Below the pieces are notes generated by a model. The model was not told where the DNA came from. It saw only the letters and a program-made list of their open reading frames with translations, and did not search any database. The translations under genes and the position numbers were made by a program. A stretch of DNA of 64,000 bases, from contig CBDCLE010000026.1 in NCBI GenBank assembly GCA_965218585.1, positions 224,001 to 288,000 on the forward strand. The letters run 5' to 3'. Shown piece after piece: positions 1 to 64,000 of the stretch. This DNA is from Terriglobia bacterium. GTDB taxonomy: Bacteria > Acidobacteriota > Terriglobia > 20CM-2-55-15. Numbering within the stretch: the first letter of the stretch is position 1; each line of letters starts with the position of its first letter.

Positions 1-424
1 TGTCGGTAACGTCGCTCCACGTATAGAACTTGCCAAAACCCGGAGTGCCAGCCTCGCCGAATTGAGGATGGAAGGCGAAGCTCTGCATTCCCCGCTCTCT
101 TCCGCTTGAGTTGACGCCGATGCCCCAATTGTCGGCATTCGTGTCGACGTATCGGGTGACTGTCTCTCCGTCGTAGCTGACGCTGAAGATCGGACCCTGC
201 ATGTCGTTGACGAACAGGCGGCCGGTTCCGGGCTCGTTTACCAGGATCATGGGGCGGGCGGTTGCTCCATCCACGTCCGGAATGGAGGCGAACTCCACAT
301 AATCGACAGTGATGACACCTTCGACGGCTTCGACCGGTTCGGAAAAAGGATCGTTTGTCGTCTGGGCGAGAGCTGGTAACGCCACTAGCGCTACGACCAT
401 CAAACAATTTACATATCTGGCCAT
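1..424 (-). CDS. PQQ-dependent sugar (glucose/sorbosone) dehydrogenase family, N-terminal part; runs off the window edge
   Basis: Manual translation from ATG at 424: MARYVNCLMVVALVALPALAQ (signal peptide) ... GRLFVNDMQG ... ERGMQSFAFHPQF...GKFYT, typical GSDH beta-propeller motifs; absent from the ORF track. Confidence 0.7.
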   Translation of the reverse strand, partial: MARYVNCLMVVALVALPALAQTTNDPFSEPVEAVEGVITVDYVEFASIPDVDGATARPMILVNEPGTGRLFVNDMQGPIFSVSYDGETVTRYVDTNADNWGIGVNSSGRERGMQSFAFHPQFGEAGTPGFGKFYTWSDVTD

Positions 425-491
425 CTTGATTCCTATATGGGTGGATCCGAGGACCCACCGGTTCTGTTTGCCTAAGAAAGTTCGGACATGC

Positions 492-884
492 CTACCGACG
501 GTTCACCTTGAAATCGCCTCGAGCACCGGGGCGACCCCAACTGCCCACGATTTCCTGACGAAAGAGGGAACCGTAGTTCTCAAGCGTTCCCTCGAAGGTG
601 TAAGTCACTGGATTTCCCGCTTCGTCCTCGATGTCTACCTCGAAGCGAACTCTCCAGTCCGAGGGTTCGAAGGTCACAGCTTGAATAGAAGTGCTCTGTG
701 GACCGGGATTAAGGATACCCGTGACCGCATTGCCGTCCCAAAACATGACAATCGTCACATAGGTCCGATCGTCCGCGCCCGGTCCCCAGTCGCCACTCCA
801 CGTACCGGCCAAAGGGTGCCCTTCCTGAGCGCCCGAGAGGGGGACACACACCAGGCAAACGATGAGACAAAACCAACGCACCAT
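492..884 (-). CDS. Secreted hypothetical protein
   Basis: Signal peptide followed by AQEGHPLAGTWSGDWG; beta-rich 130 aa. Confidence 0.65.
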   Translation of the reverse strand: MVRWFCLIVCLVCVPLSGAQEGHPLAGTWSGDWGPGADDRTYVTIVMFWDGNAVTGILNPGPQSTSIQAVTFEPSDWRVRFEVDIEDEAGNPVTYTFEGTLENYGSLFRQEIVGSWGRPGARGDFKVNRR

Positions 885-1043
885 TCTCGAAATCTCCCAG
901 TCTCTGGATTGTGAGAAATGCTAACATTTACCCGCGGAAATCGGAATTCCAGGCCAAATCTCTCCCGAGGAGTCGCTCGAGCTCGTCTGAGATGGTCTTG
1001 ACAAGGTGAATCAACAACAAGGGTATAAGAGACGGCTAGTCGG

Positions 1044-1454
1044 TTGGAGGGCACATTGATAAGAGCCAGGTTTGTCGCACTGATATTCACCATAGGATTC
1101 ATAGCAACGGCATGGCCCCTGGCCGCCCACCACTCCTTTTCCGCGGAATTCGACAGGGACAGACCCGTGACAACGACTGGGGCCGTAGTCAAGATTGAGT
1201 GGATGAACCCCCATATCTGGTTCTACGTGGATGTGCGGGATGAAGAGACCGGGACCGTCACGAATTGGGCCTGGGAAATGGGCAGCCCGAACGGGCTGAT
1301 GCGACGCGGCTGGTCACGGAACTCGCTAAAGATTGGCGACGTCGTCAATGTAGAAGGAAGTCAGGCCAGAGATGGGAGCAACAAGGCGAACGCAACCACG
1401 GTCGTTCTTGCCGATGGCACACGACTCTTCGCAGGCTCCAACCCGAATAACTGA
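1044..1454 (+). CDS. DUF6152 family secreted protein
   Basis: AHHSFSAEFD...EWMNPH...W.WEMGSPNGL.RRGW signature; start codon uncertain. Confidence 0.8.
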   Translation: MEGTLIRARFVALIFTIGFIATAWPLAAHHSFSAEFDRDRPVTTTGAVVKIEWMNPHIWFYVDVRDEETGTVTNWAWEMGSPNGLMRRGWSRNSLKIGDVVNVEGSQARDGSNKANATTVVLADGTRLFAGSNPNN

Positions 1455-1466
1455 GGAGATCCTGAC

Positions 1467-2273
1467 GTGCGAGAACACTTCTGCTCCAAGCCCATCAGAT
1501 TGTGTGGAGTAGCTCTTCTTTGGCTGGCCTTGGCCACAACTTCGTTTGGTCAGGCGCCGGATGCCGACGCAACCGAAGCATCCGTGCCTGCGCCGCGACT
1601 GTCCTCAGGCCTCCCAGACCTCGGTGGAAAAGGCACGTGGGGCTTGCCTTATATCACCAACATGTCCCAGCCGGTCCGGGGAGAGGAGCCGATTGAGATA
1701 CCGTTCCAGCCTTGGTCCCAGGCAGTTTTCGAGGCGCGGCAGTCTAACGAATCCCGCTATGACCCTGAAGGTTACTGTCTGCCGCCGGGCATACCCCGAG
1801 CCCTCGGCACCCCATATCCCATGCAGTTCCTTCAGGAAGAGGACCGGATCATCCAGATCTTTGAAGGTGGAGCGCACATCTGGCGTGAGATCTTCATGGA
1901 CGGTCGACGGCATCCGGAAGGAGACGCCTTGAATCCGACCTACAACGGCCACGCTGTCGGGCGTTGGGAAGGGGACACACTCGTTGTCGATGTCGTCGGC
2001 TTCAACGAAAAAACCTGGCTCGACATCTCCGGCCACCCCCATACAGATGCGATGCGCGTCACCGAACGATACACACGCACCGACCTGGACACACTCCGAT
2101 ACGAAGCAACCATAGATGACCCGAAGACCTATACCCGGCCGTGGACAACCGGATGGACTATCGGGTGGAACGAGGGCCAGGAACTGCAGGAATACATCTG
2201 TCAGGAGAACAACCAGTACCTGGAGGGGTTGATCCGCGAAGAAATCATGCTGGAGCTGGGAGAACCGGAGTGA
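1467..2273 (+). CDS. Secreted hypothetical protein, typical DUF6152 neighbour
   Basis: Signal peptide; CLPPGIPR, GHAVGRWEGDTLVVD, EYICQENN motifs. Confidence 0.8.
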   Translation: MREHFCSKPIRLCGVALLWLALATTSFGQAPDADATEASVPAPRLSSGLPDLGGKGTWGLPYITNMSQPVRGEEPIEIPFQPWSQAVFEARQSNESRYDPEGYCLPPGIPRALGTPYPMQFLQEEDRIIQIFEGGAHIWREIFMDGRRHPEGDALNPTYNGHAVGRWEGDTLVVDVVGFNEKTWLDISGHPHTDAMRVTERYTRTDLDTLRYEATIDDPKTYTRPWTTGWTIGWNEGQELQEYICQENNQYLEGLIREEIMLELGEPE

Positions 2274-2297
2274 GGCGGGGAGCTAGACCTACGCCCA

Positions 2298-3533
2298 GTG
2301 AATAACCAGCGATCACAACCCGGTTTCGGCGAATTCGTCGCCCTGATGGCGATGATGATGTCTCTGGTCGCTCTGTCAATCGATGCGATCCTCCCTGCCC
2401 TGCCTGATATCGGTAGCGATCTCGGGGTTGAGAGAGCCAACGACACACAACTGGTCATCTCGCTGCTTTTTCTGGGGTTCGCGGCGGGCCAGCTCGTCTA
2501 TGGACCGCTCTCAGACGCCGCTGGACGCAAACCCACCGTCTATCTTGGCTTCGTGTTGATCGGAGTGGGTTCGATTCTTTCCCTGACCGGAACAAGCTTT
2601 CCGGTGATGCTGGCGGGAAGATTCCTGCAGGGAGTCGGTGTCGCGGGCCCCCGGACAATCACGTTGGCTCTGGTACGGGACCGCTACGAGGGAAGGACTA
2701 TGGCCCAGGTGATGTCTTTCGTGATGGCCATTTTCATCCTCGCCCCTGTCGTCGCGCCCACTCTGGGACAGGGCATCCTTCTCTTTGCGGGATGGCGGGC
2801 AATCTTCGGTTTCTACCTTGGGCTGGTTGTCGTCGTTTCGATCTGGTTCGGAATCCGGCAACCGGAAACGCTGGCCCCGGATCGCCGCATTCCCTTTACC
2901 GCAGCGCGGATCGCGGGGGCTGCACGGGAAGTTCTGTTCAACAGGATCGCGTTCGGGTACACGATTGCCTCGGGATTCGTCTTCGGATCGTTCGTCGGCT
3001 ACCTCAACTCTTCGCAACAGATCTTCCAGCAACTGTACGGTCTGGGCCGACTGTTCCCGCTCTATTTTGGAATCGGCGCGCTTTCGGTGGGATGCGCATC
3101 GTTTGTCAACGCAGGACTCGTGATGAAGCACGGAATGCGATTGCTGGCTGTGCGTGCTCTGCAATCGGTGTCAGGGCTCTCTGTGACTTTCTTCGCGGTA
3201 ACGTACGCTCTGGGGGGCCAGCCGCCCTTATGGCTGTTCATGGCCTACCTGTTGCTTGTGTTCTTCAGCGTGGGCATTCTCTTCGGGAACCTGAACGCGC
3301 TTGCGATGCAACCGGTCGGTCACGTCGCCGGAACCGGTGCTGCGATCATTGGTTCTCTCGCCACTTTCATTTCGATCGTCCTCGGAACGGGAGTCGGACA
3401 AGCCTACAACGGAACGATCCTGCCTTTAGTCGGAGGATTTGCCGGATTCAGCATCGTTTCGCTCCTCATCGTGCACTGGATCGAACGTGAGACTATGATC
3501 CCAGCAGTCGAAGCAGTTTCGATCAAAGATTGA
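2298..3533 (+). CDS. Bcr/CflA family MFS drug-resistance transporter
   Basis: About 12 hydrophobic segments; SIDAILPALP, GPLSDAAGRKP motifs. Confidence 0.9.
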   Translation: MNNQRSQPGFGEFVALMAMMMSLVALSIDAILPALPDIGSDLGVERANDTQLVISLLFLGFAAGQLVYGPLSDAAGRKPTVYLGFVLIGVGSILSLTGTSFPVMLAGRFLQGVGVAGPRTITLALVRDRYEGRTMAQVMSFVMAIFILAPVVAPTLGQGILLFAGWRAIFGFYLGLVVVVSIWFGIRQPETLAPDRRIPFTAARIAGAAREVLFNRIAFGYTIASGFVFGSFVGYLNSSQQIFQQLYGLGRLFPLYFGIGALSVGCASFVNAGLVMKHGMRLLAVRALQSVSGLSVTFFAVTYALGGQPPLWLFMAYLLLVFFSVGILFGNLNALAMQPVGHVAGTGAAIIGSLATFISIVLGTGVGQAYNGTILPLVGGFAGFSIVSLLIVHWIERETMIPAVEAVSIKD

Positions 3534-3566
3534 TAAACTAGAGTTGCGCCTGTCCGGATTCCATCC

Positions 3567-5033
3567 ATGAAGCACGGCCGATCGCATCGCCGGTTCGTCA
3601 TCGCAACAGCTCTTACCTGTCTGCTCGGGGTGGGAGCAGTGGCTTCCGAATTTCCTCCACCCCAGGAAACTGAGCAGCGGGCGCCTTTTGTCGTCTATTT
3701 CGACGACGGCCCCTTACCCACATCCGGGTTAATCCGTGATGAAGCGACATATGTTCCCCTTACAGGACTCGTCCGACGCATGGCATTGCCCTATACGGAC
3801 GCGACCGGTGTAGGCTCCTTCACGGTTCGCGGTCCGCGTGGGACTCTGATTGCAGTGGATGGAGAAGACACCCTGACCGTCGACGGGCGGACTCTGAAAC
3901 TCGAAGACGCACCTTTCAGAAACGGCATGGAGTGGTTTGTGCCGATAAAGTTTCTGACCACGGGTCTGGAACAGATCACCGGAGTGGACTTCCAGTACGA
4001 GCCCGGTGCGCCCCGAGTTCTGGCTGGCACGCTCCGAGCAACCGACCTGGCTATCACTGCGGTTGGAAACGAGGGCGAAACACGTCTGACGATACGATCC
4101 GCACTCGGCGTTAACCTTCGAGTTCAACAGCTTCGAGAAGAGAATCGCGTAATCCTGTCTATCGACCGTGCACCGATGAGTCCCGCCGAGGAGGTCCTCG
4201 ATTACAGGGACGCCTCCGTCAGGTCGGTACGATTCGACGATGCGGACGGGCGTTCCAAGATTGTGGTTGAGACGACGTCGCAGGTCGCAAGCGTCCGATT
4301 GACTCCAACCGACGCGAACCGCACTTTCTTTGTGGATTTCGTTCCCGAAAGCGTACCTGCCAGACCCATCGCTTCACCCCCGGACCGGGAGGGACTTGTA
4401 TCGTCGGATGAGGTCCGGGTCATAGTGATCGACCCCGGTCATGGCGGACTGGATGGTGGGGCCCAGGCATCGGGAACGCTGGAAAAAGATCTGACGCTCA
4501 CCCTGGCCCGTGGCATCCGCAGGCGACTTCAGAGGGAGATCGATACGACGGTCATCCTCACACGGGACGCCGACCTGGAATTGAGCGGCGAGACTCGTTC
4601 AGCGATTGCCAACAATAACGAGGCCGATCTGCTGATCAGCCTGCATGTGGGGTTTTCTGCCGATCCCACCGAAACGGGCGCTTCGCTGTTCGTCATGAAG
4701 GACATGCCGGACGAAGAGAGGGTCGAACGAGCGCTCTTCAAGCCATGGTTCCGAACGCATCAAGACCATCTGGGACAGAGCCGCCGGCTGGGAGAAATTC
4801 TTCAGAGAAAGCTGATGAGGGCGATCCCCGGTTGGGAGTTTCCGTTGCGGGAGGCTCCGATCAGTGTCCTGACCAGTGCAGCCATGCCCGCGATCCTGAT
4901 CGAAGTGGGTAACGCGAACAATCCCTCCAATCTTGCGACCCTGATCGATCAAGGGTTCCAGGGTCGTCTCATTGAGGCCATCGTCGAATCTGTTAGTGAA
5001 TTCGGTGCGCCCCGGGAAGGAGCGAGTCCATGA
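3567..5033 (+). CDS. N-acetylmuramoyl-L-alanine amidase (Amidase_3)
   Basis: IVIDPGHGG, EKDLTL, ISLH, PAILIEVG zinc-amidase motifs; signal peptide. Confidence 0.9.
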   Translation: MKHGRSHRRFVIATALTCLLGVGAVASEFPPPQETEQRAPFVVYFDDGPLPTSGLIRDEATYVPLTGLVRRMALPYTDATGVGSFTVRGPRGTLIAVDGEDTLTVDGRTLKLEDAPFRNGMEWFVPIKFLTTGLEQITGVDFQYEPGAPRVLAGTLRATDLAITAVGNEGETRLTIRSALGVNLRVQQLREENRVILSIDRAPMSPAEEVLDYRDASVRSVRFDDADGRSKIVVETTSQVASVRLTPTDANRTFFVDFVPESVPARPIASPPDREGLVSSDEVRVIVIDPGHGGLDGGAQASGTLEKDLTLTLARGIRRRLQREIDTTVILTRDADLELSGETRSAIANNNEADLLISLHVGFSADPTETGASLFVMKDMPDEERVERALFKPWFRTHQDHLGQSRRLGEILQRKLMRAIPGWEFPLREAPISVLTSAAMPAILIEVGNANNPSNLATLIDQGFQGRLIEAIVESVSEFGAPREGASP

Positions 5034-5680
5034 CACGCAACGTCTGGATCAGCCTACTTCTGATGATTGCCGTCACGGGAGGATCCGCGCTTTACTTTTT
5101 CAGCATCGCCGACAGTGTGTTACAAGATTCTGGGCCGGAGACCGAGCCGATCTTTGATGAAGCCGCCCGGCCACTCTATGAGCCCACCGATCCCCCCATT
5201 GAGGCAAGGATGTTCTTCCCGGGCACCAGCAATGACGTCCTGCTCAGGACTCAGGACGTCACGATCTTCGCTTCGGCTGAGATAGAAAACCGCGTCCGTC
5301 AGATTGTCGAGAAATTGATCCAGGGAGCGGAAGACGAAGATCTCTTCGGCAGACTTCCTGACGACACACGTCTCAACGAAGTGTTTGTAACCGATAACGG
5401 CATCGTGTACCTGGACTTCAACAGTGCACTCTCGGACAATCACCCCGGGGGGGTGCTTCCCGAGCAGGCCACGATATATTCCATTGTCAACTCGATCACG
5501 TACAACGTAGCTGGAATCGATCGGGTCAAGATCCTTATTGGAGGAAACGAGAAGGAGACGCTGGCCGGACATTGCCTGCTTCTGCTACCGTTGGAAACAG
5601 ATCTTTCGATCAGCGACATGGCGCCCATAGCATCATTGGCCCAACCTCTTCCGACAGGCGAGATCATAGATGAGAACTGA
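5030..5680 (+). CDS. GerMN domain protein
   Basis: N-terminal TM helix; YSIVNSIT...VKILIGG..ETLAGH; coupled to amidase by a 4-bp overlap. Confidence 0.85.
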
Positions 5681-6398
5681 CGGGCGAAATCCCGGCGATC
5701 TTCGTCGGGTTCAGATCACGCCGGATTTTATTCCGCATGCAGAAGGCTCCGTGCTGATCGAAGTCGGCCGGACCCGCGTCATCTGCACGGCCAGCGTCGA
5801 GGAATCCGTACCGCTCTTTATGCGCGGATCCGACAAGGGATGGATCACGTCGGAATACTCGATGCTGCCACGCGCTACGGAGAGCCGCACTCCGCGGGAA
5901 GCTTCGCTGGGCCGCAAGTCGGGTCGCACGCAGGAAATTCAGCGCCTCATCGGGCGGTCGCTTCGAACGGCCGTCGATTTGGACCTGCTGGGCGAACGCA
6001 CGATCTGGGTGGATTGCGACGTCATCGAGGCCGATGGTGGAACGCGAACAGCTTCGATCACCGGGGCTTTTGTGGCTATGGTCCAGGCAATGGACAAGCT
6101 GGTCGCGAAGGGTGCACTCGAAACCGTGCCACTGCGCTCCAACCTGGCCGCGATCAGCGTGGGCATCCTCGACGGAGTGCCGATGCTGGATCTGAACTAC
6201 GAAGAGGATTCCAGCGCCGATGTGGACTTCAACGTCGTGATGACCGACCAGAGCGAGTTTGTAGAAGTCCAGGGGACTGCAGAACGGAAGCCCTTCCCGA
6301 GGGCACTCCTGGACGAACTCCTCGAGCTGGCGGAATCCGGAATCGCGAAGCTGATCCAGACCCAGCAGCAAGCGCTCGGTGAAATGCGAAACCAGTGA
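5670..6398 (+). CDS. rph: Ribonuclease PH
   Basis: [44 protein letters not shown]. Confidence 0.97.
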
Positions 6399-6975
6399 GG
6401 TCTCTCGTTGTTGCCAGTCGGAACCGCGGCAAGGCAGAAGAGATCGCCCTGGTCCTCGAGTCTCTTGAGAACTGGAAAGTAGAGTCGCTCCCGGAAGGGA
6501 TTCCCGACGTCGAAGAAACCGGATCCACGTTCCTGGAGAACGCGGTCCTCAAAGCGGAGTATTACAGCCAGATGGTCGATCGCTGGTGTGTCGCCGACGA
6601 CTCCGGATTGATTGTCGCCGCACTGGACGGACGACCCGGCATTTATTCAGCTCGATATGCCCCTGACGACGATCGGCGGAATCAAAGGCTGCTCGGAGAA
6701 TTGAAAGAAGTGCCCGCGGGCACGCGCAACGCCCGTTTTGTCTGCGCTCTGGCACTGGCCCGAAACGGTCGTCCGACATGGACAGTTGAGGGTCGGGTCG
6801 AAGGACAGATTGCGGTGGACCGACTGGAACCTACGGCTTCGGTTACGATCCACTGTTTTGGGTCCCGGAGTTCGGCAAGACCATGGGCGAACTGCAACCC
6901 GAGGTAAAGAATCGAATCAGCCACCGTGGACTGGCGCTGGCCAAGCTCAAGCGACATCTTGAGGCGCAGGGGTGA
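6395..6975 (+). pseudogene. rdgB: RdgB/HAM1 non-canonical purine NTP pyrophosphatase with a 1-bp frameshift near 6820 (possibly an assembly error)
   Basis: ETGSTFLENA.LKA and DDSGL..ALDGRPGIYSARY in one frame; GFGYDPLF and KNRISHRG continue in a shifted frame to TGA at 6973-6975. Confidence 0.85.
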
Positions 6976-7073
6976 TTTTTTACATTCTCCGGTACCATCA
7001 ATTGCTAACGTAGTAGGAGCCGAGTGGATCTAACCAGGGTGTTCGAGGAGATTTCCCAAGGAGGTCGAGAATT

Positions 7074-7709
7074 GTGACTTCGATATTGATGATAGTGATG
7101 CTTCTGGGGCCGATGGGACAGGGGCCGAGGGACCTCACGGTTCCCGACGAGTCGCAGATCAAACCGCCGCTGGTCGTGGCCGAGGGTACAACGATCCCCG
7201 TGAGCCTGATCAACGAACTTCCCACCAAGAACGCCGAAGCCGGCAATGGTGTCTATGCTCAGACGATCTTCCCTGTGACGGTCAACAACGAAATCGTGAT
7301 CCCCGTCGGGACCTACGTGCGGGGCCGAATCGTCAACGCTGAACGACCGGGACGCGTGTCCGGAAGGGCCGAACTGACGATTAACTTCCATACGATTGTC
7401 CTGCCGAGCGGTCTGACACTGCCGATTTTTGGAAGCCTGGGTGGCGTCGGCGGAGTGGCCGAACGAAGAGGAGAGGCCACGGTCAGTGGTGATTCGTCCA
7501 AGGGAGATGACGTGGGCACGGTCGCCACGAATGCGGGGACGGGAGCGGTCATCGGAGCGATCGGCGGTGGCGGCAAGGGCGTCGCGATTGGCGCCGGGGC
7601 CGGCGCAGCAGCCGGAATCGCACAGGTTCTCCTGACACGTGGTGACGATCTGACGTTGCCCAGAGGCACGACGATCGAAGTCGTGCTCGACCGGCCACTG
7701 GAACCGTGA
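7074..7709 (+). CDS. Secreted TrbI/VirB10-like protein with glycine zipper
   Basis: GTTIPVSL, IVIPVGTYVRGRIV, GAVIGAIGGGGKGVAIGAGAGAAAG, LTLPRGT. Confidence 0.7.
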   Translation: MTSILMIVMLLGPMGQGPRDLTVPDESQIKPPLVVAEGTTIPVSLINELPTKNAEAGNGVYAQTIFPVTVNNEIVIPVGTYVRGRIVNAERPGRVSGRAELTINFHTIVLPSGLTLPIFGSLGGVGGVAERRGEATVSGDSSKGDDVGTVATNAGTGAVIGAIGGGGKGVAIGAGAGAAAGIAQVLLTRGDDLTLPRGTTIEVVLDRPLEP

Positions 7710-7827
7710 AAATTTGGGACTGACACCTAATCCCTCGCTCTTCGAGGAATTAGGCTGTCTGTCCTAAGAATTTTCATTCCCCTTTTGCAACCTCCCCTTC
7801 TTTCCATTACCTTTAACTGAGTCACTT

Positions 7828-7871
7828 CGGGGCGTAGCGTAGTCCGGTCAGCGCGCCTGCTTTGGGAGCAG
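7828..7871 (+). tRNA. tRNA-Pro(TGG) 5' fragment only (acceptor 5' strand, D arm, anticodon arm); probable att site
   Basis: CGGGGCGTAGCGTAGTCCGGTCAGCGCGCCTGCTTTGGGAGCAG, anticodon TGG at 7863-7865; no T arm or complementary acceptor strand follows. Confidence 0.85.
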
Positions 7872-7997
7872 TAATTCGATCGTCTCGCTGGATCCCGTAC
7901 CATCCATCGTAGTTCCCAATAACTATTGAAACAGCTATACTTAAGAGGTATATTACGTCCATGGATGTCCACTGCCATCTCGTACAGTGCCGTCCTG

Positions 7998-8018
7998 TGG
8001 ACCCCAAATTGGACCCCA
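7998..8018 (+). repeat. Tandem 9-bp direct repeat, putative integrase arm-type binding site
   Basis: TGGACCCCA-aat-TGGACCCCA just upstream of the integrase start. Confidence 0.5.
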
Positions 8019-8041
8019 TCGGTTCCGCAAGGGGGCTGACA

Positions 8042-9250
8042 GTGCCGAGACTCAAGCTAAGCGCGCGCGGGGTCATGGCATTGGGAACGAATCGAGCGCG
8101 CCAAGAATTCTGGGACACGGTCACGCCCGGACTGGTCCTGCGTGTCAGTGGAGAGAGTGGCGCAAAGACGTGGAGCGTGAGATACCGAATGAACGGTACG
8201 CGCCGCCGTCAGAAGCTGGGAAGCTACCCGAGGCTGAGTCTGGCGGAAGCGCGAGCGGCAGCTCGCGAGGTGCTGAGGTAAGCCGACGCGGGGGAGGATC
8301 CTGCAAGGGAGCGTGCCGACCGTAAAGCGGGCCGTTACAGGTTCAAGGAGCTTGCCGAAGAAGTCCTGGAGGCACGGGCGATGCGGACCCGAGAAGCGAC
8401 CCAGCGGGAGAGAGCGCGGCTCCTCGGAAAGGAACTCGTGCCCATTTGGGGCCATCGGCCAGCTCCGGACATCACTCGACGCGAGGTCGTCCACCTCGTC
8501 GAAAACATTGCCAAGAGAGGAGCCCCGATCGTCGCGAATCGGACGCTGAGTCTCATCCGACTGATCTTCAACGATGGGCTGCGGCGGGGATTTCCGACTC
8601 TGGAGGCCAATCCCGCGCACCTCGTCGAGCCGCCGGCCGAGGAATCGGGAAGGGACCGGTACCTGACTCGAGAAGAGATCAAGGTCATCTGGCAAGCGAC
8701 CGGGAACGAAACTCTGGCAACACGTGGTGTCTTCCGCCTCGCGCTACTGACGGGTCAGCGGATCGGTTCGGTGTGCGCGATGCGATGGGATGGAATCACA
8801 GGCGACCTATGGACGATTCCGCCGGAACACTTCAAAGGAAAGCGGATCCACGTTATTCCGCTCTCGACCGAGGCGTTTGAAGTCATCGAGGAGCTGAGCG
8901 AGACCGCCCACTCGGACAGATGGGTTTTCCCGTCGCGGGCAAAGGCGAAAAGACCCTATTTAACGAACATGGCTGGGTCGCTCTCCAGGGTCCGCAAGAA
9001 GACGTTGATCCCTAGCTGGAGCGTCCATGACTTCCGCACCACCTTCCGGACCCACGCCGTCCGGGCCACAGAGGACGGCGGTCTCGCGATCCCCCGCCAT
9101 GTAGCAGATGCAGTACTCGGTCACAAGGAAGCAACGCTTGGATTCGAGAGGTATACAGGGGACCGGGACCGCTACCTCCTACATGAGAAGCGAGACGCCC
9201 TGAAAAAGTGGGGTGCGTTCATCATGGAAGCGGTGAAGGCGGCGAGGTGA
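8042..9250 (+). pseudogene. Tyrosine integrase (Arm-DNA-binding domain + catalytic domain) with in-frame TAA at 8279-8281
   Basis: ORFs 7961-8281 and 8381-9250 share a frame; KLGSYPRLSLAEAR arm domain; TGQR, HDFR, LGH, Y catalytic residues. Confidence 0.9.
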
Positions 9251-9339
9251 AGCGAGACTACTCACCACTAGAAAGAGGGCGGGGCTTCTCAAGGCACTGT
9301 CAAGTTAACCGGAATTCGGGTAGTGGGCAAGTTTCAATT

Positions 9340-10213
9340 TCAACTCGCTCGCTTTCTGTACGGTCCCCGTTTTCCCGGTTTCGGCTCGGCGGCTTCCAAC
9401 AAAGAGACTACTTCCTCGATCTCCCAAACGTGGTCCGTCAATCCGGCTTCCATCGCCGGAGTAACTCGGAGCGTTTTGTGAACCTTACAGAAATTGTAAT
9501 TCATATAGTGAAGGGGCTATTGCCGCTGCGTGGTTCTGGATGTTCTTGGAGAATCCATTAGTGAGGCGAGTGAATCGGCGCATGTGCATGCGCATTGTGA
9601 GATTCTGGCGTTCTATATAACTGGTCGAGACGTGCCCCGGGTCAGGATCGCCGGACACCGGATGCATGTGGATACCGATGCATTGTGCGGGGCTGTACTT
9701 GTGTTCGTCCTGTGGTTTGCCGTACAGCTTCACAAGCTGAGCGTAATCAACCTCAGAGCCAAACGCAGCTTCTACGCCGATCAGATAGGCTTTGTGGCCG
9801 TCAGACGTAAGCTGGACGCGATTAGTGAGCCGCCCCGCCAGATCCGCAAGAAACTCGCTGGCGCAGATAGCATCTCGCCGACCGACCAGCCACGATGGGA
9901 CAAGCTTGCTATCGGCGTCAACCGCAACCCAAGTCCACACATCACCGAAGCCGAACTGTCCCCGGGCTTCCTCTGGTACGTTCTTTTCCTTCGCGTAACA
10001 GAAGGACCAGATTTCATCGACCTGTATGCGTTCGCTCGTAAGGTTGCGAAACGTCCGATCCTGATAGGATCGGCACACTTCTCCAACGTCTTCCAGAAGC
10101 CTCAAGACGGTCGGCTTAGACGCGCTAGTCATGCGAACGGTCGAACGGATCGAGCAACCTTCGATCAATGCCTTGATTACTTGAGTGCGCTTTTCCTTGC
10201 TCAGCTTGTTCAT
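9340..10213 (-). pseudogene. IS1-family DDE transposase with a 1-bp frameshift near 9514
   Basis: IQVDEIWSF, QLTSDGH, TSYIERQNLTMRM.MRRFTRLTNGFSK; C-terminus HYMNYNFCKVHKTLRVTPAMEAGLTDHVW lies in a shifted frame. Confidence 0.85.
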
Positions 10214-10693
10214 GGGTACCATTATGCTTGAGCCGCTCAAGTAAAGCAAGTGCTATCTTGTGTGGCTCCATGCTAGGATAAGCATTGCTATGCCTACAAA
10301 AGGAGAGCAGCTGTTGGCCGCAGCGAATCGGGTTGCTGAAGAACACGATGCCGATGTTTTGTTTTTGAGTGGCGACCTCGATTTGCCAAATGATCGCAAG
10401 TTTATTGAAATGTGTGACAAGCGGTCCAGCAAACGCCCTAATGCTTTCATTATTCCAGTCACTCACGGCGGGAGTGCAAATGTCGCATATCGTCTAGCAC
10501 GGTGCTTGCAGCGCCAATATGACCAGATAACTGCGTGTGTGCCTGGCCCCTGCGGAAGTGGTGGGACGCTGCTAGTTATTGGGGCGCACAATCTGATTAT
10601 TACAGACCATGGGACACTAGGGCCATTGGACGTGCAGATCCGAAAAGCCGATGAATTGGGCGAAATGACTTCGGGTCTCACTGCCATGGAAGC

Positions 10694-12058
10694 GAGGTCA
10701 TTACAAAAGGTGTGTAAAAGTCATCAGGCGGCGGCCTTCGATTTCATCACGACTCTGATGCCGTCAGCGAATTGCTGACCATCATAGACCTCTTGTAAGA
10801 GTTCGGATCCTTTTAAGTGTCGCCAAGCCTTCTCAGCGACACGTAGTAGCTTCCAGATCATTGCCGTTGCATTCTCGACACGCTTGAATCGGCGAGCGGC
10901 GTTGGTGCGGAGGCGAACCATGTCGAAAGGCGATTCGACGATGTTGGTCGTTCTAAGATGCACCCAGTGTTGTTTCGGGAACTCATAGAAAGTGATCATC
11001 CGGTCCCAGTCCCGCAACAGCGTCTCACCCGCTTTGGGATAGTTCTTCTCATATCGGCGGACGAACTGATCCCGCTTTCGTTCGCAGGCCGCGCGGGAGT
11101 TCGCGAAGGCCATCCCATGGAGCAGCTGTCTGGCCGCGGGCTGCTCGGTCTTCGGCAGATGATCGACCACGTTGATCGACTTGTGGTTCCAGCAGCGTTG
11201 TTCCTGGCCCTGGGGCTGTTGCTCGGCCAGCGCGGACCAGATGCCCAGGTGACCGTCCGCGACAGTCAGCCGTCCCAGCTTCAGGCCCCGTCTCTGGAGA
11301 TTGCGCAGAATGCGGCTCCAGGACTCCTTGCTTTCCCGCTGCCCGCTCTCACAGGCCAACAGCACTTTGCGCCCGTCTGACAAGGCTCCGATGATCACCA
11401 GCAATGCCGCTCGCTCTTTCGCGATCCCCGCTTTCACGTACAAGCCGTCTGCCCACTGGTACACGACCTCGAGGCCGGACAGGTCCTGCTGGACCCACTC
11501 GTCATACTCCAACTGCCAGGTCGATTTCAGTCGTTGGATCGATGCTCGCGACAACGGAGCGCCAGCGCCAAGCAGTCCGCGCATGGCCTGCTCGAAGTCC
11601 CCTGTGGCCAGACCGTGGAGGTAGAGATCGGGAAATAGCTCGCCCAGCTGTTTCGATTTCCGTCGAAAATACGGCAGGATCTGACTCTCGAACCGCTCGG
11701 CGGTGTTTCGAACCCGAGGTCGTCGAACCTCCATCGTACCGTTCATCATTGCGAAGCGTCGCGGCTTCCCGTGACCGTTCCGGTATCCTCGTCGATTCGG
11801 ACTCCGCTCCGACTTTTCCCGACCCAGAAATTGAGTGACTTCGTCCTCGAGCAGCTCCTGTAGCCAGACTTGGACCCGGGATCGCACCCAGTCCTCCAAA
11901 CCTTCATACGCGTTCGTTGACGCCACTGATGCCGGTATGTTCTTCTTCTTCATGGGTGGTGTACCTTTCTCCCGATTGCTGCCGGGATTGCTTACGGTTT
12001 CGAATTCACCGAAAGCGTACACCGCCTTCTCTTTTTACACACCGATTGGAACGACCTC
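10694..12058 (-). mobile_element. IS256-family element, copy 1 (1365 bp; transposase ORF 10724-12022)
   Basis: GAGGTC...GACCTC ends; 9-bp TSD CATGGAAGC; YRNGHGKPR, WADGLY, QRCWNHK, LRTTNIVES. Confidence 0.95.
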
Positions 12059-12324
12059 CATGGAAGCGCTGAGCACGCTTAGATCAGAGTCTTTTGCGAT
12101 GTTTGAGGCCAACTTGCTCGACCTGAAGACACACAGCGCAGGGTCAATTACGCTCAAGACTGCGATGGACATTGCGCAAAGGCTCACGGTTGGATTGTTT
12201 GATAGGGTTTACGCCCAGATCGATCCAATGAGGTTGGGCGAGGACGGACGACTCGTCAAGATTGCTTTGGAATATGGGTCGAGACTAGATAGGGTGGCAG
12301 ACAATTTAGAGCCCGGGGCCCTAG

Positions 12325-14061
12325 CCCGCATGTTTCACCAGTCCGGCGATCAGGGGGATTTGGGCAGTAAGAATCGGATTCGGGAGGATCTGGGTTCGAA
12401 TTGGGCATGTGTGGCGTGACTCGGCGGTGTCGACAAGCGGGAGTTGCTGCGTTTTCGGGTTCAGAAGAGGGTGACGAAACGCACTGAGACAAACCTCGGC
12501 GGAGCCGAAAAGAGCGAGTCGATTTTGGCGCAGGGGATCGGGTCGGTTCTCAGCAGCGCAGAGGAAGCGCCTGCAGGTTTCGATGGACGAGGGCAAAGAC
12601 CTCGGCGTAGGGATAGGCTTCCGACATGGAGATCCAGATGTTGCGAACCGTCAGACGGACTTGAGCTCCGATCTTGAGGAGCTTCAAGCGGATCGTCTGG
12701 CACTGAGCGCGGGCCAGATCGGTATTCTTCAGTCCCAGACGGCGTAACGCGTGCAGGAGCATGTAGGCGGCCGAGGACAGATAGAGCCGGAGTTGATTGG
12801 CGCGCATGGTTGCCGCGCTGGTCCGGTCGGCGAATAGATCCAACTGCTGTTCCTTGATGCGATTTTCCATGTCGCCCCGCGCACAGTAAAAGTCTTCATA
12901 GAGGGCGCGGGCGTCCAGGCGTTCCGGCGACAGTGAGGTCACAACGAATCGAGGATTGGCGCCTTTCTCCAGGAACTCGGCCTTGCCGATGACGCGTCGG
13001 GTGCAGGTCCAGCTCTTCCGAGTGCGATACCGGAAATCGTTAAACACCCGCGCCGGTTTCCCGGTGTCGTTAAACTCGGCTTCGGCCTGACTCATCGATT
13101 CAGCGATCTCGCGCTTGAGCCGATCGTTCTTGGCCAGACCCACCACGTAATCGACCTGGTGGGCCTCGCACCAACTCAGCAATTCATCCCGGCAAAAGCC
13201 CGAGTCGGCCCGGATGATAATCGACACCTCCGGCCAGCTCTGCCGGATCTGGCCGATGATGCGGTTCAATTCCTCGACGGCGCCGTCCGCACCGTCGACA
13301 TTGGAGCACCGCAACCGGGCGCATAGCAGATGCTCTCCCGAAAAGATGTAGAGCGGCAGATAACAGTAGTTGCCGTAGTAGCCGTGAAAGAACCGTCCTT
13401 CCTGATGGCCATGGATCGGATCATCGGTCGCATCCAGGTCCAGAACAATCTCCTCGGGCGCCGATCCGTGAGCCGCCACAAATGCATCCACCATCCAGCG
13501 GTCGATCTTGTCCGGGTCCATGGCAATCTTCTTGTACCGCTCCTTCCCATCGACTTGCTCCCCGGTCAGTTCCAACCGGTTCAGCGTACACTTGCCCGCC
13601 AACGCTTTTCCCCGGTCTCGGGCCTGCCGCCGCTTCTCCCCCAGTGGATCGGCCTTATCCACCGCCACGGCCAGCATCGGATCGGTCCGCAGTTGGTCAT
13701 GATCGTTCAGATCCTCGTAGCCCAGACAGAGTCCGTAGACGCGCTGCCCCAATAACTCGCTCACCGTGTGTTCGATCAACCTCGCGTCCCGGTAATCCCT
13801 GAAACACTCGGCCAGTCCGGCGATCAGACCCGTTCGCTTTTCCACTTCCCTCAACAGCAGAACCCCAGCGTCGGAGGTGATCTTTCCGCCGTCAAAACGC
13901 GCCTTCACTTTTCGTTGAAGAAGTCCGTGAAATTCGAACGTCGTTTGGTTACACTCTGTTCTCATAAGGGCCGTCTCCGTTTGGCTTGTTAAACGTTTAT
14001 TTCAAAACGCTTTATGCCAGACAGGGCGGCCTTTTCTGGTCCTATCGGTGAAATATGCGGG
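12325..14061 (-). mobile_element. IS1380-family element (transposase 12550-13965)
   Basis: IRs CCCGCATGTTTCACC / GGTGAAATATGCGGG; CTAG TSD; FDGGKITSDAG, DLDATDD, RADSGF, YCARGDMENRIKE. Confidence 0.95.
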
Positions 14062-14414
14062 CTAGCGAAGTTAGTAAGTAAATATCCGACACATACGTTT
14101 GAGATTGACAGAGAAGAAGCTGAGGAACTGTTTTATAGGGTTGGGAGCCCGACGGATAGTCAGAGCGAACTTATCACGGTGTTAGGCAACGCCGTGCATA
14201 ATCCAAGCGATCAAACGACTTTCTTATTTTTGTCGGCGGAGAAGAAAGACGCCGAAGAGGTAGAACATGACTACGAGCATTCGGCAGATACGGGTAGCGG
14301 AGAGCAGGAACATGCTGAGGCTACTCCGGATAATGGACAAGAGGGAGCCGAAGAAGGCATCCCGACGAGATTCATCAAGTCTATTGGATGACCTCAAGAA
14401 CTCGCCCAAACTGG

Positions 14415-14678
14415 CTATACCGGCTGACCTTTTGATTTTTTCCAACGTGCGGAGGCCGCGCGCTTAGCAATCTCCTTTTTCTTCTTTTTGGACAGCTTTT
14501 TTGCTCTAGCTGCCCCGCCTTTTAGGCCACCTTTTCTTCCGATCTTGGCGAGGTATGCCTTTACGGCATCAACTTCGGCTTCTTTCTCTTCCTCGGTCGA
14601 AAGCCGGACAATTTCAGCGGCCAGTTCGTTGGGATCTTTGGGACGCTTCTTGGTCTTCTTATTACTTGTTCCGCTCAT
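14415..14678 (-). CDS. Small basic KGG-motif protein carried by the IS1-family element
   Basis: KRPKDPNELA...IGRKGGLKGGAARAKKLS...EIAKRAASARW; starts about 65 bp inside the IR. Confidence 0.75.
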   Translation of the reverse strand: MSGTSNKKTKKRPKDPNELAAEIVRLSTEEEKEAEVDAVKAYLAKIGRKGGLKGGAARAKKLSKKKKKEIAKRAASARWKKSKGQPV

Positions 14679-14752
14679 GCATCCAACAATATGGGAGATG
14701 CAAGGAAAAAGCAATGGAGAGAGGTTTCAAAATTGACCACTACCGGAATTCG

Positions 14753-14821
14753 GGTAGTGGTCTAGTTTCCATTTCAAAGGGCATCAGTACAGCTACTTTC
14801 GTTCCAAACTAGACCAGTACC
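14753..14821. mobile_element. 69-bp miniature element with IS1-like ends
   Basis: GGTAGTGGTCTAGTTT ... AAACTAGACCAGTACC inverted ends. Confidence 0.7.
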
Positions 14822-14953
14822 GATTTCCAGGAGGTTCCACTGATTGACATGCCAGCTAAGTCGCTGATTGTTCGTCCTGTCTAGAATTGATTTCGCGTCT
14901 AAAAAGAGTGAATTCCGGTTAACTTGACAGTGCCTCAGTCACTCATTGATCCT

Positions 14954-16746
14954 CTATTCTCCAATGATCTTAATCAGAACTCGCTTCCGGCGGCGGCCGT
15001 CGAATTCGCCGTAAAAAATCTGTTCCCATGGTCCAAAATCCAAATGGCCTTTCGTGACGAGGTCATTACAAAAGGTGTGTAAAAGTCATCAGGCGGCGGC
15101 CTTCGATTTCATCACGACTCTGATGCCGTCAGCGAATTGCTGGCCATCATAGACCTCTTGTAAGAGTTCGGATCCTTTTAAGTGTCGCCAAGCCTTCTCA
15201 GCGACACGTAGTAGCTTCCAGATCATTGCCGTTGCATTCTCGACACGCTTGAATCGGCGAGCGGCGTTGGTGCGGAGGCGAACCATGTCGAAGGGCGATT
15301 CGACGATGTTGGTTGTTCTCAGATGCACCCAGTGTTGTTTCGGGAACTCATAGAAAGTAATCATCCGGTCCCAGTCCCGCAACAGCGTCTCACCCGCTTT
15401 GGGATAGTTCTTCTCATATCGGCGGACGAACTGATCCCGCTTTCGTTCGCAGGCCGCGCGGGAGTTCGCGAAGGCCATCCCATGAAGCAGCTGTCTGGCC
15501 GCGGGCTGCTCGGTCTTCGGCAGATGATCGACCACGTTGATCGACTTGTGGTTCCAGCAGCGTTGTTCCTGGCCCTGGGGCTGTTGCTCGGCCAGCGCGG
15601 ACCAGATGCCCAGGTGACCGTCCGCGACAGTCAGCCGTCCCAGCTTCAGGCCCCGTCTCTGGAGATTGCGCAGAATGCGGCTCCAGGACTCCTTGCTTTC
15701 CCGCTGCCCGCTCTCACAGGCCAACAGCACTTTGCGCCCGTCTGACAAGGCTCCGATGATCACCAGCAATGCCGCTCGCTCTTTCGCGATCCCCGCTTTC
15801 ACGTACAAGCCGTCTGCCCACTGGTACACGACCTCGAGGCCGGACAGGTCCTGCTGGACCCACTCGTCATACTCCAACTGCCAGGTCGATTTCAGTCGTT
15901 GGATCGATGCTCGCGACAACGGAGCGCCAGCGCCAAGCAGTCCGCGCATGGCCTGCTCGAAGTCCCCTGTGGCCAGACCGTGGAGGTAGAGATCGGGAAG
16001 TAGCTCGCCCAGCTGTTTCGATTTCCGTCGAAAATACGGCAGGATCTGACTCTCGAACCGCTCGGCGGTGTTTCGAACCCGAGGTCGTCGAACCTCCATC
16101 GTACCGTTCATCATTGCGAAGCGTCGCGGCTTCCCGTGACCGTTCCGGTATCCTCGTCGATTCGGACTCCGCTCCGACTTTTCCCGACCCAGAAATTGAG
16201 TGACTTCGTCCTCGAGCAGCTCCTGTAGCCAGACTTGGACCCGGGATCGCGCCCAGTCCTCCAAACCTTCATACGCGTTCGTTGACGCCACTGATGCCGG
16301 TATGTTCTTCTTCTTCATGGGTGGTGTACCTTTCTCCCGATTGCTGCCGGGATTGCTTACGGTTTCGAATTCACCGAAAGCGTACACCGCCTTCTCTTTT
16401 TACACACCGATTGGAACGACCTCTTCGTGACGGCAGCGACGACTTCCCTGCCCATGACCTGGCGTTTGATATGAGCATCCGCGTTGTCTTCGCCAGTGTC
16501 GTTGTGCCGGTACCGCTCGACGGGCTCGTGGGGAGCAAGCTTTTCAAGAAAGGCGTCATAATCCTGAATGAGTCCCGGCTCGTCGTCATTGATGTACACG
16601 CTTGCTGAGATGTGCATTGCGTTAACCAGGCAGAACCCCTCCTGTATACCGCTTTCCGCCAGCGCGGCCTCGACCTTGGGAGTGATATTGATGTAATCCC
16701 TCCGGGTTCCAGTTTCGAACCATAGCTCTTTTCGGTACGATTTCAT
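14954..16746 (-). pseudogene. yjbQ: YjbQ/UPF0047 family protein interrupted by IS256
   Basis: [13 protein letters not shown]...[15 protein letters not shown]; after IS removal continues [34 protein letters not shown]. Confidence 0.9.
15059..16423 (-). mobile_element. IS256-family element, copy 2 (transposase ORF 15089-16387)
   Basis: Near-identical to copy 1; 8-bp TSD TTCGTGAC. Confidence 0.95.
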
Positions 16747-16846
16747 GGCCCCTCCTTCGGTCTAAGGAACAAACAAGAAACTCACGCCGCCGGCTCGTAT
16801 CAAAGCCCACGCCTACTCCTCCGATTTCCCTTCCTCCAGTAACAAG

Positions 16847-19800
16847 GGTTATGTTTCAGAGTTTCTGCAAAAAGGCCCTGAAATAGGAAGGGGCCAGGGT
16901 ATCTCCGAAAAGTTGGTAACCAACAACTTTGAAACGAAGGAGATGAACCGATGGCCCGAACTAAGATTAAGCGAAAGGGAGTGGATTGGAAAGAACTGTT
17001 AGGAGAGGAAAAGGATCTGCTGAAAAGCGTCGTGCAGGAGGTGGTTCAGGAAATTCTCGAGGGGGAGATGGAGCAGGTTGTGGCCGCGGCCAAGAGTGAA
17101 CGAACGGCGAGGTCGTTCCAATCGGTGTGTAAAAAGAGAAGGCGGTGTACGCTTTCGGTGAATTCGAAACCGTAAGCAATCCCGGCAGCAATCGGGAGAA
17201 AGGTACACCACCCATGAAGAAGAAGAACATACCGGCATCAGTGGCGTCAACGAACGCGTATGAAGGTTTGGAGGACTGGGCGCGATCCCGGGTCCAAGTC
17301 TGGCTACAGGAGCTGCTCGAGGACGAAGTCACTCAATTTTCTGGGTCGGGAAAAGTCGGAGCGGAGTCCGAATCGACGAGGATACCGGAACGGTCACGGG
17401 AAGCCGCGACGCTTCGCAATGATGAACGGTACGATGGAGGTTCGACGACCTCGGGTTCGAAACACCGCCGAGCGGTTCGAGAGTCAGATCCTGCCGTATT
17501 TTCGACGGAAATCGAAACAGCTGGGCGAGCTACTTCCCGATCTCTACCTCCACGGTCTGGCCACAGGGGACTTCGAGCAGGCCATGCGCGGACTGCTTGG
17601 CGCTGGCGCTCCGTTGTCGCGAGCATCGATCCAACGACTGAAATCGACCTGGCAGTTGGAGTATGACGAGTGGGTCCAGCAGGACCTGTCCGGCCTCGAG
17701 GTCGTGTACCAGTGGGCAGACGGCTTGTACGTGAAAGCGGGGATCGCGAAAGAGCGAGCGGCATTGCTGGTGATCATCGGAGCCTTGTCAGACGGGCGCA
17801 AAGTGGTGTTGGCCTGTGAGAGCGGGCAGCGGAAAAACAAGGAGTCCTGGAGCCGCATTCTGCGCAATCTCCAGAGACGGGGCCTGAAGCTGGGACGGCT
17901 GACTGTCGCGGACGGTCACCTGGGCATCTGGTCCGCGCTGGCCGAGCAACAGCCCCAGGGCCAGGAACAACGCTGCTGGAACCACAAGTCGATCAACGTG
18001 GTCGATCATCTGCCGAAGACCGAGCAGCCCGCGGCCAGACAGCTGCTTCATGGGATGGCCTTCGCGAACTCCCGCGCGGCCTGCGAACGAAAGCGGGATC
18101 AGTTCGTCCGCCGATATGAGAAGAACTATCCCAAAGCGGGTGAGACGCTGTTGCGGGACTGGGACCGGATGATTACTTTCTATGAGTTCCCGAAACAACA
18201 CTGGGTGCATCTGAGAACGACCAACATCGTCGAATCGCCCTTCGACATGGTTCGTCTCCGCACCAACGCCGCTCGCCGATTCAAGCGTGTCGAGAATGCA
18301 ACGGCAATGATCTGGAAGCTACTACGTGTCGCTGAGAAGGCTTGGCGACACTTAAAAGGATCCGAACTCTTACAAGAGGTCTATGATGGTCAGCAATTCG
18401 CTGACGGCATCAGAGTCGTGATGAAATCGAAGGCCGCCGCCTGATGACTTTTACACACCTTTTGTAATGACCTCCGAACGGCGGGGCGGACCGGATATCG
18501 GAGTGGCTATTACGGGCGGGACCTGGTCACGCGGGTGGGCAAGCTGGAGCTGCGCGTGCCGCAGGACCGGGCCGGGCGGTTCAGCACGGAAGTGTTTGAA
18601 CGCTACCAACGCAGCGAGAAAGCTTTGGTGGCCAGCTTGGCGGAGATGTACGTGCAGGGCGTGTCGACGCGCAAGGTCAAGGCCATCACCGAAGAATTAT
18701 GCGGGCATTCGTTTTCGGCCAGCACGATCAGCCGGATTAATAAGACACTGGACACGGAGCTGAAAAAGTTTGCGACGCGAGCATTGGAGGAAGAATACCC
18801 GTACCTGATTCTGGATGCGCGCTACGAGAAGGTGCGCGAAGACGGGGTCATCCGGAGCCGAGCAGTTCTGGTGGCGATCGGAATCAACTGGGACGGGAGG
18901 CGCGGTGTGTTGGCGGTGGAACTGGCGGAACGGGAAAGCACGACCAGTTGGCGGGAACTGTTACTGAGTTTGAAACAACGCGGCTTGTGCGGCGTGGAGT
19001 TCGTGGTGACCGACGATCATGCCGGGTTGAAGAAAGCCATCGCAGAAGTCCTGCCCGAAGCGATCTGGCAACGCTGCTACGTCCACTTTCTGAGAAACGC
19101 ATTGGATTATCTGCCGCGCAAAGCCGATGACGATTGTCTCCAGGAACTGCGTTGGCTCTACGACCGGCGGGACCTCCAGGAAGTGCGGCAGGACCTGGCG
19201 ACATGGTTGAGCAAGTGGGGGCAGAAATATTCCAAACTCTGCGACTGGGTCGAAGACAATATCGACGAGACACTAAGCTTCTACACGCTGCCGCTTCAGC
19301 ATCACAAACACATGAAATCCACCAATATGCTGGAACGGCTCAACGAAGAGATCAAACGGCGAACGCGCGTGGTGCGGATATTCCCCAACGCAGCCAGCTG
19401 TCTGCGTTTGATTCGGGCGCTGACCACCGAAACGCACGAGAACTGGATCGAAGCGATCCGCTACTTGAACATGGACCTGTTGAAGGAACACAAAAGGGAC
19501 TGGCACCGTCAGACGCCGGCTGCCTAAACGCGTCCCAACGGGCCGACCCAATGATCGACTCGGATGTCGATCGGCGATTACAGAGCATCCTGGAGCGAAC
19601 AATCGCTGTGGAAAACTTTCGAGGGGACGAAAGAAAGAAAAAGAACCAAAAAAGAAAGAAACGCAGAGGCCTGATGGAAATGACGCCTCAGAGGAAATCC
19701 GCCAAAAGGCGCGGATTCCCTCTGAGGCTTGGAAAAGCTTCGCCAAAAACGCTCAGCATTCCCACATTCCCACAGGCCCGACGGCGATCGACACTCAAGA

Positions 19801-19847
19801 ACTGAATTTTTTGGAAATACTTTTTGCAGAACTTGACGCACACAACT
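16847..19847 (+). mobile_element. Second IS256 type; transposase (16951-17108 + 18483-19527) interrupted by IS256 copy 3
   Basis: 8-bp TSD GTAACAAG; imperfect IRs ..TTCTGCAAAAA; MYVQGVSTRKV, LDARYEKVR, WQRCYVHFLRN, STNMLERLN. Confidence 0.92.
17109..18474 (+). mobile_element. IS256-family element, copy 3 (1366 bp; extra T near 17340 frameshifts the transposase)
   Basis: Inverted near-identical copy; 8-bp TSD CGAACGGC; CAATTTTCTG here versus CAATTTCTG in the other copies. Confidence 0.95.
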
Positions 19848-20168
19848 GTAACAAGCGCACCTCGTCGACAGAATCGGCGCACACGAGAAAAACTACCGGT
19901 CTTCCCTGGGGGTTGAACAACGTCCCACGAAACGCTCCCCGGAATGCATCGTAAGGGTCTTCGCCACGCGTAAGGTAAGGTATTCCGGCGCTGTCGAGAA
20001 GCGACTTGACGATCGCCGCTTCAGCCGGATCGATCGTCTCGAAGACTACTTCCAAGGGTTCGTCGCTGTCCATATCCGCGATCCTCGCATCTCGTGGACT
20101 GTATCGTGCCAGAAGGTAGCCTACTCTGCCCGCATGTGGCAAAGTGAACGATGGAGGGAGACAAGAAC

Positions 20169-20247
20169 GTGACAAGAATACTGGGAATATCCGGCAGTCT
20201 GCGAAAAGGCTCTTACAACACCGCACTGTTGAAAGCGGCCGCGTACT
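20169..20247 (+). pseudogene. NADPH-dependent FMN reductase N-terminal stub truncated by IS6
   Basis: GTG start after GGAGGGAG; MTRILGISGSLRKGSYNTALLKAAAY, then the IS6 IR. Confidence 0.75.
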
Positions 20248-21078
20248 GGTTGTGTTGCAACTCTGGCCGACGGCGGCTGTTAACCTGAAGAGATCATGAA
20301 AAAGACAATCCGACCGGTGATCTTCAAATGGCGACAAACCGAGCCCGCGCTGGTTCTTTGCGCCGTGCGCTGATACCTGCGGTACTCGCTCTCGTCCCGT
20401 GATGTCGAAGAGCTGCTCAGCGAACGCGGCCTGAAGGCGGACCACACGACAATCTGGCGCTGGGTCCAGCGCTACGGTCCCGAACTGGAGGCGCGGTTGC
20501 GCCGTCATCTCAAGCCAACCAATCAGTCCTGGCGCGTCGATGAGACCTACGTTCGTGTCAAGAGTCGTTGGTGCTACCTCTACCGAGCCATCGATTCCAC
20601 CGGCGCCACGATCGACTTCGTGCTCTCGGGGGTGCGCGATGCCGCTGCGGCCAAACGCCTGTTCCGTAAGGCGCTGACGGATCCGTCGCATCCACAGCCC
20701 CGGGTTATCAATACGGACCAAGCACGCCTCTATGGCGCGGCGATTTCAGGAGTGAAGCAGGAAGGACTCCTGCGACGCCGTTGCCGCCACCGACCTGTTC
20801 AATACTTGAACAACATCCTGGAGCAGGATCATCGAGCGATCAAACGACGCGTGAAGGCCAAGCAGGGCTTTCGTGAATTCCACGCGGCGCGGCGAACAAT
20901 CCAGGGATACGAGGCCATGAACATGATCCGGAAGGGGCAGGCGAGGCGGGTCAGCGGTTCGGATGTTCGGCAACAGATTCAGTTCATCAACATGCTGTTC
21001 GAGGTGGCTGCATGAGACGGAGCTTGGTCGACCCAACCAGTCGCTCTCTTGCTGATTTTTGAAAGTTGCAACACATCC
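20248..21078 (+). mobile_element. IS6-family element; transposase 20296-21015 has an in-frame TGA at 20371
   Basis: IRs GGTTGTGTTGCAACT / AGTTGCAACACATCC; WRVDETYV, YLYRAID, YLNNILEQDHR; AVR*YLRYSLS. Confidence 0.92.
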
Positions 21079-21103
21079 CGCGAAGTGTGGTATGAACTAA
21101 AGG

Positions 21104-21505
21104 ATGTCAGAACTTGCAGAAGCAACTGGAGAAGTACTTGGACAACATCTGATCGCCGACATGACGGGGTTGTCCCCTGTCCTCCTGCGTGATGGTGATC
21201 GGATCATGCATGTTCTTAACGACGCGTTGGCGCTGGCAGGCTTTCACTCCATCAGGAGCGTGGAACATCACTTCGTCGAGCGTGGCGCGGGATTTACGGG
21301 GATGGTCCTTTTGGCGGAATCCCATGCCGCCGTTCATACCTATCCCGAGCAGGAATACCTCGCGCTCGACATCTTCGCTTGCGGCGGTATCGATCCATCC
21401 ACCGTCATGGACGCGTTGGTTCGAGAGCTGAGTCCTACAGCAGTCGACGCACGGACTCTGACACGCGCTCCTCGCGCCAGCATTCCCGCGGACAGAAAAT
21501 CTTAA
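21104..21505 (+). CDS. speD: S-adenosylmethionine decarboxylase proenzyme
   Basis: GQHLIAD, LLAESHAAVHTYPE (pyruvoyl cleavage site E|SH), LDIFACG. Confidence 0.92.
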   Translation: MSELAEATGEVLGQHLIADMTGLSPVLLRDGDRIMHVLNDALALAGFHSIRSVEHHFVERGAGFTGMVLLAESHAAVHTYPEQEYLALDIFACGGIDPSTVMDALVRELSPTAVDARTLTRAPRASIPADRKS

Positions 21506-21558
21506 TCCGCGGGATATCACCTGAAAATGTTCGGGGTGAGGCCGGATTCGGCCTACCC

Positions 21559-22566
21559 TCAGAAGGTCCACACGATCAGGATCGAAGCGCCGATGTAGCC
21601 GAACGCTTCGAGGAGGCCCGCGCCGATGTTTGGATGTTCCTGCGTCTGCTCGTCAGCAAGGTTAACGCCGGACGCCAGCAAGATGTCCGTAAATTTGTGG
21701 ACTAGGAACAACATGATGAACCCAAATACCACGTAGACGGCGAATTGGAGCAGGCTATCGGTCCAACCGGTGAAATCGCCGCCGACTGCCACACTGATGA
21801 CATTGCCGATACCGATGAGCGCCCCTCCGAACGCCAGGCCCACCGCGGCGTTGTCTCGCTCCAGTTCTTCAAGGAACTTGTACGGGGTCATCAGCTCGTA
21901 CAGTCGTCCGGCGACCACCAGCACCACCTGAGCGAGTAGCCAGAAAGCCAGCAGGATCAGCATGCCGGAACCCAGGTCGCCGAATGTGCTCGATGTCCGA
22001 GAAGCTTCCCCTGAATCACCCGCACTGGCGCCAAGAATGATCAGACCGTTGGCGATGTATACGCCGGCCTCGACGAACCCCACGCCGAGGTTGCGATCTT
22101 GGACAACCTCTTTGGTGTTGTTGAATGTAGCCAGAAGGATCTTCTCGCACATGACGCTTGCAAGAAGCATGAGGACGATCGCGGAAAGACCGTAGACGCC
22201 GATCGTAACCACGTCCGTTCCGAGGCCCTGTGTTTCGCCCGAAATCGCCCCACCGAAAGCGATTAGAATTCCAAAGTAAAATCCGACCGTGGAAACTGCG
22301 AGTGCCAGGTTGTCCCGGCTGAAGAGTTCCTTATTCAAATCCACGCGCCGATACAGACTGGAATAAGCAAACTTCGCGATCCACAAGAGAACAAACGCTT
22401 CGAGGATATAAACGAAGGATTCGGCAATCAGGTAAAGATTGTCCGCCAGAGAAACCTGCGCCGGCAGTGGAATAGAAGTCTGCGCGGAGAGGGCAAATTC
22501 CAGTCCGGTGATTACTGGGGCGGCTAACAGAAGTGCGGCGGCGTGAAAGGCCGGCTGTTTGCTCAT
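21559..22566 (-). CDS. Membrane protein with tandem DUF350 domains
   Basis: Repeated EL...N.AV/ALG motifs (ELFSRDNLALAV, EVVQDRNLGVG, ELERDNAAVG, EQTQEHPNIGAG); about 8-9 TM segments. Confidence 0.85.
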   Translation of the reverse strand: MSKQPAFHAAALLLAAPVITGLEFALSAQTSIPLPAQVSLADNLYLIAESFVYILEAFVLLWIAKFAYSSLYRRVDLNKELFSRDNLALAVSTVGFYFGILIAFGGAISGETQGLGTDVVTIGVYGLSAIVLMLLASVMCEKILLATFNNTKEVVQDRNLGVGFVEAGVYIANGLIILGASAGDSGEASRTSSTFGDLGSGMLILLAFWLLAQVVLVVAGRLYELMTPYKFLEELERDNAAVGLAFGGALIGIGNVISVAVGGDFTGWTDSLLQFAVYVVFGFIMLFLVHKFTDILLASGVNLADEQTQEHPNIGAGLLEAFGYIGASILIVWTF

Positions 22567-22598
22567 AGTAAAATTCCTGTTGTGTCGTCGATCGCGGA

Positions 22599-23354
22599 TC
22601 ATTTCCCCAGGCTGCGTCCCCCCGAGGCCGCCCGACTGGCTGCTCTGGCTTGGAAACGCGACTGTTTGGCTTGATACCTCTGAGAGAAAGATGGACGCGT
22701 TGTGGCCGTCGACGTACCGTTCGCGCCGAAGGTGGGCCGCCCTCCGGTCTGAGGGCCGTAATAGGGCTGTCCGCGATTCCTCGAACCGGCGTAGGAGTCG
22801 TAGTCCCCCCGATTGATCTGGTGACCACCCAGCGCGGCGCTCATGAACGCGTACTGCCCGTAAAAGATCCAGAAACCGCCGGGACCAAAGTAACCGTATT
22901 GGCTCCGGCCCACATGCTGATAGTAGGGAGGGTGGCTCTGGTCATAGCCGGTCAAGGTGCCATCCGCATTCTTTGCGGCCACGACCATGCCGATGGATCG
23001 TTCATAGCGGTCCACCAGCCTGTCGGAAATGGAATACGTGTTCACCCGTTCATCAAACTGAGCCGCTTCTCCCTCGTCGGGATCCTCTCCGATCGGCTCG
23101 GTGACCTGGTAGCTGCTCTTGAGCGACATGCGATTCCGCAGAAACCCGTCTTGGACGTCGTCTACGATGATCGAATACTCGGAATACTCGGCAAGCTCCT
23201 GCACCAGCCTGGGAACCGGGTCACCCCTGGAGAGCAAGCCGCCGACTAACCAGAACCCCACGAGTATTACGACCACGACCATGCCCGCCAGGAGCCAGAA
23301 CTCCTGGTTTGTCTGCCTGGTGGGCATTCTTAGATTTCTTGGATCATTTCTCAT
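22599..23354 (-). CDS. Conserved hypothetical single-TM protein with aromatic/Gly motif and Arg/Ser/Gly-rich tail
   Basis: N-terminal TM; PPYYQHVGRSQYG..FWIFYGQYAFMS; tail SRAASGGRSLGK. Confidence 0.75.
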   Translation of the reverse strand: MRNDPRNLRMPTRQTNQEFWLLAGMVVVVILVGFWLVGGLLSRGDPVPRLVQELAEYSEYSIIVDDVQDGFLRNRMSLKSSYQVTEPIGEDPDEGEAAQFDERVNTYSISDRLVDRYERSIGMVVAAKNADGTLTGYDQSHPPYYQHVGRSQYGYFGPGGFWIFYGQYAFMSAALGGHQINRGDYDSYAGSRNRGQPYYGPQTGGRPTFGANGTSTATTRPSFSQRYQAKQSRFQARAASRAASGGRSLGK

Positions 23355-23365
23355 ACTGCTAGTTC

Positions 23366-23917
23366 CTATGCATTCCCACTCGGCAGGATGTTCGTGAATT
23401 GATACTCTCCCACATATTCACCAGCGACGGCCTTGAAATCCCTTTCTCCGTACTGCGTTACGAACAGCACATTCGTTCCTGAGTCATCACAGTAGGTCCA
23501 ACTAATGAAGCTTTTGCCCGGGCCTGTGGCGTTTTCATGGAACAGACCCGCGCCGCTCTCCATCAGCCTATGGTTCCGCCCATTGTAGGTCAAGTGATTG
23601 GGGGGATCTTCATGTCGGAGGGTATGTTCAATGACGTCCTCGGAGAATTGGCTGATAGAAATGCTTTCTGTCAGCGTCCAGGAAGTTTCGCCGTCACTAT
23701 CAGCGCGCTCCAGGTAGACGACCTTGCCGGAGGTCTCGATCACCCATTCCTTGGTCTCGCATCCGGAGTAGTCGTAGGTATTGTACGCTTTGACCTCCCA
23801 TGTCTCCATATCGTAATCAACCAGGTATCCAGCCTTCATTGCGCCCAACCGATAGTCCACCAGCGAATCGGATTCCTCATCGTCACCCCCCCGGCCAAAC
23901 CATTCTTTCAATCCCAT
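23366..23917 (-). CDS. DUF4178-like protein
   Basis: G.LVDYD..TWEV...YDY...EW, PP..LTYNG, WTY.D, FVTQYGE.DF. Confidence 0.75.
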   Translation of the reverse strand: MGLKEWFGRGGDDEESDSLVDYRLGAMKAGYLVDYDMETWEVKAYNTYDYSGCETKEWVIETSGKVVYLERADSDGETSWTLTESISISQFSEDVIEHTLRHEDPPNHLTYNGRNHRLMESGAGLFHENATGPGKSFISWTYCDDSGTNVLFVTQYGERDFKAVAGEYVGEYQFTNILPSGNA

Positions 23918-23945
23918 TGTTTAATTTTCCCCGGGGAGCATCGGA

Positions 23946-25538
23946 CTACCATCGAGCGAGATCTTCGCGATAATACCTCGCGAGAGTCGGTTGTTCCAAG
24001 GTATTAGGCTCGACCTCAACACGGGTCATGTCCGCATCGAAATCAAAATTGGCCAAGAACAACTCCTTGGTCAGGTAACGCAGCCCGGGCATAAACTGAA
24101 CGCTGGCAGGATCGATCGGTGCCTCGGACCCGATATGAAAGCCCCATTCGCCGAAGGAAGGTACGTAAGCGTGAAATGAGAGCACCTCGAGATCCGCTTC
24201 TTCCATCGATTTGCCGATACACCAGTAGGCCTGGCGCGTGTAGTAAGGGCTCGTCGCCTGAGCAATTACCACTCCTCCGGGAGCCAGATGCCGACGAATA
24301 AGCTTGTACGCTTCGACCGAGAACAGTTTTGAGATCTCTTCTTCTCGCGGATCTGGAAGATCGATTACGACCACCGAATAGGGTTCGTGTTCCCTCTGCA
24401 GAAAACTAAACCCATCTTCGTTAATCACCCGGACCCGGGGGTGGCTCAGGGCGTTCCGGTTCAGGTCGGTAAAATAGAGATTGCGCCTGGCCAGCGTCGT
24501 CATAGCCGGATCGAGGTCCACCAGCTCGATCTCTTCCACCTCTGAATACCGCAGGATTTCACGAACGGCGAGCCCGTCACCGCCGCCGACGACCAGAACC
24601 CGTGCCCGGCTATGCGAAAATGCCATGGCAGGGTGGACCAGCGCTTCGTGATACCGGTACTCGTCGACTGAGGAGAACTGTAGGTGCTCGTTCAAAAAGA
24701 GTCGGGTTTCGTCCTTCCAGCGCGTAACCACAATCTTCTGATATTCGGTCTCCGTGCTGAAAACCACCTGGCCTTCGTAGAGGGAATCTTCCCACCGATC
24801 CATCAGGGGTTGGGCTTGACTTGCAAATACGGCCAACACAGCAGAAATCAGGACGCCCTGGACGACGAGTCGTGCCCGGTCTCCGGCCGATATTTCGGCC
24901 CACACGGCGAGAAGGATGGCCGAACCGGCGGCAACGTTGAGGGCGCCGGCAAGGAGTGATGTATGAAACGCCCCGAGAACCGGCAAACAAAAGAATGGGA
25001 AGAGAACAGCGGCGACCAGAGCGCCAACGTAATCGACCGAAAGCACATTCGACAGGATCGTCCGCAACGATCCGTGTCTTCGTAGGATCCGTGTGAGGAG
25101 TGGGATCTCCAGTCCGATGAGCGTGCCGATGATCAGGATGATGACCAGCATCAGGTATTTGTAGACGCTGGTGTAAGCGTTCGCGAGGTACAGAGCGGGA
25201 ACTGTCAGACCTCCGAACAATCCGAGCCACAGTTCCAACGCCACCAACCGCCGGATCAATTCCCCGTGAACGGCCCTCGAGATCCACGAGCCCAGGCCCA
25301 TCGCGAACAGAAAGAATCCGATCGTCAGCGAGTACTGCTCGACACTGTTGCCCAGGAAATACGACGAGATACTTCCGACCAGTAACTCGTAGACGATTCC
25401 GCACGCCGCGGCGACGAAAATCGATGCGAGTATCAGGAACAGACCCAGCCTCGACAGCCTCTCTTCTCCCGACCCGACATCGTCGAACTCTAGTTCGTTG
25501 GGGGTGAGATTGGTGTCAGTTGTCTTGGTGATGCTCAT
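23946..25538 (-). CDS. speE: Membrane-anchored polyamine aminopropyltransferase (spermidine synthase-like)
   Basis: About 7 N-terminal TMs (ACGIVYELL); LQFSSVDEYRYHEALVHP, VVGGGDGLAVRE, IDLPDP, YVPSFGEWGF. Confidence 0.92.
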   Translation of the reverse strand: MSITKTTDTNLTPNELEFDDVGSGEERLSRLGLFLILASIFVAAACGIVYELLVGSISSYFLGNSVEQYSLTIGFFLFAMGLGSWISRAVHGELIRRLVALELWLGLFGGLTVPALYLANAYTSVYKYLMLVIILIIGTLIGLEIPLLTRILRRHGSLRTILSNVLSVDYVGALVAAVLFPFFCLPVLGAFHTSLLAGALNVAAGSAILLAVWAEISAGDRARLVVQGVLISAVLAVFASQAQPLMDRWEDSLYEGQVVFSTETEYQKIVVTRWKDETRLFLNEHLQFSSVDEYRYHEALVHPAMAFSHSRARVLVVGGGDGLAVREILRYSEVEEIELVDLDPAMTTLARRNLYFTDLNRNALSHPRVRVINEDGFSFLQREHEPYSVVVIDLPDPREEEISKLFSVEAYKLIRRHLAPGGVVIAQATSPYYTRQAYWCIGKSMEEADLEVLSFHAYVPSFGEWGFHIGSEAPIDPASVQFMPGLRYLTKELFLANFDFDADMTRVEVEPNTLEQPTLARYYREDLARW

Positions 25539-27241
25539 TGAACTGCGTCCGTCTCTCCGGATAGCCCCTTGATCGATGATTCGAATGTCCTGCCGAGGCA
25601 CTCCAGGACCTGTTCGGCCGCCCGGATGCCGGAAAAACAGGCTTCTTCGAACAGCGGCAGTCCTGTCGTGTCACACGAGGCGAAATACACGTTTCCGGCA
25701 GGCTCCCTCCGAGTGACGCTTTCTAGGCCCCATATGAGTCCCGGCCTCGGCCGGATCATGGCGTGACCCCACCGGTAAACGTCGATGCGGTCTACGACAC
25801 GCTCCAGGTCCGGATGGGCCACCAGTAGGTCCCGCATGATCACGTTGACCCAGTACGGATGTTCTTCTTCAAGGAGCTTCCTACGAGCAAGGTCGATGTC
25901 CTCGACGAACGGTAGATAGTAAACCAGGACCGATGGGTTGTCTCTGTAGACCTGCCGGGTTTGATGATCAGCGACAATGTAGCCCAGGGATTGGCTGTCG
26001 CCGAGCACATTGTCCCACGCGATCGAGACTTCGGCGTTTGTGGGCAACTCGCTCACGTGGATACTGGCGGTCAGCCATGGGCTGTAATCACAAGATTCGA
26101 TCGCTTCTACCTGGGGCCCTGGCAATCCATCGACCAGGAAAGGCGCGGTGTGGAGCTTGGAGGCATGGATCACGGTTCGGGCCGAAATAGTGCGATATGT
26201 CTCACTCGGTGTATCGAAGTAGCCGACCCGAACGCCGGAATTGTCGTTATCGATGTTGTCGATCCGGAGCACCGTGCATCCGAGCCGGTATTGCGAGTCC
26301 TCCAGGTCTTGAGCTAAGCGTTGTACGAGAAACCCGTTTCCCGCGGGCCACGTCAACGTATCCGAAGGGTACTGGTCCCACAGCCGCTTGTCGTAGTATC
26401 GGCAGGCGAAATAGTGAATGCCGGCCCAGGCCGACACGGTTGCCATCGTGCTCCCGTAATCGTCCCGGCAAGCATGGTTGATCATCCAATCCAACCGTGG
26501 CGAATTCCATCCTTTGGAGCGGACGTAGGTTTCCATCGAAATGTTGTCGAGTTCACGAACCCGGGAGTCCGTGGTGCTGTAGCTGAGAGGGAGTGAGAAT
26601 GCGCGCCGGCCGTCAAAACCACGGTAAAGCGTCCAGGTCAGCATGTCGTCCTCAAAAGCAAGTATGGCTTCCCGGTCCTGGGTTGAGGCCCCGGCGAGCA
26701 GATCCCATTCGATCCATCTTCCGTCCATGAAGAGACGTTCGGTGGGCCATCGCAGGATATGTTGTTCGGGAATCCTCGGCCGTCCGGCCTCATCGTAGCC
26801 TTCGATGATGCCCAGGTCGGACAGGACTTCTTTGACGCAATCCGCTTCCGCGGGCGGAATATTGATGTAGTGTGCCGCCCAGGGGAATTCCGCGCCCTCT
26901 GCGCTTCCGGACGCGGATGTGCCTCCAAGCCAGGGCTCCAGTTCGAGCAGGACAAGGTTGTCCAGTCCGGCTTTCATCAGCTTCCAGGCTGCGCACAGTC
27001 CAGAAACGCCACCTCCGACGATGGCGACGTCGTAGGTATGAGCATCAGGCTCGGGAAACCGATCGCGAGGGCGAGGTTCGCGAAGAAGATGCCCCGCCTG
27101 CTGGCCCCCGCCCACGATTTGCCCCGGGATATTGAAGGTCCTCGGAGGCGGAGTGCCTGAATTCCAGCACGAAGGCACGACCGCCAGGAGGCTGCCGGTC
27201 GCGGAGAGGCGAATGAACCGACGGCGTGTAAAGAACGACAT
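25535..27241 (-). CDS. FAD-dependent amine oxidase family protein with Tat/lipoprotein signal
   Basis: TRRRFI twin-arginine, VVPSC lipobox-like motif, GGGVSGL Rossmann motif, CRDDYG..VSAWAGIHYFA, RWGHAM, LPLFEEA. Confidence 0.9.
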   Translation of the reverse strand: MSFFTRRRFIRLSATGSLLAVVPSCWNSGTPPPRTFNIPGQIVGGGQQAGHLLREPRPRDRFPEPDAHTYDVAIVGGGVSGLCAAWKLMKAGLDNLVLLELEPWLGGTSASGSAEGAEFPWAAHYINIPPAEADCVKEVLSDLGIIEGYDEAGRPRIPEQHILRWPTERLFMDGRWIEWDLLAGASTQDREAILAFEDDMLTWTLYRGFDGRRAFSLPLSYSTTDSRVRELDNISMETYVRSKGWNSPRLDWMINHACRDDYGSTMATVSAWAGIHYFACRYYDKRLWDQYPSDTLTWPAGNGFLVQRLAQDLEDSQYRLGCTVLRIDNIDNDNSGVRVGYFDTPSETYRTISARTVIHASKLHTAPFLVDGLPGPQVEAIESCDYSPWLTASIHVSELPTNAEVSIAWDNVLGDSQSLGYIVADHQTRQVYRDNPSVLVYYLPFVEDIDLARRKLLEEEHPYWVNVIMRDLLVAHPDLERVVDRIDVYRWGHAMIRPRPGLIWGLESVTRREPAGNVYFASCDTTGLPLFEEACFSGIRAAEQVLECLGRTFESSIKGLSGETDAVQ

Positions 27242-27254
27242 TGCTGGATGATAC

Positions 27255-27956
27255 TCAGATGCCCATCTTCTTCTTGAGCTCAGCCAGCGAGTCGCTGGTC
27301 TCGGCCGAGCTGGGCACCGCAAGGGTTCTGTCTATCTCCTGGTCCAGGGTGACGCTCGCGTCGGTCATGTCTCCGTAAGACTCGGCAAGCGACTCCTCCT
27401 CTATCACTTTGTCCTTCATCCTTTCCAGTAGTGCAATCGTACTGGAGGAGTCGACGTTCGACATCTGCTGGTTGATTTTCCGCATCGATGTCGCCGTCTT
27501 GGCACGGGCTCTCAAGGTCACCAACTCGGTCTCGAAGCGGCTGATGGTTTCCTTCAGAGTTCCCACCTTCGCCTGGAGCTGATCCCCCATGGATTTCTGC
27601 TGCTCGTAATCCTTCTTTAAGGAACCTGAGCGTTGGAGAGCCTCCTCCTTCTTGGTCAAGGCTTCAGTTGCCAGACGTTCCGCGTCAGCTTCGGGCAGAT
27701 CCCCACTCTTCATTTTCTGGAGAAGAAGCATCGCTTTTCTTTCGTAATCCTTCGCAAGCTTTTTCTGGTCGTCCGAGTCTTTCTTGAAACGAATTGCGAT
27801 CGCTTTAACTTGCGCCAGACTCTGCATGGAGCCCTGCAGGTCTTTCTTCAGGTCGCGAATTCCCTGCTCGCTCATCTTGATCGGATCTTCGAGCTTATCC
27901 ACGACCGAATGTGCCTGGGACTGTACGTTTTTGAAAATTCTTTGAAAAAAACTCAT
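27255..27956 (-). CDS. pspA: PspA/IM30 family protein
   Basis: MSFFQRIF amphipathic N-terminus, DKLEDPIKMSEQGIRDL, long coiled coil, LAELKKKMG. Confidence 0.93.
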   Translation of the reverse strand: MSFFQRIFKNVQSQAHSVVDKLEDPIKMSEQGIRDLKKDLQGSMQSLAQVKAIAIRFKKDSDDQKKLAKDYERKAMLLLQKMKSGDLPEADAERLATEALTKKEEALQRSGSLKKDYEQQKSMGDQLQAKVGTLKETISRFETELVTLRARAKTATSMRKINQQMSNVDSSSTIALLERMKDKVIEEESLAESYGDMTDASVTLDQEIDRTLAVPSSAETSDSLAELKKKMGI

Positions 27957-28372
27957 TTGTCAGCTCCCCCCGACTGTCGGTAACTAAATTCCAGCAACTC
28001 TGGGCCGTTTTCGGCCAGGGCAAGCTCCAGCGACCGGATGGAGCCTTCCAACTCGTTACAATCCAGGTTTTCCAATTGCAAGGTATCGCGGAAAAGGACG
28101 CGGTTACCCTCTTCGTCGTCGAGCACAAACGCTCCATGTACCATGGTTCGGTTCATCTGGAGGAGGCGTTTGAAGAAATCTCCAGCATCCTCGGGGACGT
28201 CCATGATGAGTTGTTCGAGGATGACGATTGGGGGTTCGCAGTCAATGATCAGGTTATGAATCCCATTCTCCTCATCCCCCACCACGATCAACTCTTCGGC
28301 TTCATCCTCGCTGACGATCTTCAGATCGATGTCGAGCAGATAGCCCTTCACCAAGTCTAGGTTCTCGGACAT
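27953..28372 (-). CDS. YbjN/CesT-like (T3SS-chaperone fold) protein
   Basis: LLQMNRTMVHGAFVLD, VLFRDTLQLENLD.NELEGSI.SL; 4-bp overlap with pspA. Confidence 0.8.
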   Translation of the reverse strand: MSENLDLVKGYLLDIDLKIVSEDEAEELIVVGDEENGIHNLIIDCEPPIVILEQLIMDVPEDAGDFFKRLLQMNRTMVHGAFVLDDEEGNRVLFRDTLQLENLDCNELEGSIRSLELALAENGPELLEFSYRQSGGADK

Positions 28373-28374
28373 GT

Positions 28375-28764
28375 TTACTTCTCCTGTCTGTTTGTCTCGC
28401 TCTGGGACCGCTTCCGCAGCCGCTCGTAAGCACCGTTCAACCGTTGCGTCAGTTCATCGGCTATTCTTCGTTTCTCGAGATCTTTCGAATGCAGATCCGG
28501 GTGGTATTTCCGTAACAGCCGTATCCATGCCTGCCGGACCGTGGTAAGGCTGGAACCATAGGGCACCTCCAGGTTGGAATAGAGCTCGGCCAACTCTGAA
28601 TCGATACGCTGGGCGTTAGATTCTGTATTTCTGCTACCGTGGCCCAGCCCGTGGGCCCGAGTCTGCCTTTGGCGTCCACGTGCCCGATCAGCGTAAATCC
28701 GTCCGTTCGAGCCAGCGTGGAGCTGGGCTCGAATGAAGCGGATCACGCGGGTCACCAGTTTCAA
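28375..28764 (-). CDS. Small protein with C-terminal DnaJ J-domain
   Basis: YSNLEVPYG...VRQAW..LLRKYHPDLH...LNGAYERL. Confidence 0.8.
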   Translation of the reverse strand: MKLVTRVIRFIRAQLHAGSNGRIYADRARGRQRQTRAHGLGHGSRNTESNAQRIDSELAELYSNLEVPYGSSLTTVRQAWIRLLRKYHPDLHSKDLEKRRIADELTQRLNGAYERLRKRSQSETNRQEK

Positions 28765-28893
28765 CCAATCAGCTCCCTCGAAGACAGGTTCTCAAAGACG
28801 ACATTGCGACCTCATCAGAATCATAACTCAATAGGTTATATTTGGCGGTATTGGTAATCTCGCGTTCGTCAGTGAAGGGATGACTCGATCACC

Positions 28894-29952
28894 ATGCTCA
28901 GGTTGATTATGGAATGGTTCCGGCGCTTCAGGCCGGAAAGACATGGCGAAACCGGTAAGGTAATCCTCTTGTTTTCCGCCCTGATCGCCTTGGGTGCGGT
29001 CGGTTATAGACTTTTCGAGGGTGCTGTCGATCCCGAGCTGTCCTGGAACGATGCCATTTGGTGGTCGATCGTTACGATGACGACCGTGGGATACGGGGAC
29101 TATTTTCCAACGACCGTCTACGGTCGCTACCTGGTGGCGATTCCAGTGATGTTTGTCGGCATCGGCATCCTTGGCTACCTGCTCTCGGTGATGGCAACTA
29201 CGTTGATTGAGTCGAGGTCAAAGGAGTTGAAAGGCATGACGGATCTCCGCGTTGAATCCCATGTGCTCGTAGTGAATTTTCAGAGCGAAGGCCGGAATCT
29301 AGAGATTGTCAAGGAGCTGCGGGAGGACTCCAAGACAAAGGACCTTGCAATAGTGTTGGTCGATGACCACCTCGACGAGCTGCCGCCCGAACTGGGGAAA
29401 CTGGGTGTCCGTTTTGTGAAGGGCAACCCATCGAGGGGAAGTGTCCTGCGGCGCGCATGCGTCGACAAGGCGCGTTATGCAATCGTTCTTGCCTCGGAAG
29501 TGGACCAAGTGCGCGCCGATGACCATACTCTCGCCGCGGTCCTTACAATCGAATCGATTAACCCTAACATCTTCACAGTCGCCGAATGCCTCGACCCTGA
29601 GCGTGTGGAACTGATGCGCCGATCGGGATGCGATAGCGTGGTCTGCGTGTCCGGTCTCGCATCGTCCTTCTTAGTTCAGGAGGTTTGCGATCCTGGCATG
29701 CATGCAGTCGTCAACGAACTGATGTCAAATAGATTTGGTCAACAGGTCTACATCGTACCGGTTGAACAAATGCAAAACTGGGAATTTTCTGAGCTGCAGG
29801 CACATCTTTCACAAAAAGGGTGCCTTGTATTGGGAGTACAACGCGGCAGCGAGGCCCTGCTCAACCCAGGGAATGCGTACAAGATCGAAGCGAGCGATCA
29901 CGTCATCTGTATGGGGCCACACAGGCCCGTTCCGGTTCGGATCTCGAGCTAA
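28894..29952 (+). CDS. 2-TM potassium channel with TrkA-N/TrkA-C (RCK) domains, MthK-like
   Basis: WWSIVTMTTVGYGD selectivity filter; FVKGNPS..VLRRA RCK motifs. Confidence 0.93.
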   Translation: MLRLIMEWFRRFRPERHGETGKVILLFSALIALGAVGYRLFEGAVDPELSWNDAIWWSIVTMTTVGYGDYFPTTVYGRYLVAIPVMFVGIGILGYLLSVMATTLIESRSKELKGMTDLRVESHVLVVNFQSEGRNLEIVKELREDSKTKDLAIVLVDDHLDELPPELGKLGVRFVKGNPSRGSVLRRACVDKARYAIVLASEVDQVRADDHTLAAVLTIESINPNIFTVAECLDPERVELMRRSGCDSVVCVSGLASSFLVQEVCDPGMHAVVNELMSNRFGQQVYIVPVEQMQNWEFSELQAHLSQKGCLVLGVQRGSEALLNPGNAYKIEASDHVICMGPHRPVPVRISS

Positions 29953-30123
29953 CGATCCTTGGTCGGTGACTGCGCCTTAGAACGCTTCCAGAACGCGGAT
30001 AGTCCTAACACCAGAACGCCCACTGAGATTGCTCCACAAACAACACCCCAGAACCAATACGGCAAGAATAACTGTCGCGGTCCTAGCTGTACAAATGGCA
30101 CTCAGTGTTTTCTCTCGCGCGGA

Positions 30124-30435
30124 CTATCTTTTCACCAAGACTGCGACGACTGGTGCGGGAGCTATGCCATCCGACGTTGCACAGCTCGCAGATCTACTAC
30201 CGCATCCAGAGTCGGCTCCAACTTCGGCCAAGTCGCGGTAGGCAACGCTGCGATACATCCCCACGTCCGCTACGGCCCGCCTCACACGCCCCTCGAACGT
30301 CTGATGATCCGTGCGCGGATCGTATTCGCGCCGGTGGCCGTCACGCTGCCGCTGTTCTCGCTCCTTCGCGTGGTCGCGCCTGGGGCGGGTGAAGCTCCTG
30401 CGGGAGTCAGGCGTGAAGTCTCGCGGATCGAACAT
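30124..30435 (-). pseudogene. Probable truncated plasmid/ICE protein
   Basis: Follows the ArdC remnant with an AGGA RBS; Arg-rich then ADVGMYRSVAYRDL; C-terminus looks non-native. Confidence 0.35.
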
Positions 30436-30444
30436 GGTCCTTCC

Positions 30445-30771
30445 TTACCGGCCTGGCCCCATGTCTCTCTGCTGTTGTTGCGCGGGCTGCTCGGTGGGTT
30501 GCTTCGGGGTGTGGCTGATTTGCGGACCCCGGGCGTGAGAGTATTGCCGGGTCCACTCCGCCGCCGTCTTCTCCTGGACCGGTGCTTCAACCTCGCGCTC
30601 AATCGCACGATCCACCAGGTAATCGCTCATCTTCTGCGCGTCCCGGGCCGCTCGATGAATCTCATGCGGGTCTTTTTCCAGGACTTCGAGCCAACCCTTC
30701 ACATAGGCGGCTCCGCGCTGCGGGTCATGCCCCACACCAATGCGCTCCCCCGTCATCATGGCGCTGGTCAC
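30445..30771 (-). pseudogene. C-terminal fragment of ArdC-like antirestriction / zincin-like protein
   Basis: AAYVKGWLEVLEKDPHEIHRAARDAQKMSDYL resembles the ArdC C-terminus; N-terminus missing. Confidence 0.65.
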
Positions 30772-31055
30772 GCTATATTGAATTTAAGTAATTGATAACA
30801 CTAGATATGTTGGCAACGCGTCCACTATGATTCCCTCATCAGACCCCTCTTTCTGAACGGGAATCCATTGGACCTTAGAAGACGTCCCTAGACCGCACAG
30901 CGTCCCATGAGAGGGCGGAGCCGGTCCGGTCCCTGTCGGGCAGGGCGGTCGATGGGCAAGACGGGAGTGTCGCTAGATTGGAACCCTCGCGCCGAGGATC
31001 CTGATGAGGGCACGGATTTAACTTCACACACGGAGCGATTCCTACGCGGACCTAG

Positions 31056-34000
31056 GAGCCTGCGCCGTAGGACGATTTTCGACTCGGCGAATTTCGCGAT
31101 ATGGCGATTGATCGGTATCGGTGACCGGGGAATGGGCGTTTTGGACGACGAGGCGCCGATGGGTGCGCCACGGGTGCTTGAATCGACCCTCGTTCGGCCT
31201 GATTTGCGGGCGGTATCCCTGTCATCAGGCTGCCTGAAGCCCCTGCATCCGCTTGACGTTCAATGCCAGACACACCAAGTTCCACTCGCCCTGGACCTTG
31301 TTCAGGCCGCGCAGGCTGAATCGGCGGGAGTAACGTAAAAGTTGTGTTTCGTGATTTCCAGTTGAGAGAGAATGATAGATTCGTCGTCCGGGCTGTGGGA
31401 ACTGTGCGGACGCCGGAGGTGTTCCAAGGGCCTGTGGAAATCATCAAGAAGAAGCCGCCGAAGGCGACCGATTCCCCCGATTTCCATAGGCCCGGCAGTT
31501 TCCACAGCCCCCGTCGCCCGCTGAAATTGAAGCGGGCTCCAGTTCACGCTGGAGCCCTAGACCTGAGTCATCAGTTATTCAGTTATGGAGTTGAACCCAA
31601 TGTCTACAGATCCGAATGAAAGCGTACCATCAGAACAGATTTCTGAATCCACAAAAACACAGATCCAGACCCTGCTGGCCTCCGGGCTGGCCGATCTGAG
31701 CCTGCGCGAGGTACTGGGGACCCTGTTGTCGGGCCTCAGTGTGGCCGAACGGGACCTGCATCTTGAACACCGCCCCGACGACCGTCCCAATGGTTTTTAC
31801 GATCGCTCCCTCCAAGTGGGCAGCGTTCCGATCGATATCCGTGTCCCTCGAACCCGTAACGGGGATTTCCGTCCCGCGAACCTACCATCCCCGTATCAGC
31901 GCGGCTACCCTGAAGAAGTCGAGTCCATCTTGCTGGGACTGCTGGCCTCATCCCGTTCGGTCAATGCGGCCCGGGAGGCGCTTCAGAAGATGGGCCTGTC
32001 CGGGTCCCAACAGGATCTGGAACGGGTGGCGTCGGGCCTGATCGAAGAACTCGATCTTGGCAACAGCCGGCCACTGGACACGGATCTGCTGGCCCTATTC
32101 GTGGATGGCAAGTACGTCGAACTCCGCGACGGCGACCGGCTGCGTCCGGCCTGTATCTACCTGGTGGTGGGTCTAGGCCGCGACGGCAAGAAGCGTGTCC
32201 TGGCCTGCATTGCCAAACCCGGCCGCGAGAATCTCGAAGACTGGAAGGGGGTTCTCCGCTCTCTGATCGAGCGCGGTCTCCGACGCGTCATGATCTTCGT
32301 CCAGGACGATTTCTCCGGCCTTCTCAAGGTCAGCGAAGGCTTCTTTCCCAATGCTGATATCCAGCTCTGTACCGTCCACATGCAGCGCAATGCTAAGAGC
32401 CATCTCTCCAAATCCGACGCCGCCGAGTTTCAGCAACGCTTCCGTGCCATCAAGTCCTCCTGGTGTGAGGATGTCGGCAACCAAGGGTTCGAGGAACTCT
32501 GTGACCGCTTCGCCCAGCACTATCCCTCCTGGATCGCGGGGCTCCGCAAGAAACGGACTCACTATCTCGCCTTCCTCAAGTATCCCGACCTCATGCGCAA
32601 ATCGTTTTCCACCACCAACCTCGTCGAGGCCGTCAACGGACAACTGGAAATTATGCGCCGCAATTCGGGCGGCTACTTTCACTCCGAAGACACCCTCAAG
32701 TTCAAACTCGGCTTGGCCGTCTCTCACCTCCACAACGGCCGTTGGAAATCTCCGGCCACTTCCATCCATTCCGCTCTTCATCAGCTCAACGCCATGTTCC
32801 AATCCCGCTTTGAGGAGGACTTATGATCCCCTCCTCAAACACAACTTTCTTGACAAGAGCCGAATCGGCGGAAGCCGAGCACCTCCTTGATCCACCCGTT
32901 GGGCGCCTCCGACAGCCATTTGCGCTGGGCGTACTGCACCCGTCCCGCCTCCATCGACAGCTTCTCGGCCATGCGGGCCTTCGCCGGATGCCTGGCGGCG
33001 TCTACCGCGACCGCGCGCCGGCCCTCCCGGCCCAAGGCCACATAGCCGTCCACGCCGCGCGCCTCCAGCGCCTCCAGGTCGTCCTCGTTGCAGTAGCCCG
33101 CATCCGCCAGCACCGTCTCGGGCCGTTCCCCATGGGTGGCCTCCACCTCGTCCACCAACGGGACCAGCCGACCCTGGTCGCTGGCGTTCGACGACACCTC
33201 GGTGGCGACGATCAACTGCTTCTCTCCCTCCACCGCCACCTGCGCGTTGTAGCACTGCTGAAAACCCTCCGATGAGGTCTTCATGATCCGGCTTTCGGGA
33301 TCGGTGAAGTTGTCCTGCGCCTTCTCGTCCGGCTCGCCGTATTCCCGCTTGTAGGGCCGCCCGCTCTTCCGGTTGCGCTTCGAACCGGGCTCGCGTCCCC
33401 GCGCCTCGTCGGCCTCCCGTTGCCTGGCCTCCAATCGCGCCCTGGCCGCCCGGATCGCCGCCAGCCGATCCTCCCGGCGGCGCAACTCCTCGGGTAACTC
33501 ATCGCCGCGATGCGCCTCCCCGAAACGCGCGTCCTCCGCCGCATCGGTCTCCCGCGCGCGCGACAGCAACGCTTCGATCTCGCCCTCCAGGCGCCGCTCC
33601 TCCTCCTGCATCCGACCGTAACTCATCGCCTTGCGCTTGCTGGCATTGGCTCGAACCTTCGTCCCGTCGATCGACAACTTGCCGAAGTTCCCAACCCCGG
33701 TCTCGCGCGCCAGACCGACCACCTCCACAAACAGCGCCTTGAAATCCGACAAATGACGCCGGCGAAACTCGCAAATCGTCCGATGGCTCGGAAAATTCCC
33801 CGCCGCCAACACCCGAAATGCCACGTCCTCCTCCAGCTTCCGCGCCAGCCCTCGGGACGAAAACACCCCCGTCGCGTACCCGTAGATCAGCACCTTCGCC
33901 ATCATCCGCGGCTCATACGGCGACTTGCGACGACCGTCCCCCTCGTAAGGCGCGTAAAACGCCGTCAAGTCCAATCCGTCCACCAGATCGCTCACATGGT

Positions 34001-34149
34001 GTGCCAAGTGCCCCTCCGGCAACCAATCCCGTATATCCGGCGCCAGCAGCAACCCCTGCTCCGGCTGGTACGGGCGAAACGTCGTCGGCATCGCATTCTC
34101 CTCCTAACTGCGACACTATTATCTCATTCACTTCCTACGGCGCAGGCTC
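31056..34149 (-). mobile_element. IS1182-family element; transposase (34091 to 31225) interrupted by IS256
   Basis: IRs GAGCCTGCGCCGTAGGA / TCCTACGGCGCAGGCTC; CTAG TSD; IDGTKVRANAS, TDPESRIM, LADAGY; tail FSLRGLNKVQGEWNLVCLALN beyond the IS256. Confidence 0.93.
31326..32861 (+). mobile_element. Third IS256 type (transposase 31585-32826)
   Basis: 8-bp TSD GAATCGGC; IRs ..AAAGTTGTGTTT; RVPRTRNGDF, FVDGKY, QLCTVHMQRN, TTNLVEAVN. Confidence 0.93.
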
Positions 34150-34268
34150 CTAGGCAGCGCACTGCGCGACATTGCCCATACCGATCAGATGTCCCCCTTT
34201 GCCTCCGCGGGCAGCGACTCGGTTGAAGGCCGCCTGAAGCGCAAGGGTGCGCGCGCGGTGATTCTGTT

Positions 34269-34868
34269 TCACGGGTCTGGCCTAGTCCAGATACATTTCA
34301 TGAAGTTGAACCGCTCTTTATCGGTTGGATCTCGGAACGCATACCTCGGATCTTCCTGTTCGTCTGGCGTCGTCCACGGCAAGTGATATCCGAGCCACAC
34401 CGTTTCGAACGGATCCATATCTAAGCTTGGGAAGCTCTCTAGTAGCTCTCGTATGCATCTTTCGGCTTCGACCCTCGTGCTACGAGTCGTCAACGGGCTG
34501 AGTAGCAAAACTAGCAGGTGCCCTGGCCCCCGTCGCTGTACTAGCTCCAGGTATTTTTTGCGCTTCCCTTGGACTCGCTTTCGGGCTTTGGTTGCCAAGA
34601 CAGCGTCGGGTTCCCAATATCCTCCTCCTTCTCTATTTCCAGGCCTGGCTCCCCACAACCACTTAGCTTCATTAGAGTTGTAGTAAGCGCCTGTCACTTC
34701 GCCCCAAACCGTCACTTCGGTTCCATCGCGTCCTCGGATGTGGAAGTTGACATCAGGTGGGTCTTCATCGGGCCGACTCCACTGGACCTGCGCGTTGATA
34801 TGCTGCCCCAAGGGAATAGCCCAGCACATTCCCCAGTAATCCTCATGTTGACGTTGCTGTTTGGACAT
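34269..34868 (-). CDS. Hypothetical protein, possible PD-(D/E)xK-like fold
   Basis: 199-aa ORF with DPPD...WGEVT spacing. Confidence 0.55.
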   Translation of the reverse strand: MSKQQRQHEDYWGMCWAIPLGQHINAQVQWSRPDEDPPDVNFHIRGRDGTEVTVWGEVTGAYYNSNEAKWLWGARPGNREGGGYWEPDAVLATKARKRVQGKRKKYLELVQRRGPGHLLVLLLSPLTTRSTRVEAERCIRELLESFPSLDMDPFETVWLGYHLPWTTPDEQEDPRYAFRDPTDKERFNFMKCIWTRPDP

Positions 34869-35050
34869 TCGTAATGCTAGATCCCCTAGATCCCGACGAT
34901 GGACGGCGCCTCAGCAAGAAGTGAAGACATCGGGAAGACCGTCGAAATAGACCGAGAGACAGAACACTCGTGCCTGGGCGGCGTCGGTGGTGTGGAGGAC
35001 GAAGCTGGCATAGGCCTTGGCCCGAATGGACGCGGTGCAATAGTGCCTAG

Positions 35051-35160
35051 GAGCCTGTCGGGAATAAGAAGTCTGCGAGCAAGAATCAACAACTTGCGAG
35101 CTATCCTTGGTCTATAAGTTGTTGATTCTTGGTTCGAGGGAGCCAATTCCCGACAGGCTC
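35051..35160. mobile_element. 110-bp MITE with IS5/IS1182-like ends
   Basis: GAGCCTGTCGGGAAT / ATTCCCGACAGGCTC IRs, CTAG TSD, internal IR AAGAATCAACAACTT / AAGTTGTTGATTCTT. Confidence 0.85.
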
Positions 35161-35161
35161 C

Positions 35162-36100
35162 TAGTACTACTATGTTACAAACGAAGCGGTCCACAGAACG
35201 GACAACGAGGAAGCTGCTGAATCAGGAAGCGGGCGATGCGAATGCGAAGCGTGGCAATCGAGCAGGGGTTATGTCGTTCGGGCCGGATCCGGGGTTCCGC
35301 GGGGTTTGAAGTGTTTGGGGAGTTTGGGGACGGATAGTCCAACATGCTCGACAAATGCAGAGGGGGAAAAACGGCTCCGCTCGGCGACCAGGAACCCATA
35401 AGAGGCTTGTAGTTGTTGCCGTAGGCCGTATCGCCCAGAACCGGTGCCGGAGCAATGCCGTCATCGACGGCCTGCCGGATTTGTTCCAAAGCAATTTGAG
35501 GTTTAGTTTGAAATCGAACGTCTTCGGGAATAGCGGCTTTGCTTCGACGTTCCGGATCCTTCGCCCAGGTCTCGGGGAGGTAGAGTCGCCATGCCACCGG
35601 CAAGCTGGATTTCGCTGTCGCCACCGACAGGCTCACCGCCACCCGGCAGTTCTCAGGTTTGCCGACCTGTCCACAGTATTGCCGGGCCACACCCACCGAG
35701 TGGGTCCCCTTTTTCACGAATCCGGTGTCGTCGACAATCCAGGCTTCAATCGGACCGTTGGCTTCCATCGCCCCCAGCGCGTACTGTCGAACTTCTGCCA
35801 ACAGAGCCGCATCGTCCCAGGGCGCATCCGCGACCAGATGATGTAGCGACTGGTGCATTCGGCGTACATTATCCGGAGCCAATCGTGCAGCCATCGGCTC
35901 CACACTCTTACGTTTGATCGGCAGCAACAACCCGGTGCAGTACGACTTCAACGGTTCATGACGATCGGCGTGTCCTGCGGCCGACGCCAGGCGTTCCAAA
36001 TAGGCCGCAAAACGTTTTTCCTGAGTGCCTGGCGCCTTCGATTTGGCGCTCATGACCGGATGCTAACATAAAATAGACCGTTTGTAACATAGTAGTACTA
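35162..36100 (-). mobile_element. IS701-family element, internally deleted (transposase remnant 35175-36053)
   Basis: 22-bp IRs TAGTACTACTATGTTACAAACG; RKSVEPMAA, VDDTGFVKKG.HSVGVARQYCG; only about 940 bp, similarity lost after DTAYGN. Confidence 0.88.
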
Positions 36101-36337
36101 CCCGCACGATGCGAAACAAAAGAACGGTCTCTGTCTACCATCTCTTCATTCACCACCTTTCCACTTCATAGGATAAGGCTAATGTTTCTCACCGCACCAG
36201 TGCTGAAAGTAATGCGTATACTCCCATTGTATTCCGCCCTCGCTGAATTGTGGTTTCCACCTGCACCTTTTTCCTATCTTGAAGACTTCGGTCCAATTAT
36301 CCCAATAGAGTCACGGCTTTACTCCCGCTACGAGCTG

Positions 36338-37456
36338 CTAAGCATCGTCCCAAACCTTACGCGCCGTCTCGACGACGAGTTCGAGCTTGGCCCATTGTTC
36401 ATCTTCGGTGAGCAGGTTCCCTTCTTTCATCGACGCAAAGCCGCATTGGGTACTGAGCGCAAGGTTATCGAGCGGCACATACCGGGACGCCTCTTTGATT
36501 CTGCCAACGATCTGATCCTGAGATTCGGGTTCGGCCAGCTTGCTGCTGATCAATCCCAGGACAACGATCTTGTCGTCGGGAACAAACCTCAGGGGTTCAA
36601 ACGTCCCTGAGCGTTCCGTTTCATACTCGAGCAGAAAGACATCGACGTTGAGTTCGTTGAAGAGCTTTTCGGCGATCGGGTCATATCCCCCTTCGGCATA
36701 CCATTCGCTGCGGTTGTTTCCCCGGCACAGGTGAATGGCAAGGGTCACCCCCTCCTGCTTCGCGCCTTCCAGACACGCGTTGTCGACCTTGATGGCTTCA
36801 TCGAGGGCTTTATCCGGATCGACACCCATCGTATCCCGAATGTATTGGCGCCACCTGGGATCGATGTAATAGCTGTAGCGCGGCGCGTCGATCTGGATAT
36901 ATCGGACACCTTCGTCAACCAGCGCCCGGATCTCGGACTTGAATATAGGAACGATGTCCCAAAGAAAGTCAGAATAGGTTGGATAGACCGCGTCGCTGAT
37001 TCCCTTCTTGTACATGATCGCTGGGAACTGATTGGCTGTGGGGAGCGTCATCTTGATATCGCCGGGACTATGTTCTTTCAGAAAATCCAATTCGTCCTTC
37101 GTCAGGCGTTTTGTCTGTTTGATTGGCTCGACAACAACTCCGAAGAGAGGGACGGCTGAAGAACTACTCTCTTTTTCACTGTCCTGTTCCCGCTCCCACT
37201 TCCGGTCGACATTGCCTTCCTTGTCCAGACCCTGGACTGAATCATAAAAATCACCCATGAACCCGCTACGGCGAAATTCACCATCGGTAAAGATCTTTAG
37301 ACCAAGATCCTTTTGGCGTTCAAGAACTCGAAGAATATGCCGGTCCTCCAGCTCCTTAACTTGTTCAGCGCTGGCACCGGAATCGTTCAACGCATTCAAG
37401 AGTTCCTGGGGACGTAGGAAGCTCCCCACCTGATCCGCACGATATTTGAAAGCCAT
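36338..37456 (-). CDS. Cobalamin-independent methionine synthase II family protein
   Basis: RADQVGSFLRP, TDGEFRR, HLCRGN, FLLEY, LSTQCGFAS. Confidence 0.92.
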   Translation of the reverse strand: MAFKYRADQVGSFLRPQELLNALNDSGASAEQVKELEDRHILRVLERQKDLGLKIFTDGEFRRSGFMGDFYDSVQGLDKEGNVDRKWEREQDSEKESSSSAVPLFGVVVEPIKQTKRLTKDELDFLKEHSPGDIKMTLPTANQFPAIMYKKGISDAVYPTYSDFLWDIVPIFKSEIRALVDEGVRYIQIDAPRYSYYIDPRWRQYIRDTMGVDPDKALDEAIKVDNACLEGAKQEGVTLAIHLCRGNNRSEWYAEGGYDPIAEKLFNELNVDVFLLEYETERSGTFEPLRFVPDDKIVVLGLISSKLAEPESQDQIVGRIKEASRYVPLDNLALSTQCGFASMKEGNLLTEDEQWAKLELVVETARKVWDDA

Positions 37457-37485
37457 ATTCTTCCTTCCTTATCGCGAGACGAGAT

Positions 37486-37541
37486 CTGTAGGTGCGCTCT
37501 GTGAGCGCACAATAACGGGCGGTCACAGACCGCCCCTACAG
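37486..37541. repeat. GTAG-type REP doublet
   Basis: CTGTAGGTGCGCTCTGTGAGCGCAC...GGGCGGTCACAGACCGCCCCTACAG. Confidence 0.7.
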
Positions 37542-37709
37542 TTCGAACTTTTTCAAACTGACAGTTTCATCTGTGTCTTGGCGACAGATGGGAGGTTCCG
37601 ATGTTACTATTACTGCGGTCTGATTGGCAGCCTGGGTTGACCCCGGTCACTATCTGAACACGCTATCATCTAGAAAAGATTTTCTTCATCCAGTGAGCTA
37701 GGAAAACGA

Positions 37710-38546
37710 ATGCAAGACTCCGGGCAAGTTCGCCCACATCCGTGGACGCAACGATGGTACGAATCCAGGAACGGCGACGTTTCAGTTTTCGTCTACATTG
37801 TGATGATCCATTCGCTGGCAGCCCTGGGCCTGGTTTTGTTCCCGCTGCCCGGTTGGCCGATCTTTTTGACCGCACTGGCGATGACCGGTCTTGGAGGCTG
37901 GGGCACGACTGTCGCATATCACCGCGCCTTGTCTCATCGCGCCCTCAAGCTGAACCCCGTCGTCGAGCAATTGCTCATCTTCTTCGCCGTGTTCAACGGT
38001 TCCGGCGTACCCGCGACGTGGGTCGCCAACCACAGGAATCACCACGCGAACTCCGACACTCTGGATGACGTATCCAGCCCCCGCTACGGAGGTTTCTGGT
38101 GGGCCCACCTGAGGTGTCTTTACCAGCTGCCGCAATCCAGTCTGGATCGTTGGTGCCCGGACCTGTTGGGCAGGCGGTATAGCTTCTGGCAACGAATTCA
38201 GATTCCCATGGTGGCAATGTCGCTGGTGTGCGGTTGGTTCGTCTTCGGATGGGCCGGCCTGTTCTGGCTAGGTGCGATCCGACTTACTTACGCCTTACAT
38301 CTTCAGGCCGCGGTCAACAGCATCCTTCACATGAAGAAGGGCGTGCCGATTGGTGAAGAGTCGGCGAGGAACATCTGGTGGCTGGGTCCACTGCAGCTGA
38401 CCGCATGGGGTGAGAACTGGCACGAAAACCACCACGCTTCGCCCAGTTCAGCCTCGTTCAGCCGGCGCCTGTTGCAGGTCGATATCGGCTGGTACACGAT
38501 CCGTTTCCTGGAAAGTGTCGGGCTAGCGACAGACGTCAGGCGATAA
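37710..38546 (+). CDS. Delta-9 acyl-CoA/lipid desaturase family
   Basis: His boxes YHRALSH, HRNHH, WHENHH. Confidence 0.9.
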   Translation: MQDSGQVRPHPWTQRWYESRNGDVSVFVYIVMIHSLAALGLVLFPLPGWPIFLTALAMTGLGGWGTTVAYHRALSHRALKLNPVVEQLLIFFAVFNGSGVPATWVANHRNHHANSDTLDDVSSPRYGGFWWAHLRCLYQLPQSSLDRWCPDLLGRRYSFWQRIQIPMVAMSLVCGWFVFGWAGLFWLGAIRLTYALHLQAAVNSILHMKKGVPIGEESARNIWWLGPLQLTAWGENWHENHHASPSSASFSRRLLQVDIGWYTIRFLESVGLATDVRR

Positions 38547-38590
38547 AAAGCCGCCCACCCCTCCGCTCTCTCCAGTTTTCCATGATCAGG

Positions 38591-38613
38591 AAGTGCGGTC
38601 ATAGACCGCACTT
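38591..38613. repeat. Single REP-like palindrome between convergent genes
   Basis: AAGTGCGGTCATAGACCGCACTT, same core as the repeats at 37486 and 56835. Confidence 0.6.
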
Positions 38614-38617
38614 GCAA

Positions 38618-39694
38618 TCACTCTGCCCCGTCCAGGAGGTCGTAAATTCGCTGAACAGCCAGGGCATCGGCACCTACGCCCTGTATCTGGGGATAGGCAT
38701 CGCTGTGGACAGTGAGGTCCACCATGGACGCTGCTTCGGTCGCTGACCTACCCTGGGCATGGAGTTGGTTGGTCTGGGTCCAGAGGTCTGCCAGATACGA
38801 CTTGAATGAGTCGATCGGTTCTTTCTCGGTAAAGGCCGCCCCATGTCCAGGCAGGACCGTGTCGAACTCCAGTCGAGACACGCCGTCCAGGGTTTCGACC
38901 CAATCGTTCACGTAAGCATCGCCCATGAACGCGAGTCCGTTGACCAACAGATCGCCCGTGCACAGAATGCCTTCTGCCGGAAGGTAGACCAGGACATCGC
39001 CGCCCGTGTGGCCCCGCCCGAGGAACAGCAACTGGATCTCCCGGTCTCCCGAAAAGATCGTCATTTTCTGGTCCAGCGTCAAGTTCGGCGGCGTGGGCGT
39101 CACCTCTGCCAACGCGTCGCGGTAATTTTCCAGAACAAACAATTGTTCTTCCAGGTCGGCACGGTCGGCTTCTGCAGCGGCGGCGACATCGGCTTGCAGC
39201 TGTTCGATCTGTCCCGGAATGCCTGAAGTGAAATTCTGGAAAGTGCGCGCCTCCAGGGGATTGCCTTCCAGGATTTCCCTTGTGTACCGGTGACCAATCA
39301 CCTCCACGTCTTCGCCAAATACCTGATTTCCGTCAGCGTGATCGAAGTGGTAATGGGTGTTCACGACATAGCGTATCGGTAGGTCGGTCACGGTGCGAAG
39401 TTCTTCCTGAAGCACGAATGCAGCAGCCGGAGTGATATGCGAATCGACCAGCATGACGTCCTCTTCATTAACAATGGCAACTGAATTGGAGCCAACGCTC
39501 AGCGACCCCGTGCCCACAATATGGTAGACACCATCGGTGATCTCGTTGAACTGAAATGCCGGCCCGTTGTGCAATGTCCCGGCAGGCATAGCACTCCCCG
39601 CCGCATCGGTCCCAGAAGTCACAGGTTCGCCGGGCGCACATGCGTACAACCCCATCAGGAGTAACGGGAGTAAGAAACGGAATCGATCGATCAC
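38618..39694 (-). CDS. MBL-fold metallo-hydrolase lipoprotein
   Basis: LYAC lipobox; THYHFDHADG, GHTGGD, TGDL, PGHG. Confidence 0.9.
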   Translation of the reverse strand: MIDRFRFLLPLLLMGLYACAPGEPVTSGTDAAGSAMPAGTLHNGPAFQFNEITDGVYHIVGTGSLSVGSNSVAIVNEEDVMLVDSHITPAAAFVLQEELRTVTDLPIRYVVNTHYHFDHADGNQVFGEDVEVIGHRYTREILEGNPLEARTFQNFTSGIPGQIEQLQADVAAAAEADRADLEEQLFVLENYRDALAEVTPTPPNLTLDQKMTIFSGDREIQLLFLGRGHTGGDVLVYLPAEGILCTGDLLVNGLAFMGDAYVNDWVETLDGVSRLEFDTVLPGHGAAFTEKEPIDSFKSYLADLWTQTNQLHAQGRSATEAASMVDLTVHSDAYPQIQGVGADALAVQRIYDLLDGAE

Positions 39695-39819
39695 GACAAC
39701 CTCCTCAGAATGGTCGACATTATATAGCGTCGTTTCCGCGCGGGCATCTTTTGTTGACGTGTCGGGTTTGGTGGGCTCGGATTCTCGGAAAGGCTCGCGA
39801 TTGAGGGAGGGGTGATGGT

Positions 39820-39925
39820 GGGAAAAGAGCCGGAAATTATGGAGGCCCGCCGCTTCTTAAGGGTGAACGCTCATGTCCGTTGCGACGGGCCACCTGGAGG
39901 AGGTACCTATCTACTCCTGTTACTG
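39820..39925 (-). ncRNA. Candidate small RNA; boundaries approximate
   Basis: CCTCCTCC motif and GGCCCGTCGC / GCGGCGGGCC stem downstream of an ECF-like promoter. Confidence 0.35.
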
Positions 39926-39931
39926 AATCAA

Positions 39932-39958
39932 TACGGAGGAAAGGCTGCAGAAGTTACA
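39932..39958 (-). promoter_or_regulatory. Candidate ECF sigma promoter
   Basis: TGTAAC-N17-CGTA on the minus strand. Confidence 0.4.
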
Positions 39959-40266
39959 CAAAATTAACGAAAAAAGGCGCTTGCTTCACCTCAGCTGCCC
40001 GAAATCCCCGTTAATACCCTTGTTTCTTCAATTTACAGCTATTCTCAGATTTCCAGCTTCACCGTTCTGTCGCCAAATCTTTCCTGGTCGACTCCAACCT
40101 TGTCGGGTGTCGAGGAGAGACTATCAGATCAAAACCGCAACCGGTGGGTGATCACATTGGCGCTACGAAAGGAAATTCGAATCATCACGCAATTCACTGC
40201 GGTTCACTGGCAAAACAGATCTGGGGCCAATCTCTGGTCGCATGTTCTTTCTGCTAGACTGCCGCC

Positions 40267-41904
40267 GTGCGGAAGATGTCGCTTAAGTGGAAAATCGTTC
40301 GGTCGGTCAGCCTTCTTCTTGTGGCCCTGATCGCGGCGACGCTCCTCTACGTGGGCTACCAGGCGGATGGTTTCGTTGACGAGCAATTGGCCTCTGAGTT
40401 GACCCGCACGGAACAGGGAATCATCCTTGCCCAGGAGCAGCGCCTGTCCGGCCTCGAACTCGTCGCAGGGCTGGTTGCAGATTTTTCCGATCTCAAGGCC
40501 CTGCTTGAAACCGACGCAGCTACGATCCGTGATTTTCTGGACTCGTATCTGTTGTCGAATCCGAATGCCGACCTGCTTGTTGTCCTCGACCCGGGGGGAA
40601 ACGTTCTTGCCCGGACCGACGCGTTGAACCTGACACCTCTTGAGGATGTGGAATCCAGGTGGATCACGCCGATTCTCTCAGGTTTGGACGCAACCGGAAC
40701 CCTGCCGACATCGGGCGGAACCTATCATGCGGCGGCACGTGCGGCTACAGCGGGTGGACTGATATTCTGCTTCGTCATTGCAGGCTCTCAGATCGATGAC
40801 GCCTTCGCAGCCAGTCTGCGGCAGAACGCCGAGGACGAGATCGTCATCCTCGGTGACGAAGTCATAGCGACAACCTTGCCCTCTGACTCGCTGCCATGGG
40901 CGAGTCGGCAGGACCTGGACGCTCCGATGGGCGTAGAACAGCCGATCGATATCGCGGGCGAACAGTACACCGCGCGGCCGGTCGCGACGGTGACCACCAA
41001 CGAAGTGGAACCGCTCGCGGTTATTCTCCGCTCCGTGGATCGCGCGATGGCGCCGTATCGCAACATTCAGGTCGGATTGCTGGTCTTGGGACTACTGACC
41101 GCCGGAGCGGGTGTGGCCGGCAGCGTCGTGTTGGCCCGCGGCATCACGGCTCCCATCGCCAAGCTCGTCGAAGGGACCCGTCAAGTCACCGACGGAAATT
41201 TTGACTACCACCTGGACATTAACAGCAAGGACGAGATCGGAGATCTTTCCGAATCGTTCAACGAGATGGTCCAGGGGCTCAGAGAGCGCAAGGACATGCA
41301 ACGGTTCGTTTCTGAATCCACCGTCGAAATGATTCAGACTCACACGGCGGGAACGAGCGAAGGCGAGCGCGTCCGGCGGACGGTCTTCTTCTCAGACATT
41401 CGCGGTTTCACGAAGATGTCGGAGGAACAACCACCCGAAGAAACGATCCGCATCCTCAACCGCTGCCTCAGCTTGCAGGCCGCACTGGTAAAGAAATACC
41501 AGGGGGACGTGGACAAATTTGTTGGTGACAGCGTTGTCGCTGTGTTCGCGGGCGAAGACATGGCCTTGAACGCGATCCGTTGTGCTGTGGAAATTCAGAA
41601 AGCTCTCGACGAGGACAACATCCGGCACCCCGATGCGCCTCCCCTGCAGGTTGGGATCGGCATCGTGACAGGCGAAATCATCATCGGAAGTATCGGGAGT
41701 TCAGACCGCCTGGACTTCACCGTTGTGGGTTCCAACGTAAACCTGTGTTCCCGCCTCTGCGGCGCTGCCGGGCCCCACGAGATTCTGCTTTCGGAAGAAA
41801 CCCACCAATTGGTCAAGGACCTGATAGCGGCCCAAAAGGAAGACCCTATCAACGTCAAGGGATTCAGCCATCCCGTACCGATATACCGGATGAGGGTCGG
41901 CTGA
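40267..41904 (+). CDS. Membrane class III adenylate/guanylate cyclase with extracytoplasmic sensor and HAMP domain
   Basis: 2 TMs; DEIGDLSESFNEM (HAMP); FSDIRGFT, DKFVGD, DFTVVGSNVNLCSRL. Confidence 0.93.
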   Translation: MRKMSLKWKIVRSVSLLLVALIAATLLYVGYQADGFVDEQLASELTRTEQGIILAQEQRLSGLELVAGLVADFSDLKALLETDAATIRDFLDSYLLSNPNADLLVVLDPGGNVLARTDALNLTPLEDVESRWITPILSGLDATGTLPTSGGTYHAAARAATAGGLIFCFVIAGSQIDDAFAASLRQNAEDEIVILGDEVIATTLPSDSLPWASRQDLDAPMGVEQPIDIAGEQYTARPVATVTTNEVEPLAVILRSVDRAMAPYRNIQVGLLVLGLLTAGAGVAGSVVLARGITAPIAKLVEGTRQVTDGNFDYHLDINSKDEIGDLSESFNEMVQGLRERKDMQRFVSESTVEMIQTHTAGTSEGERVRRTVFFSDIRGFTKMSEEQPPEETIRILNRCLSLQAALVKKYQGDVDKFVGDSVVAVFAGEDMALNAIRCAVEIQKALDEDNIRHPDAPPLQVGIGIVTGEIIIGSIGSSDRLDFTVVGSNVNLCSRLCGAAGPHEILLSEETHQLVKDLIAAQKEDPINVKGFSHPVPIYRMRVG

Positions 41905-41951
41905 GTGTCCGACAAACTGTGCCAGAAGTCCGAAAGTCGGTTGGCTGGCTG

Positions 41952-42587
41952 CTAGGGTCGACCACCGATGCCCAGAGGCGAATACGCCGTGCCGCGATAG
42001 GTCTGCCCGTTCTTATTCAAATGTGGCAAGTCGATGAAATCCGACTCGTCCAGGCGCAGCCCTCTCACCTCCTGGTCTTCAGAGCCCACCTCGACCTCAA
42101 CGCTGGATGGTGTGGACCTTTCTGACCACGCCGTCAATCGATAGCGTCCGGGCGTCGCTTCTATCCGGAAGCCACCCTCCCCATCCACTTCGGCGATCAG
42201 TGACGTCTGAAGGACCAGGATGACTGCGGTCATGTGCGGATGGATGTTGCAGAAAACCCGGTACGTACCCGGCTGAGGAAAAATCTGGCTCTTGGACGCC
42301 CCGGCCCGGTACAAACCCAGGTCAAACGGACCCAATGGCGAAAGCGAAAACACATTGTGGAAAATGAGGTCGTCGTTTGGAAAATCAACCCGGGAGCCTG
42401 CGGGTACGGCCAGTACTGCTGGAACGAACAGCTTGTCCCGCTGAATCAGTTCGAATGTCGATGGTTCGATCGGCGTGGGTCCGTCGAGGCGTTCGAGGTA
42501 CACAAAGCGTGGTCCCTGCCCGGAAGGGCCCTCGATCACAACGCGTCCAGTGACAGTCGTAGCGCCCACCCCGCACGGGACTATCAT
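41952..42587 (-). CDS. Cupredoxin-like secreted protein; native start codon displaced by a MITE
   Basis: FPNDDLIFHNVFS and VFCNIHPHM (His, Cys, His, Met ligand set). Confidence 0.8.
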   Translation of the reverse strand: MIVPCGVGATTVTGRVVIEGPSGQGPRFVYLERLDGPTPIEPSTFELIQRDKLFVPAVLAVPAGSRVDFPNDDLIFHNVFSLSPLGPFDLGLYRAGASKSQIFPQPGTYRVFCNIHPHMTAVILVLQTSLIAEVDGEGGFRIEATPGRYRLTAWSERSTPSSVEVEVGSEDQEVRGLRLDESDFIDLPHLNKNGQTYRGTAYSPLGIGGRP

Positions 42588-42644
42588 CAGGACGGCGGTG
42601 AGTCCGGCATGAAAGAGCCAACCTTTGGTATGTGTCGATACCAG

Positions 42645-42812
42645 TGGCCTGTACCAGCCATATTGGGACCATCGCCGCTGGGTTCGGGCGAAACGGCATC
42701 GTCTTCGTTGTCGAAGGCTCCTCCGAATGACGGAACATTTCCTCGTCGCCGACTCCTAGAATCCAATGCCGTTTGGCCGCAATGCTGGTCCCGATATGGA
42801 TGGTACAGGCCA
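42645..42812. mobile_element. 168-bp MITE
   Basis: IRs TGGCCTGTACCAGCCATATTGGGACCA / TGGTCCCGATATGGATGGTACAGGCCA; flanks CCAG / CTAG. Confidence 0.75.
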
Positions 42813-42818
42813 CTAGCA

Positions 42819-44261
42819 TCAGAAGCTGTAGGCAAACGCCATGTTGAAATGGTTGTTGTGCGCCCGGGCCCGAGTGACCCTTCGCGTCAGGAGCCGGCGC
42901 CACTCAAACGAGGTCGCAAACTCCGGAGTAAACTGATAAATCGTATTGGCGAACACGCTCGAGTTTTCCCTCAAGTCTGTTGGAAACCGATCGCTGTCGA
43001 ACAGACTGTCGATGCCGAAACCGCCGTAAAATCCGAGCCTGGAGTTGGCGCTCCAGCCGACTTCGGCAAATCCGCCGCGTGACTTTGCCAGCTGGCCGAC
43101 CGATCCTCCGAAGGCGTCGATGTTCTGGCCGACCCAGGCTTCCCCCTGAAGGCTGAGGCTGCCGCGTCGGGCCATGAAATCGAAAGCCGTCGCCCAGCTC
43201 GACAGTAATCCGCTCGAACGACGTTCGGATCCATAGTGTCCCGACAGTCCAACCTCAGCGTACGGTTCGCCCGGCACGGGCCCGGTCCGCCTCCACGAGA
43301 GACGTCCCTGGAAGGCAGGCTGCCGGGAGCCTTCCCCAGGAAGCTTGGGCGGCGTGAACGTGAAAGACCCTGTTGGTAAATCTCCACTGATCGGAGCGAC
43401 GATTGCCAGGTCCATCCCGAGAACGTCTGAACTCCCTATGTCGAACCTGCGCTCGATCCGGACCTGAGGAACCCGGAGGTATAGATTGCCAGAGTAAAAA
43501 AGGTTCGGAAAAGAAAAAGATGCCAATGATTGAGGATTCCGGGGGGCCAGCAACATCAGATCCTGACCGATCTCGAAAGAGGTCTTTTCCCCATCCAACC
43601 GCATGAAGCCGTACAGAAGGCGCGGAACACCCATGGTCTGTCCGGTACGAAAGCCCGGAACGCCCCCGAAAAAATCCATCGCGAAGAAGCCACTCGTACG
43701 GAAAGAGCCGACATCCGGGCCATCGATGATGGCGCCGAGCCGGGTCTGCCGAAGCGTGGAGCTGAACGAGCCCGTACTCCCCTGCCCCGTCAGCGGGACC
43801 ACATTCGGAGCATCCAGCCAGTTTGCTTCGCCGGAGTTGTAGAAAGTGTTAGAGAGGATCGTACCGAAAAGGCGCACGGGCATTCTGGAGTTGGATTCTA
43901 CTTTCGTCTGTGCCAGTTCCTCCACCTGCGCCTGGATCAATGGGGGTAGGACACCCGGACCCGGTTGCCTATCGCCCTGCCCTGTGTCTCGATTTCCTGC
44001 GTCAAGGCCAGGCTCGTCATAGGCCGGTCCCGACCGATCCGCCCCCTCACCTGAAACAACCAGCTGACGCAGCATTTCCACCTCGGCGCGTAACTCGGCA
44101 ACTTCCTCGCGGAGGTTTTCGAATTCGTCACCAGCGGATTGGGCCCAGGCTGCGCCTGGAAGAAGAAGGAACAGGAAAGACAGCCGGGCAGCGAGATGTA
44201 CTCGCCACCCCAAACTGTTACAGCGTCCAGATCGAATGGGCCTCGAAGGTCCGAGTGACAT
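42819..44261 (-). CDS. Outer-membrane beta-barrel/porin-like protein with N-terminal coiled coil
   Basis: Signal peptide, LREEVAELRAEVEML coil, alternating beta strands, C-terminal AYSF; start uncertain. Confidence 0.75.
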   Translation of the reverse strand: MSLGPSRPIRSGRCNSLGWRVHLAARLSFLFLLLPGAAWAQSAGDEFENLREEVAELRAEVEMLRQLVVSGEGADRSGPAYDEPGLDAGNRDTGQGDRQPGPGVLPPLIQAQVEELAQTKVESNSRMPVRLFGTILSNTFYNSGEANWLDAPNVVPLTGQGSTGSFSSTLRQTRLGAIIDGPDVGSFRTSGFFAMDFFGGVPGFRTGQTMGVPRLLYGFMRLDGEKTSFEIGQDLMLLAPRNPQSLASFSFPNLFYSGNLYLRVPQVRIERRFDIGSSDVLGMDLAIVAPISGDLPTGSFTFTPPKLPGEGSRQPAFQGRLSWRRTGPVPGEPYAEVGLSGHYGSERRSSGLLSSWATAFDFMARRGSLSLQGEAWVGQNIDAFGGSVGQLAKSRGGFAEVGWSANSRLGFYGGFGIDSLFDSDRFPTDLRENSSVFANTIYQFTPEFATSFEWRRLLTRRVTRARAHNNHFNMAFAYSF

Positions 44262-44342
44262 GTCAATGCCTCCAGCTCAAGGGTTCCGTACCTACCAGCA
44301 GGATATTCCAGGGAGGCAGAAGATATGCTCAGACCGAATCTT

Positions 44343-45404
44343 CTATTGAACCTCCAGAATGATCTGCCCGTTAACGTCTGTGTTGTTGTCACCTAGCGTC
44401 CACGGATCTGCTGTGCGCAACAACTTCAGTTCAGTCCCGGATGCCTCGATCAAGACGATCGCGAACTCGGAAGCCGACCCGCCGGGAGCCGCTACGAAAT
44501 CCGCCACAGTTTCTTTATTGGCAGCAAACCCTCCCGGTATCTTGAGATTCAGGAACTGACCCGGACTGCTGCCCGACACTGTTGTACCGACGATCCGAAA
44601 ATTGATGATCATCAGTTTTCCACTGACTGCGTACTGGTAGTTGACAACGTCTCCCGATTCCACGATCCAGTCCATGGTCTCCATGGGCGGGTCATCTGCA
44701 GTGAAGTTGCCAGGATCAAATAGAACATTGGAAAACGTTATTTCCGGTCCCTGGGGTCCCGCAGGTCCGGTGGGTCCTTCGGGTCCCTGCAGACCCGGTG
44801 ATCCTGGTGCCCCATCGTTACCCGGTAGGCCTTGTAGACCCGGTGTTCCATCGTTGCCCGATGGGCCCGGAGGGCCAGCCACTCCCGGTGATCCCGGCGA
44901 CCCTGGAGGACCTGCAACTCCTGGAGAACCTGGGGGTCCCGGTGGACCGGCCACACCGTTTGAACCTGGAGAACCCGGCGGTCCCGGGGGGCCGGGCAAT
45001 CCGGTCAAACCCTGCAGACCCGTCGCGCCGATCGTGATGTTCATTGCCGCGACGTCTTTGGAACCTCGCCCCGTCGATACCACGACGAGGTACGTGCCGG
45101 GGTCGGTACGGTTCAGCAGGGCAAGAATCGAAGTCGGATCGGACTGCAGAACCAGCAACGCCTCCTGGGTCCCCCCAGGCGCACCGATAAACACTGCCGG
45201 ATGGATCTCGCGGCGCGACTTCGGATCGAGATTTTGACCTTCGATCAGAAGCGTCGGCGTCAGTGGGCTCAGGTCCACTGACGCGCTGGTGAGAACAATG
45301 TGTTTACTCGACCTCTTTGAAGAACGTTCATCATCGTCATCATCCCGCTCTTGCGAAAACGGGGTCAAACCGGTCATCAATAACAAGAAAACTAATGTCT
45401 TCAT
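44343..45404 (-). CDS. Secreted collagen-like protein
   Basis: Signal peptide; 32 contiguous Gly-X-Y triplets between two globular domains. Confidence 0.85.
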
Positions 45405-45627
45405 CGTCGTATCCCCTTAGAAAACGATCTCTCGGTTCCCCTGCCTGAGAAAGCGAACTTTTCCTCAACGTACGTTTCGGATAAATACTATAATTACATT
45501 AATTATATTTAAAGGGCGACAACACAATACTTATAATTAATGTAATACACGTTTCCAGCCGATTAATACCAATGAGTGCCGAGAATCGATTTTATGATTC
45601 TAAGCGCTTTGTTTTAAATCATATAAA

Positions 45628-46827
45628 TTGTGTGATGAGCAGGGTAAACCTGAACAGCACGAACGGGCGAGGAACATCAACATGCCTGTCGGGGTCAAAA
45701 TCAGCGGCGACAGCAGGGAGGCCACCGCCAAACTCGAACGGCGGGACTCCGAACTCACTATCGGCATGGTCAACGATGCGTTGGCAGCAGCCGGCGTCCG
45801 CTATGGCATCGACGAGCATGCATGCCTGGAGCTGATTGAGGCCATCAACCTGAAACGTCCCGGCAGTCACACAAGCGGCGTCGTAGCGCGAGGGATACCA
45901 TCGGTCGCCGGTGAGGATGGTACCGCTCGGATGATCGTCGAATACGAGCGCGACAGCGTCGGTCAAGAAGACGAATCGGGCAGCATCAACTTTCGTGACC
46001 GAGGCTCGTTTACGTCGATCGAGAAAGACCAGGTGATCGCAGAACTCGTCCCCCCGACTCCGGGCACTCCAGGAAGAAACGTGCAGGGCAACGAAGTTGC
46101 AGCAACCCCTGGCCGCCCGGCAAAGCTGACCCCAGGTCCGGGTACCGTTCTGGCCGCGAGCGGGACTGAGTTACGGGCGACCCGAGCCGGCGATCTCCAT
46201 GCTGCTGACGATCGCATTGAAGTAACCGAGACCATTCGCGTTACCGGCAACCTCGACTACGAAATGGGAAGCATCGAGTGCGCCGGCGCCGTCCGCGTTG
46301 AGGGCGACCTTCTCCCCGGTTTTCACATCCACGCGGGCGGTGACGTCACAATCGAGGGCGTTGTCGATTCCGCCGAGGTGAGAACGGAAGGCGCACTCGT
46401 TGTCCGCCAGGGAATCTTGCCGGGAAGCCGGGTCTATGCCAAGGGAGACATCAAGGTTAGCTACGTTTCAAACTCGTCTGTGGAAGGCGGCGCCGACATC
46501 ACGATCCTGCGGGAATCCGTTCACAGCCGCCTGATCGCAGGTGGAAGCATCACGATCCCGGGCGCCGGACGCGTGCTTGGCGGCAACCTCGAGGCTGCGA
46601 AGCAGATAGAGGTGGGAGTCGCTGGCCACATGAAAGGCCTGCCGACCACGCTTGCCGCAGGCGTCAAGGCCGCGAACGAAGAATCCCTGGTGAGGATAAA
46701 CAAGACTATCCATCCCGGCGTCCGGCTGCTGATCGGCCCGGGCGAACTGGATTTTAAGGAAGAACACCGCCGCTCAACTTTCCAATTCGATCTGGAAGTT
46801 GGTGAGATCGCCAAATGCGCCGCGTGA
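45628..46827 (+). CDS. DUF342/FapA family protein
   Basis: VARG.P..AGEDG, GSINFRD, PPTPGTPG.NV.G, GNLDYEMGSI, beta-helix repeats. Confidence 0.8.
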   Translation: MCDEQGKPEQHERARNINMPVGVKISGDSREATAKLERRDSELTIGMVNDALAAAGVRYGIDEHACLELIEAINLKRPGSHTSGVVARGIPSVAGEDGTARMIVEYERDSVGQEDESGSINFRDRGSFTSIEKDQVIAELVPPTPGTPGRNVQGNEVAATPGRPAKLTPGPGTVLAASGTELRATRAGDLHAADDRIEVTETIRVTGNLDYEMGSIECAGAVRVEGDLLPGFHIHAGGDVTIEGVVDSAEVRTEGALVVRQGILPGSRVYAKGDIKVSYVSNSSVEGGADITILRESVHSRLIAGGSITIPGAGRVLGGNLEAAKQIEVGVAGHMKGLPTTLAAGVKAANEESLVRINKTIHPGVRLLIGPGELDFKEEHRRSTFQFDLEVGEIAKCAA

Positions 46828-46863
46828 GCATGAGTCAGCGATCAGCTAACAGCTGGGAGCTCC

Positions 46864-47478
46864 TTACCATTCGATCGGCGTTTCCTGGTGAGGCGTCACG
46901 ATGTCATCGATGCCGGGAAGACCAAAATCGCGATCCCACGTGAGTCCGTTACCGATAACGTCCAACTTCACGACGTCCGGATTTCTCAATCGATCCGCCT
47001 CTCGCCATCCATAGTCGGGCTCTACATGATTGAGCAAGAGCGCGATGACGTTTCCATGAGCGCTGATCCCTATCGTAGAACTAGTCTCCTGCCTCACGAT
47101 TCGATTGACGGCCTCGACGAAGCGGCGCTGGGCCTGGAGGGAGCTCTCGCATCCGGGCAACGCAAAGGAAAACTCTTCCCAGGACCGCCTCCAGACTTCG
47201 GGAAAGTCTTCCCGAATTCCCACGGCTACCTTTCGCTCCCTCAGTTCGGGGTCCACAACAAGATCCATCCCTGTTCTCTTTACGAACGGATCTATCGTGC
47301 TAAGAGTTCGAAGGTAGGGGCTGGAATACATCCGGCTGATGTTGAGAGACTCGAGCAGGGGGCCGAGCCGTTCAGCCTGTTGGCATCCCAATTTACTCAA
47401 TGGCCAGTCGGGCTCTGCGACTTTGGACGAGGGATGGCTTTGGGCGTGGCGGATGAGATAAGCGGTCTTTCTTGTCAT
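46864..47478 (-). CDS. Histidine phosphatase family protein
   Basis: LIRHAQS, SSPYLRT, LRER, SAHGN. Confidence 0.88.
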   Translation of the reverse strand: MTRKTAYLIRHAQSHPSSKVAEPDWPLSKLGCQQAERLGPLLESLNISRMYSSPYLRTLSTIDPFVKRTGMDLVVDPELRERKVAVGIREDFPEVWRRSWEEFSFALPGCESSLQAQRRFVEAVNRIVRQETSSTIGISAHGNVIALLLNHVEPDYGWREADRLRNPDVVKLDVIGNGLTWDRDFGLPGIDDIVTPHQETPIEW

Positions 47479-47675
47479 GCTTTTCCGATCTGTCCGAACT
47501 GCTTGTCCAGGGTAAGACCATAACCCAGGATCACCCCCTCACGCACCCGGGGTTTAGCCCGAACATGGCAAAAAAACAGCAAGATAAAAGATTAATCTTG
47601 AATCCTGATTTTACAGTAGTAAAATTCCTTGGACACATATTATCGATAGAGAGGTTTTAGGAACTCTTAAACGAA

Positions 47676-50129
47676 ATGAATCAAAACGGTTTTGCCACGC
47701 CTATCGTGTGTGCGATTGCCATAGTGCTGGTCACCCTTGGTGCGCCCACGAGTTTTGCGCAGGGACCCGATGAGGCAACCCAGATCGAATTCATGAACCA
47801 GTACTGCGTGGGCTGCCACTCCGGTGGCACGGTGACCAGTCTGGTCCCAGTACCCCAGTGGGCGGATGAGATCGACCGGGACCTGTCCAACATCGCTGCT
47901 GAAGGTGAAATTTGGGAAGAGGTGATCCGTAAGGTGCGCGGACGGATGATGCCGCCGGCCGGCATCATCGCCCCTCGAGAGGAAGCCGACGCTTTTGTCG
48001 CCTTCATCGCGAACGCTCTGGATCAGGCAACAGCTAGCAATCCTGAGCCCGGAAGAAAGTCCCTGCACCGCCTTAACCGCACGGAATACGGAAACGCAGT
48101 CCGGGACCTGTTCAACCTCGAGATCGATGCAACTCAGATGTTGCCCCCAGACACCTCCGGGTCCAGTGGATTCGACAACGTTGCGGATGTGCTCGGAACC
48201 GAACCCGCACTGATGAACCGCTACCTGGCTGCCGCATGGGAAGTCACCCGCCGGGCCGTCGGCGACACGACGCTGGCACCTTCAGTTCAGACCTTCCTTG
48301 TCGCGAGAGATCTCGCGCAGACCGACTACGTCGAGGGACTGCCCCTGGGCACACGTGGAGGCCTGCTGGCGGAGTTTTTTGCCCCTGTCGATGGAGAGTA
48401 TGAGATCAATCCCTCTTTGATGCGCAGCACAACCGATGTCCCCAGAGGCATGGAGTTTGAGCATACTGCTGAGATCAGCGTGGACGGTGAGCGGATGAAT
48501 CTCGCAACGCTCGGTGGATTCGGCGATGCCGCTCTCGCTGTCAGCCGCCCGGCCCGTGCAGGAGCCGAGTTTGATGCGCGAATGAGTACCACGGTGACGC
48601 TTGAAGCGGGCCCGCACGAAATCGGCGTCGCCTTCCTCAAGCAGACGGCCGGAATGACGCCATTCATGATCCAGCCGTTTTTCAATGAGATCGATTCCAG
48701 CTGGCCATTCGGAATCCCCTATCTTAAGCATATCCGGGTCACAGGTCCGGTGAACACGACCGGCGCCGGTGATTCTCCGAGCCGGGGGACGATCTTCACG
48801 TGCCACCCGGATCGGGGTGACGAAGCCGCGGCCTGCGCCGAATCCATTCTCTCAAGGATTGCGCGCCGTGCCTATCGCCGTCCCGTCACCGATTCTGAGG
48901 TGGAACGTTTGGTGGGCTTTTACCGAGATGAACGGGACACGGGCGGCAATTTCGATCTCGGAATTCAGAAGGCGTTGACTTATATGCTGGTGACGCCGCA
49001 GTTCCTGTTCCGCTTCGAGACCGACCCGGAAGGCATTGAACCCGATACGACGTATCGTATCAGCGACCTGGAACTCGCCTCCCGGCTATCGTTCTTTCTC
49101 TGGTCGACCCTGCCCGATGAAGAATTACTGGACAGCGCGATCGCCGGAAGTCTCAGTCAGCCGGAGGTTCTGGAGCAACAGGTCGGGCGGATGCTCGCCG
49201 ATGGGCGTGCCAACGCGCTCATCAATAATTTTGCCGCACAATGGCTGACGTTCCGAAACCTGGAAGTGTTCCGTCCCGACAACCAGGCATTTCCCGATTT
49301 CGACGACAGTCTGCGGCAATCGTTCCTGCGGGAAACCGAGTTGCTTTTCCAGGACATCATGCGCAGGGACCGGCCGATCCAGGAACTGTTGACAGCCGAC
49401 TACACGTACCTCAACGAACGGCTCGCCATCAACTACGGCATTCCCGACATCTTCGGCGACCAGTTCCGGAGGGTGGATCTCAGTGACAACCCTAACCGTA
49501 AGGGCGGCATACTGGACCACGGCAGCATCCTGACGGTCAGTTCCTACCCGAACCGGACCTCTCCGGTGCTGCGCGGCAAATACATCCTGACCAACATTCT
49601 GGGTACCCCACCCCCGGCCCCGCCTGAGAACGTTCCCGCGCTGGAAGAAGAGTTGAGCGAACCGCAGAGCATGAAAGAACGGATGGAAGCGCACCGGGCA
49701 AATCCAGCTTGTGCGGGATGCCATCAGCTAATGGATCCCATCGGACTGGCCATGGAGAACTACGACGGAATCGGGCGGTGGCGGACCGATGACGGCGGTG
49801 CTGCTGTCGATCCGGATGCCGGGGTGATCCACCCCTTACAGGACTACGGCCCGATAAACGGTCCGACTGCTCTGGGCGAGGCTCTGGTCGAAAATCCGTA
49901 TCGCTTCGCGCAGACAGCGACGGAAAAGCTTTTGGCTTACGCGTTGGGGCGCGTATTGCAATACAACGACATGCCGGTTGTCCGGGAAATTACCGGGAAC
50001 GCTCGGGAGAATGACTATCGTTTCTCATCCTTCGTTATGGGCGTGGTTTCGAGCGTCCCCTTCCAGATGAGAGTCAGCACTGCAGCACTCCAGTCGGCGG
50101 CTGCCTCAGACGATACAAGGACTAATTAA
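47676..50129 (+). CDS. DUF1592-family (PSD/PSCyt) c-type cytochrome protein
   Basis: CVGCH and CAGCH haem motifs; HRLNRTEY, ELASRLSFFLWS, RTSPVLRGK. Confidence 0.9.
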   Translation: MNQNGFATPIVCAIAIVLVTLGAPTSFAQGPDEATQIEFMNQYCVGCHSGGTVTSLVPVPQWADEIDRDLSNIAAEGEIWEEVIRKVRGRMMPPAGIIAPREEADAFVAFIANALDQATASNPEPGRKSLHRLNRTEYGNAVRDLFNLEIDATQMLPPDTSGSSGFDNVADVLGTEPALMNRYLAAAWEVTRRAVGDTTLAPSVQTFLVARDLAQTDYVEGLPLGTRGGLLAEFFAPVDGEYEINPSLMRSTTDVPRGMEFEHTAEISVDGERMNLATLGGFGDAALAVSRPARAGAEFDARMSTTVTLEAGPHEIGVAFLKQTAGMTPFMIQPFFNEIDSSWPFGIPYLKHIRVTGPVNTTGAGDSPSRGTIFTCHPDRGDEAAACAESILSRIARRAYRRPVTDSEVERLVGFYRDERDTGGNFDLGIQKALTYMLVTPQFLFRFETDPEGIEPDTTYRISDLELASRLSFFLWSTLPDEELLDSAIAGSLSQPEVLEQQVGRMLADGRANALINNFAAQWLTFRNLEVFRPDNQAFPDFDDSLRQSFLRETELLFQDIMRRDRPIQELLTADYTYLNERLAINYGIPDIFGDQFRRVDLSDNPNRKGGILDHGSILTVSSYPNRTSPVLRGKYILTNILGTPPPAPPENVPALEEELSEPQSMKERMEAHRANPACAGCHQLMDPIGLAMENYDGIGRWRTDDGGAAVDPDAGVIHPLQDYGPINGPTALGEALVENPYRFAQTATEKLLAYALGRVLQYNDMPVVREITGNARENDYRFSSFVMGVVSSVPFQMRVSTAALQSAAASDDTRTN

Positions 50130-50146
50130 CAGAGGAGTAAATCCAC

Positions 50147-51532
50147 ATGTTCATTACCAGGCAACATCTGTCTCGAAGGACTTTCTTGAAGGGCACCGGA
50201 GCGACCCTCGCGCTCCCATTCCTCGATGCGATGATTCCGGCGGCTGCCGCCCAGTCGGTGCCTACACCGACTCAACGATTCACGTTCATCTACACGCCAA
50301 TGGGCGCACTGATGGAAAAGTGGATGCCGATGAAGAAGGATGGAGCCGGTATCGATTTCTCTCCAACGCTGTCGCCCCTGGAGCCGTTTCGAGAGTACGT
50401 CAACATCGTCAGTGGGCTTCACAACGTCGGGATACAAAACCACCCGCCCTCTCCGCCGATGTGGCTCAGCGGAAACGTGCCCGGGGCCGGAGGCAACCAG
50501 ATGGCCGCCGCACGGCGGCTGGCGACGACGGTGGACCAGCTCATCGCACAGAAGATCGGCCAGGACACGACTTTCGAATCACTGCCGGTCGCGGTCGAAG
50601 ACGCTTCGCAGTTGATTGGAGCATGCTCGATCGACGACAACTGTGATTACATCAATACCATATCCTGGCGCAGCCCGACCCAGCCCCTGACAATGGAGAT
50701 CCACCCGCGACTCGTCTTCGAACAACTGTTTGGCGGCGAGGGCAATCAGGAAGCCCGCGACCAGCGCTTGAGGGACAACACCAGCATTCTCGACACCCTG
50801 ACGTCCGATATCCGTGCTTTAAGCGGCGATCTGGGGACAGGAGACAGGGCCCGGGTCGACGAGTACCTGGACAGTGTCCGGACTGTCGAACTTCAGTTGG
50901 TCCGGGGAGAGCAACAGCGACAGGAAAAGGGATTGGAAGCGCCGGAAAACATTCCCGTGGGGATGCCGGACTCCTTCGAGGAACACGTGGGACTGATGTT
51001 CCAGCTGCAAGCACTCGCGTTCCAGGGCGACCTGACGCGCGTGACGTCTTTCATGATGGCTCGCGAACTGAGCGGACTCTCCTATCCTGAGCTTGGCGTC
51101 CAGGAAGCCCATCACCCGGTTTCGCACCACGCCTACGTTGCGGAAGTTATGGAACAGAAGGCCCGGATCGACGCCTTCCACATCTCCATGCTCGCAAAGT
51201 TTGTGGAACAGCTCCGGTCTACGCCTGAAGGTGACGGCAACCTGCTGGATACTGCAGTCGTCATGTACGGATCTGGAATGAGCAACTCGCAGATACACGA
51301 TCACAACAACCTGCCCACGCTGCTCATCGGTGGCGGCGCCGGAAAACTACGCGGAGACCGGCATATCCAGACCGGCGTTGTAGCCCAAGAGCGCGTGATC
51401 CCGGCCATTCCGCACTTCGACAAGATGACGCCGTTGACGAACCTGCACGTTTCTTTGCTCAACATGGCGGGCATCGAAACAGATTCCTTTGGTGCTGCGG
51501 AGAACGCGAGCACCAGTTCGGTTGACATCTAG
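50147..51532 (+). CDS. DUF1552 (HXXSHH) Tat-exported protein
   Basis: SRRTFLKG..ATLALPFLDAM; HHPVSHH; GSGMSNS.IHDH. Confidence 0.9.
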   Translation: MFITRQHLSRRTFLKGTGATLALPFLDAMIPAAAAQSVPTPTQRFTFIYTPMGALMEKWMPMKKDGAGIDFSPTLSPLEPFREYVNIVSGLHNVGIQNHPPSPPMWLSGNVPGAGGNQMAAARRLATTVDQLIAQKIGQDTTFESLPVAVEDASQLIGACSIDDNCDYINTISWRSPTQPLTMEIHPRLVFEQLFGGEGNQEARDQRLRDNTSILDTLTSDIRALSGDLGTGDRARVDEYLDSVRTVELQLVRGEQQRQEKGLEAPENIPVGMPDSFEEHVGLMFQLQALAFQGDLTRVTSFMMARELSGLSYPELGVQEAHHPVSHHAYVAEVMEQKARIDAFHISMLAKFVEQLRSTPEGDGNLLDTAVVMYGSGMSNSQIHDHNNLPTLLIGGGAGKLRGDRHIQTGVVAQERVIPAIPHFDKMTPLTNLHVSLLNMAGIETDSFGAAENASTSSVDI

Positions 51533-51545
51533 GAGACCAAGAGAC

Positions 51546-52982
51546 ATGCGTATTAAGCTCATTGTCGCCGTCATGGCCATCTTGCTGATTGGATCGGTGA
51601 GCAGCGCTGCTATGGCCGGTCAGGCTCAGGCACGCACCTCCATCGGCGATACCGCTCTGGTGGCAGCCGTAAAGTCGGGAGATGTGGACAACGTCCGTCA
51701 ACTGCTGGAAAACGGCGCGGACGTGAACGCTGCGGCGGGCGACACCTCCACGGCCCTGATCTGGGCAGCCGTCCGCGACGACCTCGAGACTGCACAGCTG
51801 TTGCTGGATGCCGGTGCGGATCCCAACATTGCGACTCGCACAAACATAGTTCCGCTGTACGAAGCGATCACCCGAGGAAACACTGAAATGGTTGATGCGC
51901 TGCTCAAAGCGGGCGCCGACGTAAACGCGCGCGTTTATGAGGGCGGCGACACGCCGCTGATGAACGCAGCACGCGTGGGCGACCTCGAGATCGCCGAGAG
52001 ACTGATCGGTAGCGGGGCGGAAGTGCTGCCGACTGAAGACAACTGGGGACTCGATGCGATGATGTTCGCCGCGACGGGAAACCACGGTGATATCGTAAAA
52101 CTCCTCGCTCGGAACGGCGCGAATCCCAATACGGTCTCAACGTTCTTTGACCACACCGACGTTGAGTTCCAGTCCGGCATGCCGAGTTGGAACAGGACAA
52201 GTGGAGGCCTCACTGCACTTCACTTCGCTGCCCGAATGGGAAACGTCGATGCTGGAAGGGAGTTAGTGGCGGCCGGGTCCGAACTCGGAATCGAGGACGA
52301 GTTTTTCGGATATACACCGTTGCAGATGGCGGTTACAAACCAGCAAGCCGAGTTTGTTTCGCTATTGATCGAGGCGGGAGCGGATTTGAATGACGGTTCG
52401 TTGTACCTGGCCGTGGACGCCCTGTCCTATGCCGACAGGTTGGGTACGGTAACAAATCGACGCAACAGCTTCGCAACCCTTAGACGGCTTCTTGAGGCAG
52501 GTGCGGATCCCAACGCACCGTATACGAAGCAGGTTGCACGTCACCGCGGTTACCGGGCAGGTGCCGCACCGGGCGCGAGCCCACTCTACATCGCGACTAC
52601 GGGTACACGGCCCGATGCTGTGCAGTTACTTCTGGACTTTGGAGCCAATGCCTCGGCCGCAACCACGGCCGGCGCAACCTCGTTGCTGGCCATCGTCGGG
52701 TTCAGACCGGGACCGAGGGGGACGTTCGGTGGGCCCAGTTCTCTCGGCAATGAATCCGCCCGGGTCGAGATCGTGAAGTCACTGATCGCGGCGGGTGGCA
52801 ATATCCGTTCAGAGGACGGCAACACCGGAAACACGGTCCTTCATTTTGCGGCGGGGAACGGAATGAGAAAGGTCTATGATGTCCTCGTGGCATACGGTGC
52901 CTCTATGTCGGAGGAAAACGACGAAGGACAGACGCCGGCAGACTTGTTAGTCAGAATGGAATCTGCCAGCAGAGAGGAATAG
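51546..52982 (+). CDS. Secreted ankyrin-repeat protein
   Basis: Multiple GADVN / TPL..AA repeats; signal peptide. Confidence 0.9.
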   Translation: MRIKLIVAVMAILLIGSVSSAAMAGQAQARTSIGDTALVAAVKSGDVDNVRQLLENGADVNAAAGDTSTALIWAAVRDDLETAQLLLDAGADPNIATRTNIVPLYEAITRGNTEMVDALLKAGADVNARVYEGGDTPLMNAARVGDLEIAERLIGSGAEVLPTEDNWGLDAMMFAATGNHGDIVKLLARNGANPNTVSTFFDHTDVEFQSGMPSWNRTSGGLTALHFAARMGNVDAGRELVAAGSELGIEDEFFGYTPLQMAVTNQQAEFVSLLIEAGADLNDGSLYLAVDALSYADRLGTVTNRRNSFATLRRLLEAGADPNAPYTKQVARHRGYRAGAAPGASPLYIATTGTRPDAVQLLLDFGANASAATTAGATSLLAIVGFRPGPRGTFGGPSSLGNESARVEIVKSLIAAGGNIRSEDGNTGNTVLHFAAGNGMRKVYDVLVAYGASMSEENDEGQTPADLLVRMESASREE

Positions 52983-53012
52983 CACAGTTCCACTACGAAG
53001 GCGGCGGATCAC

Positions 53013-53043
53013 GAAAAGGCGGGCCTTTCGGGCCCGCCTTTTC
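53013..53043. terminator. Rho-independent terminator, bidirectional shape
   Basis: GAAAAGGCGGGCC-TTTCG-GGCCCGCCTTTTC. Confidence 0.85.
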
Positions 53044-53137
53044 TTATTGAAGGTACGTTATACTTTTGTCCGACACGTCGTTAGACCGACCAACCGCAAC
53101 TGACATTTCTATTTTCAAAAGCTCGAAAGGAGATCGC

Positions 53138-53533
53138 ATGAGTAACGTTATCCCCGAAGGTATGCTGGATTTGCTGGAAGCACCCAATGTTGCAACGCTG
53201 TCAACGCTGATGCCTGACGGCAGCCCGCAGCTCACGCCCGTCTGGTTCGACTATGACGGTAGCCGAATCCGGGTCAACTCGGCGAGAGGTCGGGTCAAGG
53301 ACAAGAACATGCGCCGCGACCCAAGAGTGGCGATCGCTTTTGTAGATCCAAAGAACCCCTACCACTATCTTGAGATCCGCGGCCGCGTCGAAAAGATCGA
53401 CGAAGAGGGTGCAGACACACATATTGACTCACTGGCGAAGCGCTATCTGGACAAAGACACCTACCCTTACCGCAATTCTGAAGAAGTTCGGGTTATTTAC
53501 ACCATAGTCCCGGAACGGACCACGAGCAGGTAA
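53138..53533 (+). CDS. PPOX-class (F420-dependent-like) oxidoreductase
   Basis: ATLSTLMPDGSPQLTPVW, K.KNMRRDPRVAI. Confidence 0.88.
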   Translation: MSNVIPEGMLDLLEAPNVATLSTLMPDGSPQLTPVWFDYDGSRIRVNSARGRVKDKNMRRDPRVAIAFVDPKNPYHYLEIRGRVEKIDEEGADTHIDSLAKRYLDKDTYPYRNSEEVRVIYTIVPERTTSR

Positions 53534-53545
53534 CGGCCAGTCCCG

Positions 53546-54376
53546 GTGGAACCGTCCCCTCCTACTCCCGCCCTCCTCTACGGAACAGCCTGGAAGGAAG
53601 AACGGACCGAAGCTCTCACCCAACTGGCGCTCCGGGCGGGCTTTCGCGGCATAGACACCGCCAACCAGCGGCGGCACTACGTCGAAGCTGCGGTGGGTAA
53701 CGGGCTGGCCGCAGCCTACACCGAAGGCCTGGTCCGGCGAGATGATCTCTTTCTACAAACAAAATTCACATTCCTCCCCGGTCAGGATCACCGCCTACCC
53801 TACGACCCTGCTGCCGAGCTTTCCGTTCAGGTCGCTCAATCCATGGCCAGTTCGCTCGAACACCTCGCTACAAACTATGTGGATTCCTATGTCCTGCACG
53901 GCCCATCGGCCCGCCATGGCTGGGGGGAAGCGGACAGAGAGGTCTGGACGGCAATGGCAGCCGAACGCGACGCTGGCCGCGCTCATGTGCTCGGCGTAAG
54001 CAACGTTTCCCTGAGACATCTGGAGCAAATGACTCACATCCACGGAGAGGCTCCTCGGTTTGTTCAAAACCGTTGCTATGCGAACCGTGGATGGGACCGG
54101 AAAGTTCGATCCTTCTGCAGAGACCACGACATCGTCTACCAGGGGTTCTCCCTCCTCACCGCCAACCCGGAAGTTCTCGATCATCCGTTCGTCGGAGAAA
54201 TTGCTGACAGGACTGGCTCCACCCCAGCACAAGTCGTGTTCCGGTTTGCCCGGGCCCTCGGCATGCTTCCACTGACCGGAACGTCCGATCCACGGCACAT
54301 GGAACAGGACCTGGCCAGTAGCGAGCTAATGCTCAGTTCCACGGAAGTCGAAACCATCGAATCCATTACAGGCTAA
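53546..54376 (+). CDS. Aldo/keto reductase
   Basis: LYGTAWK, GFRGIDTA, YVDSYVLHGP, LGVSN. Confidence 0.9.
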   Translation: MEPSPPTPALLYGTAWKEERTEALTQLALRAGFRGIDTANQRRHYVEAAVGNGLAAAYTEGLVRRDDLFLQTKFTFLPGQDHRLPYDPAAELSVQVAQSMASSLEHLATNYVDSYVLHGPSARHGWGEADREVWTAMAAERDAGRAHVLGVSNVSLRHLEQMTHIHGEAPRFVQNRCYANRGWDRKVRSFCRDHDIVYQGFSLLTANPEVLDHPFVGEIADRTGSTPAQVVFRFARALGMLPLTGTSDPRHMEQDLASSELMLSSTEVETIESITG

Positions 54377-54590
54377 AGTCCTCTGACTCCGAGGACCGGC
54401 CTGTCTTCACCCTCCACAAGCCAGGGCCCGTCATCCTAGAGTGCCCGGGCGCCTCATCGCAGCTGAACTGCCACTAAATCTATCCATCAGCGAAGCCGAT
54501 AAGAGTGTTGTAAGGCCCTTGAAACAGAAAGCGGGATCCAGGCGCGACCTGTTGTCCAAAGCTTTGAATTTCAAGGACATATGTGAGGAC

Positions 54591-56342
54591 ATGCAAGCAC
54601 TCAGACAAGACGAAATCGGGGTGGCTCTAGAGAGCATTACCGGAAACGCCGACATCGTGGGATTCACGCCGCGTCTGGCGGAATTGACCGATATCGCGCT
54701 CCCCCCCGACCCGGGCGATCTGGTCGAGCGCCTCAAGCAATTGAACGAGGTCGGCGTGGCGCTCTCCACCGAAACAGAAATCGACTCACTCCTGGAAACG
54801 ATACTGGTGGCGGCAAAGGCCACGACCAACGCAGACGCCGGAACGCTCTACCGGGTCACCGAAGAGCACACCCTCCAGTTTGAGATCATGCGTACCGACT
54901 CTCTTGGCATCGCGCTGGGCGGAGCCTCGGGAGCTCGAGTCGAGTTTGATCCGCTGCCGCTATACGATAAGAATGGCAATCCCATCTACTCGAATGTTGT
55001 GGCGTATGCCTATCATCACGACACATCGCTGAACATAGCGGATGCTTACACCGAACAAGGCTTCGACTTCTCAGGCACGCGGGAATTCGACAGAAAGACC
55101 GGTTACCGTTCGACGTCGTTCCTGACCGTACCGATGAAAAACCATGAGAACGAAATCATCGGTGTTCTTCAGTTGCTGAATGCTAAACACCCAGTAACGG
55201 ACGAAGTGGTTCCCTTTTCACACGAAGACCAAGACCTGGCAGAGTCGCTGGCATCACAGGCCGCAATCGCCCTTACCAATCGTCTGTTGATCCACCGGTT
55301 GGAGAATCTTTTCGAGTCCTTCATCGGCCTGGTGAACGGTGCTATCGACGAAAAATCTCCCTATACGGGCGGACACTGCGACCGCGTCCCTCTGCTGACG
55401 ATGATGCTTGCCGATGCCGTCAACAGTTGCGAGGTGGGTTCACTCGCCTACTTCACCATGACCGAGGAAGATCGTCATGAACTGAAGATCGCCGGCCTTC
55501 TGCACGACTGCGGCAAGGTCACCACACCGGTTCACGTCGTCGACAAGGCCACCAAGCTGGAAACAATCTACGATCGAATCAACACGATCGAAACACGCTT
55601 CGAAGTCGTCCGCCGGGACGCCGAGATCGCGATGCTCTGCGCCAAAATCGACGCCATGCAAAACGGACTGGACGATACAGCGAAAAGGATTGAGAGCGAC
55701 TTCGAACAACAGGTCGCCGAAATGGAATCCGATCGCAAGTTCCTGCGTGTCTCGAACGTCGGTGGTGAGTTCATGAAGCCCGAGGACATCGAACGCATCA
55801 TGGATATCTCCTCGAAATACCGATGGACAGACTCCGACGGACGCCACACCGACTTCCTGACAGAAAACGAAATCGAGAACCTCACAATCCGCGCAGGCAC
55901 GCTGACCGAAGAGGAACGCGGGATCATCAACGAACACATCGAGGCGACCAACCGGATGCTCGAGGCCCTGCCATGGCCCAAGCACCTCAAGAATGTTCCC
56001 GAGTATGCAGGTGGACATCACGAAAAAATGGATGGAACGGGCTATCCCAAGGGTCTCACTCGTGATGACATGTCCGTGCAGGCGCGTTGCATGGCGATCG
56101 CGGACGTGTTCGAAGCCCTTACGGCCAAGGATCGGCCCTACAAGAAAGGTAAAACGCTTTCCGAGTCACTGGAAATTCTCGGCAAGTTGAAGCTCAACGG
56201 CCACATCGATCCCGATCTGTTCGACGTGTTTATCTGGGAAAAGGTCTACCTGAGATACGCCGAACAGCATCTGGACCCTTACCAGATCGACAAAGTCGAC
56301 CTCTCGAAGATCCCCGGCTACGAACCGCCCCCTGCCAGCTAG
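54591..56342 (+). CDS. GAF + HD-GYP cyclic-dinucleotide phosphodiesterase
   Basis: GAF (FDRKTGYRSTSFLTVPM); LHDCGK, HHEKMDGTGYP, IADVFEALT..RPYK. Confidence 0.92.
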   Translation: MQALRQDEIGVALESITGNADIVGFTPRLAELTDIALPPDPGDLVERLKQLNEVGVALSTETEIDSLLETILVAAKATTNADAGTLYRVTEEHTLQFEIMRTDSLGIALGGASGARVEFDPLPLYDKNGNPIYSNVVAYAYHHDTSLNIADAYTEQGFDFSGTREFDRKTGYRSTSFLTVPMKNHENEIIGVLQLLNAKHPVTDEVVPFSHEDQDLAESLASQAAIALTNRLLIHRLENLFESFIGLVNGAIDEKSPYTGGHCDRVPLLTMMLADAVNSCEVGSLAYFTMTEEDRHELKIAGLLHDCGKVTTPVHVVDKATKLETIYDRINTIETRFEVVRRDAEIAMLCAKIDAMQNGLDDTAKRIESDFEQQVAEMESDRKFLRVSNVGGEFMKPEDIERIMDISSKYRWTDSDGRHTDFLTENEIENLTIRAGTLTEEERGIINEHIEATNRMLEALPWPKHLKNVPEYAGGHHEKMDGTGYPKGLTRDDMSVQARCMAIADVFEALTAKDRPYKKGKTLSESLEILGKLKLNGHIDPDLFDVFIWEKVYLRYAEQHLDPYQIDKVDLSKIPGYEPPPAS

Positions 56343-56824
56343 TCGCCAAGATCCAACTTCATATAGACCACATCTTCGATAGGGTTTTCGTAATAGGGTG
56401 CGACTTCACCAAAGCCGAGCGACCGATACAGTTCCCTTGCCGGCAACATCGAAGCAAGTGTATCCAGCACCATCCGGTTGTAACCCATTTCCTTCGCTCG
56501 CCCGATGAGGGTTCGGACCAACTCCCGCGCGACGCCCTGCCCTCTGGCAGAAGGCCTTACATACATCCGTTTCAGCTCGCAGATCTGTTTTTCAAACGGG
56601 CGAAGGGCCACGCAACCGACGATCGCTCCATTCCGCCTAGCCAGCAACAAACAGCCCTTCGGTGGCCCATACACGTCCGGTAACGCTTCGAGTTCGGAGG
56701 CAAAATTCTGAAAACTCAGATCGAGACCTATCTCCTCCACGTATTCCTCAAACAACCTTCTCGCTTCGAGAAATTCAGCCGGTGTTTGGGCATTCGCAAT
56801 GACTATGTTTACTCGTCCATCCAT
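56339..56824 (-). CDS. GNAT N-acetyltransferase
   Basis: ELKRMYVRPSARGQGVA, LYRSLGF. Confidence 0.9.
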   Translation of the reverse strand: MDGRVNIVIANAQTPAEFLEARRLFEEYVEEIGLDLSFQNFASELEALPDVYGPPKGCLLLARRNGAIVGCVALRPFEKQICELKRMYVRPSARGQGVARELVRTLIGRAKEMGYNRMVLDTLASMLPARELYRSLGFGEVAPYYENPIEDVVYMKLDLGD

Positions 56825-56834
56825 CGCAAGTCCC

Positions 56835-56898
56835 CTGTAGGTGCGATCTATGACCGCACAGCTCTTATTCGTTGTGCGCTCATAGACCGCACCTACAG
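56835..56898. repeat. GTAG-type REP doublet
   Basis: CTGTAGGTGCGATCTATGACCGCAC...GTGCGCTCATAGACCGCACCTACAG. Confidence 0.7.
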
Positions 56899-56909
56899 AA
56901 ACAAGAAAG

Positions 56910-58754
56910 CTAACTTTTCGCTGCGATCACTTCGAGAAAGGTTTGCCCGTACCGTTTCAGTTTCGACTCTCCGACACCGGATATCCCGGCGAACTCGGCT
57001 TTCGAGCTCGGCCGGTGCCGCACGAGCTCGACAAGTGTCGCGTCGTTGAACACGATATACGCGGGCACGTTCTGAGCCCTGGCAATCTGGAATCGCTTCG
57101 CGCGCAATCGATCGAAGAGCGCGAGGTCCTCCGCCGATGACATCACGAATGCGTCGGCAACCTTCCGCTTGGCCTTCAGTTTTCGTGCCGGCCGCCCAGC
57201 TTCCTTCCTGAGTGACACGGAAGCTTCGCCGCGTAAAACGGACACGACCCGCTCGCCCGGGCCCAGTCGCAATACGCTGTGGTTTTCCAGGTCGACGCGA
57301 ATCATTCCGAGAGCTACCAGCTGTCTCAGAACGCCCAACCACTGTCGATCGTTTAGATCGGTACCCATGCCAAATACTTTCAGGCGGTCATGGCCGAAAC
57401 GTCGAGCCTTCTCGGTGATCTTGCCAACCAGCACATCCACGATATGCCGGGTTCCGAAAGATTCACCGCATCGGTGGATCGCCGACAAGGCCAGACGCGT
57501 CTCCCGGGTCGCATCGATCACCTCGACCGGCTCAAGACACGTGTCGCAATTACCACATGGATCAATCTGTTCACCAAAGTATTCGAGCATGACCTGGCGG
57601 CGGCAGCGTGCTGTTTCGCAATAACCCAACAGGGCTTCGAGCTTCCTGTGTTCGATCCGCCGGACTTCGTCGGGTGCCGTCGATTCCTCCATCAGGCTCC
57701 TGAGCAAAGCCAGATCCTGGAGACCGTAAACCATGAACGCGTCGGCAGGCAGGCCGTCGCGTCCGGCCCGACCCGTCTCCTGGTAATAAGCCTCGAAGGA
57801 TTTCGGCATATCCATATGGGCCACAAAGCGAACGTCCGGCTTGTCGATGCCCATTCCAAAGGCAATCGTCGCTACGATCACGACGCCATCCTCCATGATG
57901 AAGCGTTCGTGATTGCGCGTTCGGGTTCGAGCGTCGAGCCCAGCGTGGTAGGACAACGCACGAACCCCTTCTTTTTCCAGATAAGCCGCCATACGGTCTA
58001 CGCTCTTGCGACTCATCGCATACACGATCCCCGCCTCGTCGCGGTGGCCGGTCTTGATGAAATCCAGCACCTGACGCTTCGGATTGTCCTTCACGCGCAC
58101 GCGGTAGTGTATGTTGGGCCGGTTAAAACTGGCGATGAACACGCGCGCCTGTTCGAGGCGGAGCTGGTGGATGATATCGCGGCGCGTAACGTCATCGGCC
58201 GTGGCAGTGAGCGCGATTCGGGGCACCGAAGCGAAACGATCGGTAAGCAGGGCGAGCTTTCGGTATTCCGTCCTGAAATCGTGTCCCCACTGGCTGACGC
58301 AATGTGCCTCGTCGATGGCAAACAACGCGATCTCCGATCGGTCGAGTTGTTCCAGAAGACTATCAGTCAGCAGACGTTCCGGCGACACATACAGGATGTC
58401 GAGTTCTCCGTGATCAATCGCTCTTCGTGCGGCCCAAGAATCATCGCGGCTCAGGTTGGAAGTCAACGCTACAGCACGGACGCCGGACTGGCGTAATTGT
58501 GAAACCTGATCCTCCATCAAAGCAATCAGTGGCGACACCACTACACCCATACCGGGCCGGCACAGTGCAGGCACCTGGTAACAGATGGACTTTCCACCCC
58601 CGGTCGGCATCAGGACCAGCGCATCGCCTGAATCGGCAACATGAGTGACAATTTCTTCCTGAAGACCGCGAAAACCAGAATGGCCGAACACACGAGCCAA
58701 GACCTCATGAGGGTCCTGTCCGGTCCCAAACATGTTGGAGGAGATTTCTGCCAT
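56910..58754 (-). CDS. recQ: ATP-dependent DNA helicase RecQ
   Basis: MPTGGGKS, DEAHCVSQWGHDFR, QETGRAGRDG, Zn/RQC and HRDC domains. Confidence 0.97.
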   Translation of the reverse strand: MAEISSNMFGTGQDPHEVLARVFGHSGFRGLQEEIVTHVADSGDALVLMPTGGGKSICYQVPALCRPGMGVVVSPLIALMEDQVSQLRQSGVRAVALTSNLSRDDSWAARRAIDHGELDILYVSPERLLTDSLLEQLDRSEIALFAIDEAHCVSQWGHDFRTEYRKLALLTDRFASVPRIALTATADDVTRRDIIHQLRLEQARVFIASFNRPNIHYRVRVKDNPKRQVLDFIKTGHRDEAGIVYAMSRKSVDRMAAYLEKEGVRALSYHAGLDARTRTRNHERFIMEDGVVIVATIAFGMGIDKPDVRFVAHMDMPKSFEAYYQETGRAGRDGLPADAFMVYGLQDLALLRSLMEESTAPDEVRRIEHRKLEALLGYCETARCRRQVMLEYFGEQIDPCGNCDTCLEPVEVIDATRETRLALSAIHRCGESFGTRHIVDVLVGKITEKARRFGHDRLKVFGMGTDLNDRQWLGVLRQLVALGMIRVDLENHSVLRLGPGERVVSVLRGEASVSLRKEAGRPARKLKAKRKVADAFVMSSAEDLALFDRLRAKRFQIARAQNVPAYIVFNDATLVELVRHRPSSKAEFAGISGVGESKLKRYGQTFLEVIAAKS

Positions 58755-58867
58755 CGTCAGTCATCTTACGGTCAACGGTGGACTCCACCGGGCCATGTGT
58801 TCTGTTGCTATGCAATTGTGAATCCAACGATAGACATATATCTTGTTATTTTCTGGAGGACCTGGAG

Positions 58868-59888
58868 TTGAGCGAAATCGATCCATTGAAAATCATGCAG
58901 TCCGGTCTCGGGTTCTGGCAGGCCAAATGTCTCCTGTCGGCCATCGAACTGAACGTCTTTACAGAACTCGGGAAGGGACCGAAGACACGAGAGGCGATCG
59001 GAGAGACCCTTGGGTTGCATCCCAAAGGAATTCCGGATTTTCTCGACGGTCTTGTGGCAATGAAGTTCATTGAACGCGATGGTGGTGGAGAAGAGGCGAT
59101 CTACAGAAATAGCGAAGGAGCCGGACGTTTTCTCGACCGTAACAGCAGCGAATATATGGCCGGTTATCTGGAAATGGCCAACAGCCGATTGTTCCCCTTC
59201 TGGGTGGGTCTGACCGACACCTTGCGAACCGGCAAACCCCAAAACGAGGTCAGGGGTTCGGGACCACAGATTTTCGACGAGCTATACCGCGATCCTGATC
59301 GCCTGGAACAGTACGTGAATGCGATGAGCGGCATCGGCATGTCGAACTTCAGAGCTTTCGCCCGAATTTGATTTCTCCAGCTTCCGCACTCTTTCCGACA
59401 TCGGCGGTTCCGGTGGCCGGTTTTCCATCGAAGTGGCACGTGCTCATCCTCACATAAAGTGCGTTACGTGCGATTTGCCAGCGGTGGAGTCCATTGCCCG
59501 GCGCACGATCGCTGAAGCCGGTTTGGGGGACAGGGTCAGCGCCGTCACATGCGACATGTTCGAAGACCCCTTTCCTGCCGCGGACATGATCACCATGGGG
59601 ATGGTTCTGCATAACTGGAGCCTGGAAAAACAAATGCTTCTCATCCGAAAGGCATTCGAAACTCTGCCATCGGATGGAGTCTTTGTGATCGTGGAAAACC
59701 TGATCGACGACGAGCGGCGGGAAAATCTGTTCGGCTTGATGATGTCTCTGAACATGCTCGTGAGCTGTGGAAATGCAGCCGATTTTACAGGACAGGATTT
59801 TGCCCGATGGTCCAAGGAGGTCGGGTTTCGGCGAACTGAAGTCCTGCATCTACTGGGGCCGTGCAGCGCGGCTATAGCATGGAAATGA
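58868..59888 (+). pseudogene. Class II O-methyltransferase with a frameshift near 59365 (possibly an assembly error)
   Basis: Dimerisation domain (SAIELNVFTEL) in one frame; FDFSSFRTLSDIGGSGG and MGMVLHNW in the next. Confidence 0.85.
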
Positions 59889-60021
59889 TTCTGAAGACAC
59901 GGATGTTGGGCAAGTGAAAGAGTAGAGAAGACTACGGTGCCCGGGATACACGCGAACTCCTGTTCAATTCTGCGGCACCGATTCCAGTGCGGTGTGCCTT
60001 CTAAATGCTCATAATGAAGTG

Positions 60022-60363
60022 ATGTCGTCCGAATCGATCGTTTCACAGATCCAACGTGAAGTAACTTCGTGGCCCGGAGTCAAGGCGGAGCGTGGGGGCG
60101 GCATTCTCTTCTTCCAGATCGGTGATCGCGAGGTCGGCCATCTGCACGGCAACCAGCTGGCGGACGTGCCCTTCCCTGTTCGAATTCGGGAGAAGGTAGT
60201 GGCGGAGGGCAAAGCGGACCTTCACTACCTGCATCCGGAATCCGGATGGATTACCTACTACATCCACGGAGAGGAGGATGTAGAGCCGATCATCGAGCTA
60301 TTTCGCTTGAACTACGACCGCCCCTGGCTGAACCGGGAATCTCTAACTGAAGGGCGTCGATGA
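60022..60363 (+). CDS. DUF5519 / luciferase-like domain protein
   Basis: V.SWPGV, REVGHLHG...DVPFP, HPESGWIT. Confidence 0.75.
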   Translation: MSSESIVSQIQREVTSWPGVKAERGGGILFFQIGDREVGHLHGNQLADVPFPVRIREKVVAEGKADLHYLHPESGWITYYIHGEEDVEPIIELFRLNYDRPWLNRESLTEGRR

Positions 60364-60974
60364 TGCGAAGGCTGCTTCTTCTACCAATGCTCCTGATCCT
60401 TGGGTCGATTCCCGTGGAGTCCCAGACGCCAGCGTCCGAACCCGCTGCCGGTGTGTTCCTGGTTGCAAAACCCGAGATGCCCGACCCACGTTTTCAGGAA
60501 ACCGTAATCCTCCTGCTTGCACATGACGATGATGGTTCGATGGGATTGGTCATCAACCGTCCCACAGACATCACAGTTCCCGGCACCCCTGACACCCCAC
60601 ATTTGATTTATCGCGGCGGGCCGGTCGCCGCAAATCAGATCTTTGCCCTCGGGCGTGGCACACCGCCCGAAGGCCCGTCACAGCCGCTATGGGAAGACGT
60701 GTGGTGGAGCACACAGCGCGGAGTGATCGAAACGCTCCTGGCCGAGGAGGCCACACCCGATAGACTGCGTGTGTTCACGGGATACGCGGGCTGGGGTGCA
60801 GGTCAGTTGGATGCAGAACTCCGAGCGGTCAACTCGTGGGTACTACTGGAGGCCGATCCCGATGACGTTTTCAGCCAGGAGACTGAAAGCCTCTGGGACC
60901 GGCTCACCGGCCGCGACCGCCCCCTTCTAGCGTGGCATCGAGCCACTCTCGGTCGAAAGCCGCCGAACCCCTAA
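60360..60974 (+). CDS. YqgE/AlgH family protein with signal peptide
   Basis: FLVA.P...DPRF, GLVINRP, GGPV, GYAGWGAGQL..E. Confidence 0.88.
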   Translation: MMRRLLLLPMLLILGSIPVESQTPASEPAAGVFLVAKPEMPDPRFQETVILLLAHDDDGSMGLVINRPTDITVPGTPDTPHLIYRGGPVAANQIFALGRGTPPEGPSQPLWEDVWWSTQRGVIETLLAEEATPDRLRVFTGYAGWGAGQLDAELRAVNSWVLLEADPDDVFSQETESLWDRLTGRDRPLLAWHRATLGRKPPNP

Positions 60975-61264
60975 GATGATCCGGTCTTGAAAAGCTTGTC
61001 TTCGAGATTCGCATCCTTGTCGGTCCGGGTGCCAATTTTGATGGCCGTGGACAGACGCGTTGTGCCTTCGGCGTGAAGCGTCTCGTGCACCCTTTTGATA
61101 GTTGAGAGAATCGTGTCGAGATCCCCTTCCACATTCGTCCCGTAGGAATGGAGCTGCACCTTGAGCCCCGAAGCCCGAATCACCTCATGAGCTCGTTGGA
61201 CTTCGGTTCGGACCGACACGCCGACACCGATCGGAACTACCTGAATTTCAGCAAGTGCTTTCAT
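60971..61264 (-). CDS. MTH1187/YqgV thiamine-binding family protein
   Basis: IQVVPIG.GVSV, LHSYGTNVEG, KIGTRTDK. Confidence 0.85.
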   Translation of the reverse strand: MKALAEIQVVPIGVGVSVRTEVQRAHEVIRASGLKVQLHSYGTNVEGDLDTILSTIKRVHETLHAEGTTRLSTAIKIGTRTDKDANLEDKLFKTGSS

Positions 61265-61423
61265 GTCCACTACTTTAGCTGCTTGGCCGGCCACCGAACA
61301 GGTCTCCTGCATCCATCGGGATAATCGCGACTTGACTTCTGCAGGGGGGCTGCGAAACAGAAACATCAATATCCCTGACGATTACTTTGCAGGACGATCC
61401 GTTTTGCGATAGAAATAGAGTGA

Positions 61424-61819
61424 ATGAGTAAGACCGACATCTACCCTGCCGCCCGCGTTCTGGACACCTGGGTGAACCACGCCTGGAAGGAAGGTCTCCA
61501 GCTGGAGTCGGTGGATGATTTCACCGAAATTCATGTTCAGACGCGCAACAGCACTTACGAAATCACGGTCATCGATGGGTTCTCAAGAGAAGTCGTCGTC
61601 CGGGGCGGCCGTTTCTTCCCTGAAAAGACACGCGTTCATCTGGCGGGAAGTTCGCTGGGTGGAGGTTTTCTCAAGGTCGGAGGCATCTACGTCGGCTTCA
61701 GCCTTGAACTCGTATCAAGCGAAGACACGATTATCACGACGCGAGTCCGGTCCATCGTAGTCTATTCGACACCTCAATCCGCAAAAAAACGACAGACCCA
61801 CCCCACGCGCGGAGATTGA
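61424..61819 (+). CDS. Conserved hypothetical protein
   Basis: VQTRNSTYEI, GGRFFP, GSSLGG..LK.G.I..G, ITTRV. Confidence 0.7.
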   Translation: MSKTDIYPAARVLDTWVNHAWKEGLQLESVDDFTEIHVQTRNSTYEITVIDGFSREVVVRGGRFFPEKTRVHLAGSSLGGGFLKVGGIYVGFSLELVSSEDTIITTRVRSIVVYSTPQSAKKRQTHPTRGD

Positions 61820-61840
61820 CCGGATCTATCGTCCCTGTTT

Positions 61841-62854
61841 TCAGATTTCGGAATGTTTCGCAGTGACAGGCTTGAGGCGACTCCACCCCACTAATTCGTT
61901 CGTCTCTTCATCCCACAGACGCAGGGAAAACGCTCTGAGGCTGGTCCATAGGGTGACGGGATGGGCCTTCAGGAACAGTGGATTCTCGTCGTAACACTTT
62001 TCCAGGAAATAGTTTGGAATGCGGGGACCGAGGTGATGGATGTGGTGGAAGCCGATATTGCCGGTGAACCACTGCAACACCTTCGGCAATTTATAGTAGG
62101 AGCTGCCTTCCAGGGCCGACTGCAGGTAATCCCAATCCTTGTGCCTCTCCCAGTAGACACCTTCGAATTGATGCTGGATGTAGAACATCCAGACCCCCAC
62201 CGAAGCACTGATCATGATGACCGGCAACTGAATCAGGATATATGCCTTGAAACCGATGACGGCACTGACCAGAACGGCAGACACGAGAATGGCGAGGTTG
62301 GTTCGATACACACTTTGCCGTTCTCGTCTGGAAGGTCGGCGCAGTGGAACCCTGTACGCGATCAGAAAGAGAAGGGCTGGTCCCACAACGAACAGAAAAA
62401 AGGGATTGCGGTACAACCGGTAAAACATCTTCTCCCGGGTCGAGGCATTCTGATATTCATCCACTGTCCATGTCCAGACATCACCAATGATGCGCCGATC
62501 GAGATCACCCGATGTCGCGTGGTGGATCGCGTGATCGTATCTCCAGTAGTGATAGGGCGTGAATGCCAATGCGCCCATCACCTCACCAAGAAAATCGCTG
62601 GCCCTCTGAGATTTGAAAAACGCACCGTGCCCGCAGTCGTGAAGAATGATGAAACAGCGAACAAGAAATCCGGCTGCAAACACGGCCAGACCCAGCGTAA
62701 GCAGATAAGACACTTCCAGGCTCCGGTACATCAAATACCAGAGAACGGCATAGGGGACGAGCGTGTTGACGACCTGCCACAGGCTTCGCCACAAAACCGG
62801 CTTTTCATAAGGCCCGACCGCGTTCCGCCACGCCAACTTGTCACTTTCCCTCAT
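61841..62854 (-). CDS. Fatty acid desaturase (Des-like)
   Basis: HDCGH, HAIHH, FHHIHH His boxes. Confidence 0.92.
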   Translation of the reverse strand: MRESDKLAWRNAVGPYEKPVLWRSLWQVVNTLVPYAVLWYLMYRSLEVSYLLTLGLAVFAAGFLVRCFIILHDCGHGAFFKSQRASDFLGEVMGALAFTPYHYWRYDHAIHHATSGDLDRRIIGDVWTWTVDEYQNASTREKMFYRLYRNPFFLFVVGPALLFLIAYRVPLRRPSRRERQSVYRTNLAILVSAVLVSAVIGFKAYILIQLPVIMISASVGVWMFYIQHQFEGVYWERHKDWDYLQSALEGSSYYKLPKVLQWFTGNIGFHHIHHLGPRIPNYFLEKCYDENPLFLKAHPVTLWTSLRAFSLRLWDEETNELVGWSRLKPVTAKHSEI

Positions 62855-63019
62855 ATCAGCAGTGCGTAGCTTACCACCCTCCGGGCTTACGGCAGTCTAA
62901 GGAACCTGCAGGAGAGGATCGAAATTCTGATAAGTCCATTTATGGGAGTGGGTTACAGGCAAGAAAAGCCTCACCTTCCGGCCGCGATCGTTGCTGTCAC
63001 CCAACTCTGAGCGCGTTGC

Positions 63020-64000
63020 CTATTCTGCACCGGCCACTAGCGCTACGTCACGGTCAACGAGTGCAGGAATCCCCAGTCCAACTGCCGAAAGGTGGGATAG
63101 CTGTGACCGTGCGTCCCCGACAACAACAAAAACCATCCGCCCCGGATCGACGTAGCGGTCAGCCAGTTCCTTTATCCGCTCGAGAGTTATTTCGCGCACG
63201 ATCTGTTCCCGCTGTCTCACGTAGTCCAGAGGCAGTCCAAGCGTACTGATGTTCTCAAGCATCCCGATCTTGGCGCCCAGTGTTTCAAATCTGCGCGAAT
63301 TGCTCCGGATCAAAAAGTTACGTGTGGCTTCCAGGTCGTCCGGAGTAAATCCGTCAGAATAGTCTCTGAGGATGTCTCTGATGAGTCCGACCGACTCGGG
63401 CGTGACATTAGAACGAACACTGGTGCTGACACTGAACGGGCCGGGAATGTTGCTTCCCGAAAAACGCGACGAGATGCCGTAGGTGTATCCCTTCTGCTCC
63501 CGGAGAACCTGATTGAGCCTGGAGATGAATGCGCCCCCGAGACGCTGATTCATAACCGTCGCAGGATAGAAGTCCGCCTCAGTCTGTGCCAACCCGAGTG
63601 CCCCAACACGAATCACCGACTGGCTGGCCCCGGGAAGGTCCACGAAGAGGATCTGCGACGGCTCTGGTTCGGTGATCGGTAACTCATAGTCCGGAAAAGG
63701 GACGGCACGAGCTGCCCAACCCTCACCAAGGCCCACAAGCGAGGAGATCACCTCGCCCTTCGTGATGTCCCCCACTACGTGGATGTTGGCTACCTCGGGC
63801 GACACGTTGCGCTCGTAATATTCCCGAAGGTCTTCGATGCTGATTGACTCAACCGAACCGATCGTGCCCAGGACGTTTCGGGAGAGGATGTGTCCGGATC
63901 CGTAGATCACTCGGTTGAAGACGTTGTTGGCGATCGCGGTAGGGTTCGCCGCCTGTTGCCTGAGTCGATTGATTATCCTCTGTTTGGCGAGGACGAACTG
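63020..64000 (-). CDS. M16 family zinc peptidase, C-terminal part; starts beyond the window
   Basis: LGGAFISRLNQVLREQKGYTYG, VVVGD. Confidence 0.88.
   Translation of the reverse strand, partial: QFVLAKQRIINRLRQQAANPTAIANNVFNRVIYGSGHILSRNVLGTIGSVESISIEDLREYYERNVSPEVANIHVVGDITKGEVISSLVGLGEGWAARAVPFPDYELPITEPEPSQILFVDLPGASQSVIRVGALGLAQTEADFYPATVMNQRLGGAFISRLNQVLREQKGYTYGISSRFSGSNIPGPFSVSTSVRSNVTPESVGLIRDILRDYSDGFTPDDLEATRNFLIRSNSRRFETLGAKIGMLENISTLGLPLDYVRQREQIVREITLERIKELADRYVDPGRMVFVVVGDARSQLSHLSAVGLGIPALVDRDVALVAGAE

Follow-up and report, generated by a model that had tools for sequence, protein, structure and literature searches.

Ten genes make up a compact cluster in the 64,000-nucleotide stretch of DNA analysed here (the window), where eight minus-strand genes lie between a convergent speD and a divergent K+ channel gene:

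21104..21505, + strand: speD, class-1b-type S-adenosylmethionine decarboxylase (TIGR03330, PF02675)
21559..22602, - strand: tandem DUF350 (YjfL-family) membrane protein (PF03994, 1.7e-47, two stretches)
22599..23354, - strand: single-TM, GK-tailed exported protein (no Pfam or NCBIfam family)
23366..23917, - strand: DUF4178 protein (PF13785, 4.9e-15)
23946..25601, - strand: 7-TM-fused aminopropyltransferase (NF002956, 608.9 bits, cut-off 472)
25535..27241, - strand: flavin amine oxidoreductase, likely gene within ORF 25535-27322 (PF01593)
27255..27956, - strand: PspA/IM30, bacterial ESCRT-III (PF04012, 1e-41)
27953..28372, - strand: CesT_Tir_1/YbjN-like protein (PF22550, 4e-49)
28375..28764, - strand: small J-domain protein (PF00226)
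28894..29952, + strand: TVGYG/RCK K+ channel, divergent (PF07885, PF02254, PF22614)
21073..30068, no strand: mobile cassette, the span of DNA homology to related genomes (blastn against loci L002-L006 and L056; whole-genome searches)

Gene-by-gene HMM searches assigned families at these positions to every protein except the single-TM one. Neighboring minus-strand genes overlap by up to 4 nt or are separated by up to 28 nt, counting the aminopropyltransferase from its probable start at ATG 25538, which overlaps the oxidase stop; from the listed GTG 25601, the overlap with the oxidase gene is 67 nt. The oxidase likely starts at ATG 27241 (N-terminus MSFFTRRRF). Since all ten genes have full-length orthologues of equal length in relatives, none is broken, and the intact, tightly packed cluster of the original prediction is confirmed by open reading frames, Pfam, NCBIfam and orthologue lengths. 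The part of its claim that concerned missing pspB and pspC also stands, as neither PspB nor PspC was found in this 95.5% complete genome.

The cassette sits between insertion sequences (ISs), several of them still intact:

10693-12058, 15058-16428 and 17104-18474: three IS256-like copies, 99-100% identical
12550-13965: IS4-like transposase, intact
18535-19527: Mutator-family transposase, truncated
20317..21078, + strand: IS6-family element remnant abutting the left end of the cassette (PF13610; tblastn with the L004 IS6 transposase)
31585-32826: IS256-like element
32835-34091: IS5-like element
35175-36053: DDE_5 element, partial

These flanks had been described as an IS graveyard. They are indeed IS-rich, but with several near-identical copies still intact, the term is an overstatement. 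IS load is high genome-wide; the 1.5-kb IS occurs at least 35 times. DNA homology to relatives ends at 21073 and 30068 in blastn comparisons with related loci and in whole-genome searches, and the homology of the IS6 remnant to the other IS6 copies of the genome stops at 21078. Two direct IS6 copies bracket the cassette in locus L004, and two identical IS3-like copies do so in L003. Cassette DNA identity to genomes G001, G004, G006, G013 and G007 is 94, 95, 84, 84 and 81%, respectively, compared to 83, 82, 77, 77 and 76% for rpoB, i.e., 5-13 points above rpoB between the same genomes. A long DNA match (at least 5.4 kb) was present in 3 of 4 genomes from the same genus, in 6 of 20 others from the same family and in none of 16 from the same class. 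Because it is IS-bracketed in two relatives and more identical than rpoB, we conclude that the 9-kb block from speD to the K+ channel is a discrete, horizontally moving unit, which together with the homology ends bears out the notion of a self-contained cluster.

Co-occurrence of the genes was surveyed in 57 loci seeded with the aminopropyltransferase and in the best 80 of at least 553 loci seeded with the CesT-like protein. All eight minus-strand genes occur in the same order in 18 of the 57 enzyme-seeded loci, from Acidobacteriota, Latescibacterota and Gemmatimonadota. The genes are thus co-conserved. As originally predicted, PspA is linked to an aminopropyl enzyme, an amine oxidase and a K+ channel, and this combination is found repeatedly in different phyla. 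Among the best 80 CesT-seeded loci, PspA is present in 78, adjoining the CesT-like gene, followed by DUF4178 (62), the K+ channel (56, in 49 directly upstream on the same strand), the aminopropyltransferase (41), DUF350 (37), the GK protein (32), the J protein (25, directly upstream of the CesT-like gene), and the oxidase and speD (10 each). Missing from 70 of these 80 loci, the latter two are accessory genes. PspA, CesT, K+ channel and DUF4178 genes occur without the aminopropyltransferase in 8 of 41 CesT-seeded loci with full flanks, and the aminopropyltransferase occurs without PspA in about 30 Chloroflexota-type loci of the 57 enzyme-seeded ones. As each half is found without the other, the PspA half and the enzyme half are separable, and any physical coupling between them is hypothetical.

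The operon class has already been published as comparative genomics, including proposed functions, as the second major CesT/Tir-PspA group of Ravi et al. 2024 (mSystems, PMC11237479), exemplified by Shewanella oneidensis AAN56744-AAN56747; that paper also cites Li et al. 2019 (Biochem J 476:2579). As described in its main text, the group shares with the cassette the CesT/Tir-PspA dyad, a 7-TM-fused spermine/spermidine-synthase-like domain, an 8-TM DUF350 protein, DUF4178 and a lipoprotein that takes a signal-anchor form in the cassette. The cassette adds a J-domain protein, while DnaJ, J-domain, Hsp70 and DnaK have 0 mentions in the main text of the paper, and it further adds the Tat amine oxidase, speD and the K+ channel, placed there only in sister operon groups. 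The original prediction was therefore right that such neighborhoods are known, but the ligase of the Escherichia coli analogue it named, yjfIJKLMC (the third group of Ravi et al.), has since been characterized: YjfC and YgiC are reported to be peptide-spermidine ligases (RefSeq product names; Pederick et al. 2023 as cited there and elsewhere). This operon shares the CesT-like YjfI, the PspA-family YjfJ and the DUF350 protein YjfL with the cassette and, like tolC-ygiBC, encodes a Ser/Gly/Arg-rich-tailed lipoprotein directly before a polyamine-type enzyme; some of its relatives carry a K+ channel (PMC11237479). The YjfC and YgiC genes each directly follow a DUF1190 lipoprotein gene, whose product ends in Gly-Gly, an ending shared by only 15 of the 24 distinct tails of upstream ORFs, which all came from Enterobacterales. 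The cassette protein, in contrast, ends in Gly-Lys, and no sequence similarity between it and the E. coli lipoproteins was detected (BLASTP E = 1.0). Moreover, YjfC and YgiC are described as cytoplasmic ATP-grasp ligases joining spermidine to a peptide carboxylate, whereas the cassette enzyme is a dcAdoMet-type transferase. With YjfC cytoplasmic and YjfM exported, the E. coli parallel is imperfect.

On the cytoplasmic side, PspA is the sole copy in this genome (single PF04012 match in G000), and its CesT/Tir-like partner is small and acidic. The J protein, about 115-130 aa long, combines an N-terminal amphipathic helix resembling PspA helix α0 with a variable linker and a J domain, and R6, R12 and H88, P89 and D90 (HPD) are invariant in its alignment. 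Its match to the PspA N-terminus scored 18.6, compared to 7.9 ± 0.94 for shuffled sequences (maximum 10.6, 200 shuffles), and the best PspA position was N-terminal in 12 of 17 loci, a count that exaggerates independence since the α0 sequences are mutually related. The K+ channel has two TM helices, a TVGYG filter and a cytoplasmic RCK domain. The DUF4178 protein is acidic, lacks a signal peptide and hydrophobic segments, and is predicted to be cytoplasmic. An established analogue of the proposed PspA/J protein pairing is the Chlamydomonas chloroplast VIPP1-CDJ2-HSP70B system, in which a dedicated J-domain co-chaperone passes a PspA/IM30-family polymer to Hsp70 for assembly and disassembly (PMC10602608). 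CDJ2, however, is a chloroplast protein not encoded beside VIPP1, whereas the cassette J protein is operon-encoded and carries an α0-like helix.

The sole AdoMetDC gene detected genome-wide (single PF02675 match), speD, belongs to the enzyme half; its product scores 99.1 bits against TIGR03330 (cut-off 75.65), and the ESH motif is retained in 9 of 9 orthologues. An AF2 model of the aminopropyltransferase (pLDDT 87.6) comprises seven TM helices and a linker helix. Alternate loops carry on average 2.76, 2.98 and 2.61 K+R residues versus 0.04, 0.04 and 0.06 across 49 orthologues, and by the positive-inside rule and the predicted structure, the catalytic domain (residues 268-551) is predicted to be extracytoplasmic. 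To our knowledge, dcAdoMet outside the cell, as such an enzyme requires, has neither a precedent nor a known exporter. GGGDG (D342), D362, D364, D396, D414 and D417 are invariant in the orthologue alignment; the dcAdoMet motif GGGDG and both DLPDP Asp residues are thus kept, as in true polyamine aminopropyltransferases. The nearest solved structures, 1uir/3anx, are wide-pocket agmatine/triamine and thermospermine transferases. All 18 oxidase sequences examined display a Tat RR motif, and 17 of them have a Cys following the h-region; the enzyme is predicted to be Tat-exported and probably lipid-anchored. Its AF2 model (pTM 0.82) adopts a MAO fold, with a bacterial MAO with putrescine, MAO-A, SpdH, putrescine oxidase and NicA2 as best Foldseek matches. 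The tandem DUF350 protein has eight TM helices behind an N-terminal signal-like segment, judging from hydropathy, loop charges and orthologue N-termini. The earlier idea placed this chemistry simply at the membrane; more specifically, both transferase and oxidase chemistry are predicted to take place outside the cytoplasm (loop charges, AF2 models, Tat motif). A comparable layout of an N-terminal 7-TM and a C-terminal spermidine-synthase-family domain is known from the fungal N-terminal histidine methyltransferase NHMT/AN4663, which modifies the terminal residue of secreted proteins and requires its TM domain for activity (Nat Commun 2023, PMC10349129). In NHMT, Ile replaces D/E of GxG(D/E)G and a methyl group is transferred from SAM, whereas the cassette enzyme keeps GGGDG like dcAdoMet users.

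The 22599..23354 protein is tethered to the membrane, and its basic tail, rich in Ser, Gly and Arg, ends in Gly-Lys. The cassette version has a signal anchor, orthologues from other phyla are lipoproteins with a lipobox Cys, and the protein falls in unnamed lipoprotein clusters (Atlas). All 58 orthologues, and with them all 49 distinct tails, end in GK, and in 33 of 40 loci without the larger protein a GK-ending single-TM microprotein adjoins the aminopropyltransferase, counts that overstate independence since these sequences are related to one another. A GK-ending microprotein is also found next to the enzyme in Ensifer. Altogether, 51 of the 57 enzyme-seeded loci contain a GK-ending ORF, compared to a background of 71 in 5241 ORFs (1.35%), and an insertion, the choice of start codon or a contig end accounts for each of the remaining 6. 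Together with the loop charges and the AF2 model of the transferase, these data make the C-terminal Gly-Lys of this protein a more probable acceptor than a free small molecule.

We therefore propose, with about an even chance of being right, that the cassette is a mobile, two-sided envelope-maintenance module. SpeD would produce decarboxylated S-adenosylmethionine (dcAdoMet) in the cytoplasm, and this cationic donor might cross the membrane via invariant acidic residues of the 7-TM domain or via DUF350. The aminopropyltransferase would then modify the ε-amine of the C-terminal Lys of the GK protein, rather than putrescine, and so equip that protein with a cationic, spermidine-like cap at the outer face, which the Tat-exported, MAO-fold flavoenzyme may oxidize or remove. 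At the inner face, PspA and its CesT/Tir-like partner would polymerize on damaged membrane, and the J protein, directed to PspA sites by its α0-like helix, could recruit DnaK/Hsp70 to assemble or dismantle the polymer. DUF4178 would be a cytoplasmic partner of this machinery, and the RCK-gated channel might reset membrane potential.

The published suggestion of a free small polyamine (spermidine, norspermidine, aminopropyl-agmatine or a longer chain) that stabilizes membranes and is released or exported there, with the oxidase catabolizing it and PspA sensing or responding to its level, is a possibility we hold to be real yet doubtful. The catalytic residues of the transferase would suit such a product, the closest folds of the oxidase use free putrescine or spermidine, and the genome showed no short SpeE frame of the canonical kind, its three Spermine_synth matches all falling in frames of 574-1065 aa. 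D417, which binds the distal amine of putrescine in canonical enzymes, is retained, making a diamine-like small acceptor conceivable. A free polyamine, however, leaves unexplained the invariant GK end, the adjoining microproteins and the predicted outside orientation of the transferase. Li and colleagues also reportedly concluded that putrescine does not serve as the acceptor in clusters which, like the cassette, combine AdoMetDC (speD) with DUF350 and a membrane-fused protein resembling spermidine synthase; reportedly, no spermidine was made, such fusions did not complement an E. coli speE mutant, and no acceptor was named.

The originally suggested anti-phage role found no support and appears very improbable. 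As an anti-phage or abortive-infection system, the cassette would have to kill infected cells or halt their growth through K+ efflux and through the peroxide or aminoaldehyde that amine oxidation releases. Defence islands typically show patchy spread, association with ISs and horizontal transfer, yet these traits are not specific to them, and phage secretins induce PspA. Against this, none of the ten proteins matched a PADLOC system (the sole matches being generic methyltransferase-fold, FAD-motif and coiled-coil), Pfam and NCBIfam revealed no nuclease, NTPase sensor or toxin domain in the cassette, and no known defence gene is among the 20 flanking ORFs scanned, which encode transposases, an integrase and enzymes of metabolism or signalling. 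An amine of an envelope lipid or glycan (phosphatidylethanolamine head group, peptidoglycan stem amine or lipopolysaccharide) seems an unlikely acceptor, although the membrane-fused enzyme with its domain predicted outside and an exported oxidase able to erase the mark would accommodate reversible aminopropylation that tunes surface charge. The GK protein would then serve as a scaffold or as an attachment akin to Braun's lipoprotein, which is joined to peptidoglycan through its C-terminal Lys. No lipid- or glycan-handling gene was identified in the cassette by Pfam or NCBIfam, however, and Chloroflexota-type loci contain GK microproteins with the aminopropyltransferase as sole companion, an arrangement that fits a substrate better than a scaffold.

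The cassette that runs from speD to a K+ channel gene (window positions 21104-29952) comprises ten genes, and ORF calling with Pfam and NCBIfam searches confirmed each of them at the coordinates of the original prediction.

Genes of the cassette (window positions, strand, product, profile match).
21104-21505, plus strand: speD (TIGR03330, 99.1 bits versus a cut-off of 75.65)
21559-22602, minus strand: tandem DUF350 protein with eight transmembrane (TM) helices (PF03994, two stretches)
22599-23354, minus strand: single-TM exported protein, termed GK protein (no Pfam or NCBIfam family)
23366-23917, minus strand: DUF4178 protein (PF13785)
23946-25601, minus strand: TM-fused aminopropyltransferase, termed transferase (NF002956, 608.9 bits versus 472)
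25535-27322, minus strand: flavin amine oxidoreductase, termed oxidase (PF01593 over full length)
27255-27956, minus strand: PspA (PF04012, 1e-41)
27953-28372, minus strand: CesT_Tir_1/YbjN-like protein (PF22550, 4e-49)
28375-28764, minus strand: J-domain protein, termed J protein (PF00226, 31.5 bits versus 27.8)
28894-29952, plus strand: TVGYG/RCK K+ channel (PF07885, PF02254, PF22614)

The oxidase most likely starts at the ATG at 27241 (MSFFTRRRF), 13 nt past the pspA stop, rather than with the longest ORF, and the transferase most likely at the ATG at 25538, which shares bases with the stop codon of the oxidase gene, rather than at the listed GTG; the latter choice agrees with the 530-amino acid ORF of a related locus (L003). 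With these later starts, spacing among the eight minus-strand genes ranges from a 4-nt overlap to a 28-nt gap, and the CesT-like gene and pspA overlap by 4 nt. All ten genes have full-length orthologues, as expected from the claim that none is broken, which rules out a pseudogenised remnant. Both pspA and speD are single-copy in the genome, speD being the sole AdoMetDC gene found there. The membrane partners PspB and PspC of the classical proteobacterial Psp system (pspFABC) were not detected, as there was no PF06667 or PF04024 match in this 95.5%-complete genome. Two further Spermine_synth matches elsewhere in the genome (contig positions C5:199497-199982 and C2:132845-133300) fall within long open frames of 593 and 1065 amino acids, and no short canonical speE frame was seen. 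Promoter and terminator scans returned fewer sites than shuffles and were therefore uninformative.

In all probability, the cassette belongs to a published CesT/Tir-PspA operon class, group 2 of Ravi et al. 2024. Common to both are an adjacent CesT/Tir-like gene and pspA, a spermidine-synthase-like domain with an N-terminal 7-TM region, and 8-TM DUF350 and DUF4178 proteins in the operon. Ravi et al. [quoted passage not shown] 2019, and propose that PspA systems monitor polyamines or the aminopropylation of other substrates. The gene of the GK protein occupies the position expected for the group 2 lipoprotein ('Ctha_1186 domain'), to which the GK protein may correspond; orthologues from other phyla are lipoproteins with a lipobox Cys, and those of the Acidobacteriota examined, the window's copy among them, take a signal-anchor form. 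What the window holds is a genuine, unbroken and mobile example of a published operon class of unsolved function, and this variant is set apart by an apparently undescribed J-domain partner. The original prediction knew of such neighbourhoods from comparative genomics but of no functional characterisation; the latter point holds, while the class itself had already been described by Ravi et al.

Among 57 loci retrieved with the transferase as seed, 18 gave tblastn matches for the whole minus-strand set of eight genes, with gene order conserved. These fully syntenic loci stem from Acidobacteriota (9), Latescibacterota (6) and Gemmatimonadota (3), a synteny across phyla that bears out the supposed co-conservation and rules out chance juxtaposition. 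About 30 Chloroflexota-type loci of the same survey carry the transferase without the PspA set. With the CesT-like protein as seed, at least 553 loci from many phyla came up; the analysis used the 80 best, four of them from genomes already in the transferase set. Components were counted with HMMs built from our own alignments, and full flanks were available in 41 of the 80 loci.

Components in CesT-seeded loci (of the best 80; of the 41 with full flanks).
PspA: 78 of 80; 41 of 41
DUF4178: 62 of 80; 34 of 41
K+ channel: 56 of 80 (49 directly upstream on the same strand); 27 of 41
transferase: 41 of 80; 26 of 41
DUF350: 37 of 80; 26 of 41
GK protein: 32 of 80; 24 of 41
J protein: 25 of 80 (all directly upstream of CesT); 16 of 41
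oxidase: 10 of 80; 8 of 41
speD: 10 of 80; 5 of 41

From these counts, the operon is made up of two separable, often joined modules: the inner-face module comprises the K+ channel, the J protein, the CesT-like protein, PspA and DUF4178, and the enzyme module comprises the transferase, the GK protein and DUF350, to which the oxidase and speD may be added. One Marinacidobacterales-type genome (L008 and L061, about 17-39 kb apart on one record) holds the K+ channel, J, CesT and PspA genes at one site and, at the other, a second PspA gene with oxidase, transferase, DUF4178, GK protein, DUF350 and speD; that genome thus keeps the two modules physically apart.

The AF2 model of the transferase (pLDDT 87.6) shows seven TM helices (51-83, 86-108, 115-143, 147-173, 179-209, 211-232 and 239-261), after which a short linker helix leads into the catalytic domain. 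Across 49 orthologues, Lys plus Arg amounts to 2.76, 2.98 and 2.61 in loops 2-3, 4-5 and 6-7, versus 0.04, 0.04 and 0.06 in loops 1-2, 3-4 and 5-6. Because of these loop charges, the positive-inside rule predicts a catalytic domain outside the cytoplasm, a placement to which we give somewhat better than even chances. The objection to chemistry at this location is that, to our knowledge, decarboxylated S-adenosylmethionine (dcAdoMet) outside the cell has no precedent. GGGDG (G339-G343) and both Asp residues of DLPDP (D414, D417) are invariant in 49 sequences, and the enzyme was also aligned to 1uir/3anx, so that the dcAdoMet motif GxG(D/E)G and the catalytic Asp of canonical spermidine synthase (SpeE) are both kept. 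However, SpeE is a soluble cytoplasmic enzyme of about 290 amino acids that aminopropylates putrescine, whereas the transferase has about 530 amino acids (551 from the listed GTG), seven TM helices and a catalytic domain predicted to lie outside. It scores under the short-form equivalog cut-offs (TIGR00417, 135 versus 249.55; NF002010, 165 versus 260) and among solved enzymes most resembles the wide-pocket Thermus agmatine/triamine transferase and thermospermine synthase. Foldseek with the full model gave, among the matches listed, only catalytic-domain homologues and none for the 7-TM domain. Invariant acidic residues within the predicted TM helices (E72, E123, E165 and D190) might suit passage of a cationic substrate. 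Li et al. 2019 are said to have found membrane-fused 'spermidine synthases' in thousands of bacterial genomes, and such fusions reportedly neither make spermidine nor complement an E. coli speE mutant. Carriers include well-known pathogens.

A concrete candidate acceptor for this enzyme family is provided by the GK protein. In each of its 58 orthologues (49 distinct tails), a Ser/Gly/Arg-rich tail terminates in Gly-Lys. Of 40 loci with a transferase and without a GK protein, 33 encode a single-TM microprotein of 56-106 amino acids with GGGPGSGK or a like sequence at its C-terminus, and its gene either lies immediately upstream of the transferase gene or overlaps it. Such a GK-ending ORF lies within 3.5 kb in 51 of the 57 transferase-seeded loci, against a background of 71 in 5241 ORFs (1.35%). 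The remaining six are accounted for by a 3.7-kb insertion (L002), start-codon choice (L017 and L018, whose GK proteins do end in GK in the orthologue tail count) and contig ends (L024-L026). Like putrescine, the side chain of Lys carries a primary amine on a four-carbon chain, and its aminopropylation would give a spermidine-like chain fixed to the protein end. The cassette carries a sharp, testable hypothesis for the transferase substrate: the 7-TM aminopropyltransferase would extend the epsilon-amine of the invariant C-terminal Lys of a co-encoded exported protein outside the cytoplasm, and the product would be a protein-tethered spermidine-like cap. We consider this Lys a possible acceptor, at rather less than even chances; the retained D417 is still compatible with a diamine acceptor, which is an objection to Lys in this role. 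If true, the hypothesis would mean that a protein modification of a new type exists and that decarboxylated SAM has a new role outside the cell. A literature search for C-terminal-lysine aminopropylation found nothing relevant, and an ESM Atlas search with the GK protein returned only unnamed lipoprotein clusters, with DUF1190 at 0.77 as a lead only. On a plasmid of a cultured Ensifer sp. (L140, 4735-8512), speD, DUF350, a 78-amino acid GK microprotein and the transferase stand in a row without PspA, making this strain a possible tractable model.

The proposed modification of a Lys tail is in keeping with two precedents that rest on experiment. Fungal NHMT (PMC10349129) combines 7 TM helices with a spermidine-synthase-family enzyme and modifies the terminal residue of secreted proteins in a manner requiring the TM domain; unlike the cassette transferase, it has lost the acid in GxG(D/E)G. 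The second precedent comes from E. coli, where YjfC and YgiC act as peptide-spermidine ligases (Pederick et al. 2023) with a physiological substrate described as one that 'remains unknown'. Directly before their genes in E. coli K-12 lie those of the DUF1190 lipoproteins YjfM (L141, 8388-9026) and YgiB (L142, 3745-4416). Both proteins end in Gly-Gly after a Ser/Gly/Arg-rich tail, which makes them candidate physiological substrates of YjfC and YgiC, and the sister yjf/ygi operons would make an equivalent product by joining spermidine to the C-terminal Gly. Among 24 distinct upstream-ORF tails from 32 Enterobacterales loci, 15 end in GG and two in GS, the rest being wrong-frame or unrelated ORFs. 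We treat this pattern as a lead rather than proof, given the close kinship of these Enterobacterales and the cytoplasmic location of YjfC. No homology between the GK protein and E. coli YjfM was shown by BLASTP (E = 1.0). Since phmmer with E. coli YjfC, YgiC, YjfM, YgiB and YjfK detected no ATP-grasp ligase among all ORFs of the surveyed loci, covariation of GG or GK tails with the enzyme type can be checked only in the 32 Enterobacterales loci. Were both assignments true, the long-sought substrates of the 7-TM transferases and of the peptide-spermidine ligases would be named.

The oxidase is predicted to be an exported MAO-family flavin amine oxidoreductase from its FAD motif, fold and signal. 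Its dinucleotide-binding residues G76, G78 and G81 are invariant, and the twin-arginine motif S/T-R-R-x-F-L is found in 18 of 18 sequences and is followed by a Cys in 17. Phmmer against PDB sequences matched only the FAD-binding ends, and a fold search was therefore needed; Foldseek assigned the predicted model an MAO fold (TM about 0.6-0.75 to 8p84, 1o5w and 2yg3). Closest to the model in structure are a bacterial MAO determined with putrescine, MAO-A, the spermidine dehydrogenase SpdH, putrescine oxidase and NicA2. The K+ channel carries its TVGYG filter (in TMTTVGYGD) between two TM helices and a RCK/TrkA-N domain. Dinucleotide-binding RCK domains usually have a Gly-rich motif, at the position of which VVNFQSEGRN is found here, and the RCK ligand may therefore be other than NAD(H).

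PspA is a bacterial ESCRT-III protein, and we know of no remodeller of its polymers in most bacteria. Like J-domain (Hsp40) co-chaperones, the J protein (115-130 amino acids) has a J domain with the HPD tripeptide (H88, P89, D90), invariant in 17 sequences, and its N-terminal amphipathic helix contains invariant R6 and R12. Its first 22 residues resemble the corresponding 22 of the PspA encoded with it: the best 12-mer match reached a mean BLOSUM62 score of 18.6 versus 7.9 +/- 0.94 for shuffles (maximum 10.6 in 200), and the best-matching position within PspA was N-terminal in 12 of 17 loci; the CesT N-terminus as a control scored 6.3. A resemblance of the J protein N-terminus to PspA helix alpha0 has moderate support from these sequences, because the 17 J sequences are related. 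A chloroplast parallel exists in the J protein CDJ2, which passes VIPP1 on to HSP70B; HSP70B then builds VIPP1 oligomers and takes them apart (PMC10602608). Whether the cassette J protein recruits Hsp70 to PspA is, in our estimate, an even bet; an operon-encoded J protein with a PspA-like targeting helix renders the idea that Hsp70 does the remodelling directly testable. If the helix does mimic alpha0, Hsp70 would be the remodelling motor of a bacterial ESCRT-III polymer. We found no paper tying a J-domain gene to bacterial pspA operons: a literature search gave only unrelated papers, and DnaJ and J-domain have no mention in the main texts of either Ravi et al. (PMC11237479) or Popp et al. 2022, nor do Hsp70 and DnaK in the former, although the supplementary material of both papers may list such neighbours.

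Taken jointly, extracytoplasmic C-terminal-Lys aminopropylation, an equivalent yjf/ygi Gly-spermidine product and remodelling of the PspA polymer by Hsp70 via the J protein form a combination that we consider unlikely to hold in full, and the separability of the inner-face and enzyme modules is an objection to a coupled model. Envelope maintenance is a likely role, in preference to defence. The anti-phage function that had been offered as an alternative to envelope stress drew no support: a PADLOC-DB 2.0 scan of the ten proteins produced three incidental single-domain matches and no system, and a scan of flanking ORFs likewise gave no support.

DNA similarity between window and relatives starts at 21073-21085 and ends at 29951-30068, i.e., spans speD to the K+ channel, and the flanks are unmatched. 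Long matches (at least 5.4 kb) occur in three of four same-genus, six of 20 other same-family and none of 16 same-class genomes (40 related genomes). The slowly evolving rpoB, among the slowest of all genes, is less alike than the cassette in each genome compared.

DNA identity to the window's genome (cassette; rpoB).
G001: 94%; 83%
G004: 95%; 82%
G006: 84%; 77%
G013: 84%; 77%
G007: 81%; 76%

The cassette lies between two direct IS6-family copies in one related locus (L004, 4632-5446 and 16193-17008) and between two identical IS3-like copies in another (L003). Whereas these brackets resemble an IS-bounded composite (pseudo-compound) transposon, the window has a single, unrelated IS6-like remnant, which abuts the cassette and ends at 21078, right at its edge; different IS elements lie on the other side. 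Sequence comparison indicates that the cassette has been exchanged horizontally, because it is more alike than rpoB, is bracketed by IS elements and is patchily distributed. Such mobility shows that the cassette by itself provides a selectable function.

The flanks, described as an 'IS graveyard', are IS-rich; several copies are, however, intact, three are mutually 99-100% identical and one 1.5-kb IS is present at least 35 times in the genome as a whole, so that the landscape is an active one and not only a graveyard. This IS4-like element (window 12540-14065, with a 471-amino acid DDE_Tnp_1_4 transposase) is spread over contigs C1, C2, C10, C22, C24 and others of the 4.55-Mb genome. Between the K+ channel and the next IS, 1.6 kb (29953-31584) hold family-less ORFs only; about 115 bp of this stretch (to 30068) are still conserved with relatives. 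In the closest relative (L002, cassette 96% identical), a 3.7-kb insertion (11678-15338) splits the operon between transferase and DUF4178, and in another locus (L056) a relative of the IS4-like element is inserted between the K+ channel and J genes.
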